Source: Xanthomonas campestris pv. campestris str. ATCC 33913
GTDB taxonomy: Bacteria; Pseudomonadota; Gammaproteobacteria; Xanthomonadales; Xanthomonadaceae
DNA length: 32,000 nucleotides
NCBI RefSeq assembly: GCF_000007145.1
Contig: NC_003902.1
Span: 3,266,497-3,298,496 of the forward strand
Direction of reading: 5' to 3'
Under the pieces are notes generated by a model. The model was not told the origin of the DNA. It did not search any database and saw nothing but the letters and a program-made list of their open reading frames with translations. Within the stretch, counting starts at the first letter, position 1, and the number at the start of each line of letters is the position of its first letter. Below, one piece after another: positions 1 through 32,000 of the stretch. The position numbers and the translations under genes are program-made.

Positions 1-1017
1 CTTGGCGTACTCGCGCGCCTGGTTGCGCGTGATCAGGCTGCGCTTGACCAGGTCCTGCAGATGCTGGTCAAGCGTCTGCATGCCGTATTGCTGGCCGGTC
101 TGGATCGAGGAATACATCTGCGCCACCTTGTCCTCGCGGATCAGGTTGCGGATGGCCGGGGTGCCGACCATGATTTCCCATGCTGCGGTACGCCCGCCGC
201 CCACTTTCTTGAGCAATGCCTGCGAAATCACCGCACGCAGCGATTCGGACAGCATCGAGCGCACCATCGGCTTTTCGCCGGCCGGGAACACGTCGATGAT
301 GCGGTCGATGGTCTTGGCCGCCGAGCTGGTGTGCAGGGTGCCGAACACCAGATGGCCGGTTTCCGCGGCGGTCAGTGCCAGGCGGATGGTTTCCAGATCG
401 CGCAACTCGCCGACCAGGATGATGTCCGGGTCTTCACGCAAGGCCGAACGCAGCGCCTCGTTGAAGCCGTGCGTGTCGCGGTGCACTTCGCGCTGGTTGA
501 TCAGGCACTTCTGCGAGGTGTGCACGAATTCGATCGGATCCTCGACGGTGAGGATGTGGCCGTATTCGTTCTTGTTGATGTAGTCGATCATGCCGGCAAG
601 CGTGGTCGACTTGCCCGACCCGGTCGGGCCGGTCACCAGGATCAGGCCCTGCGGCTGGTCGATCAACTGGCGAAAGATCGGCGGGCAGCCCAGGTCTTCC
701 AGGGTCAGCACTTCGGAGGGAATGGTACGGAACACCGCACCGGCGCCACGGTTCTGATTGAACGCATTGACGCGGAAACGCGCCAGCGACGGAATCTCGA
801 ACGAAAAGTCGACCTCGAGGAATTCCTCGTAATCGCGGCGCTGCTTGTCCGACATGATGTCGTAGACCAGCGCGTGCACCTGCTTATGGTCCAACGCCGG
901 AATATTGATGCGGCGGACATCGCCATCGACACGGATCATCGGCGGCAAGCCTGCAGACAGGTGCAAGTCCGATGCCTTGTTCTTGACAGAAAACGCCAAT
1001 AGTTCAGCGATATCCAT
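1..1017 (-). CDS. pilT: Type IV pilus retraction ATPase PilT; the C-terminal few codons lie beyond the window start
   Basis: This gene is not in the supplied ORF track because it runs off the window. My reverse-strand translation starts at the ATG complementary to 1015-1017 and reads MDIAELLAFSVKNKASDLHLSAGLPPMIRVDGDVRRI. It continues through LVTGPTGSGKSTTLA (Walker A) and DPDIILVGELRD (Walker B) to GTLHTSSAAKTIDRIIDVFP. The frame stays open for 339 codons down to position 1. The + strand ORF 61..1002 is its antisense shadow. Confidence 0.92.
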   Translation of the reverse strand, partial: MDIAELLAFSVKNKASDLHLSAGLPPMIRVDGDVRRINIPALDHKQVHALVYDIMSDKQRRDYEEFLEVDFSFEIPSLARFRVNAFNQNRGAGAVFRTIPSEVLTLEDLGCPPIFRQLIDQPQGLILVTGPTGSGKSTTLAGMIDYINKNEYGHILTVEDPIEFVHTSQKCLINQREVHRDTHGFNEALRSALREDPDIILVGELRDLETIRLALTAAETGHLVFGTLHTSSAAKTIDRIIDVFPAGEKPMVRSMLSESLRAVISQALLKKVGGGRTAAWEIMVGTPAIRNLIREDKVAQMYSSIQTGQQYGMQTLDQHLQDLVKRSLITRNQAREYAK

Positions 1018-1304
1018 GCGCTGCTTTTCCCCTAGGCTGCGATTGGAAGATACTCCCCGGCCGGCAGTATAGCGTTCTGGCAGCGCCCTGGAAGCGCGCC
1101 GTGCGTCGGTTCAGCCCGCCAGCATGAATGCCGATGGCCGGCGTTTCCGATGTCCGGGGCGGCGGTATCGTTTGCCGCAGCGCGCCTTTATCCACCCCAC
1201 CTCGCCGCGAGGAAGATCCGCCGCGCCCGGCGCGCACCGGCACAACTGGAAGGAAAGGCACGGGCGCGGCACTATGGCCGCCTTGCTTACCCGTTGGCTG
1301 ACCT

Positions 1305-1988
1305 GTGCCCGCTTCCTCGTTGCACCAGATGCTGGCCGCCATCCAGGCGGCAGCCCCTCCCAACGCCGCGCCCGCGCGCCTGCTGGCGGTGTCCAAGACC
1401 CAGCCGGCCGACGCCGTGGCCGGGTTAGCCGCGCAAGGCCAGCAGGCCTTCGGCGAGAACTATGTGCAGGAAGCGGCCACCAAGATCGCGCAGCTTCAAG
1501 CGCTGCAGCTGGAGTGGCACCTGATCGGCCACCTGCAATCCAACAAGGCCGACATGGCCAGCCAGTGTTTCGATTGGGTGCAGACCGTGGACCGCGCCAA
1601 GCTGATCGCACTGCTCGCCCGGCATCGCCCGGACGGCCGCGCGCCCTTGAATGTGCTGATCCAGGTCAATATCGACGATGAGGACAGCAAGCACGGCTGC
1701 GCGCCGGAGGCGATCGACGTCCTGGCCGCGGAGATTGCCACCCACCCCCCACTGCAGCTGCGCGGATTGATGGCGATTCCCGCGCCGTTTCCCGAGGTCA
1801 CGCGCCGGCACCAGGCATTCGCGCGCATGCAGGCCTTGTTCGCGACACTGCGCAGCCAGTATCCGCAGGCAGATACCTTGTCGATGGGCATGAGCGCGGA
1901 TTTCGCCGATGCCATTGCGGCCGGCGCCACCATGGTGCGCGTGGGCACGGCGCTATTTGGCCAGCGCAACGCGCCACCGGCCGCCTGA
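1305..1988 (+). CDS. yggS: YggS-family pyridoxal-phosphate homeostasis protein
   Basis: The 227-aa ORF contains LLAVSKTQP, FGENYVQE, WHLIGHLQSNK and SMGMSADF, which are typical of the YggS/PROSC family. The arrangement of pilT divergent from yggS-proC is the one I recall from pseudomonads. The start is GTG at 1305, with ATG at 1329 as an alternative. Confidence 0.85.
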   Translation: MPASSLHQMLAAIQAAAPPNAAPARLLAVSKTQPADAVAGLAAQGQQAFGENYVQEAATKIAQLQALQLEWHLIGHLQSNKADMASQCFDWVQTVDRAKLIALLARHRPDGRAPLNVLIQVNIDDEDSKHGCAPEAIDVLAAEIATHPPLQLRGLMAIPAPFPEVTRRHQAFARMQALFATLRSQYPQADTLSMGMSADFADAIAAGATMVRVGTALFGQRNAPPAA

Positions 1989-2028
1989 CACGTCGGCCGT
2001 TTCCTTCCTCCTTCTTGATGGTGCTGCA

Positions 2029-2889
2029 ATGACCCAGCCTTCCTCCTCCACAGCTGTGGCTGCACACGGCGATGTTCCGGTGGTTGCCTTTGTCGGTGGC
2101 GGCAACATGGCGCGCAGCCTGATCGCCGGGCTGCTGCGCCAGGGCGCGCCGGCCAGCGCCATCCGCGTCGCCGAGCCGGTCGCCGAACTGCGTCAGGCGC
2201 TGTCCGCTGACTTCGGCGTGCAAGTGTTCGACGACGCGCGCAGCGCCGTGGAGGGCGCCGCACTCTGGGTACTGGCGGTCAAGCCGCAGGTCATGTCCAC
2301 CGTGTGCACGCAGCTGGCCGATCTCGCGCAGCAACAGCATCCGCTGCTGCTGTCGATCGCCGCGGGCATCACCGCAACGCAACTGGAGCGCTGGTGCGGC
2401 GGCACGGCCGCCGTGGTGCGCGCCATGCCCAACACGCCGGCCCTGCTCGGCGCCGGCGTGACCGGCCTGTACGCCAATGCACGCGTCAGCGCGGCGCAGC
2501 GCACACAGGCAACCCGGCTGCTGGAAAGCGCTGGCGTCACCGTCTGGCTCGACGACGAGGCACAGATGGATGCGGTCACCGCGGTGTCCGGCAGCGGCCC
2601 GGCCTATGTCTTTCTGCTGGCCGAAGCGATGGAGGCCGCGGCGCGCGCGCAAGGCCTGCCCGCCGAGACCGCCCGCACGCTGGTGCTGCATACCCTGCTC
2701 GGCGCTGCACGCATGCTGACCGAATCCGGCGAAGCACCGGAGGTATTGCGCCGGCGCGTGACCTCCCCCAACGGCACCACGCAGGCCGCGATCGAGGAAT
2801 TCCAGGCCGGCGGTTTCGAAGCGTTGACCGCCACCGCGATTGCCGCGGCGACCGAACGCGGCCGCAGTTTGTCGGCAGCGAACGACTGA
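2029..2889 (+). CDS. proC: Pyrroline-5-carboxylate reductase
   Basis: I trimmed track ORF 1909..2889 to the ATG at 2029 (MTQPSS...). VAFVGGGNMARSLIAGL is a dinucleotide-binding motif. MPNTPALLGAGVTGL and VTSPNGTTQAAI are ProC signatures. Confidence 0.9.
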   Translation: MTQPSSSTAVAAHGDVPVVAFVGGGNMARSLIAGLLRQGAPASAIRVAEPVAELRQALSADFGVQVFDDARSAVEGAALWVLAVKPQVMSTVCTQLADLAQQQHPLLLSIAAGITATQLERWCGGTAAVVRAMPNTPALLGAGVTGLYANARVSAAQRTQATRLLESAGVTVWLDDEAQMDAVTAVSGSGPAYVFLLAEAMEAAARAQGLPAETARTLVLHTLLGAARMLTESGEAPEVLRRRVTSPNGTTQAAIEEFQAGGFEALTATAIAAATERGRSLSAAND

Positions 2890-3433
2890 TCCGCGGGAGC
2901 GATGCGTCGTCGCTGGCTGGCTGGATCGCTCGCTTGCCTGGAAACGCGCTATTCGGCGCATCGCTGTCCGAATGCGGAATGATGCGAGCCCCGGCTTCAT
3001 CGAATGCGCTTCGTTTGGCGCCTGCAATCGATTGGCAGGGAGCACGCACGCCATGCTTCGCCACATTGGCATGCGCCCTTTGCTCGACCACGGCGCCCTG
3101 GCTGGGTCGAGGCATGCCTTGCCAAGCGAACGCATTGATCGACATGCGCCTGCGCAGCAGCTGCCCAGATTGCGCCAATCCGCGATCCATGCCGCGTCAT
3201 CTTGACCTGCTGCTGTGCGTCAGACCGCGCGTAGCATCCCACGCCAAGCGAACCCACAGCGCTTTTTTCTCGTGTTTTTTGGCGTCCAGTGAACGAATGC
3301 CCGTGCCAGGTCGGTCTTTTCGTGTTGTTTCATCGATTCCCTATTGGCGGCGCGCGGCAGTTGCCCTACATTTCGCGTTGCCGACTGGGTCGGCAGACCC
3401 AAACACCACCAACGAATACGGAACACATAACTC

Positions 3434-3856
3434 ATGGCAAAAACCGCCGCTAAGAAGGCTGCCCCCAAGAAGGCAGTGAAAAAGGTCGCCGCCTCCAAGA
3501 CCGCAAAGCCGGCCAAGGCCGCTAGCAAGACCGCCGCGCCGAAGCCGATCAAGGAAGCCCTGAGCAAGACCGGCCTGGTCGCGCACATCGCCGAAACCAC
3601 CCAGCTGGCGCCGAAGGACGTCCGCGCCGTGCTGGCGTCGCTGGAAGCCACCGCGCACGCGTCGCTGAGCAAGAAGGGCGTCGGCTCGTTCGTCCTGCCG
3701 GGCATGCTGAAGATCACCTCGGTCAACGTGCCGGCCAAGCCGAAGCGCAAGGGCATCAACCCGTTCACCAAGGAAGAGCAGGTGTTTGCTGCCAGGCCTG
3801 CGACCTGCAAGCTGAAGGTCCGTGCGATGAAGCGTCTGAAGGACGCCGCGCTGTAA
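3434..3856 (+). CDS. HU/IHF-fold DNA-binding protein with an N-terminal histone-H1-like Lys/Ala/Pro-rich tail
   Basis: The ORF is 140 aa. Residues 1 to about 40 read MAKTAAKKAAPKKAVKKVAASKTAKPAKAASKTAAPKP, a low-complexity basic tail. The remainder aligns by eye to HU: LSKTGLVAHIAE..., GFGSF-like VGSFVLPGMLKI, the arm PKRKGINPFTKEE, and KVRAMKRLKDA. A strong terminator follows the gene. Confidence 0.85.
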   Translation: MAKTAAKKAAPKKAVKKVAASKTAKPAKAASKTAAPKPIKEALSKTGLVAHIAETTQLAPKDVRAVLASLEATAHASLSKKGVGSFVLPGMLKITSVNVPAKPKRKGINPFTKEEQVFAARPATCKLKVRAMKRLKDAAL

Positions 3857-3880
3857 TCGCGCTGCATCCGGTTTGATCGA

Positions 3881-3906
3881 GACGGCCTTAGGGCCGTCTT
3901 TTTTTT
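3881..3906 (+). terminator. Rho-independent terminator of the HU-like gene
   Basis: The stem is GACGGCC (3881-3887) paired with GGCCGTC (3892-3898). It has a 4-nt loop and is followed by T8 (3899-3906). Confidence 0.75.
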
Positions 3907-3912
3907 GCGCGT

Positions 3913-4590
3913 TTGCCACGTCTTCTCCGCCTCCTGACAGGCACACCACATCGCACTCATCGCCGCTGCCCTACCCTGGCGGTGAGTTCGCAACCAAGAG
4001 TGCCCGTGACCGCGCCATCGCCCACCCGCAGCCCAGCCAGACGCGTGCGCCACCTGCTGGTATCGATCGTGATGCTGTGCGCGCTGGGTGTTGCCGCGCG
4101 CTGGGCCTGGCTGTCACCGATGGCCGAACGCCTGCGCACCAGCTGGGAGTTATCGCAAATGCCGGCACCCACGCAGTTGCACATCCCGGTAGACGGTGTG
4201 CGTGGTCGCCAGATTGCCGACACCTTCGGCGCCCCACGCGGACGCGACCGCAGCCATGCCGGTGTCGATATCTTCGCGCCGCGCGGCACAGCGGTAGTGG
4301 CTGCCACCCGTGGCGTAGTCAGTTCCATTCGCGACACAGGGCTGGGTGGCAAACAGGTGTGGGTGCTTGGGCCGGCGATGGAACGGCACTACTACGCGCA
4401 CCTGGACGACTGGGCACCCGGACTGGCAGTCGGCGATGTGGTCGAGCCCGGCACTGCACTGGGCATGGTCGGCACCACCGGCAACGCGCGTGGTACGCCG
4501 CCGCATCTTCATTACGGGATCTATGGGCGCAACGGTGCGTACGATCCGTTGCCACTGCTCCGGCAACCCGCGCCACAGCAGGCACCCTGA
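3913..4590 (+). CDS. M23-family (LytM-type) metallopeptidase; start uncertain
   Basis: The motifs HAGVDIFAPRGT (HxxxD) and GTPPHLHYGIY (HxH) are present. The TTG at 3913 is simply the longest start. GTG at 4045 or ATG at 4072 would put the hydrophobic segment LLVSIVMLCALGVAARWAWL at the N-terminus and may be the real start. Confidence 0.75.
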   Translation: MPRLLRLLTGTPHRTHRRCPTLAVSSQPRVPVTAPSPTRSPARRVRHLLVSIVMLCALGVAARWAWLSPMAERLRTSWELSQMPAPTQLHIPVDGVRGRQIADTFGAPRGRDRSHAGVDIFAPRGTAVVAATRGVVSSIRDTGLGGKQVWVLGPAMERHYYAHLDDWAPGLAVGDVVEPGTALGMVGTTGNARGTPPHLHYGIYGRNGAYDPLPLLRQPAPQQAP

Positions 4591-4682
4591 GCGCGCTGGA
4601 ACACTGCGTCATGGCCCGGCCTATCGAGACCCTGCGCATGCGCGCCTATGGTGGAGCCAGCCCCACAGTGACGCGACCTTCC

Positions 4683-4991
4683 ATGTCCCGCAAACGCTAT
4701 CGCATTACGGTCACGCCCATCGAAAACGACGGCAGCCCCTGCCATGACCGCTGCACCATCGAGTTCGAACAGCGCTCGCGCGCGGACTGGATGCGGCTGT
4801 TCGAAGAGCTGCACCTGCGCCGCGACCTGAGCAGTGACGAGTGCGCCGCGCTCACCGTCGGTTCGCAATTGCTCGAGGACCTGGCGGCGCGCCCACGCGC
4901 GCGGCCCAGCAATGCCCTGGACGCGCTACGGCCGAAATTGCAGCTATTGCTGGAGCGCCTGCAACGCGTGCATCCCGCTGCCGGGCGCTGA
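4683..4991 (+). CDS. Small DUF3861-like protein
   Basis: This is the 3' portion of the 372-aa track ORF 3873..4991. From ATG 4683 it reads MSRKRYRITVTPIENDG...ECAALTVGSQLLEDL, which matches my recollection of DUF3861 proteins (RYRITV start, about 100 aa). ATG 4611 is an alternative start. The upstream part of the track ORF overlaps the M23 gene out of frame and I discounted it. Confidence 0.6.
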   Translation: MSRKRYRITVTPIENDGSPCHDRCTIEFEQRSRADWMRLFEELHLRRDLSSDECAALTVGSQLLEDLAARPRARPSNALDALRPKLQLLLERLQRVHPAAGR

Positions 4992-5044
4992 TCCGCGCGG
5001 TGCCAACTGCCGCTACACTGCGCCGATCGTGACGGGGAGCGGCG

Positions 5045-5584
5045 ATGCGCCAACTGATCAGTGTCTTTTCGCTACTGCTGCTGGCCGGCTGTAGCTGCCA
5101 GCGCACGCCCGAACCACAGGCCGCCAACGGCTCGCCTGCATCGGCGACTGTCGCCACAACTGCGGCATCGCCCGTGGCCAGCGAGCGTCCCGGCGCTGCA
5201 TCGACCGCCACCGATCCCAAACAGGCGCTTGCAAGTGCGAACTACGCGCAAGCAAGCGCAACCGTGCACCGTTATCTGGGCGCACTGCCCGGTGCTGCAC
5301 GTGCCGATGCGGATGCCCTGTGGACCGGCGGCCATCCCGCACCCGTGCCGGACGATGCGGTGCTGCGCAACATCGGGCAGATCATCAGCCTGCGCATCAA
5401 CAACGATCCGCCGATCGCGCTGGACCAACAGCACCCGCCGCGCTTGATCGAAGTGCCGGTGCAGCTGGCCGTGCGCACCACGACCGGCACCGAACGGCTG
5501 GTCGGTGCTTACCGTCTGCAGCCACGCGTTGGCAGCGACACCTGGGAAATCTATTCGGCCACCCTGCAGCCGGTGCTGCGTTAA
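5045..5584 (+). CDS. Hypothetical lipoprotein
   Basis: The N-terminus MRQLISVFSLLLLAGC carries a lipobox (LLAGC). A low-complexity Ala/Ser/Thr/Pro linker follows, then a globular C-terminal region. Codon usage is GC3-rich. I do not recognise a family. Confidence 0.65.
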   Translation: MRQLISVFSLLLLAGCSCQRTPEPQAANGSPASATVATTAASPVASERPGAASTATDPKQALASANYAQASATVHRYLGALPGAARADADALWTGGHPAPVPDDAVLRNIGQIISLRINNDPPIALDQQHPPRLIEVPVQLAVRTTTGTERLVGAYRLQPRVGSDTWEIYSATLQPVLR

Positions 5585-5794
5585 AGCCGCCGTCCACGCA
5601 ACTGGACATTCGTAGTCAGAAGTGGCGATACGCGAGATCCGCAGTCGACGCCCACAACACCGAAGCGCATTCGCTGCGAGCACCCCAACCACCGCGGCAC
5701 GCAGTGTCGTACTCATCCCGCCACACCGCAGCACGCTAACCCGTGGTTCACCGGCGCTGGCTAAGGTGATGCCATCCACCGCCGGAGTTGCCCG

Positions 5795-6391
5795 ATGAAA
5801 CTGCGTTTAGTTGCCGGATCCCTGCTTGCCCTCGCCCTGGCGATGCCACCGTCCGCAGCGTGGGCGGCGCCTCAAATCCAGGGGCGGCAGATCAGCGTGC
5901 AGGCCGCCGACGTGCAGCAGTACCTGGGCGGGCGCTTCCCGCAGACGCACGATGCGCTGGGTGGGCTGATCGAAATGACGGTCAGCAACCCGGCACTGTC
6001 GTTGCCACCTGGCGACCGCTTGAAGATGGCGTTCGACCTTGCATTGGCCACGGCCGGCGGCGCGCCGGCGCCGGTGGGCAACGTCACCTTGAGCAGCGCG
6101 CTGCGTTACGACACGGCAAAGCAGGGGTTTTATCTCGACCAGCCAACGGTCGATGATTTCCGCCCCGCCAACGCCGGTGCCAAGTTGGACAGCAGCACGC
6201 GCCAGTTGCTCAACGCGTGGTTGGCCGACTACGCACGCAAGGAGCCGATCTACAAGATCGATCCCGCCATTGCGGCCGTGATGGGCAATGTGCAGGTGGA
6301 GTCGGTGGCGATCCAGAACGGCCGGCTGGCGGTGAACTTCAACCAGGATATCGAGCAGCTGGTACCGGCCGGCGCCATGCCAGGCAAGTAA
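5795..6391 (+). CDS. DUF1439 (YceB-like) periplasmic protein
   Basis: The signal peptide is MKLRLVAGSLLALALAMPPSAAWA. The block LSSALRYDTAKQGFYLDQPTVDDF and the overall pattern resemble E. coli YceB / DUF1439. Confidence 0.7.
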   Translation: MKLRLVAGSLLALALAMPPSAAWAAPQIQGRQISVQAADVQQYLGGRFPQTHDALGGLIEMTVSNPALSLPPGDRLKMAFDLALATAGGAPAPVGNVTLSSALRYDTAKQGFYLDQPTVDDFRPANAGAKLDSSTRQLLNAWLADYARKEPIYKIDPAIAAVMGNVQVESVAIQNGRLAVNFNQDIEQLVPAGAMPGK

Positions 6392-6436
6392 CCGATCGGC
6401 GCTGCGAGCGCACCGCGCATCTGCCAACGTGAAATT

Positions 6437-6474
6437 AAAAGAGCCCGGCGCAGCGATGCACCGGGCTCTCTTTT
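6437..6474. terminator. Bidirectional rho-independent terminator between convergent genes
   Basis: The sequence is AAAA, GAGCCCGG (6441-6448), a 12-nt loop, CCGGGCTC (6461-6468), then TCTTTT. An A-run lies upstream and a T-run downstream, so it can terminate both the DUF1439 gene (+) and the PfpI gene (-). Confidence 0.7.
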
Positions 6475-6491
6475 ATAGCTGCTGCGTGACC

Positions 6492-7034
6492 TCAGGCAGC
6501 CAGTGCCTTGGCAACCGCATCGGTGAATGCAGGAATATCGTCCGGCTTGCGGCTGGTGATCAGCTGGCCATCCACTACCACCTCGGCATCCTCCCAGCGG
6601 CCGCCCGCGTTGCTCAGATCGGTCTTGACCGACGGCCACGACGTCACCTTGCGGTCGCGCACCAGCCCACTTTCCACCAGCAACCACGGCCCGTGGCAGA
6701 TTGCAGCCACCGGCTTGCCGCTGGCCGCAACGCTGCGGATGAAGTCAATCGCCTGCGCGTTGGTGCGCAGGTTGTCCGGGTTGATCACACCGCCTGGCAG
6801 CACGAGCGCGTCGTAGCGGTCGGGTTTGGCCTGCGCGAGGGGCGTGTCCACCGGCACGCTGTCGCCCCAGTCGGTGTGGTTCCAGCCACGGATCTGTGCA
6901 TCGTCGCCGGGCGCGATCACCTCGACGGTGGCGCCCCAGGATTCCAGCAAGCGCTTGGGCTCCTGCAGCTCGGATTGTTCGAAGCCACTGGTCGCGAGCA
7001 CGGCAACGGTCTTGCCGGAGAGCGAATGGGTCAT
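6492..7034 (-). CDS. DJ-1/PfpI-family type 1 glutamine amidotransferase-like protein (YhbO-like)
   Basis: I trimmed the track ORF to the ATG at 7034 (MTHSLSGKTVAVL...), which is preceded by a GAGGAG ribosome-binding site. The nucleophile elbow AAICHGPWLL and LVLPGG are present. Confidence 0.87.
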   Translation of the reverse strand: MTHSLSGKTVAVLATSGFEQSELQEPKRLLESWGATVEVIAPGDDAQIRGWNHTDWGDSVPVDTPLAQAKPDRYDALVLPGGVINPDNLRTNAQAIDFIRSVAASGKPVAAICHGPWLLVESGLVRDRKVTSWPSVKTDLSNAGGRWEDAEVVVDGQLITSRKPDDIPAFTDAVAKALAA

Positions 7035-7141
7035 GAGGAACTCCTCAATCTGCAAAGGAGCCTGCACCCTAGGAATGCGCGTGTTGCGCATCCGTGAACC
7101 GATGTGCGCGCCGCGTCATGCCGACCGCCGCGCGCCGTTGC

Positions 7142-7609
7142 TCAGCGCTTGGGCTGCAACATGGTGCCGGTGCAATTCTTCGAGCCGCAGCGGCATTCCC
7201 AGATCTTCTTCAAGCGCGGCGTGTGCCGCTCGCCCAGGGTGATGCCGTAGTTATAGGTCAACTCCTGGCCCGGCTTGATTGCGCGCTTGGCTTCGATGAA
7301 GACCTTGTCCTTGCTGCGGTCGTCGCCTTCAGCCTCTTCGATCACCGCTTCGCAATTGGGATTGCAGCTGTGGTTGATCCAGCGCGCGATGTTGCCTTCG
7401 TAGTTGGCGTCGAGCACGTAGTCATCGCTCAGCGTAAACAGAAAGGTGTGCCCGCTTTCCACATCGCCGGTGTCGTCGGCATCCACTTCGGCATGCGTCC
7501 GCAGGCGCCCCTTGTACTGGATGATGCGTTCGCCCTTGCTGAGCGCAGCGACGGCGAACACGCCATTGCCATGGATACGTGACTTGCGGGCGGCAACTTT
7601 GCGCGACAT
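7142..7609 (-). CDS. SET-domain protein-lysine N-methyltransferase with a post-SET Cys cluster
   Basis: The 155-aa ORF contains SRIHGNGVFA, ARWINHSCNPNC, GQELTYNYG and a terminal CRCGSKNC post-SET motif. Confidence 0.87.
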   Translation of the reverse strand: MSRKVAARKSRIHGNGVFAVAALSKGERIIQYKGRLRTHAEVDADDTGDVESGHTFLFTLSDDYVLDANYEGNIARWINHSCNPNCEAVIEEAEGDDRSKDKVFIEAKRAIKPGQELTYNYGITLGERHTPRLKKIWECRCGSKNCTGTMLQPKR

Positions 7610-7721
7610 GAAAGGGTCCGGTGATGGGGCCGCTCATTGTGACCGCAGCGCGCCCACGCGCCAAGCACAAGCGCACCGGCCACCGCAACGGGCTGGCCTT
7701 TCCGGCGGCTGAACCGCGCGG

Positions 7722-7750
7722 TTGGACTGAGCGGAGCAAAAGAGTACAAT
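7722..7750 (+). promoter_or_regulatory. Candidate sigma70 promoter of the suf operon
   Basis: TTGGAC (7722-7727), a 17-nt spacer, then TACAAT (7745-7750). It lies 33 nt upstream of the regulator ATG. This is pattern matching only. Confidence 0.4.
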
Positions 7751-7782
7751 TTCGGTCCGCTTTAGGGATTCACCGTCCTCGC

Positions 7783-8241
7783 ATGTTGCGCGTCACCAAA
7801 TTGACCGATTACGCCACCGTTGTCTTGACGGTGCTGGCTGCACGGAGCGACCAGGTGCTCAGCGCGAGCGAACTGGCCGAACAGGCCGGCCTGGAAGCGC
7901 CCACCGTCAGCAAGATCCTCAAGCCGTTGTCGCAGGCTGGCCTGGTGGAAGGATTGCGCGGCGTGCACGGCGGCTACCGGCTTGCACGTGCGGCCAGCGC
8001 GATCACCCTGGTGGAGATCGTCGAAGCCATGGAAGGGCCGCTGGCCATCACCGAATGCAGCCAGGACCACAGTCAATGCGGGATCGCCCACCAATGCGGT
8101 GTGCGCTCCAACTGGCGCCTGATCAACGATGTAGTGGGCGATGCCCTGCGTCGCGTGACCCTGGCGCAGATGCTGCACCCCCTCTCCCTCCCTGGCGACA
8201 ACCGTCGGCGTTCCATCGCCGCGCGCGTCGCGACCACCTGA
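7783..8241 (+). CDS. Rrf2/IscR-family transcriptional regulator heading the suf operon
   Basis: I trimmed track ORF 7621..8241 to the ATG at 7783 (MLRVTKLTDYATVVL...). There is a winged-helix N-terminus and a Cys cluster, CSQDHSQCGIAHQCG (C-x6-C-x5-C), like the Fe-S ligands of IscR. It sits immediately upstream of sufB. Confidence 0.87.
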   Translation: MLRVTKLTDYATVVLTVLAARSDQVLSASELAEQAGLEAPTVSKILKPLSQAGLVEGLRGVHGGYRLARAASAITLVEIVEAMEGPLAITECSQDHSQCGIAHQCGVRSNWRLINDVVGDALRRVTLAQMLHPLSLPGDNRRRSIAARVATT

Positions 8242-8256
8242 CCCAGTAGGCAGCCG

Positions 8257-9714
8257 ATGGCCACCGAACTTGCCCCCCCGCAGAATGCGCAGATCCTCGA
8301 ACGGTTGGGCCGACGTTACGACGCCGGTTTCATCACCGAGATCGAATCCGATTCGCTCCCGCCCGGTCTGGACGAAGACATCATCCGTGCACTGTCGGCC
8401 AAGAAAGAAGAGCCGCAATGGATGACCGACTGGCGCCTGGAGGCCTACCGCCACTGGCTGAAAATGCCGATGCCGGAGTGGGCCAAGTTGAAGATCGCGC
8501 CGATCGATTTCCAGGCGTTGAGCTATTACTCCGCGCCCAAGGGTCCGAAGTACGCGTCGCTGGATGATGTGCCCAAGGAACTGCTCGACACCTACGACAA
8601 GCTCGGCGTGCCGTTGCACGAGCGCGCGCGGCTGGCCGGCGTTGCGGTGGATGCAGTGTTCGATTCGGTCTCGGTCGGCACCACCTTCCGCAAGGAACTG
8701 GCCGAAAAGGGCGTGATCTTCTGCTCGATGTCCGAGGCGATCAAAGAGCATCCGGAGATCGTCAAACAGTACCTCGGCAGCGTGGTGCCGGTGGGCGACA
8801 ACTATTTTGCCGCGCTGAACTCGGCCGTATTTTCCGATGGCAGCTTCGTGTTCATTCCCAAGGGCGTGCGTTGCCCGATGGAACTGAGCACCTACTTCCG
8901 CATCAACGCCGGCCACACCGGCCAGTTCGAGCGCACCTTGATCGTGTGCGAAGACAAGGCCTACGTGTCGTACCTGGAAGGCTGCACCGCGCCAATGCGC
9001 GACGAAAACCAGCTGCATGCGGCCGTGGTGGAACTGGTGACGCTGGAAGATGCGGAGATCAAGTATTCGACCGTGCAGAACTGGTACCCGGGCGATGAGG
9101 AAGGCCGCGGCGGCATCTACAACTTCGTCACCAAGCGTGCCGAATGCCGTGGCGACCGCAGCAAGGTGACCTGGACCCAGGTCGAAACTGGCTCGGCGAT
9201 CACCTGGAAGTACCCGTCGTGCGTGCTGCTGGGCGACGATTCGGTGGGCGAGTTCCACTCGGTGGCCCTCACCCACCATCGTCAGCAGGCCGATACCGGC
9301 ACCAAGATGATCCACATCGGCAAGCGCACCAAGAGCAAGATCGTCAGCAAGGGCATCAGCGCCGGCCGCGGCCAGAACACCTACCGTGGCCTGGTCAAGG
9401 TGGATCGCAACGCCGATGGCGCGCGCAACTACACCCAGTGCGATTCGCTGTTGATCGGCAAGCAGTGCGGCGCCCACACCTTTCCCTATATCGAGGTGAA
9501 GAATCCCGGCGCCACAGTCGAGCACGAAGCCACCACCTCCAAGATCAGCGACGACCAGCTGTTCTACTGCCGCGCACGCGGCATCAGCCAGGAAGACGCG
9601 GTGTCGTTGATCGTGGATGGGTTCTGCAAGCAGGTGTTCCGCGAACTGCCGATGGAATTTGCGGTGGAAGCCAAGAAGCTGCTCGAAGTTTCCTTAGAAG
9701 GCAGCGTCGGCTGA
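8257..9714 (+). CDS. sufB: Fe-S cluster assembly scaffold SufB
   Basis: The 485-aa ORF contains [36 protein letters not shown] and [10 protein letters not shown], a characteristic SufB sequence. Confidence 0.95.
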
Positions 9715-9717
9715 CAC

Positions 9718-9852
9718 CTTTCCCCTTCTCCCCTCGGGAGAAGGTGGCGCGCAGCGCCGGATGAGGGTACGGGCGAAGCCAAGTGCACCCAAACGGCACG
9801 ATGCTTCGCACGAACCCTCACCCCAACCCCTCTCCCGGCAGGAGAGGGGCTA
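9718..9852. repeat. REP-like composite palindromic element in the sufB-sufC spacer
   Basis: Hairpin 1 is CCTTCTCCC (9724-9732) paired with GGGAGAAGG (9736-9744). Hairpin 2 is CCCCTCTCC (9827-9835) paired with GGAGAGGGG (9841-9849). Between them lie inner imperfect inverted arms, GAGGGTACGGGCGAAG and CTTCGCACGAACCCTC. The motif resembles the interspersed intergenic repeats I recall from Xanthomonas, Stenotrophomonas and Burkholderia. Confidence 0.6.
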
Positions 9853-9878
9853 CATACGAATTCTGACGGACCATCAGC

Positions 9879-10643
9879 ATGCTCAACATTCAAAATCTCC
9901 ACGCCAGCATCGCCGGCAAAGACATCCTCAAGGGCCTGTCGCTGGACATCCAGCCCGGCCAGGTGCACGCCATCATGGGGCCCAACGGCGCCGGCAAATC
10001 GACCCTGGGCAATGTGCTCGCCGGTCGCGATGGCTACGCAGTCACTGCCGGCAGCGTGCAGTTCGAAGGCGCCGACCTGCTCGACCTGCAGCCGGAAGAA
10101 CGCGCTGCGGCCGGCCTGTTCCTGGCCTTCCAGTACCCGGTGGAAATCCCCGGCGTAAACAACACCTACTTCCTGCGTGCCGCGCTCAATGCGCAGCGCA
10201 AGGCGCGTGGCGAAGAAGAGCTGGATTCCATGCAGTTCCTCAAGCTGGTGCGGCAGAAGCTGGCGGTGCTGCATCTGAAGGACGAGCTGCTGCACCGTGG
10301 CGTCAACGAAGGGTTCTCCGGCGGCGAAAAGAAGCGCAACGAGATCTTCCAGCTGGCCGTACTCGAGCCGAAGTTGGCGATCCTGGACGAAACCGACTCC
10401 GGCCTGGATATCGATGCACTCAAGAGCGTGGCCGACGGCGTCAATGCGCTGCGCTCGACCGAGCGTTCGTTCCTGGTGATCACCCATTACCAGCGCCTGC
10501 TCGACTACATCAAGCCGGACGTGGTGCATGTGCTGTCCGATGGGCGCATCGTGCAGAGTGGCGGCCCGGAGCTGGCGCTGGAGTTGGAAAAACACGGCTA
10601 CCACTTCCTGAAGGACCGTGTGGTGCCGGAGGCCGCCGCCTGA
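9879..10643 (+). CDS. sufC: Fe-S cluster assembly ATPase SufC
   Basis: The 254-aa ORF contains GPNGAGKSTL (Walker A), the ABC signature FSGGEKKRNEI and LAILDETDSGLD (Walker B). Confidence 0.95.
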   Translation: MLNIQNLHASIAGKDILKGLSLDIQPGQVHAIMGPNGAGKSTLGNVLAGRDGYAVTAGSVQFEGADLLDLQPEERAAAGLFLAFQYPVEIPGVNNTYFLRAALNAQRKARGEEELDSMQFLKLVRQKLAVLHLKDELLHRGVNEGFSGGEKKRNEIFQLAVLEPKLAILDETDSGLDIDALKSVADGVNALRSTERSFLVITHYQRLLDYIKPDVVHVLSDGRIVQSGGPELALELEKHGYHFLKDRVVPEAAA

Positions 10644-11905
10644 TGAGTGCCTTGTTGGAATCCCTTGCCAGCGGGTTTAGCGGCAATGCTGCACGGCGCG
10701 CCGAACTCGACGCGGCCTTGCAGACCGGCCTGCCCGGCCCGCGTGCCGAAGCCTGGAAATACACCTCGCTGCGCCAGCTGGAACGCCGCAGCTTCCAGCC
10801 TGCACCGTTGGTGCCGGCGCTGATCGATGCCGCGGTGCTGGATGAGATCCCCACCCCGCGCCTGGTGTTCGTCAATGGCCGTGCGTCGGATGCGCTGAGC
10901 GATCTGTCCGAACTTCCGGCAGGCGTGCAGGTGCAGACGCTGTCGTCCGCACTAGTTGGCGATGAATCGGCGCAGCAGCTGCTTGGCCGCCGCTTCGAGC
11001 GCAGCGATGAAATTTTCGCGCGTCTGAATGCCGCGCTGGCCGATGAAGGCGCGCTGGTGCGCGTGGACGCAGGCGTCAAGGTGGCGCTGCCGCTGCAGCT
11101 GGTGTTCGTTAGCGTGGGCGGCGAGCACGACCTGGCCTGGCACCACCGCCATCTGATCGAATTGCGTGCCGACGCCGCGCTCGGCGTGGTCGAGCACCAC
11201 CTGCACGTAGGCGATGCAGCGCATCTGGACAACAGCGTGATGCATGTCCATCTGGCCCAGGACGCCGTGCTTTCGCACGCACGCGTGCAGGCCGATAGCG
11301 CACGCGCCACCGCGTTCGCGCGGACCGATGCGGTGCTGGCGCGCAATGCGCAGTACCAGCGTGTGGACCTGGAGCTGGGCGCAGGCCTGTCCCGGCACGA
11401 ACTCAATGCGCGGCTGGAAGGCGACAATGCACGGCTCACCGCCAATGGCGTGCTGCTGGGCAATGGCCGCCGGCATGTGGATACCCGCCTGGGCATCGAG
11501 CACATCGCCCGCGACACCGCCTGCGAGCTGGTCTGGCGCGGCGTCGGCGCCGACCGCAGCCGCGTGGTGTTCCACGGCGGCATCCATATCCGCCAGGGCG
11601 CCGATGGCACCGATGCACGTTTGTCGAACAAGAACCTGTTGCTCTCGGACAACGCCGAAATCGACACCCAGCCGGTGCTGGTGATCGACGCGGACGAAGT
11701 GCAGGCCGCGCACGGTGCCACCGTGGGTCAGCTCGACGACAACGCGCTGTTCTACCTGCGCTCGCGCGGGTTGCCGCAGCAGCAGGCGCAGCGCTTGCTC
11801 AGCGCCGCGTTCTGCCATGAGCCGTTGCGCGCACTGCCGTCGCCATTGCGCGATCTGCTGGCCGTGCAGCTGGACCGCGCCCTGAATTCGGCGGGCGTGG
11901 CATGA
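10643..11905 (+). CDS. sufD: Fe-S cluster assembly protein SufD
   Basis: I trimmed track ORF 9761..11905 to the ATG at 10643 (MSALLESLASGF...). This ATG overlaps the sufC stop as TGATG. EAWKYTSL and the C-terminal HGATVGQLDDNALFYLRSRGL are SufD-like. The upstream part of the track ORF overlaps sufC out of frame. Confidence 0.9.
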   Translation: MSALLESLASGFSGNAARRAELDAALQTGLPGPRAEAWKYTSLRQLERRSFQPAPLVPALIDAAVLDEIPTPRLVFVNGRASDALSDLSELPAGVQVQTLSSALVGDESAQQLLGRRFERSDEIFARLNAALADEGALVRVDAGVKVALPLQLVFVSVGGEHDLAWHHRHLIELRADAALGVVEHHLHVGDAAHLDNSVMHVHLAQDAVLSHARVQADSARATAFARTDAVLARNAQYQRVDLELGAGLSRHELNARLEGDNARLTANGVLLGNGRRHVDTRLGIEHIARDTACELVWRGVGADRSRVVFHGGIHIRQGADGTDARLSNKNLLLSDNAEIDTQPVLVIDADEVQAAHGATVGQLDDNALFYLRSRGLPQQQAQRLLSAAFCHEPLRALPSPLRDLLAVQLDRALNSAGVA

Positions 11906-13143
11906 ACGCCTCCGTCGCCGCCACTCCGGCACCGGACTGGGAGCGCGTACGCTCCGATTTCCCGCTGCTGATGCGGCAGGTGCACGGCAAGCCGCTGATC
12001 TATTTCGACAACGCCAACACCGGGCAGAAGCCGCTGCAGGTGATCGCTGCCACCGACGAGTTCTATCGCCGGCAGAACGCCAATGTCAGCCGCGCGGTGC
12101 ATGCACTGGGCACCGAAGCCACCGACGCGTTCGAGGGCGCACGCAGCAAGCTGGCGCGTTTTCTCAACGTGCGCGCCGACGAGCTGGTGCTGTGCAGCGG
12201 CACCACCTTCGCGATCAATCTGGTGGCCTATTCCTGGGCGCTGCCGCGCCTGGGGCCGAGCGATGTGATCCTGGTATCGCGCATGGAGCACCACGCCAAT
12301 ATCGTGCCGTGGCAGTTGGTGGCCCAGCGCACCGGCGCCACCATCCGCGTGGCCGAGATCACGCCTGAGGGCGCGCTGGATCTGGATGCACTGCGTAAGG
12401 CGATGACCCCCGAGGTCAAGCTGCTGGCGATCACCCACGTGTCCAACGTGCTGGGCACAGTGAACCCGGTGCGCGAGATCTGCCGTGAGGCACGCAAGCG
12501 CGGCATCGTCACCGTAGTGGACGGCTCGCAAGCCGCACCGCACCGCCGCGTCGACGTGGCCGGCATCGGCTGCGATTTCTACGCCATCACCGGCCACAAG
12601 ATGTGCGGCCCCACCGGCACCGGAGCATTGTGGGCGCGCCGCGAACATCTGCAGGCCATGCCGCCGTTTTTGGGCGGCGGCGAGATGATCAAGGAAGTGA
12701 GCTTCGAAGGCACCGTATTCAACGACGGCCCGCACAAGTTCGAAGCCGGCACGCCGAATATCGCTGGCTTCATCGGCTTGGGCGCGGCGGTTGACTATCT
12801 GGACGCAGTCGGCCTGGCGCACGTGGAAGCGCGCGAGACCGAGCTGCTCGCGCACTTCACCGAAGAGCTGCAGCGCATCGACGGCCTGCGCATCTTCGGC
12901 ACCACGCCGGACAAGGCGGCGGTGGTGTCGTTCCTGATCGAAGGCGCACATGCGCACGATCTGGCCACCCTGCTCGACCTGGAAGGCGTGGCCGTCCGCT
13001 CCGGCCAGCACTGCGCACACCCGCTGCTGCAGTACTACGGCGTGGCCGCCACCTGCCGCGCCTCGCTGGCGTTCTACAACACGCATGACGAGATCGAGCG
13101 TTTTGTTGCCGCGTTGGTGAAGGTGCGTCAGCTTTTGGGCTGA
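11902..13143 (+). CDS. sufS: Cysteine desulfurase SufS (group II)
   Basis: The 413-aa ORF overlaps the sufD stop as ATGA. It contains ITGHKMCGPTGTGAL (PLP lysine), RSGQHCAHPL (active-site Cys loop) and SLAFYNTHDEI. Confidence 0.95.
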   Translation: MNASVAATPAPDWERVRSDFPLLMRQVHGKPLIYFDNANTGQKPLQVIAATDEFYRRQNANVSRAVHALGTEATDAFEGARSKLARFLNVRADELVLCSGTTFAINLVAYSWALPRLGPSDVILVSRMEHHANIVPWQLVAQRTGATIRVAEITPEGALDLDALRKAMTPEVKLLAITHVSNVLGTVNPVREICREARKRGIVTVVDGSQAAPHRRVDVAGIGCDFYAITGHKMCGPTGTGALWARREHLQAMPPFLGGGEMIKEVSFEGTVFNDGPHKFEAGTPNIAGFIGLGAAVDYLDAVGLAHVEARETELLAHFTEELQRIDGLRIFGTTPDKAAVVSFLIEGAHAHDLATLLDLEGVAVRSGQHCAHPLLQYYGVAATCRASLAFYNTHDEIERFVAALVKVRQLLG

Positions 13144-13150
13144 TTGACTG

Positions 13151-13171
13151 CGGGAATCGGGAATGGAGAAT
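13151..13171. repeat. Inverted copies of the heptamer (CGGGAAT x2 plus degenerate GGAGAAT)
   Basis: The copies start 8 nt after the sufS stop. They are the reverse complement (ATTCCCG) of the downstream array unit. Confidence 0.7.
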
Positions 13172-13244
13172 CGAACAAGCGGGTCTCCCACATGCTGTCG
13201 CTGGTCGACAGAGGGGGAGTAGCTCATTGAGCGGCGCAACGCTT

Positions 13245-13342
13245 TTCCCGATTCCCGATTCCCGATTCCCGACTCCCGATTCCCGATTCCCGATTCCCGA
13301 CTCCCGACTCCCGATTCCCGATTCCCGATTCCCGATTCCCGA
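13245..13342. repeat. Tandem heptanucleotide array (YTCCCGA) x14
   Basis: I counted unit by unit: 11 copies of TTCCCGA and 3 of CTCCCGA (units 5, 9 and 10), contiguous with no spacers. The array ends 13 nt before the GNAT ATG at 13356. Confidence 0.97.
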
Positions 13343-13355
13343 TAAACTGTTCCAC

Positions 13356-13895
13356 ATGCAGACCACCACCTTCCGCACCGCCACCGTCGACGATATCGAT
13401 GCCATCGTCGCGCTCGTCACCTCCGCCTATCGCGGCGACAGCAGCCGCGTCGGCTGGACCACCGAAGCCGACATCCTGGACGGTGCGCGCATCGACCCGG
13501 CGGTGTTGCGGCAGGACATCCTGCGCGACCGCAGCCTGGTGCTGCTGGTGGAACAGGACGGCGCCCTGGTGGCCTGCGCGCATGTTGCCGACGAGGACGG
13601 CGCCGGTTACTTCGGCATGTTCTCGGTCAGCCCCACCCTGCAGGGCGGCGGTATCGGCAAGACAGTGCTCGCCGAAGCCGAACGCATCGCCGCCACCGAG
13701 TGGGCCCTGCCGCTGATGCGCATGACCGTGATCGACGTGCGCAACGAACTCATCGCCTTCTACGAACGCCGCGGGTATCGCCGTACCGGCGTGTCCAAGC
13801 CTTTCCCCTATGGCGACGAGCGCTTCGGCGTGCCGTTGCGCCAGGACCTGCGCTTCGAAGTGCTGGAGAAGCCGCTCGGCGAGGCCGCGTTGTGA
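13356..13895 (+). CDS. GNAT-family N-acetyltransferase
   Basis: I trimmed track ORF 13227..13895 to the ATG at 13356 (MQTTTFRTATVDDIDAIV...). The acetyl-CoA motif LQGGGIGKTVL and the tail AFYERRGYRRTG are present. Upstream of 13356 the track ORF merely translates the heptamer array. Confidence 0.8.
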   Translation: MQTTTFRTATVDDIDAIVALVTSAYRGDSSRVGWTTEADILDGARIDPAVLRQDILRDRSLVLLVEQDGALVACAHVADEDGAGYFGMFSVSPTLQGGGIGKTVLAEAERIAATEWALPLMRMTVIDVRNELIAFYERRGYRRTGVSKPFPYGDERFGVPLRQDLRFEVLEKPLGEAAL

Positions 13896-14221
13896 GCGAC
13901 AACTGGACCTTTGTCTGCGCCAGCGGCGAATTGCTGCCGGGCGAGCTGAAGACCGTGTGGGATGAAGTGACCGATGCGCCGATCGTGGTGTTCAACCTCG
14001 ACGGCGCGCTGTACGCGCTGGAAGACCGCTGCAGCCACGAAGATTACGAACTCTCGCCCGGCACCTTCGACGCGTCCGCCGGCACCATCGAGTGCCTGCT
14101 GCACAGCGCGCGCTTCGATATCCGCGATGGGCGTCCTCTGTGCGCCCCGGCCTATTCCGCAGTGTCCAAGTTCCCGGTGAAGCAGGAACACGGCGGTATC
14201 TGGACCCGCGACGACCGCTGA
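13892..14221 (+). CDS. Rieske [2Fe-2S] ferredoxin-like protein
   Basis: The GTG start at 13892 overlaps the GNAT stop as GTGA (VSDNWTFVCASGELLPG...). The Rieske ligands are CSHEDY...ECLLHSARF, a CxH...CxxH pattern. Confidence 0.85.
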   Translation: MSDNWTFVCASGELLPGELKTVWDEVTDAPIVVFNLDGALYALEDRCSHEDYELSPGTFDASAGTIECLLHSARFDIRDGRPLCAPAYSAVSKFPVKQEHGGIWTRDDR

Positions 14222-14305
14222 GCGCAGTGCCCAGCCGCCACTGGCAGCGCACCGCAAGGCCTCAATCTTTCAGCCGTATGCCATCCATCGGCAAAGATTG
14301 CAAAG

Positions 14306-14324
14306 AAGAATGATTTGCATTTAA
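14306..14324. promoter_or_regulatory. Weak Fur-box-like AT-rich site upstream of the TonB-dependent receptor
   Basis: By my count AAGAATGATTTGCATTTAA matches 11 of 19 positions of GATAATGATAATCATTATC. It is the only AT-rich island in the 343-bp spacer and lies about 240 nt upstream of the start codon. Confidence 0.3.
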
Positions 14325-14564
14325 GATCGCAACCCTTCAGGCCTTCTTAACAACTGGCCTTCCTGCGATCCCATGCGCCTGCCCCTGTCCATGCCGTTTT
14401 CTTCCTGGTGTTCGTCCGCCCTGTGCCGTTCGGCGCAGCGCTGCCGCGTGCACGGACGCCGGGCCTGGCAGCAGGCGGCATCGGGCTGACAGGCGCGCAT
14501 TCCCTTCCCGCATCCGCCGAGCCATCGCCAGGCCGAAGCATCGCTTCCCTTTTCGAGACGTCCC

Positions 14565-16883
14565 ATGACTCCCAGGATTTCCCCGCTCACTTCGGCCGTG
14601 TTGCTGACGCTGTCCGCTCCTGCCTTCGCCCAGCCTGGCGACGCGCCGGCACCTCCGGGCGCAGTGGATCTGGATGCGATCCGGGTGCAGCAGGAGCGTG
14701 CGCAGAAGCCGTCCTCGCCCAAGTACACCGAGGCGCTGCGCGACACCCCGCAGACCATCACCGTGGTCACCAAGCAGACCATGGACCAGCAGAACCTGCT
14801 GTCGCTGCGTGATGTGCTCAGCACCCTGCCCGGCATCACCTTTGGTGCAGGCGAAGGCGGCGGCGGGTATGGCGACAGCATCAACCTGCGCGGCTTTACC
14901 GCCAGCAGCGACATCACCACCGACGGCGTGCGCGACAGCGCGCAGTACAGCCGCAGCGACACCTTCAACCTGGAAGCGGTGGAGCTGATCAACGGCGCCA
15001 ACTCGGCAATGTCCGGCGCAGGCTCGGTCGGTGGCAACATCAACCTGGTGACCAAGACCGCCGGCCAAGGCGACTTCACCAACGTGCTGATCGGCGGCGG
15101 CAGCGACCGCTACGGCCGCCTCACCGTCGACAGCAACTACGACTTCGAAAACGGCACCGCGGTGCGCTTGAACACCATGGGTCATACCCAGGACGTGCCG
15201 GGCCGCGATGAGGAATTCCGTCATCGCTGGGGCTTTGCGCCGTCGGTGGCGTTCGGGCTGGGCTCGGACACGCGCTTCACGCTGAGCTACCTGCACCAGC
15301 ACGACAACAACCTGCCGCAGTACGGCGTGCCGTTCGCGCTCAGCCCGTTCAACGATGGCCCGCTGCCGGGCGTGGACCGCGAAACCTATTACGGCTATCG
15401 CAATGTGTCGCGTCAGGAGATCGACGTGGACATGCTGACCGGCGTGCTGGAAATGGACTTCGACGACAACGTCAAACTGCGCAGCCTGGCGCGTGTGCAG
15501 CGCGTGGACCAGACCACCACGGCCACCGCGCCGGAAGGCACCTGGTGCCTGCCCAACAACACCAACGCCTACACCGGCCGCGCCTGCGTCGGCCAGCCGC
15601 CGTCCACCTGGAACCCGAACAGCGGCCCGCGCGGGCTGGTGCGCGAGACCGAAAACTTCATCGCCCACAGCCAGACCGACCTGACCGCCACCCTGCACAC
15701 CGGCGCCATCGAGCACCGCGTGGTCGCCGGCGTGGCCTTCAGCAAGGAAGATTTCGAACTCGATAGCGGCAGCATCTTCCGCAATGCCGACGGCTCCACC
15801 ACCGGCATCACCTACCCGCTGCAGACCTTCGACAACCCGTACAACATCTGGACCGGCCCGCAGAACTATTTCCGCACCGGACGCAGCAAGGGCAGCCTGA
15901 CCAATCAGGCGGTGTACCTGTTCGACACGCTGCAGTTCAACGAGCAATGGATGCTCAACCTGGGCGGCCGTTACGAACACAACGAAGGCGACAGCACCAC
16001 CTACACCGTCAATGCCACCGGCGGCGTGACCGGCGTGACTCCGGGGTTCCCGGCAGGCAGCGAAGAGGATCTGTTCTCCTACCGCGCCGGCCTGGTATTC
16101 AAGCCGGTCGACAACGCCAGCCTGTATCTGTCCTACGCCAACAGCAAGACCCCGTCCAAGGCGTCGGTCAATGGCTCGTGCACGCCGATCGCCACTGCCA
16201 CCGTCGGCGCCAACTGCAATGTGGAGCCGGAAAGCGCGGTCAATATCGAACTCGGCGGTAAGTGGGACGTGTTGAACGAGCGTCTGGCACTGACGGCGGC
16301 GGTGTTCCGCAACGAGCGCGAGAACTACAAGGTCAACAGCGGCGACCCGCTGATTCCCGAGCAGGTGCTCGACGGCAAGGCGCGCGTGGATGGCATTGCG
16401 CTGGGCGCGGCCGGCTACCTGACCGAGCGTTGGTCGGTCTTCGCCAACTACACTTTCCTGGACAGCGAAGTGCTGCAGAGCGTTTCCAACCGCACTGCCA
16501 GCCTCACCGGCGACCCGATTGCCGGACGCGAACTGGTGCAGACCCCGCGCAACGCCGGCAATCTCTGGACCACGTATCAGCTCAACGAGTGGACGTTCGG
16601 GTACGGCGTCAATTACCAGGGCAGCTTCTATCCGAACAACACCTCGACCGCGGTCTACCGCAAGACCGACGCGTACTGGGTGCACCGCGCGATGGTCGGC
16701 CTGCGCGTCAACGACTGGCTCAGCCTGCAGTTGAACGTCAACAACCTGTTCGACAAGGAGTACTACACCAGCATCCGCAACAACCTCACCGTCAACGCCG
16801 CGGGCACCGTCACCGCCGGCAGCGGCTGGGCGTTGCCGGGTGATGGCCGCTCGGCGGTATTGAACGCGACCTTCAGCTTCTGA
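14565..16883 (+). CDS. TonB-dependent siderophore receptor (Fiu/PiuA/CirA-like catecholate type)
   Basis: The ORF is 772 aa. The signal peptide is MTPRISPLTSAVLLTLSAPAFAQ. Plug motifs are DTPQTITVVT and LRGF, and the protein ends in the beta-barrel terminus ...LNATFSF. A piuC/ybiX homologue follows directly, as in fiu-ybiX and piuA-piuC. Confidence 0.92.
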   Translation: MTPRISPLTSAVLLTLSAPAFAQPGDAPAPPGAVDLDAIRVQQERAQKPSSPKYTEALRDTPQTITVVTKQTMDQQNLLSLRDVLSTLPGITFGAGEGGGGYGDSINLRGFTASSDITTDGVRDSAQYSRSDTFNLEAVELINGANSAMSGAGSVGGNINLVTKTAGQGDFTNVLIGGGSDRYGRLTVDSNYDFENGTAVRLNTMGHTQDVPGRDEEFRHRWGFAPSVAFGLGSDTRFTLSYLHQHDNNLPQYGVPFALSPFNDGPLPGVDRETYYGYRNVSRQEIDVDMLTGVLEMDFDDNVKLRSLARVQRVDQTTTATAPEGTWCLPNNTNAYTGRACVGQPPSTWNPNSGPRGLVRETENFIAHSQTDLTATLHTGAIEHRVVAGVAFSKEDFELDSGSIFRNADGSTTGITYPLQTFDNPYNIWTGPQNYFRTGRSKGSLTNQAVYLFDTLQFNEQWMLNLGGRYEHNEGDSTTYTVNATGGVTGVTPGFPAGSEEDLFSYRAGLVFKPVDNASLYLSYANSKTPSKASVNGSCTPIATATVGANCNVEPESAVNIELGGKWDVLNERLALTAAVFRNERENYKVNSGDPLIPEQVLDGKARVDGIALGAAGYLTERWSVFANYTFLDSEVLQSVSNRTASLTGDPIAGRELVQTPRNAGNLWTTYQLNEWTFGYGVNYQGSFYPNNTSTAVYRKTDAYWVHRAMVGLRVNDWLSLQLNVNNLFDKEYYTSIRNNLTVNAAGTVTAGSGWALPGDGRSAVLNATFSF

Positions 16884-16893
16884 TTCATCAACG

Positions 16894-16918
16894 CGCCGTC
16901 CGCAGTCCGCGGACGGCG
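16894..16918 (+). other. Intercistronic GC hairpin between the receptor gene and piuC
   Basis: CGCCGTCCGC (16894-16903) pairs with GCGGACGGCG (16909-16918) around a 5-nt loop. There is no T-run. A GGAGA ribosome-binding site for piuC follows immediately. Confidence 0.55.
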
Positions 16919-16931
16919 TGGAGACCACTGC

Positions 16932-17618
16932 ATGTTGTTGCCCATTCCCGACGTCCTGACGCCCGCCCAGCTGAGCCAGCTGAGTGAGCGTTTGGACGCG
17001 GCCGACTGGGCCGATGGCCGCATCACCGCCGGCCATCAGTCCGCGCAGGCCAAGGACAACGCGCAGTTGCCCGAAGACAGCCCGATCGCGCGCGAGGCCA
17101 GTGCGCTGGTGCTCGACGCGCTGTCGCGCAGCAGTACGTTTTTTTCCGCCGCGTTGCCGCGCCGGATCTATCCACCGCTGTTCAATCGCTACAGCGGCGG
17201 GCAGTCGTTCGGCTACCACGTCGACAATGCGGTGCGTTACGACCGCAGCCGTGGCGGCGCCGATCCGGTGCGCACCGACGTCTCCGCCACGCTGTTCCTC
17301 AGCGACCCGGACAGCTACGACGGCGGCGAGCTGGTGATCGAAGACACCTACGGCACGCAGTCGGTGAAATTGCCGGCCGGCCATCTGGTGATCTACCCCG
17401 GCACCAGCCTGCATAAAGTGATGCCGGTGACGCGTGGCACGCGTGTCGCCTCGTTCTTCTGGATACAAAGCATGCTGCGCAACGATGCACAGCGCCGCCT
17501 GCTGTTCGAATTGGACGTGTCGATCCGTCGTTTGACCCAGGACACGCCCGGGCATCCGTCGCTGATCCAGCTCACCGGCGTGTATCACAACCTGCTGCGG
17601 CAATGGGCCGATGTCTGA
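16932..17618 (+). CDS. piuC: PKHD-type Fe(II)/2-oxoglutarate-dependent hydroxylase PiuC/YbiX
   Basis: The 228-aa ORF starts [14 protein letters not shown] and contains FGYHVDNA (HxD), [10 protein letters not shown], and a distal His in GTSLHKV. The sequence is very similar to my recollection of YbiX/PiuC. Confidence 0.88.
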
Positions 17619-18369
17619 GCCGGTGCTGGACACCGCGCAGGTGATCGCCGCACTGCGCACGCAGCCCGCGCAGGCGGTGGCGTTGCTACGCAAGGCGGCC
17701 GATCGCCAGGATGTGGCCGCACAGCTTCTGCTCGCACAACTCTACGCAGAAGGCCGCGGCGTCGCGGCCGATCCGATCCAGGCGATGCTGTGGTACGAAG
17801 TGGCCGCCAATGCAGGGCACCCGGAAGCGATGAACCAGCTCGGGCGCTGCCACGAACTGGGCTTCGGCACGCCCTGCAATCTGGAGCTGGCGGCGCTGTG
17901 GTTTCGCCGCGCCGCCGCGCATGGCCTGGACTGGGGCATGTACAACCTGGCCCACCTGTACGCCTCCGGCCGCGGCGTCGCGCAGGACCACACCCAGGCG
18001 TTGGCGCTGTATCGCCGCGCTGCCGAACACGGGCACGCCAAGTCGATGAATTTCGTGGCGCGCTATCTGGAGCAAGGCCTGGCCGGCGCTGCAGATCCGC
18101 ACGCCGCCCGCGCCTGGTACCGCCGCTCCGCCGAGGCCGGCGATTTCCGCGGGCAAGCCGGTTTTGCGACGGTGCTGGCCGACGACGGCGACATCGATCA
18201 GGCCGAAGTCTGGATGCGCCGCGCCATCGCTGGCGGGCATGCCGGGTTCCTGCGCCAACTCACCCCGCTGCTGGCCGCCGCTCCACAACCCCGCCTGCGC
18301 GCATTGCTGAGCGAAGTGCGTGCGCGGCAGTCGCCTGCGCCGCCCGCCACCTCCACGGCGGCGGCCTGA
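17611..18369 (+). CDS. Sel1-repeat (TPR-like) protein with no signal peptide
   Basis: The ORF is 252 aa. Its ATG overlaps the piuC stop by 8 nt (ATGTCTGA). It has at least five Sel1-type repeats, for example [34 protein letters not shown] and [30 protein letters not shown]. Confidence 0.82.
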
Positions 18370-18374
18370 CCCAC

Positions 18375-19019
18375 ATGGCGCCCGCCTCCTCCACCGATCA
18401 GCTCGGCGCCGCGCAACAACGGCGCGGCTTCTGGCTGCGCATGCTGCATCAATGGCACTGGATCAGTTCGGCGGTGTGCCTGATCGGCATGCTGCTGTTT
18501 ACCGTCACCGGCCTCACCTTGAATCACGCCGCGCGCATCGAAGCCACTCCTTCGACCGAGCACCGCACGCTCACGCTGCCTACTGCGCTGCTGCAGACCC
18601 TGGGCACGCGCCAGGAAGGCAATGCGCCACTGCCGCCGCGCGTCGCACAGTGGCTGGGCCGCGAACTGGACATCAGCGTCGGCACGCGCGAGGGCGAATG
18701 GTCGCCGGAGGAAATCTATCTCGCACTGCCGCGCCCCGGTGGCGATGCCTGGCTGAGCCTGGACCGCAGCACCGGCGCGGTGGAATACGAGCGCACCGGG
18801 CGCGGCGCGATCGCCTACCTCAACGATCTGCACAAGGGCCGCAACGCCGGGCCAGCCTGGGGCTGGTTTATCGACGTGTTCGCCATCGCCTGCCTGGTGT
18901 TTTGCATCACCGGCCTGTTTTTACTGCACCTGCACGCGCGCCAGCGGCGCATGACCTGGCCGCTGGTTGGCCTAGGCTTGCTGATTCCGCTGTTGCTTGC
19001 CCTGTTGCTGATCCACTGA
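18375..19019 (+). CDS. PepSY-associated TM-helix (PepSY_TM, PiuB/FoxB-like) inner-membrane protein
   Basis: I trimmed track ORF 17790..19019 to the ATG at 18375 (MAPASSTDQLG...). There are three hydrophobic helices. The two His-containing signature motifs, FWLRMLHQWHW and AYLNDLHKGRNAG, are present. Confidence 0.82.
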   Translation: MAPASSTDQLGAAQQRRGFWLRMLHQWHWISSAVCLIGMLLFTVTGLTLNHAARIEATPSTEHRTLTLPTALLQTLGTRQEGNAPLPPRVAQWLGRELDISVGTREGEWSPEEIYLALPRPGGDAWLSLDRSTGAVEYERTGRGAIAYLNDLHKGRNAGPAWGWFIDVFAIACLVFCITGLFLLHLHARQRRMTWPLVGLGLLIPLLLALLLIH

Positions 19020-19042
19020 CCCTATCGCCTCCGGAGACGACC

Positions 19043-19558
19043 ATGCGCGCCACCTTGACCATCGCACTGAGCGGCCTGCTCGCCATGCCGGCGTATGCGG
19101 CCACGCTCGATATCAACGTCGAGATCCCCAAGCTCAATGTCGCCGAATACCACCGCCCGTACGTGGCGATCTGGGTCGAAGGCGCCGACCAGAAGGCCGC
19201 TGCCAACCTGGCAGTCTGGTACCAGTCCAAGGACACCGCCGAAGGCCATGGCACCAAATGGCTGCCAGACTTGCGCCAGTGGTGGCGCAAGAGCGGGCGC
19301 ACCCTGGAGGTGCCGGTCGACGGCGTTACCGGCCCGACCCGACCCGCCGGCGCGCACGCGTTGTCGTTCACCGATACCAAGGGTGCGCTGAAGTCGCTGC
19401 CGGCCGGCCAATACACGCTGGTGGTGGAGGCCGCGCGTGAAGTGGGCGGCCGCGAGCTGGTCAAAGTGCCTTTCACCTGGCCGGCCACCGCTGCACAGAC
19501 GGCCAAGGCCAGCGGCAGCAGCGAGCTGGGCACGGTCAGCCTGGTCGGCAAGCCCTGA
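19043..19558 (+). CDS. DUF2271 periplasmic protein, a candidate flavinylation substrate
   Basis: I trimmed track ORF 18320..19558 to the ATG at 19043, which follows a GGAGA ribosome-binding site. The signal peptide is [30 protein letters not shown] and [13 protein letters not shown] are typical of DUF2271 as I recall it. A flavinylation-like motif, DGVTGPT, lies at 19319-19339. Confidence 0.8.
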
Positions 19559-19709
19559 TCGTGCGCTGCGCGCGGTCGCTCGCACGCGCCGAGTGCGATG
19601 CGAGTCCCCCGCACGCACGGCGTTATTCGATCTTCCACGCATCCACGCGGCGCAGCTGTGCGCTGACCAGATACGCGACCACCGCCCTCATCTTCTGCAA
19701 GGAGTTGCC

Positions 19710-20513
19710 ATGAAACGTCCTCTCGTCCTGATCGCCCTGCTCGCCGCACTGCCGGTCACCGCCCTCGCGCACAAGGCCTGGTTGCTGCCTTCGCAGACCG
19801 TCCTCGCTGGCGAAGCGCCGTGGATCACCGTCGATGCCGCGGTGTCCAACGACCTGTTCTATTTCAACCACGTGCCGCTGCGGCTGGACAACCTGACCAT
19901 CACCGCGCCCGATGGCAGCGCGCTCAAGCCGGAGAATCCGGCCACCGGCAAGTACCGCAGCGTGTTCGACCTGCAGCTCACCCAGCCCGGCACCTACAAG
20001 CTCAGCATCACCAATGCCGGCCTGTTCGCCAGCTGGAAGGAAGACGGCAAGCCCAAGCGCTGGCGCGGTAACGAAACCAGCTTCGCCACCGAAGTGCCGA
20101 AGAACGCGCAGGAACTGCAGGTCTCCCAGTCGCTCAATCGCGTGGAAACCTTCGTGACCCGCGGCGCGCCCACCACCACCGTGTTCAAGCCCAGCGGCAA
20201 GGGCATCGAGCTGATTCCGGTCACTCACCCCAACGACCTGGTCGCTGGTGAAGCCGCGCAGTTCACTCTGCAACTGGATGGCAAACCGGCGGCCGGCCTG
20301 GAGATCGAAATCGTGCGTGGCGGTACCCGCTACCGCGATGCGCAGAACGAGATCAAGCTCAAGACCGACGCCAAGGGCGGCTTCAGCGTGACCTGGCCGG
20401 AGCCGGGCATGTACTGGCTGGAAACCACCGCCGAAGACACCAAAACTTCGCTGCCGCAGGCCAAGCAGCGCCGTCTCGGCTATGTCGCCACGTTGGAAGT
20501 GTTGCCGCAGTAA
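19710..20513 (+). CDS. DUF4198 periplasmic protein
   Basis: I trimmed track ORF 19437..20513 to the ATG at 19710, which follows an AAGGAG ribosome-binding site. The signal peptide is [20 protein letters not shown], followed by HKAWLLPS. The sequence is rich in beta-strand-like segments and resembles the DUF4198 family. Confidence 0.8.
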
Positions 20514-20525
20514 TCGCCGCATGCA

Positions 20526-20561
20526 CGTCACTGCATTGATCCGATAACCAATGCAGTGACG
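20526..20561 (+). other. Perfect 13-bp stem-loop downstream of the DUF4198 gene
   Basis: CGTCACTGCATTG (20526-20538) pairs with CAATGCAGTGACG (20549-20561) around a 10-nt loop. No T-run follows. It lies in the 218-bp gap before apbE. Confidence 0.6.
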
Positions 20562-20731
20562 CTGTTGAGACGGCACATGCTATCGGCGTGTACCGTCTGC
20601 CACGTGCGCAGCGCACGCTGCACCAACCGACGCATCCTCTGCTGCTTCAAAGACACGCCGCGTGATGCAAACGGCACGTTCGCGCGTCACCATGGCTGCC
20701 TCAAGGCAGCGCCTGCTCGACCGGTCAACAC

Positions 20732-21706
20732 ATGCACCCAGTTTCTTCCGCAGATGACACCGTTGCCACGCTGGGCGGCCGCAGCATGGGCACCACCTGG
20801 AGCGTGAAAATGGTGGCGCCGCGCGGCCGCGATCTGCATCCGTTGCATGCGGTGATCCAGGGTGCGCTCGATCGCGTGGTCGCGCAGATGAGCACCTGGG
20901 ACGCAGACTCGGACATCACCCGCTTCAACCGTGCCGCCGCCGGCACCTGGCAGCGGTTGCCGGACGCGTTCCACCGTGTGCTGACCACGGCGCTGGAGAT
21001 TGCGCGTGCCAGCGATGGCGCGTTCGATCCAACCGTCGGCCCGATGGTAGACCTGTGGGGCTTCGGTGCCGCCGGTGGGCCGCGCAAGGTGCCCAGTGCC
21101 GAGCAGATCGCCCTGGCCCGGCAGCGCTGTGGCTGGCAGCGCCTGCAACTGGACGCAGACAGAGCACTGCAACCCGGCGCGCTTGCATTGGATTTGTCGG
21201 GCATCGCCAAGGGCTTCGGTGTGGACTGCGTGCAGCGCGCGTTGGCGCAGGCGGGCATCGCCAGCGCGTTGATCGATGTCGGCGGCGAGCTGTTTGGATA
21301 CGGCCGCAAACCCGATGGCAGCGCATGGCGTGTCCTGGTGGAATCAGCGCCCGACGAAGACGCAGGCACCGCACTGCCCGCGCGCGTGCTGGCACTGGAT
21401 GGACTGGCCGTGGCCACCTCCGGCGACCGCTGGCACCGCTTCGAGGCCGGCGGCGTACGTTACGCGCATACCTTCGACCCACGCCTGGGCGCGCCGGTTG
21501 CGCAGGCAGCGGCCGCGGTCACCGTGCTGGCGCACGATGCGATGCATGCCGATGCCTGGGCAACCGCAATGACCGTGCTCGGTGTTGACGCGGGCCTGGC
21601 TTATGCGACGAACGCAGGGCTTGCGGTGCGCTTTTTGCAGCGCCGCGGCGCGGATTTGCAGGAATCCATGAGCCCGGCGTTTGAAACGCATCTGGCTGCC
21701 GCATGA
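20732..21706 (+). CDS. apbE: ApbE-family FAD:protein FMN transferase
   Basis: The 324-aa ORF contains SMGTTWSV, FDPTVGPMVDLWGFG, DLSGIAKGFGVD and ATSGDRWHRFEAGGVRYAHTFDPRLGAP. An in-frame TGA at 20663-20665 limits any upstream extension. Confidence 0.87.
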   Translation: MHPVSSADDTVATLGGRSMGTTWSVKMVAPRGRDLHPLHAVIQGALDRVVAQMSTWDADSDITRFNRAAAGTWQRLPDAFHRVLTTALEIARASDGAFDPTVGPMVDLWGFGAAGGPRKVPSAEQIALARQRCGWQRLQLDADRALQPGALALDLSGIAKGFGVDCVQRALAQAGIASALIDVGGELFGYGRKPDGSAWRVLVESAPDEDAGTALPARVLALDGLAVATSGDRWHRFEAGGVRYAHTFDPRLGAPVAQAAAAVTVLAHDAMHADAWATAMTVLGVDAGLAYATNAGLAVRFLQRRGADLQESMSPAFETHLAAA

Positions 21707-23307
21707 GCCTCGCCTCCCCACGCGTGTGGCTTGGCAACGGCGTCATCCTGCTGGCCTTGGCGGTACTGGCCGCCTGGTTGGGCAGCCTGCATGCGGGCCC
21801 GTGGTGGAGCGCCCCCGCCCCACACCGTTGGCAATGGGCGGGCCTCAGCCTGGCGGCTTACGCCATCGTCTGTTTCGGCCTGTGGCTGCGCGGGCGTCCA
21901 CGCGTTGCGGCTGCGCGCGGCGATGACAGCAACCTGCTGATCGCCTGGGCGAGCCAGACCGGGTTCGCGCGTGAATTGGCCGAACGCAGCGCCACTGCCC
22001 TGCAGCAGGCCGGCGTCGGTGCGCATGCATTGCCGCTGGACGCGTTGGATGCCAATCAACTATCGCGCGTGCCGCGCCTGCTCTGCATCGTCAGCACCAC
22101 CGGCGAAGGCGATGCACCCGATCACGTACAAGCAGCCGAGCGCACCTGGCTCGCCGGCAGCGATACCGATCTGGCCGCGCTGCGTTACGCGGTCGTGGCG
22201 CTGGGCGACCGCCGTTACGCGCAGTTCTGCGCATTTGGGCGGCGCCTGGATGCACGCTTGCAGGCGCAAGGTGCAACCCCCTTGTTCGCACGCATCGAGG
22301 TCGACAACGCCGAGCCGCAGTCCCTGCAGCAGTGGCAGCAAAGGCTGGCTGAACTGGCACCGGCACTGGCGACGCAAGCGGATTGGAGTGTGCCCAGTTA
22401 TGCCGACTGGCAGCTGCAGCAGCGCGTGCATATCAATCCGGGCAGCGCGGGCGCCGCGGTGTATCGCTTGCGCCTGATCCCGTGCGGCGGTCATTTGCCG
22501 CAGTGGAGCGCGGGCGACATTGCCGAAATCCGCCCGCAGCATTCGCCACAAGTGGTGGAGACCTGGCTGCAGCGGCATCTGCTGGACGGCACCCAACAGG
22601 TGCAGGGGCGTTCGTTGCACGCCTGGCTCAGCGGCGCGACCCTGCCTGACGACAGCCCCGACATCACTTCGCTGGATGCATGGGTACACACGCTGGCAGC
22701 GCTGCCACACCGCGACTACTCGCTGGCCTCGCTCCCCGACGAAGGCCATGCCGAACTGCTGATCCGTCAACACCTGCATGCCGATGGCACGCCCGGCCTG
22801 GGAAGCGGCTGGCTTTGCCGGGCGGCTCCAATCGGCGCGCGCATCGCGCTACGCGTGCGGACCAATCCCGGCTTCCACCCGCCCGCCGCCGCGCAACCGA
22901 TGCTGCTGATCGGCAATGGCACCGGGATCGCCGGCTTGCGTGCACACCTGCGCGCGCGCATCGCCGCCGGTGCGCGCCGCAACTGGCTGTTGTTCGGCGA
23001 ACGCAACGCAGCCTACGACACGCTCTATGGCGATGAACTCGAACACTGGCAGCGCGACGGCTGGATCGAACGACTGGACCGCGTCTATTCCCGCGACAGT
23101 AGCCAGCCGCATCGCTACGTTCAACACGCCTTGGCCGCCGCGGCGGCGGACGTGCGCGCATGGGTGGCGCAAGGCGCCTGCGTGTACGTCTGCGGCAGCC
23201 TGCGCGGCATGGCCCCGGAGGTCGATGCCACCCTCGACAGCATTCTGGGAACCGACCTCAAACACGCACTACTCAGCAGCGGGCGGTATCGTCGCGACGT
23301 GTACTGA
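21703..23307 (+). CDS. Membrane-anchored diflavin reductase (flavodoxin plus FAD/NADPH FNR domains; CysJ/CPR-like; equivalent to the PiuB C-terminal region)
   Basis: The ORF is 534 aa and overlaps the apbE stop as ATGA. It has two N-terminal hydrophobic helices. The FMN motifs are LLIAWASQTGFARELA, CIVSTTGEGDAPD and VVALGDRRYAQFCAFG. RDYSLAS is the FAD RxYS motif and LLIGNGTGIAGLRAHL is the NADPH motif. The C-terminal part reads VYVCGSLRGMAPEV...GRYRRDVY. Confidence 0.87.
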   Translation: MSLASPRVWLGNGVILLALAVLAAWLGSLHAGPWWSAPAPHRWQWAGLSLAAYAIVCFGLWLRGRPRVAAARGDDSNLLIAWASQTGFARELAERSATALQQAGVGAHALPLDALDANQLSRVPRLLCIVSTTGEGDAPDHVQAAERTWLAGSDTDLAALRYAVVALGDRRYAQFCAFGRRLDARLQAQGATPLFARIEVDNAEPQSLQQWQQRLAELAPALATQADWSVPSYADWQLQQRVHINPGSAGAAVYRLRLIPCGGHLPQWSAGDIAEIRPQHSPQVVETWLQRHLLDGTQQVQGRSLHAWLSGATLPDDSPDITSLDAWVHTLAALPHRDYSLASLPDEGHAELLIRQHLHADGTPGLGSGWLCRAAPIGARIALRVRTNPGFHPPAAAQPMLLIGNGTGIAGLRAHLRARIAAGARRNWLLFGERNAAYDTLYGDELEHWQRDGWIERLDRVYSRDSSQPHRYVQHALAAAAADVRAWVAQGACVYVCGSLRGMAPEVDATLDSILGTDLKHALLSSGRYRRDVY

Positions 23308-23419
23308 TGGTCGTTATTGCAAGCGAAACTCCACTGCTGTGAACGGATATGTTGCGCTTCACTTGTTAGCCGCAGTGCAGCGGCTTGCATGGATCTGCAC
23401 ATGCAACGGCCCCGTGAAG

Positions 23420-23443
23420 CTGCACCTGCACCTGCACCTGCAT
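23420..23443. repeat. Hexanucleotide microsatellite (CTGCAC)x3 plus CTGCAT
   Basis: I read it directly in the convergent intergenic region between the reductase gene and hutD. Confidence 0.85.
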
Positions 23444-23459
23444 CTGAAAGTCCACCACC

Positions 23460-24056
23460 TCAGCCAGCCGGACTCACCCGGATCGCCAGCAGTTCGCCGC
23501 CGCCATCCAGCACGAAGCGGCTGCGCGTTCGCGCCGACAACCACGCGGTGTCACCGGCCAGCAACGGCGGCAACCCGCTATCGCGGCCAAAACTTGCCTG
23601 CCCGGCAAGCAGATGGATCGCCCAGGCACTGCCGGGGTCGGCAAAGAACAGCATCGTGCCCACCAGCGGGCGGTGCAGCAGCTCGGTCTGCAACACAGCG
23701 CGCCGCCACATCAGGTTGAAGTCCTGCGTCGGCCCGTCGCCCAGCACCGCGGTGACCGCCTCCTCGCCCGCGAACCGCAGCCGCTGATACGGCGGCAGCA
23801 AGCTGTGCTGCCGCCCGTCGCCAAACTGCAGCTGCATGCCATTGCCACGCAGCAACACCAGCTCGCGGTCGATCCCGGGAAACGCGGAGAACGCCGCGTC
23901 CTGCTCGATCTCGGCAATCGACAGGCGCAGCGCCCAGGCATCGTCGGGCTCTCCCAGCCGCAGGATCTCGCGGGTCCAGCCCAACTGGTTGCGCCACCGC
24001 TCACGGCGGTACTCGGTGGCCGGGATCACCCGGCTGCTCAGGTCTGTCAGCTGCAT
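23460..24056 (-). CDS. hutD: HutD/Ves-family protein
   Basis: I trimmed track ORF 23460..24074 (TTG start) to the ATG at 24056 (MQLTDLSSRVIPATEYRRERWRNQLGWTREI...). The overall pattern matches the HutD (DUF886) cupin-like family as I recall it. Confidence 0.72.
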   Translation of the reverse strand: MQLTDLSSRVIPATEYRRERWRNQLGWTREILRLGEPDDAWALRLSIAEIEQDAAFSAFPGIDRELVLLRGNGMQLQFGDGRQHSLLPPYQRLRFAGEEAVTAVLGDGPTQDFNLMWRRAVLQTELLHRPLVGTMLFFADPGSAWAIHLLAGQASFGRDSGLPPLLAGDTAWLSARTRSRFVLDGGGELLAIRVSPAG

Positions 24057-24389
24057 CGGCGCATTGTGCCGCAAGCGTGCATGTGTGCCTGCATGAGTGT
24101 GTTTGCCTGCCTACTTGCCCATGTCCAGACGAGCGCACGCGCGCAATTGCCATCGCGTACGTCCATACCGAAAGTGCCATCATCAAGATGCCGAGACATC
24201 AGCATCAGTCTCCGGCGTACTGATGCGTACCGCAGAACACATGGCAGTGCGGAACACGTATGCAAGGTCGCGCGCGTACACCACGCAGCCCACCGTCAAG
24301 CCAGAGATCAGCGTCACGCCCATACCGGATCCGGCACTACAGCCACCTAACCCGGGCTGCGCAGCTGGCTGCTATGAAGCACCCAAACG

Positions 24390-24428
24390 AAAAACGCCCG
24401 GCTGCACATCCAAGTGCAACACCGGGCG
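24390..24428 (-). terminator. Rho-independent terminator of the ComEA-like gene
   Basis: On the minus strand CGCCCGG (24428-24422) pairs with CCGGGCG (24401-24395). There is an inner TGCAC/GTGCA helix. A U5 run follows, complementary to A24390-24394. Confidence 0.6.
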
Positions 24429-24530
24429 ATTTCACGTCCTTGTCGGCTTCCAGCCATCCCCCAGACATCCTGTCCAGTTAGGTTGCGGCCACGCATCCTC
24501 GCGTCGAACCGTATCTCGGATCCCTTCCCC

Positions 24531-24863
24531 TTAACGCCGTCCCACCGGTTTCACCGCCGCCCCCTTGGCAGCCTTCTTGGCGGGAGCCATCGTGGCGCCC
24601 ACTTCGATCAGGTCTCGATTCCGTTCGACCGTCTTGAGTCCGATGCCCTTGACCAGTGCCAGTTCCTCGGCACTTTTGAAGGGACCGTTTGCCTGACGGT
24701 GCTCGACGATTGCCTCGGCTTTTGATCGCCCGACATTCATCAGCACCTTGTCCAATTCCTCAGCAGACGCGGTGTTGATATCGACCTTGTCGAGTGCATA
24801 CGCATTCGAGGACAACAACAACGCCAGTAGCAGGGACTTCAGGACTACGGTAAATGACTTCAT
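24531..24863 (-). CDS. ComEA-like helix-hairpin-helix DNA-binding protein, secreted
   Basis: I trimmed the track ORF to the ATG at 24863, which follows an AAGGAG ribosome-binding site. The signal peptide is MKSFTVVLKSLLLALLLSSNAYA. The HhH region is DINTASAEELDKV...GIGLKTVERN. The tail is basic: APAKKAAKGAAVKPVGRR. Confidence 0.82.
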   Translation of the reverse strand: MKSFTVVLKSLLLALLLSSNAYALDKVDINTASAEELDKVLMNVGRSKAEAIVEHRQANGPFKSAEELALVKGIGLKTVERNRDLIEVGATMAPAKKAAKGAAVKPVGRR

Positions 24864-25062
24864 TGCAACGCTCCTTGTGGCTTGGGTGATGGTCCTAGCC
24901 AGCATTCCTGCCGGCGGAGCCAGTGTCCCGCGCCACATGCAGCAATCCTATCGCCAACGAACTTTTCACACAGCCGGTGAACTGCGCGGTGCCTTGTAGG
25001 GAAATCCCTACCCCCTGGCTGCGGCGTAGAATGTGCCATTACGTCACGCATTCGGAGCCCGT

Positions 25063-26556
25063 ATGGATAGCGCCAAGATCGACCAATTCGCCAGCGACAC
25101 GTGGGATCGCGAGATCGTCCCGCAACTGGTCGATTACATCCGCATCCCCAACAAGTCGCCGATGTTCGATGCCGACTGGGTCGCGCATGGCTATATGGAA
25201 CAGGCCGTCACCCTGATGGAAACCTGGGCACGCGCCCAGGCCATCGACGGCATGCAGGTCGAGGTGGTGCGCCTGGAAGGCCGCACGCCGTTGATCTTCA
25301 TCGAGATCCCGGCCACCGGGTCGGAGTCGGGCGAGGACACCGTGCTGCTGTACGGCCACCTGGACAAGCAGCCGGAAATGACCGGCTGGGATGCCGATCT
25401 CGGCCCCTGGGAGCCGGTGCTGCGCGACGACAAACTGTATGGGCGCGGCGGCGCGGACGATGGCTACGCGATCTTCGGCTCGCTGGCTGCGGTGATGGCG
25501 CTGCGTGCACAAGGCCTGCCGCATGCGCGCTGCGTGGTGCTGATCGAAGCCTGCGAGGAATCCGGTAGCTACGACCTGCCCGCCTATGTGGACCACCTGG
25601 CCGAGCGCATTGGCAAGCCGTCGCTGGTGGTGTGCCTGGATTCGGGTTGCGGCAACTACGAGCAGCTGTGGTGCACGACTTCGTTGCGTGGCCTGACCGG
25701 CGGCAACCTGACCGTGAAGGTGCTGGAGGAAGGCGTGCACTCGGGCGACGCGTCCGGCGTGGTGCCGTCCAGCTTCCGCCTGCTGCGCCAGCTGCTGTCG
25801 CGGATCGAGGACGAAACCAGCGGACGCATCCTGCTCGATGGCCTGCACGTGGACGTGCCCGCCGAGCGACTGGCACAGGCCCGCAGTGCGGCGGCAACGC
25901 TGGACACGGCCATCTTCGACAAGTTTCCGATGGTGGACGGGCTGGTGCCGATGCACGAGGACCTCACCGAGCTGGTGTTGAACCGGACCTGGCGCCCGGC
26001 CTTGTCGGTCACGGGTGTGGATGGCATGCCGCCGCTGGCCTCGGCCGGCAACGTGCTGCGTCCGCAGACCGCGGTGAAGCTGTCGCTGCGCCTGCCGCCC
26101 ACTGCTGACGGCAAGGCCTGCGGCGAGCTGCTCAAGCAGGCCTTGCTGCGCGACCCACCGAACGGCGCGCAGGTCACGCTGGAACTGGAAAAGGCCTCCT
26201 CCGGCTGGAGCGCGCCGGGCATGGCGCCGTGGCTGGAGAAAGCCATCGACGACGCCAGCCGCGCCTTCTTCGACAAGCCGGCGATGTACATGGGCGAAGG
26301 CGGCTCGATCCCGTTCATGGGCATGCTGGGCGAGAAATTCCCCGGTGCGCAGTTCATGATCACCGGCGTGCTCGGCCCGCATTCCAATGCGCATGGCCCG
26401 AACGAATTCCTGCACATCCCGATGGGCAAGCGCGTCACCGCCTGCGTTTCCAAGGTGATCACCGAGCACCACGCCGCCTGCCTGCGTGGCGAGACCAGCG
26501 GCTCGCCGGTGGCAGCGGACAGCGGCACCCGACATGGTGGACATGGCTGCTGCTGA
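25063..26556 (+). CDS. M20-family metallopeptidase (ArgE/DapE/dipeptidase-like)
   Basis: I trimmed the track ORF to the ATG at 25063 (MDSAKIDQF...), which follows a GGAG ribosome-binding site. The metal-ligand motifs are LLYGHLDKQP, YGRGGADDGY and IEACEESGS. Confidence 0.85.
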   Translation: MDSAKIDQFASDTWDREIVPQLVDYIRIPNKSPMFDADWVAHGYMEQAVTLMETWARAQAIDGMQVEVVRLEGRTPLIFIEIPATGSESGEDTVLLYGHLDKQPEMTGWDADLGPWEPVLRDDKLYGRGGADDGYAIFGSLAAVMALRAQGLPHARCVVLIEACEESGSYDLPAYVDHLAERIGKPSLVVCLDSGCGNYEQLWCTTSLRGLTGGNLTVKVLEEGVHSGDASGVVPSSFRLLRQLLSRIEDETSGRILLDGLHVDVPAERLAQARSAAATLDTAIFDKFPMVDGLVPMHEDLTELVLNRTWRPALSVTGVDGMPPLASAGNVLRPQTAVKLSLRLPPTADGKACGELLKQALLRDPPNGAQVTLELEKASSGWSAPGMAPWLEKAIDDASRAFFDKPAMYMGEGGSIPFMGMLGEKFPGAQFMITGVLGPHSNAHGPNEFLHIPMGKRVTACVSKVITEHHAACLRGETSGSPVAADSGTRHGGHGCC

Positions 26557-26575
26557 GGCAGCGCACTGCGACGAT

Positions 26576-26605
26576 CGGCCGGCCTGGCGCACTGCGGGCC
26601 GGCCG
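26576..26605 (+). terminator. Possible weak terminator hairpin after the M20 gene
   Basis: CGGCCGGCC (26576-26584) pairs with GGCCGGCCG (26597-26605) around a 12-nt loop. The following T content is poor (GCTGTCTTG). GCGCACTGCG occurs twice, at 26561 and 26587. Confidence 0.35.
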
Positions 26606-26719
26606 GCTGTCTTGACCGCACGGCTGCAAGCGCTCCGTGCAACCACCCCGCGTCGATCTGCACATGGCGTCGGTGACGCGCAATGCTAGTCTGCCGCTCT
26701 TCTTCCCGCTGGTGCTGCA

Positions 26720-26992
26720 ATGAACAACCTGTTTGGTAGCGACAGTTGGCTGTACATCATCCTGGTCGGCTTCGTGGTCGGTCTGCTGGCACGTTTCATT
26801 ACTCCGGGCACGCAACGGCTGGGCTGCCTGCTCACCATCGTGCTGGGCATCGCCGGTGCCTTGCTGGCCAGTTGGTTCGGCCGCTACATGGGCTGGTACC
26901 ACGCCGGCGAACCGGCAGGCTTCCTGGGCGCGTTGCTGGGCGCCATCGCCATCCTGGCCCTGCTGCGCCTGTTCAGCGGCAGCAAGCGCTAA
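26720..26992 (+). CDS. GlsB/YeaQ/YmgE-family (transglycosylase-associated) small stress membrane protein
   Basis: The 90-aa ORF has three hydrophobic Gly-rich helices. It reads WLYIILVGFVVGLLARFITPG...LLTIVLGIAGALLASW. Confidence 0.85.
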   Translation: MNNLFGSDSWLYIILVGFVVGLLARFITPGTQRLGCLLTIVLGIAGALLASWFGRYMGWYHAGEPAGFLGALLGAIAILALLRLFSGSKR

Positions 26993-27046
26993 GACATCCC
27001 TCCTTCTGCGGCGTGCGTTGCGCGCCGTTTTACTGTGCGCTTTGCC

Positions 27047-28084
27047 ATGACTTCATCGCTTTCTTCCGATACCTCGCGTGACAGCCAGCGCCTGCAGTGG
27101 GCGCGGCAGGCGCTGGGCGATCCACAGGCCACGCTGCAGCGTGCGTCGGTGGATGCCGGTTTTCGCAGTTACTGGCGCAGCCAGGGCGCCGGGCCGGATC
27201 GCATCGTGATGGATTCGCCGCCGGATCTGGAAAATGTGGCGCCGTGGCTGCGCATGCGCGACCTGCTCGAGCAGCACGGCGTGCGCGTGCCGCAGGTGCT
27301 GGCGCGCGACCTGGACGCAGGCTTGCTGTTGCTCGAAGACCTGGGGGTGCCGACGCTGGCACAGGCGCTCACCGATTCCACGGCTGATGCTCTGCTTGAG
27401 GCGGCGATCAGCCAACTGCTGTTGCTGCAGCACATCCCGCCGCCCGACGGCAGCGGCGTGTTTGGCGAAGCGCTGCTGCAACGCGATGCCGGCCTGTTCG
27501 AGGAATGGTTTCTTGGCCGCCACCTGGGCTTGCAGCTCGACTGCGCGCACGCAGAGCAATTGCAGCTGGTGCAACGCCGTCTGATGGATAACGCGCTGGC
27601 GCAAGCTCGCGTGTTCACCCATCGCGACTTCATGCCGCGCAACCTGATGCCGGTCGCTGACGGCCCGGCGGTGCTGGACTTCCAGGACTGCGTGGTCGGC
27701 CCGATCGCCTACGACCCGATCAGCCTGTTCAAGGACACCTCGGTGAGCTGGCCACTAGCGCGTGTGGACGCGTGGCTGGCGCAATACCACGCACGTGCGC
27801 AGGTGGCCGGCTTGCCGGTGCCGGCGTGGCCGCAGTTCCTGCGCGATGCGGACTGGATGGGCGTGCAGCGGCATCTGAAAAACCTCGGCATTTTTTCGCG
27901 ATTGAGTTACCGCGATGGCAAGCACTGGTACCTGGACAACGTGCCGCGCTTCATCACCTACCTGGACGAAGTGTTGCCGCGCCATGCCGAATTGGCACCC
28001 TTGATCGACTTGCTCGACCAGCAGATCAAACCCGCACTGGCCGCACGCATGGCACACGGCAACGCCAATGGAACCGCCGCATGA
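27047..28084 (+). CDS. amgK: Anomeric MurNAc/GlcNAc kinase (aminoglycoside-phosphotransferase fold)
   Basis: The start is the ATG at 27047 (MTSSLSSD...). It has an APH-type kinase core (FTHRDFMPRNLM, LDFQD) and is ATGA-coupled to a murU homologue, the known amgK-murU pairing. Confidence 0.75.
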   Translation: MTSSLSSDTSRDSQRLQWARQALGDPQATLQRASVDAGFRSYWRSQGAGPDRIVMDSPPDLENVAPWLRMRDLLEQHGVRVPQVLARDLDAGLLLLEDLGVPTLAQALTDSTADALLEAAISQLLLLQHIPPPDGSGVFGEALLQRDAGLFEEWFLGRHLGLQLDCAHAEQLQLVQRRLMDNALAQARVFTHRDFMPRNLMPVADGPAVLDFQDCVVGPIAYDPISLFKDTSVSWPLARVDAWLAQYHARAQVAGLPVPAWPQFLRDADWMGVQRHLKNLGIFSRLSYRDGKHWYLDNVPRFITYLDEVLPRHAELAPLIDLLDQQIKPALAARMAHGNANGTAA

Positions 28085-28791
28085 AGGCGTTGATCTTTGC
28101 TGCCGGATTCGGTGAGCGCATGCGTCCGTTGACCGAACACACGCCCAAGCCGCTGTTGTCGGTGGGCGGCACGCCGTTGATCGTCTGGCATCTGCGCAAG
28201 TTGGCTGCACTGGGCGTGGACGAGGTGGTCATCAATACGTCGTGGCTGGCTGCGCAGTTTCCGCAGGTGCTGGGCGATGGCAGCGCCTTCGGGCTGCGTC
28301 TGACCTATTCCTACGAAGGCAGCACCCCGCTGGAAACCGGCGGCGGCATGCTGCACGCGCTGCCGTTGCTGGGCGATGCGCCCTTCCTGCTGGTCAATGG
28401 CGACATCTGGAGCGACATCGACTTCGCCACGCTCGACATCGCAGCCGACAGCCTGGCAACGCTGGTGCTGGTCGACGCGCCAGCCTATGCGGCACGCGCG
28501 GATTTTGCGTTGACTCACGAGGGCAAGATCAGCAGCACGGCGATGCCGACGCTCACCTATGCCGGCATCGGTCTGTATCGCCCGGCCTTACTGCACGCGT
28601 GGGAACGTGTGATCGGGCCGCTTCCCAGCACCGGTGAGGCCCCGCCGCGCTTCCCGTTGGCGCCGATCCTGCGCGCGCAAATGGCGGCTGGCCGGATCGA
28701 TGGCGTGCACCACCGTGGTCGCTGGACCGATGTAGGCACACCACAGCGGCTGGCCGAGCTGGATGCACAACTGACTCAGCGCCGCGACTGA
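28081..28791 (+). CDS. murU: N-acetylmuramate alpha-1-phosphate uridylyltransferase
   Basis: The sequence MKALIFAAGFGERMRPLTEHTPKPLL...LETGGGMLHALPLLGDAPFLLVNGDIW closely resembles Pseudomonas MurU as I recall it. Confidence 0.8.
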   Translation: MKALIFAAGFGERMRPLTEHTPKPLLSVGGTPLIVWHLRKLAALGVDEVVINTSWLAAQFPQVLGDGSAFGLRLTYSYEGSTPLETGGGMLHALPLLGDAPFLLVNGDIWSDIDFATLDIAADSLATLVLVDAPAYAARADFALTHEGKISSTAMPTLTYAGIGLYRPALLHAWERVIGPLPSTGEAPPRFPLAPILRAQMAAGRIDGVHHRGRWTDVGTPQRLAELDAQLTQRRD

Positions 28792-28808
28792 GCGCGGCAG
28801 CGCCGTCG

Positions 28809-29510
28809 TCAGGACGTGCGGTCGCCGAGCACGCGGCGCAGGAACGGCACCGTCACCCGCCGCTGCGCAGCCAGGGATTCACGGTCCAACCGGTCCAGCA
28901 AGGCCACCAACCCGGCCAGCTCACGCTCGCTGTGGGTCAGCAGCCAATCGATCGCAGCCTCGTCCAGCGCGAGCCCGCGCCGCTGCGCGCGGTCGCGTAA
29001 GACCGCCGCGCGTGCAACGTCGTCCAGCACCGGCAAACTGATGCGGACGCATTGCGACAGGCGTGAGCGCAGGTCGGGCAATACCAGCGCCAGGCCGTCA
29101 GGCATCTGGCGGGCGGTGTACAACAAGGTGATCCCGGCAGCGCGCGCACGGTTGTGGAAATCGAACAGCGCCACTTCGTCCTCGCACTGGCCGGCAATGC
29201 TGTCCACGCCGTCCAGCGCCACCAGGCTGCGCCCTTCCAACGCTTCGAGCGCATCGCGCAAGCGGCCAGCCGCCGCCTGCAACGGCAGGTAGGCCGAGCT
29301 GCGCCCGGCCTGCTCGGCCGCCGCGCAGACCGACAAGGCCAGATGGGTCTTGCCGGTGCCGCTTGGGCCGGCCAGATACAGCCAGTCGCTCAGCTGGCCG
29401 GCGGCGAAGGCCTGCAGTTGCGCGATCAAACCGTCCGGTGCGGCGATATAGCTGTCCAGTCGCTGGTCGGAAGGCGCACGCAACGCCAACGGCAATTGCG
29501 GCACGCTCAC
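28809..29510 (-). CDS. hda: DnaA regulatory inactivator Hda
   Basis: The 233-aa ORF has a GTG start. It begins MSVPQLPLAL and contains the AAA+ Walker A motif LAGPSGTGKTHL, the Walker B motif LVALDGVD and a DnaA-domain-III-like remainder. Confidence 0.85.
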   Translation of the reverse strand: MSVPQLPLALRAPSDQRLDSYIAAPDGLIAQLQAFAAGQLSDWLYLAGPSGTGKTHLALSVCAAAEQAGRSSAYLPLQAAAGRLRDALEALEGRSLVALDGVDSIAGQCEDEVALFDFHNRARAAGITLLYTARQMPDGLALVLPDLRSRLSQCVRISLPVLDDVARAAVLRDRAQRRGLALDEAAIDWLLTHSERELAGLVALLDRLDRESLAAQRRVTVPFLRRVLGDRTS

Positions 29511-30673
29511 GACCGATCCGCGTCCTTGCTGGCGTCGATGATCACGCTGCGCTCGGGCCCGGATTGCAACACGATGCCGGCACGCTCGCCGGCATACAGA
29601 TCGCTTTGGGTGTAGCGCTCATGCGCATAGCGCAACAGCACGTTGGCCACCGCCGCCACCGGCAGCGCCAGCAGCATGCCGAGGAAGCCGAACAGCTGGC
29701 CGCCGGCCATCACCGCAAAGATCACCGCCACCGGGTGCAGGCCGATCTTGTCGCCGACAATGCGCGGGGTCAGCACGTAACTTTCCAGCAACTGGCCGAC
29801 GGTGAACACCACGCCCACGCCGATCAGCAATTTCAGGTCGAACCCCTGCGCTTGCACGATCGCTGCCAGCAACGCGAGCACGATGCCGGTGGTGGCGCCC
29901 AGGTACGGAATGAAGCTGATGAAGCCGGCGATGATGCCGATCAGCAAGCCCAAGTTGAGCCCGATGATGGACAGGCCGGTGGCATAGATGGCGCCCAGCG
30001 CCAGCATCACCAGGAACTGGCCGCGAATGAAACCGCCCAGCACGTCGTTGGACTCCAGCGCGAGCCGGCTCACGGTGCCGATGTAGGCACGCGGAATCAC
30101 CGCCGCCACGCGCTCCACCATGCGGTCCCAGTCGCGCAGGAAATAGAACGCCAGGATGGGCAACAAGGCCAGGTTGATCACCCAGGTGACCATTGCAAAG
30201 CCCGAGCGTGAGACATAGCCGAAGAAGGTCTTGGCAACGCCGCCCGCCTGCTCCCAGTGGCTGCGGATCCACTCGATCAGGCGTTCCGGGTCCAGCCAGC
30301 CCATCAACTCCACGCCGGTGCGGCGCTGCAGCCAGGGAATGGCGGTGCCGATCGCCCAGTCGCGCATCTGCGGCAGCGCATCGATCAGGGTCATGATCTG
30401 GCGCTCCATCATCGGCACCAGGATCATCAGCGCCAGCACCACCAGCAGCACCATGAGAATGAAGACCAGGGTGACCGCCATGTTGCGCGAGCGCCCGGCA
30501 CGTTCGATGCGGTCTACCAGCGGGTCGCCCAGCCAGGCCAGCAGCAGCGCCAGCACGAACGGGGTGAGGATCGGCGACAGCAGCGATACCACCCACAGCA
30601 CGCCGACGATCACCGCCGCCCATTTGAGGCGGCGCAGGAACTGGGCGATTTCCGCCTCGGGGGTCAGGATCAT
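29507..30673 (-). CDS. AI-2E family transporter (PerM/YhhT-like permease)
   Basis: The 388-aa ORF is polytopic and hydrophobic with a typical AI-2E layout. Its stop overlaps the hda start as GTGA. Its ATG overlaps the stop of the upstream DUF2066 gene as ATGA. Confidence 0.85.
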   Translation of the reverse strand: MILTPEAEIAQFLRRLKWAAVIVGVLWVVSLLSPILTPFVLALLLAWLGDPLVDRIERAGRSRNMAVTLVFILMVLLVVLALMILVPMMERQIMTLIDALPQMRDWAIGTAIPWLQRRTGVELMGWLDPERLIEWIRSHWEQAGGVAKTFFGYVSRSGFAMVTWVINLALLPILAFYFLRDWDRMVERVAAVIPRAYIGTVSRLALESNDVLGGFIRGQFLVMLALGAIYATGLSIIGLNLGLLIGIIAGFISFIPYLGATTGIVLALLAAIVQAQGFDLKLLIGVGVVFTVGQLLESYVLTPRIVGDKIGLHPVAVIFAVMAGGQLFGFLGMLLALPVAAVANVLLRYAHERYTQSDLYAGERAGIVLQSGPERSVIIDASKDADRS

Positions 30674-31770
30674 TTGAGGCGGTACTCGGCGTGCTCGTTT
30701 TCGAGAATGATGGGGCCTTCGGTCGGCACGGAAACCGAGATCAGCGGGCTGTTGTCGCCGAGCATACGGTTGAGCCCGGAAATGCCCGTGAGCAGTTCCA
30801 GGTCTAGCTCCATGCGATCGCCATTTGCGCTCACCGGGCGGATGCTACGCACCACCGACACGCCCTGCAGCGCGGCGGAAACGCGCAGATAGTCGTCGGC
30901 GCTGCTGATGCCGGTGATCACCACGCGGTAGACCCCGGGCACGCCCGAGTCCACCCGCTTGGCGTAGCGCTTGACCAATGCATCGGCGGCGCCGTCGGCA
31001 CCGGCGGCCATCGCGCGGCGGGCATCGCCGTCGCTGCTGGTCCAGCTGGAGAGCACGTTGCCGTTGTCCACGAACACCCAATCGGCGGTCCAGCCGCTAT
31101 CGGTGCGGTAGAGCTTGCCGATCAATTGCATCGGCGGGCTGTACTTGGCCGACGCGCGCGCAACGGCGGCGGTGTCCTTGCGCCAGATGGCGCCAGCCAG
31201 GGCCTGTTCGGCGGCCGCGCCACCGGGCAGACCGAGCCGGTAACCGCGCTCGATCGCACGGTCGAGCACGCTGCGCGCGGCGTTGGCCTGCGCCACGCCG
31301 ACCATGCGCGGGCCGCTGCCGTCGTCGATGGCCAGCCACAGCACGGGTTTCGGGCGCGGCTGCGGCCACACCGGCAGGCCCAGCGCGGCAATCAGGCCGT
31401 CGACGTCGGATTGCCGGAAACGCGCCACCAGCACGGTGCGGAAAGTCGGTGCGCCACTGCGCGAGGTGCCCTGATCCTGGCGGTAGTCGTAGTGATCGAC
31501 GTAGTTGGGCGCATTGCGCAGCGCCTGCGGCACGCCGGGGCGGCTCATGACACTGCGGTCGCCGGACACCTTGCCCAGCACCGCCCCCAGAGCACGCGCC
31601 AACGCGCCGGGGCGATCGGACTCGCTCTGGCTGTTGACCGGCACTTCGGCATCGTAGGCGCCCTGCGCCTTGGCGACGTCGCCTTCGGTGCGCAGATCGG
31701 CCTGGGCGTAGGCCGGCAACACGGGCATGGCGACCACGAGGGCGAGAAAGAAAGCGAGACTGCGGCGCAT
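30670..31770 (-). CDS. DUF2066 periplasmic protein
   Basis: I trimmed the track ORF to the ATG at 31770, which gives the signal peptide MRRSLAFFLALVVAMPVLPAYA. YDAEVPVNSQSE and YVDHYDYRQ are DUF2066-like as I recall the family. ATG 31782 is an alternative start. Confidence 0.75.
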   Translation of the reverse strand: MRRSLAFFLALVVAMPVLPAYAQADLRTEGDVAKAQGAYDAEVPVNSQSESDRPGALARALGAVLGKVSGDRSVMSRPGVPQALRNAPNYVDHYDYRQDQGTSRSGAPTFRTVLVARFRQSDVDGLIAALGLPVWPQPRPKPVLWLAIDDGSGPRMVGVAQANAARSVLDRAIERGYRLGLPGGAAAEQALAGAIWRKDTAAVARASAKYSPPMQLIGKLYRTDSGWTADWVFVDNGNVLSSWTSSDGDARRAMAAGADGAADALVKRYAKRVDSGVPGVYRVVITGISSADDYLRVSAALQGVSVVRSIRPVSANGDRMELDLELLTGISGLNRMLGDNSPLISVSVPTEGPIILENEHAEYRLK

Positions 31771-31878
31771 CGACGGTTCCATGACGTAAGCGTATCCGGG
31801 TGAATTGTTGCCCGAATGGGACGCTAGCGCCAACGTGGCTGTTAAAATCGCCGCCTTTACCGCCGAGCCACCCCACCC

Positions 31879-32000
31879 GTGACCAGCCCAACGCCTTCCA
31901 ATCCCTCGCCCATGACCTACCGTGACGCGGGCGTCGACATCGATGCCGGCAATGCGTTGGTCGAACGCATCAAACCCCTGGTCAAGCGCAGCTTTCGACC
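31879..32000 (+). CDS. purM: Phosphoribosylformylglycinamidine cyclo-ligase PurM, N-terminal fragment running off the window end
   Basis: This gene is not in the ORF track because there is no stop codon in the window. My translation reads (V)[58 protein letters not shown] is the canonical PurM N-terminus. The start is either GTG 31879 or ATG 31912. Confidence 0.88.

Follow-up and report, generated by a model that had tools for sequence, protein, structure and literature searches.

Inverted GGGAATC heptamer repeats between sufS and a GNAT gene in Xanthomonas campestris: a catalogued repeat pair with one hypervariable arm

[quoted passage not shown] The window, that is, the whole stretch of 32,000 nt analyzed here, contains sufS (annotated nifS, XCC2769; 11902–13143, plus strand), which encodes a class-V aminotransferase-type cysteine desulfurase (Pfam Aminotran_5, E = 2.5e-138) and is the final gene of the sufBCDS cluster. 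Its stop codon, read directly from the sequence, is the TGA at 13141–13143. Downstream lie the genes for a 179-amino acid GNAT acetyltransferase (XCC2770; 13356–13895, plus strand; Pfam Acetyltransf_1, _7 and _10) and a small Rieske [2Fe-2S] protein of 109 amino acids (13892–14221, plus strand; Pfam Rieske), the latter also called as a gene in L001 and other loci. The GTG start of the Rieske gene overlaps the GNAT stop codon (GTGA, 13892–13895). The order sufC-sufD-sufS-GNAT-Rieske-TonB receptor is kept in loci L001–L007 and in other Xanthomonas and Stenotrophomonas loci. GNAT homologues of 177–187 amino acids share the same start, with query coverage of 91–100% (97–100% for nearly all). GNAT calls of 222, 236, and 257 amino acids run through the array and are gene-caller artefacts; the 222-amino acid ORF through the array (P0001) was rejected because a 7-nt unit cannot preserve the reading frame between alleles, and gene callers extend the GNAT ORF through the array in error. 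No Rfam 15 covariance model matched either strand of 12800–13700 at E ≤ 1.

The long, C-rich arm (13245–13342) is composed of 14 YTCCCGA units in the order (TTCCCGA)4 CTCCCGA (TTCCCGA)3 (CTCCCGA)2 (TTCCCGA)4, and its G-rich strand is the minus strand, which is noncoding relative to GNAT. Tandem Repeats Finder reports it as 14.1 copies of TTCCCGA (95% match, score 177). The array ends 13 nt, TAAACTGTTCCAC, before the ATG at 13356. On the sufS side, CGGGAAT CGGGAAT GGAGAAT occupies 13151–13171, followed by a 73-nt spacer and then the array; here Tandem Repeats Finder finds 3.3 copies of CGGGAAT at 13151–13173. A two-unit pattern matches the window 16 times, where 0.18 matches are expected, and none of 100 shuffles had as many. 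By direct sequence, Tandem Repeats Finder, and shuffling, the array, inverted copies, coordinates, and 13-nt gap reported in the initial annotation are thus real.

Read in the register of the repeat family described below, the short arm appears as a canonical 4-unit, 28-nt block with a degenerate first unit, TGACTGC GGGAATC GGGAATG GAGAATC (13145–13172, plus strand). The first unit was recognized through its counterparts, which read TGGAATC (X. arboricola) and GGGAATC (X. citri). The block lies on the coding strand and begins 1 nt past the sufS stop codon (8 nt if the degenerate unit is left out). Intact GGG tracts number 14 in the long arm, where the sequence criterion for a G-quadruplex (G4) is at least four, and two in the short arm, so that an intramolecular G4 is impossible in the latter. 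The spacer (13173–13244, plus strand) carries an inner extension of the palindrome, GAACAAGC (13173–13180) facing GCTTTTCC (13241–13248), along with a small hairpin, CTGTCG-CTGGT-CGACAG (13195–13211). It is retained across X. campestris, X. arboricola, X. citri, and X. vesicatoria, but the spacers of X. graminis, X. hortorum, and certain X. arboricola haplotypes bear no relation to it.

The initial annotation took the placement of such a repeat to be undescribed, but the exact locus is tabulated for ATCC 33913 as repeats #123 and #124 of the Xanthomonas GGGAATC family, at coordinates 3279648–3279668 and 3279739–3279836 (Rehm et al. 2015, PMC4692102, S2 Table A, S3 Table B). Repeat #123 is given as GGGAATCGGGAATGGAGAATC, three units on the plus strand, 8 nt after nifS (S2 Table A). 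Repeat #124, a minus-strand repeat of 14 units and 98 nt located 15 nt from XCC2770, is given as (GGGAATC)4(GGGAGTC)2(GGGAATC)3GGGAGTC(GGGAATC)3GGGAAAA and is among the genome's longest repeats; the catalogue marks the two, separated by 70 nt, as a convergent inverted pair between nifS XCC2769 and the acetyltransferase XCC2770 (PMC4692102). In the window, the minus strand of 13243–13340 reads as the formula of #124 and the plus strand of 13152–13172 as GGGAATCGGGAATGGAGAATC. Unit pattern, strand, unit numbers, and gene distances all match the table: the object is the same, with #123 corresponding to units 2–4 of the short arm and #124 to the long arm. The observation was correct, and the locus was already known.

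Members of the family are defined as tandem repeats of at least 14 bp (at least two units) that contain GGGAATC at least once, heterogeneous (GGGANTN)n being allowed; they are intergenic, on the coding strand just past a stop codon or on the noncoding strand just ahead of a start codon (PMC4692102). They favor four units, are enriched where the flanking genes are co-oriented or convergent, and are rare where these diverge (PMC4692102). The pair in the window falls within this definition, is intergenic, belongs to the convergent inverted-pair subclass, and is in the catalogue for this strain. The sufS–GNAT finding itself is accordingly of little significance, being a tabulated locus and most likely an ordinary slippage VNTR. 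Three things are new relative to the 2015 catalogue, which is without them: the variation in copy number between strains at this locus, the adjoining, probable leaderless −10 box, and the family beyond Xanthomonas.

The long arm is a hypervariable VNTR. Among 13 X. campestris genomes it has 4, 10, 14, 17, 17, 19, 20, 20, 22, 23, 25, 27, and 29 units, with the short arm and 13-nt tail invariant and the spacer essentially constant. The initial annotation had proposed a likely VNTR and a cross-strain comparison of copy number. Several alleles share the 3' motif C-T-T-T-C-C-T-T-T-T (first letters of successive units) and differ solely in the pure run next to the spacer, which has 4, 7, 9, or 10 units. 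The two alleles of 17 units are unlike in their internal patterns, an instance of size homoplasy. In X. arboricola, the left arm is purer and varies (3–5 units) along with the right arm (4–14), the range for the group being 4–14 units, with 19 in L081; the interrupted right arm of X. citri is fixed. Variability tracks repeat purity across these alleles, and the spread in copy number most likely arose through slipped-strand mispairing during replication.

With 11 size classes in 13 genomes, the long arm would serve as a typing marker of high discriminating power in X. campestris. Heptamers of this kind do serve in xanthomonad MLVA typing, as the initial annotation stated: CGATTCC, CCGATTC, and tTCCCGA units are found in the schemes for X. 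euvesicatoria (MLVA-16, PMC8002079) and X. citri pv. viticola (PMC6482255). Those loci resemble the one studied here in having intergenic 7-nt units of the same class (CGATTCC, CCGATTC, GGGATTC/GGGAATC, tTCCCGA) and in showing size homoplasy through interspersed variant units, whereas their allelic ranges, such as 5–12, 6–18, and 11–16, are narrower than the 4–29 units seen here (PMC8002079, PMC6482255). No X. campestris pv. campestris MLVA scheme naming the sufS–GNAT locus was found in the literature searched.

TAAACT (13343–13348, plus strand), located 7 nt before the ATG, probably serves as the −10 hexamer of a leaderless promoter for GNAT-Rieske, a suggestion of the initial annotation that comparison with orthologous regions favors. 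A TAnnnT hexamer (TAGAAT, TAAAAT, TACAAT, or TAAACT) occurs 6–7 nt ahead of the ATG in 53 of 69 nonredundant orthologous upstream regions, as against 4 hits at all other offsets; X. vesicatoria is without this box. TAAACT is a weak −10 box, with no recognizable −35. The 13 nt preceding the GNAT ATG contain no GGAG-like Shine-Dalgarno sequence, again as first noted, and the start thus has the two sequence marks of a leaderless promoter, TAnnnT ~6–7 nt upstream and no Shine-Dalgarno sequence. Xanthomonas commonly has leaderless mRNAs: in Xcv 85-10 (X. campestris pv. vesicatoria), 14% of mRNAs are leaderless, with no Shine-Dalgarno consensus (PMC3300014). Given the TAnnnT box in 53 of the 69 regions, GNAT-Rieske is most likely a separate leaderless transcript. 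In other genera, canonical terminators (L194, L213) or REP doublets (L163, L171, L186, L190, L193, L222) lie between sufS and the same −10 box, which puts the array at a boundary between operons and upstream of the GNAT start site. The array most likely belongs to the DNA upstream of the promoter and to the 3' flank of suf, not to a leader within an operon, and should not be taken as an operon leader since GNAT-Rieske appears leaderless. These relatives argue against the initial description of the array as lying inside the suf operon and as setting a leader length.

Because the array is 7-nt periodic and has a fixed promoter-proximal end, copy number cannot shift the local −35/−10 geometry, as the initial annotation had concluded, and the sequence at −35 is identical for every allele. 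The locus shares with the contingency loci of Neisseria, Haemophilus, and Mycoplasma a slippage-prone repeat right upstream of a gene start and high inter-strain variation. In contingency loci, however, the repeat is located between −35 and −10 or within an ORF, such that unit changes alter spacing or frame. The sufS–GNAT array instead has its fixed end before the −10 box and lies outside the ORF, where a change in units alters neither, and its neighbors are metabolic genes, not surface antigens. A second promoter-like match, TTGACT-16-GAGAAT at 13144–13171, overlaps the short arm; we took it for a chance match, since only X. campestris has TTGACT (X. arboricola has TTGGAATC, and from X. citri it is absent). 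Translational coupling by looping out of the gap was considered because the arms bracket a stop and a start codon, and is unnecessary given the leaderless −10 box.

The initial annotation envisaged sufS, the array, and GNAT as cotranscribed, with a sliding hairpin in the GNAT leader and copy number tuning GNAT-Rieske in the fashion of a contingency locus. We consider this very improbable, even though the arms can indeed pair. The short arm (23 nt) matches four registers of the array with 91% complementarity and the others with 83–87%. In the minimum-free-energy fold of the 14-unit allele it pairs with distal units, in an ensemble that is register-degenerate, and the fold of the 4-unit allele reaches −61.5 kcal/mol (z = −4.36), which none of 200 shuffles equalled. 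Cotranscription would also fit a scan of 7000–15000 that predicted no intrinsic terminator in the gap, the stem being followed by AUAAACUGUU with no U-run. However, the fold of the 14-unit allele is no better than that of shuffles (z = −0.71), and the conserved −10 box 6–7 nt before the ATG implies a GNAT mRNA that would not contain the array. On a read-through transcript, an internal AUG with no Shine-Dalgarno sequence would be poorly used, and GNAT orthologues work in many lineages that have no such element.

Nor do the arms bear signs of selection for pairing. Complementarity between arms is only ~74% across the family, and transition mismatches show no strand-specific G-U bias for the sense transcript (71 vs 79; 36 vs 36). 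Permutation of partners revealed a small excess for true pairs (17.30 vs 16.94 identities of 21; mirrored variants, 18.6% vs 11.1%), indicating weak locus-specific compensation. The left and right arms of a locus share variant units (0.179) about as much as different loci in the same genome do (0.149). On these three grounds selection for arm pairing was rejected, and the likeness of the arms appears to follow genome-wide unit flavor as opposed to pair-specific compensation. Of the hairpin first proposed, the complementarity of the arms stands and selection for it is not supported.

The same hairpin could instead act on the suf side, as a REP/BIME-like structure stabilizing or ending the suf transcript, or the (UUCCCGA)n tract could be a Rho loading (rut) site before GNAT; we hold this as a tentative, rather unlikely explanation. 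The pair sits where other Lysobacterales have intrinsic terminators or REP doublets, and its G-rich block lies 1 nt past a stop codon, in keeping with the family, for which the outer block edge has a median distance of 6 nt to stop codons and of 12.5 nt to candidate starts (120 pairs, ascertained on GGGAATCGGGA ends). The enrichment of the family between co-oriented and convergent genes, with its rarity between divergent ones, and the significant fold of the canonical hairpin are consistent with a role at transcript ends. Transcript starts or stops are more frequent at G4-capable repeats than at controls, and in X. citri transcript ends in particular are commoner there (PMC4692102). The array RNA is C-rich (43% C, 14% G, directly from the sequence), as a rut site might be, the Rho part of the proposal being conjecture throughout. 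Weighing against a 3'-end element are the lack of a U-tract behind the stem, the ~74% complementarity and absent sense-strand G-U bias across the family, and the 7-fold spread in copy number, which shows no evident constraint.

A further possibility, which we judge quite unlikely, is a switch in DNA structure: the 14 template-strand G3 tracts could form G-quadruplexes, with an i-motif on the C-strand, just upstream of the −10 box, and copy number could in this way modulate the GNAT promoter. The oligonucleotides (GGGAATC)3GGG and (GGGAATC)4 form K+-dependent G4 structures in vitro, with T1/2 of 50 and 40°C, respectively, in 100 mM KCl, and a C-strand oligonucleotide has i-motif signatures at pH 6.5 (PMC4692102). 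The family-wide preference for four units and the position of the array, which adjoins the −10 box and provides the −35 region, are likewise compatible with a switch. On the other hand, the G4 stability of the GGGAATC unit is modest, the short arm has just two G3 tracts, and arms too degenerate to form G4 (the X. citri right arm, X. hortorum) leave the gene arrangement unchanged. Rehm et al. identified no regulatory role for the repeats (PMC4692102).

The reading we favor, and consider probable, is that the locus is pair #123/#124 of the known GGGAATC family, a slippage VNTR at the boundary between suf and a leaderless GNAT transcript, with array length near-neutral. A G-rich 4-unit block starts 1 nt past the sufS stop codon, and its inverted partner ends 13 nt ahead of the GNAT start. 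The pure TTCCCGA run of the partner would have grown and shrunk by slippage into arrays of 4–29 units, the interrupted short arm remaining fixed. The pair would occupy the stretch from the suf operon's 3' end to the conserved TAAACT −10 box, with GNAT-Rieske, as the comparative evidence suggests, leaderless from its ATG. Core promoter geometry would be untouched by changes in copy number, leaving array length most likely near-neutral. The canonical 4:4 form could fold as a long hairpin, and any effect would probably be mild, on suf 3'-end formation or on the structure of DNA upstream of the promoter. The element is dispensable: the corresponding gap in Stenotrophomonas panacihumi is 67 nt long and has no heptamers, and in X. 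hortorum and some X. arboricola strains the element is degenerate or replaced. The array is thus most likely near-neutral slippage DNA inside a known repeat family. G4-capable repeats may have a structural role, given G4 formation in vitro and the enrichment of transcript ends and starts at repeats (PMC4692102). Strict placement at ORF ends and genome-specific unit flavors suggest that, taken together, the family is not entirely neutral.

At the level of the family, the 28-nt blocks might be written or maintained by a putative trans-acting system, through REP/RAYT-like mobilization or a sequence-specific boundary-binding protein, the sufS–GNAT arm having happened to expand. The GGGAATC blocks would then constitute a REPIN-like family that is actively written or homogenized, and not just microsatellites; we regard this as a speculative proposal, with the odds against it. 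The block is stereotyped, with a family-wide inner consensus, GnAAGAGC, on both sides of the spacer, and its edges keep the short distances to stops and candidate starts given above, in a sample ascertained on GGGAATCGGGA ends. Unit flavors are genome specific, with a Jaccard index of 0.161 within genomes versus 0.046 between them, and none of 2000 permutations reached the within-genome value. At the orthologous sufS–GNAT site, the two arms change together, both having GGGACTC units in X. graminis and GGGGATT-type units in certain strains of X. arboricola and X. hortorum, where the spacers too are unrelated. Blocks are found in distant phyla. Blocks of ~28–36 nt with fixed polarity against ORF ends mean that the pairs bracket whole intergenic regions. 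Against such a system, spacers are nonhomologous between loci, and Rehm et al. saw no association of the repeats with mobile elements (PMC4692102). In a search for a conserved MITE core, the spacers of the 120 pairs were unrelated and ranged from 23 to 93 nt, and the 67-nt Stenotrophomonas gap was no obvious empty site; the nonhomology of the spacers counts against a simple MITE. If a dedicated mechanism were real, the strict ORF-end placement, genome-specific flavors, and occurrence in distant phyla would matter.

The heptamer blocks are dispersed and palindromic as pairs. They resemble REP/BIME/REPIN elements in being short intergenic palindromes that are dispersed and often form inverted doublets, in being enriched behind stop codons and between genes that are co-oriented or convergent, and in having lineage-specific flavors. 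They differ in that their arms are tandem heptamers and not a single GC-rich hairpin, and in that their spacers are long and unrelated between loci. The inner consensus GnAAGAGC loosely resembles the GTAG head of REP sequences, reading GTAG/GTAA only sometimes, while true GTAG-headed REP doublets occupy the same sufS–GNAT gap in other Lysobacterales. Cyanobacterial STRR sequences are also tandem heptanucleotide repeats, with GGGGA(C/T)T in Nostoc. The Nostoc repeats and those studied here are both G-rich intergenic tandem heptamers with the same ORF-end placement and a preference for about four units, but the former have another unit sequence, belong to another phylum, and form a much more stable G4. 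Heptamer blocks also occur in a few lower-GC lineages. In many Lysobacterales and in MAGs of Gemmatimonadaceae, the same inverted blocks stand against ORF ends, with unit variants that are specific to each genome.

Between sufS and the gene for the GNAT acetyltransferase lie two inverted blocks of heptanucleotide repeats, window coordinates here being on the + strand. The sufS stop codon (TGA, 13141–13143) is followed by a short arm, CGGGAAT CGGGAAT GGAGAAT (13151–13171), a 73-nt spacer, and a long arm of 14 YTCCCGA units (13245–13342) in the order T4 C T3 C2 T4 (T, TTCCCGA; C, CTCCCGA); a 13-base tail, TAAACTGTTCCAC, separates this array from the GNAT ATG (13356). The arrangement, first noticed in the initial annotation, was confirmed in the sequence, by Tandem Repeats Finder (14.1 copies at 95% match for the array, 3.3 copies for the short arm), by the count of a two-unit pattern in the window (16 occurrences, 0.18 expected by chance), and by complementarity of the short arm to the array (23 nt, 91%, in four registers). 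The palindrome extends inward by ~8 nt, with GAACAAGC (13173–13180) pairing with GCTTTTCC (13241–13248). Pfam confirmed the SufS-type aminotransferase, the GNAT protein, and the Rieske protein encoded next downstream.

The locus had been thought undescribed, but it is a published GGGAATC repeat pair. Rehm et al. (2015, PLoS One 10:e0144275, PMC4692102) catalogue GGGAATC-type repeats in two genomes, X. campestris pv. campestris ATCC 33913 (186 repeats) and X. citri 306 (183 repeats); ~90% are intergenic, the preferred size is four units, and in 70 cases two repeats lie close together in convergent orientation. Their repeat #123 (GGGAATCGGGAATGGAGAATC; 3279648–3279668, plus strand, 3 units, 8 nt after nifS XCC2769) and repeat #124 ((GGGAATC)4(GGGAGTC)2(GGGAATC)3GGGAGTC(GGGAATC)3GGGAAAA; 3279739–3279836, minus strand, 14 units, 15 nt from acetyltransferase XCC2770) are marked in S2 Table A as an inverted pair separated by 70 nt, and S3 Table B includes #124 in its list of the genome's longest repeats. 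The array in the window is the reverse complement of #124, unit by unit, so the window comes from that strain or from another carrying an identical allele. A 28-nt block, GGGAATC GGGARTR GRGAATC GGGAATC, recurs many times in the same table, and the short arm is this stereotyped block, its GGAGAAT unit belonging to the block consensus rather than reflecting random decay. TGACTGC (13145–13151) is a degenerate first unit of the short arm, since the left arm in X. arboricola and X. citri starts directly after TGA-T.

The best explanation of the locus is a known GGGAATC repeat pair, the pure arm of which is a near-neutral slippage VNTR adjoining a leaderless promoter. The pure arm would gain and lose units by slippage with little consequence of length, and the array would end against the promoter of the GNAT–Rieske pair.

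Variation in copy number, predicted in the initial annotation, is extensive. Exact-protein look-ups of GNAT and Rieske yielded 12 further X. campestris assemblies, and the long arm has 4, 10, 14, 17, 17, 19, 20, 20, 22, 23, 25, 27, and 29 units in the 13 genomes. The sufS–GNAT gap accordingly ranges from 142 to 317 nt, and the difference resides wholly in the long arm; among the X. campestris genomes compared, the short arm and tail are invariant and the spacer is near-constant, L004–L006 having a few substitutions or lacking 1 nt. Several alleles carry C T T T C C T T T T at the promoter-proximal end and differ solely in the length of the pure run next to the spacer (4, 7, 9, or 10 units). 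Two 17-unit alleles have unlike internal patterns, an instance of size homoplasy. Purity and variability go together in X. campestris, the X. arboricola group, and X. citri. The purer left arm of the X. arboricola group varies as well (3–5 units; right arm 4–14, and 19 in L081), and X. citri has an invariant, interrupted right arm but 3 or 4 units in the pure stretch of its left arm. In line with the initial annotation, MLVA schemes for other xanthomonads employ the same units (CGATTCC, CCGATTC, GGGATTC/GGGAATC, and tTCCCGA; PMC8002079, PMC6482255). The shared allele motifs, size homoplasy, purity-linked variability, and MLVA use together suggest classical slipped-strand microsatellite behavior of the long arm.

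GNAT open reading frames have been called through the array, giving products of 222 (P0001; window 13227–13895), 236, and 257 amino acids (L238, 594–1304, and L237, 531–1304) instead of 179. We regard these extensions as annotation artefacts, arising where the copy number of a strain happens to leave the frame open.

The initial annotation had interpreted the inverted copies as a leader hairpin internal to the suf operon. A putative hairpin or rut site at the 3' end of suf is a possible alternative. With four units, the allele is predicted to fold into a long stem that encloses all of the spacer (–61.5 kcal/mol, z = –4.36, 0/200 shuffles as good). The 14-unit allele, as RNA, is register-degenerate and folds no better than shuffles (z = –0.71); as DNA it is weakly better (z = –2.05). 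We also scanned the genome collection for GGGAATCGGGA-N70–100-TCCCGATTCCC, which returned at least 120 loci. Among the matches listed, the arms with the inner 8 nt are ~74% complementary, transition mismatches have no sense-strand G-U bias, and partner shuffling reveals a small excess of arm matching; a GnAAGAGC consensus is common to both inner flanks. In the same matches, variant units are shared within genomes more than between them (Jaccard 0.161 versus 0.046; 0/2000 permutations as high), and about equally by the two arms of one locus (0.179) and different loci of the same genome (0.149). The incomplete complementarity, absent G-U bias, small matching excess, and genome-wide unit sharing suggest that each arm is an independent copy of a genome-specific consensus rather than one half of a stem held by compensatory change, which argues against the leader hairpin.

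The probable position of the array at an operon boundary also speaks against a leader. We assembled 69 nonredundant upstream regions from isolate loci and 80 metagenomic loci with GNAT orthologues. Across Xanthomonadaceae, a TAnnnT element (TAGAAT, TAAAAT, TACAAT, or TAAACT) precedes the GNAT ATG by exactly 6 nt in 41 of these regions and by exactly 7 nt in 12, making 53 of the 69; within the 60 nt examined per region, just four such hexamers lie at any other offset. This placement is the –10 box geometry for a transcript beginning at the A of the ATG, and its recurrence indicates a deeply conserved, predicted leaderless promoter for the GNAT–Rieske pair. TAAACT in the window (13343–13348), 7 nt before the ATG, matches this placement, consistent with the earlier suggestion that it could be a –10 box. 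The lack of a Shine-Dalgarno sequence before GNAT is unremarkable, as 14% of mRNAs in X. campestris pv. vesicatoria 85-10 are leaderless and no Shine-Dalgarno consensus occurs there (PMC3300014). A putative G-quadruplex at the promoter is another possible explanation; K+-dependent quadruplex formation was shown for consensus oligonucleotides, with no function identified by the authors (PMC4692102). A σ70-like TTGACT-16 nt-GAGAAT (13144–13171), over the short arm right after the sufS stop, is probably due to chance, its TTGACT being specific to X. campestris.

In heptamer-free lineages, sufS is followed by a canonical terminator (L194, L213), a GC-rich hairpin (L128, L156, L157), or GTAG-headed REP doublets (GTAGGAGCGGC...GCCGCTCCTAC; L163, L171, L186, L190, L193, L222), the last filling the gap in other Lysobacterales. 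From these elements upstream of the box, we infer that the suf operon ends with sufS and that GNAT–Rieske forms a separate unit. The array would then be promoter-upstream DNA, at most the 3' flank of suf read-through. Within this unit, the GTG that starts the Rieske gene and the GNAT stop codon share the sequence GTGA (13892–13895), an overlap that usually signals translational coupling.

The element differs among relatives. X. graminis has arms of (GGGACTC)4 and (GAGTCCC)3 around an unrelated spacer, and GGGGATT-type arms with other spacers occur in some X. arboricola strains, X. hortorum, and two metagenomic relatives. The heptamers are absent from Stenotrophomonas panacihumi, and in Thermomonas GNAT lies 9 nt after barstar. 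At this one site the element has been replaced or has changed its unit flavour, and elsewhere the genes manage without it. The gap seems repeatedly to gather palindromic repeats of different families. In X. hortorum (L139–L141, 1609–2000) it reaches 392 nt and holds degenerate GGGGATT-type arms together with the extra palindromes CTTCTCCCACCGGGAGAAGG and CCCTCTCCCGATGGGAGAGGGG; this element was probably rebuilt at the same site. In six metagenomic loci (L173, L188, L197, L202, L207, L223) the gap is ~280–340 nt rather than the usual tens of nt, and has a long conserved stretch resembling an additional small ORF, a candidate whose product, translated by eye, would have a hydrophobic C-terminus.

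Among the matches listed for the at least 120 pairs (L008–L127), the median distance of the outer arm edge is 6 nt to a stop codon (66/107 within 15 nt) and 12.5 nt to a candidate start, and 67 of the 92 pairs classified on both sides fall between co-oriented genes. The pairs thus bracket whole intergenic regions, their outer edges adjoining ORF ends. Also among the matches listed, inverted pairs occur outside Xanthomonas in many Lysobacterales genera; in at least 12 independent Gemmatimonadaceae-labelled MAGs (several contigs each, some >500 kb), with extra blocks nearby at about one per 8 kb; and in a few single contigs of 41–54% GC carrying the MAG labels Bacteroidota/Bacteroidetes, Chitinophagaceae, Methanobacteriota, and Defluviitaleaceae. 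Genome-specific variant units in these matches include GGGACTC (Gemmatimonadaceae MAG U2275), GGGAAGC (Coralloluteibacterium), and GGGAGTC (Chiayiivirga). A putative boundary element maintained in trans is a possible reading of the locus. That the blocks form a REPIN-like family, written or homogenised by a trans-acting system, is suggested by the wider distribution and genome-specific flavours, although we consider it rather unlikely.

Tandem Repeats Finder also detected a 21-nt unit (2.5 copies, 75% match, 11806–11858) within the 3' end of sufD, shortly ahead of where sufS begins.

Follow-up and report, generated by a model that had tools for sequence, protein, structure and literature searches.

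The stretch of Xanthomonas campestris pv. campestris ATCC 33913 DNA analysed here (the window, 32,000 nucleotides) contains eight genes on one strand that include a TonB-dependent receptor and the parts of a putative membrane reductive system, and it raises the question of whether these belong together in iron uptake. The original prediction proposed that they do, and that the set encodes an entire path for electrons from NADPH, via flavin and haem, to iron in the periplasm. On balance, the locus is probably one Fur-repressed operon that begins at XCC2772, the receptor gene, and in which two known iron-acquisition modules have been joined.

Gene content and iron control of the operon

All eight of the genes claimed (14565-23307, + strand) were found by translation and family profile matches, in the order receptor, piuC, Sel1, PepSY_TM_like_2, DUF2271, DUF4198, apbE and reductase. 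The first five are separated by intergenic gaps of -8 to +48 nt, and the coordinates bear out both the 8 nt overlap of piuC with the Sel1 gene and the overlap of apbE with the reductase gene as ATGA. Two strong RNA hairpins (at 20523-20598, + strand; approximately 20523-20565 and 20568-20598) were seen just 3′ of the DUF4198 stop codon, within the 218 nt gap 5′ of apbE. The first includes a perfect 12 bp repeat, GTCACTGCATTG-N10-CAATGCAGTGAC, at 20527-20560. The folding energy is -41.9 kcal/mol (z = -5.1), and the hairpins were absent from all 80 related loci.

Only one Fur box was found for the operon, 5′ of the receptor gene. This box, AAGAAGAATGATTTGCATT (14303-14321, + strand), overlaps a promoter-like region (14298-14327, + strand) made up of TTGCAA and TAAGAT separated by 17 nt, which is the most AT-rich 30-mer of the window. 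The start coordinate of the original prediction, 14296, coincides with this region. Of the 19 positions of the box, 15 agree with the Fur consensus of X. campestris, the best score in the window (the runner-up scored 12), and 0.02 sites scoring at least 14 are expected in shuffled sequence. The promoter and Fur box region is 100% conserved among four Xanthomonas species. Both the sequence of the box and its distance of 244 bp from the start codon are those published for XCC2772 (PMC1790865, Table 1), and for XCC2772 both induction on iron starvation and repression by Fur have been demonstrated experimentally (PMC1790865). With a box overlapping the promoter and expression dependent on iron and Fur, the first gene belongs to the Fur regulon; our search of the literature found no expression data for the seven genes downstream. 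A Fur-box-like site was also present 5′ of the first gene in most related clusters, including three Caulobacter loci (L061, L074 and L075) that were retrieved directly in the survey described below. The Fur site of Caulobacter crescentus CC3059 has been verified experimentally (PMC3751524), and the counterpart in Stenotrophomonas figures among the predicted members of the Fur regulon (PMC6240677). The 5′ leader contains a tentative upstream ORF of 38 aa (14373-14489, + strand). Four Xanthomonas species retain its start codon and frame, a length of 37-38 aa and a C-terminal ASG followed by the stop, despite divergence of the sequence.

The receptor (14565-16883, + strand) consists of a Plug domain and a barrel and exceeds the TIGR01783 cut-off. 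Its best NCBIfam match was Fiu (NF007349, E 1.7e-121), at 406.6 bits, which is under the curated equivalog cut-off of 686, so the protein is Fiu-like or PiuA-like and not a Fiu orthologue. The same cut-off was passed by the receptors of three of the related loci (L025, L051 and L072). Among solved structures it is closest to PiuA (5FOK, E 2e-114), PiuD (5NEC), Acinetobacter baumannii PiuA (5FP1) and Fiu (6BPM, E 1e-79), compared with about 1e-23 for FhuA. The Plug, the 22-strand barrel and Fiu and PiuA as closest relatives place it amongst the Fiu/PiuA-type catecholate receptors. The next gene (16932-17618, + strand) encodes a PiuC/YbiX PKHD-type Fe(II)/2-oxoglutarate hydroxylase, with an equivalog-level match to NF003975 (366 bits, cut-off 180), both PF13640 and PF18331, and an E value of 1e-92 to PiuC (9QN1). 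It is predicted to be cytoplasmic, and no hydrophobic stretch was found at its N-terminus. The product of the third gene (17611-18369, + strand) has four Sel1 repeats and lacks a signal peptide, as had been proposed; a hydrophobic N-terminus was seen neither here nor in any of 15 homologues, consistent with a cytoplasmic protein. In other taxa the Sel1 gene always adjoins that for PiuC, in either order.

Components of the putative reductive system

The PepSY_TM_like_2 protein (18375-19019, + strand; 214 aa) is the putative haem-carrying transmembrane electron conduit. It matches PF16357 over its full length (E 1.2e-83), and PF03929 with 41.5 bits (cut-off 28.8). The three transmembrane helices and both His motifs of the original prediction were recovered, and His28 and His153 are invariant among 21 diverse homologues. 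Proteins of the FoxB/PiuB type have a conserved His preceding every PepSY_TM helix and (S/T)G towards the C-terminal end of that helix (PMC10866019), and the same pattern was found here (H25/H28...T45-G46 in TM1 and H153...T179-G180 in TM2). The layout differs from the two tandem PepSY domains and four transmembrane helices of FoxB and PiuB, as the AF2 model (pLDDT 81.6) shows a helix, a single alpha/beta domain (residues 60-154) and two further helices. Neither phmmer nor profile searches matched the protein to any PDB entry, including FoxB (7ABW), and Foldseek with the AF2 monomer returned nothing at E <= 0.001. With no match to FoxB, one PepSY-like domain and three helices, it is the motifs that suggest haem binding, and the protein would probably need to oligomerise to form the putative bis-His haem sites.

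The last gene (21703-23307, + strand) encodes a diflavin NADPH reductase of the CysJ/CPR type, with Flavodoxin_1 and NAD_binding_1 (PF00175) domains. Two N-terminal hydrophobic segments were found, in agreement with the predicted anchoring by two helices. CysJ and CPR were the best PDB matches. The S84-Q-T-G87 and S131-T-x-G-E-G-D137 motifs of the FMN loops, R337-x-Y-S340 for FAD, G404-N-G-T-G408 for NADPH and the C-terminal R-D-V-Y534 with its aromatic residue are all at least 90% conserved in 69 sequences. The CysJ equivalog score of 208, against a cut-off of 668, indicates that this is not CysJ itself.

The two secreted proteins each have the signal peptide that had been claimed for them. 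The DUF2271 protein (19043-19558, + strand; PF10029, E 5e-53) has a Sec-type signal with no twin-arginine motif, and is the predicted FMN acceptor. Within D93-G94-V-T96-G97-P-T99, residues D93, G94, G97 and T99 are conserved in at least 90% of 81 sequences, and T96-G97-P98-T99 corresponds to the ApbE acceptor motif [S/T]GA[S/T], with Pro replacing Ala. Flavinylation by ApbE has been demonstrated for a member of the DUF2271 family (PMC8238504). The DUF4198 protein (19710-20513, + strand; PF10670, E 3e-63, 214 bits) has a predicted cleavage site ALA|HKAW that would leave the conserved His21 as the mature N-terminal residue. H21 and H54 are both conserved in at least 90% of sequences, and the family profile matches PDB 9MHI/9MHK. 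Family membership and the N-terminal His left after cleavage are consistent with a periplasmic metal-binding protein. An iron-induced DUF2271/DUF4198 pair adjoins Fe-responsive receptors in Alteromonas (PMC7190382).

ApbE, the FAD:protein FMN transferase (20732-21706, + strand), was identified by PF02424 (276 bits, E 5e-82, residues 19-299) and the conserved motifs ATSGD, DPR and D274/T278. Its score of 221 bits is below the E. coli ApbE equivalog cut-off of 498. Neither a signal peptide nor a lipobox was found at its N-terminus (MHPVSSADDTVATLGGRSMGTTW; the most hydrophobic 12-mer scores 0.48, Kyte-Doolittle), and stop codons 5′ of apbE leave no room in the frame for a signal peptide. The signal peptide is also lacking in 67 of 72 orthologues, while secreted ApbE is found in five orthologous clusters. 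An ApbE with no signal peptide alongside a Sec-exported DUF2271 appears, as judged from the sequences, to be a gap in the proposed path.

This gap would be accounted for if the ApbE of the cluster did not serve DUF2271 at all, but was cytoplasmic and acted on the coupled reductase or as an FAD/FMN-handling factor, with DUF2271 flavinylated by another, periplasmic ApbE or never. The coupling of apbE to the reductase gene through ATGA fits such a role, and there are precedents for cytosolic ApbEs that act on targets in the cytosol (PMC12052999). However, a conserved [ST]G[AS][ST] motif is absent from the reductase, occurring in only 6 of 68 sequences and at scattered positions, whereas DUF2271, the only conserved target for the cluster ApbE, retains the acceptor Thr. 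ApbE-DUF2271 fusions also occur (PMC8238504, PMC7190382), as do the clusters with a secreted ApbE, and we regard a role apart from DUF2271 as quite unlikely. A more speculative form of the preferred reading, in which ApbE does serve DUF2271, is that the ApbE of this clade is cytoplasmic, that FMN is added to DUF2271 before or during Sec export or by way of an unrecognised export of ApbE, and that Fiu/PiuA-PiuC(-Sel1) and the flavin reductase constitute one dedicated catecholate-iron pathway. We offer this tentatively, as an idea about which there is considerable doubt. If true, periplasmic flavoproteins would be made without FAD export.

Conservation and the proposed pathway

Conservation was examined in the 80 loci most similar to the query, so that the fractions given describe this set and are not global frequencies. 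The co-conservation and gene order put forward as a check of the original prediction were strong: of 61 complete loci, 60 have the five-gene core (PepSY_TM_like_2, DUF2271, DUF4198, ApbE and CysJ-like reductase) in colinear order. In 40 of these 61, a receptor of the Fiu/PiuA type and PiuC were found within 10 kb of the core, in four different layouts and amongst gamma-, beta- and alphaproteobacteria. That the layouts differ across three classes supports a functional link of the receptor and PiuC with the core, and the predicted association with a catecholate-type receptor thus recurs in several independent arrangements. The exact eight-gene order including Sel1 was confined to Xanthomonas and one Pseudoxanthomonas. 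The second receptor, inserted in Stenotrophomonas, is also of a catecholate type (CirA/CfrA-like).

The two modules might instead be independent neighbours that share only control by Fur, with the receptor, PiuC and Sel1 handling a catecholate-type substrate and the PepSY-like system acting as a general periplasmic ferric reductase that feeds Feo from any receptor. In 19 of the 61 complete loci only the core is present, and Caulobacter has the two modules at separate sites, each giving a fitness defect under EDTA (10.1101/2024.10.16.618771), from which it follows that the receptor is not strictly required by the core. The partner receptor also varies, sharing either 31-34% or 56-71% identity with that in the window, and a further, CirA-like receptor is present in some loci. 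Nevertheless, the juxtaposition always involves a Fiu/PiuA-type (or CirA-like) receptor together with PiuC, it recurs as described above, and the Sel1 and PepSY-like genes of Xanthomonas lie only 5 nt apart, without an internal Fur box. Independence of the modules is therefore rather unlikely. A primary role with another metal or a periplasmic oxidant, such as Cu(II) reduction, handling of Ni or Zn by DUF4198 or defence against oxidative stress, with iron regulation secondary, is suggested by the characterised DUF4198 proteins, which bind Ni or Zn (PMC12537917, PMC12663993) and not iron, and by a Caulobacter study that reportedly ties a TonB-dependent receptor and an oxygenase to copper resistance (PMC12004943). 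Set against this, the promoters carry Fur boxes and not Zur or NikR sites, the associated receptors are of the siderophore type, and the Caulobacter core is regulated by Fur (PMC3751524), its mutants being less fit in Tn-seq when EDTA lowers cellular iron (10.1101/2024.10.16.618771). We consider this role very improbable.

For the joined operon, the gene content, motifs, topology signals, packing, Fur box and synteny were observed directly, and we infer from them the electron-transfer steps, the iron substrate and the parts played by PiuC and Sel1. In the first module, the PiuA/Fiu-type receptor would bring iron into the periplasm as a ferric complex of the (mono)catecholate type, with the cytoplasmic PiuC hydroxylase and its presumed Sel1 partner encoded alongside. 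In the second, the membrane-anchored CysJ-like diflavin reductase would accept electrons from cytoplasmic NADPH and pass them to haem(s) bound through His residues in the three-helix PepSY_TM_like_2 protein, and from there they would reach FMN held covalently on Thr99 of periplasmic DUF2271. DUF2271 could then reduce Fe(III), free or chelated, and the divalent iron released may be captured by DUF4198 at a site that includes the N-terminal His, before being taken in by an importer, such as Feo, whose genes lie elsewhere. Our search of the literature found no report, for this operon, of haem in the PepSY-like protein, of flavin on DUF2271 or of reductase activity. The claim of an entire path thus holds in that every component named is present, but not in the matter of the ApbE signal peptide, nor does the path extend across the inner membrane, as no Fe(II) importer or permease is encoded in the cluster or elsewhere in the window.

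Relationship to known systems

The fiu-ybiX pair of E. coli, a receptor and a hydroxylase, is the counterpart of the receptor and PiuC here, and we know of no reductive module that accompanies it. Méheust et al. 2021 (PMC8238504) described, as the PepSY-like flavinylated system, a cluster with the same genes in the same order as the last five of the operon, and proposed the same electron route, from NAD(P)H to Fe(III) in the periplasm. The original prediction, which knew of no experimental characterisation of the eight-gene arrangement, was less new than it supposed, and its mechanism, which is plausible, had already been published. The features that define that system, namely PF03929/PF16357 within five genes of ApbE or DUF2271, a signal peptide on at least one target and, in many cases, an NAD-binding partner together with a secreted DUF4198, are all found here: DUF2271 is adjacent, ApbE is three genes away, and DUF4198 and PF00175 are present. 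C. crescentus CC3059-CC3063 (CCNA_03155-03159) is an example with a Fur box upstream, as here. The Xanthomonas core differs in having no promoter of its own, being fused behind the receptor, PiuC and Sel1, whereas in Caulobacter the matching receptor and oxygenase genes, cciT/cciO, are found at another locus.

In the piu locus of P. aeruginosa (piuA-piuB and piuC-piuE, where PiuE is PA4516) a PepSY-type membrane protein likewise accompanies the receptor (PMC10866019). PiuB belongs to COG3182 and has a PepSY-associated TM region, the module of two PepSY domains and four transmembrane helices typical of that class (PMC10866019), whereas the protein here has one such domain and three helices. The operon here also encodes the reductase separately and adds DUF2271, DUF4198 and ApbE. 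FoxB and FpvG are periplasmic ferric reductases of the PepSY type (reviewed in PMC10866019). With FoxB, FpvG and FhuB (PF03929) the window protein shares the His before each PepSY_TM helix, the (S/T)G near its end and a periplasmic PepSY-like domain, but it is about half the size and has an extra third helix and a predicted flavinylated soluble partner. Zcp of Neisseria gonorrhoeae and IsDUF4198 of Ideonella are from the same Pfam family as the DUF4198 protein, are secreted, have the conserved mature N-terminal His and are associated with TonB-dependent receptors. They bind Zn or Ni under Zur or NikR-type control, whereas DUF4198 here is under Fur and in a reductase cluster, which points to Fe(II) as its putative ligand. 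The operon represents a known kind well, combining a catecholate-type receptor with a proposed membrane reductive system that had already been described.

Gene content and a Fur-controlled promoter

The eight genes of the original prediction were all present on the + strand, as verified by translation of their coordinates and by family matches. The first (14565–16883) encodes a TonB-dependent receptor, XCC2772, with plug and barrel domains, which scored above the cut-off for TIGR01783 and had Fiu as its top NCBIfam match, below the equivalog cut-off. It is followed by genes for a PiuC/YbiX hydroxylase (16932–17618; NF003975, 366 bits against a cut-off of 180), a protein with four Sel1 repeats (17611–18369), a PepSY_TM_like_2 protein, here called PepSY-like (18375–19019; PF16357, E 1e-83, and PF03929, 41.5 bits), a DUF2271 protein (19043–19558; PF10029), a DUF4198 protein (19710–20513; PF10670), ApbE (20732–21706; PF02424) and a flavodoxin plus FNR reductase (21703–23307; Flavodoxin_1 and NAD_binding_1). 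The 8-nt overlap of piuC with the Sel1 gene and the ATGA overlap of apbE with the reductase gene are real. On the 3′ side lie a HutD gene in the opposite orientation and an M20 peptidase gene. A suf Fe-S assembly operon (8242–14221; sufB, sufC, sufD, sufS, then genes for a GNAT acetyltransferase and a Rieske-domain protein) is found directly upstream on the same strand, placing two iron-related units side by side.

The top AT-rich 30-mer across the 32-kb window (14298–14327) contains a Fur box, AAGAAGAATGATTTGCATT (14303–14321), that agrees with the X. campestris Fur consensus in 15 of its 19 nucleotides. No other site in the window scored above 12, and shuffled sequences gave 0.02 sites scoring at least 14. 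The E. coli Fur consensus gave no match within 3 mismatches, and the X. campestris consensus was required. The same 19-mer, with the same 244-bp spacing to the start codon, was reported as the Fur box of XCC2772 by Blanvillain et al. 2007 (PMC1790865), where reporter fusions identified this receptor as one of seven in X. campestris whose expression is Fur-repressed and rises on iron starvation. Iron regulation is borne out for the receptor gene. An 80-nt block around the Fur box is identical among four Xanthomonas species, while the remaining leader diverges. A simple sigma-70 scan of 14000–24200 found nothing, and the promoter-like hexamers at 14298–14327 were read by eye out of the conserved block.

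As the gap between the Sel1 and PepSY-like genes is only 5 nt, there is no space for a second promoter at this point, and the whole set in Xanthomonas is most likely driven by the single Fur-controlled promoter. Fur-box-like sites also precede the first gene, whichever gene that is, in related clusters of other genera, including the Caulobacter loci; the Fur site of C. crescentus CC3059 has been verified experimentally (PMC3751524).

A possible ORF of 37–38 codons (14373–14489) lies in the 244 nt that separate the Fur box from the receptor gene. The four Xanthomonas species diverge strongly here but share its start codon, reading frame, length and terminal residues ASG before the stop. A 'hypothetical protein' adjoins the receptor in a table of the S. 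maltophilia Fur regulon (PMC6240677). Immediately downstream of the Fur box, approximately 50 nt (14327–14375) are 100% identical in the four species, with free divergence beyond, and include a small inverted repeat, AGGCC-N12-GGCCT. The window had no match in Rfam, hence no FMN or other riboswitch.

The stop codon of the DUF4198 gene is followed at once by two very stable hairpins (20523–20598; -41.9 kcal/mol, z = -5.1), and a perfect 12-bp repeat (20527–20560) forms the basis of the first. They lie within the 218 nt that separate this gene from apbE, a distance of roughly 80 nt in other Xanthomonas species, and none of the 80 related loci has the hairpin sequence. This sequence may be a REP-like insertion, or may attenuate or stabilise the transcript within the operon, and one possible effect is weaker expression of apbE and the reductase gene than of the genes before them.

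Two modules in related loci

A genome scan with the PepSY-like alignment yielded at least 594 loci, and the eight window proteins were placed by tblastn in the best 80 of these. Counts were taken over the 61 loci flanked by 9 kb or more on each side and, with a sample skewed towards the query's relatives, the fractions are not global frequencies. The five-gene core (PepSY-like, DUF2271, DUF4198, ApbE and reductase) was colinear in 60 of the 61, and these 60 span Lysobacterales, Burkholderiales, Caulobacter and Sphingomonadales. The contiguous eight-gene order was found only in Xanthomonas (L001–L003) and Pseudoxanthomonas kaohsiungensis (L027). Two loci depart from the core itself. In a Lysobacter MAG (L069, 2244–5864) the reductase gene directly follows that of DUF4198 and ApbE was not detected, and in Sphingoaurantiacus (L062, 10001–16168) no reductase was detected after ApbE, an opposite-strand receptor being found instead.

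PiuC and a receptor were located within 10 kb of the core in 40 of the 61 loci. They were immediately upstream on the same strand in 22 of these 40, and upstream with an insert of about 3 kb in a further 12. Five had the pair just 3′ of the reductase gene and convergent with it (Rhodoferax, two Herminiimonas and one Oxalobacteraceae MAG, all betaproteobacterial, and one alphaproteobacterial MAG), and in one, from Dokdonella, it was downstream on the same strand. All six of the PiuC-linked receptors tested were Fiu-type, and some attained the Fiu equivalog score. Sel1 was found in 10 of the 61 loci and always adjoined PiuC, in either order.

In S. maltophilia (L012) the insert (7333–9813) is a second receptor of the CirA/CfrA/IreA type, a catecholate class, situated between the receptor-Sel1-PiuC module and the core. 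The same gap of about 3 kb was seen in other Stenotrophomonas and some relatives (L007, L010, L015, L020–L024, L028, L042 and L055), the insert examined being that of L012; Stenotrophomonas also has Sel1 and PiuC in swapped order. The two Herminiimonas loci differ in what lies on the 3′ side of the core in convergent orientation: one (L072, 14606–20638) has two successive pairs of PiuC and Fiu-type receptor, the other (L071, 14528–19356) one such pair, then a Sel1 gene and a second PiuC.

Two modules, receptor-PiuC(-Sel1) and the five-gene core, describe the set best. Their repeated joining, in a variety of layouts, speaks for a functional link between them, though the 19 of 61 loci with the core alone, and Caulobacter, which also keeps it alone, weigh against it.

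Predicted proteins and a proposed route for electrons

The nearest solved structures to the receptor were PiuA (5FOK), PiuD (5NEC), A. baumannii PiuA (5FP1) and Fiu (6BPM), which match it far more strongly than do FhuA-type receptors. PiuA/Fiu-type receptors are the entry route of siderophore-conjugated antibiotics such as cefiderocol. The window PiuC matched solved PiuC with an E value of 1e-92. As claimed, the Sel1 protein lacks a signal peptide, and so do all 15 of its homologues from related loci, which makes it, as judged from its sequence, a cytoplasmic partner of PiuC and not a periplasmic scaffold.

The PepSY-like protein has the three hydrophobic helices and both His motifs attributed to it, and shares 98% identity with an X. 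campestris protein. His28 and His153 were invariant in 21 homologues, down to 28% identity, and each directly precedes a TM helix ending in a T-G pair. This is the PepSY_TM signature of FoxB/PiuB-type reductases (PMC10866019), and the window protein resembles approximately half of such a reductase with an additional helix. An AF2 model (pLDDT 81.6) consists of a long helix, a small alpha/beta domain (residues 60–154) and two more helices. Comparison with solved structures, including FoxB, by PDB phmmer, profile search and Foldseek of the AF2 model gave nothing significant. The reductase, with CysJ and cytochrome P450 reductase as its top solved relatives, retains the CysJ/CPR FMN loop, the RxYS FAD motif, the GNGTG NADPH motif and the C-terminal DVY, and two N-terminal hydrophobic segments agree with the predicted membrane anchor.

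Signal peptides were found on both DUF proteins. That of DUF2271 is Sec-type, and the protein includes the motif D93-G-V-T96-G97-P-T99, with Thr99 kept in at least 90% of 81 sequences. This stretch is compatible with the ApbE acceptor motif, which was validated by Méheust et al. on a different DUF2271 (PMC8238504). Cleavage of DUF4198 is predicted at ALA|HKAW, so that the mature protein begins with a conserved His; in IsDUF4198 the N-terminal His forms part of a divalent-metal (Ni) site (PMC12537917), and Zcp binds Zn via a three-histidine pocket (PMC12663993). The only solved matches to the DUF4198 profile were PDB 9MHI–9MHO, including 9MHK, deposited as a 274-aa 'phosphoribosylglycinamide formyltransferase'. 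This name looks like a misannotation carried over to a DUF4198 protein, which is possibly Zcp.

The most likely reading of the set as a whole is an eight-step scheme for iron reduction. On iron limitation Fur leaves the promoter, as shown for XCC2772, and the receptor, judging from its family, would take in a ferric catecholate-type complex. The motifs of the anchored diflavin reductase suggest that it oxidises cytoplasmic NADPH, and haem on the conserved His residues of the PepSY-like protein, probably an oligomer, would carry electrons across the membrane. These would pass to FMN on Thr99 of DUF2271, flavinylation having been shown for one family member, and from there reduce Fe(III). The N-terminal His site of DUF4198 may bind the released Fe(II); such capture would remove the product and also aid reduction of low-potential ferric catecholates. 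Fe(II) would then enter the cell via an importer encoded elsewhere, as none was found in the 32-kb window, while PiuC and Sel1 would act in the cytoplasm.

The location of ApbE is at odds with part of this scheme. The cluster ApbE has no signal peptide (N-terminus MHPVSSADDTVATLGGRSMGTTW) and its frame is closed just 5′. The signal was also missing in 67 of 72 orthologues, and a clear signal peptide or lipobox was present in only five loci (L057–L060 and L070). The signal-less ApbEs of alpha- and betaproteobacteria have M-x-R-[VI]-L-[VI]-P as a common N-terminus. DUF2271 is the sole conserved candidate substrate, yet it is Sec-exported. ApbE is canonically a lipoprotein of the periplasm, and cytosolic ApbEs have been reported for cytosolic targets only (PMC12052999). 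A signal peptide hidden by an upstream extension or frameshift was rejected, many taxa having stop-to-stop frames of insufficient length. Export of pre-flavinylated DUF2271 by the Tat pathway was discarded because there is no conserved twin-arginine motif, and the reductase as substrate because it has no conserved acceptor motif. Possibly pre-DUF2271 is flavinylated ahead of export, or ApbE is exported by an unconventional route; equally possible is that another, periplasmic ApbE serves DUF2271 and the cluster enzyme has a different job. The pipeline of Méheust et al. demanded a signal peptide in just one target gene (PMC8238504), and this conflict would have gone unflagged. A signal-less ApbE with a Sec-exported target poses a concrete, testable question on the site of flavinylation, and is the only feature of the set that could lead somewhere unexpected.

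Comparison with known systems

The electron path of the original prediction is a reasonable one, in line with published work, but not new. Méheust et al. 2021 defined the 'PepSY-like' flavinylation-associated system in 3220 clusters, frequently with ApbE, of which 2833 included DUF2271, 1500 DUF4198 and 231 a TonB receptor; 1077 PepSY-like genes in that set bear an NAD-binding domain, and transmembrane electron transfer serving iron reduction and assimilation was proposed (PMC8238504). With the precedents from Caulobacter and other bacteria, the predicted path is essentially this published model. In Alteromonas, iron-induced receptors are adjoined by DUF2271/DUF4198 pairs (PMC7190382), and the predicted Fur regulon in a review of S. 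maltophilia includes pepSY, a periplasmic protein, a TonB-dependent receptor, a sel1 protein and piuC (PMC6240677). The order in P. aeruginosa is piuA then the PepSY-type piuB, and piuC then piuE (PMC10866019), PiuE (PA4516) being termed a hypothetical protein in the literature. We found in print neither the recurrent specific pairing of the PepSY-like system with a Fiu/PiuA-type receptor and PiuC, nor biochemistry on the Xanthomonas operon.

Periplasmic reductive iron release is an under-studied step of iron uptake, and the PepSY-like model is a published proposal. Xanthomonas and relatives have a receptor, PiuC, a Sel1 partner and a predicted complete flavin/haem route in one Fur-controlled operon, and such a packed operon offers a compact genetic system in which to test the model in a plant pathogen. 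The closest precedent is in Caulobacter, where the same five genes form the Fur-repressed CC3059–CC3063 operon (PMC3751524). Transposon insertions in this operon reduced fitness with EDTA, as did those in cciT, encoding a Fiu/PiuA-type receptor, and cciO, encoding a PiuC homologue (10.1101/2024.10.16.618771). In Caulobacter, cciT and cciO are located apart from the five-gene core, whereas in Xanthomonas the receptor, PiuC and the core are in one set, and the operon is a well-packed, newly added example of an already known type of system.
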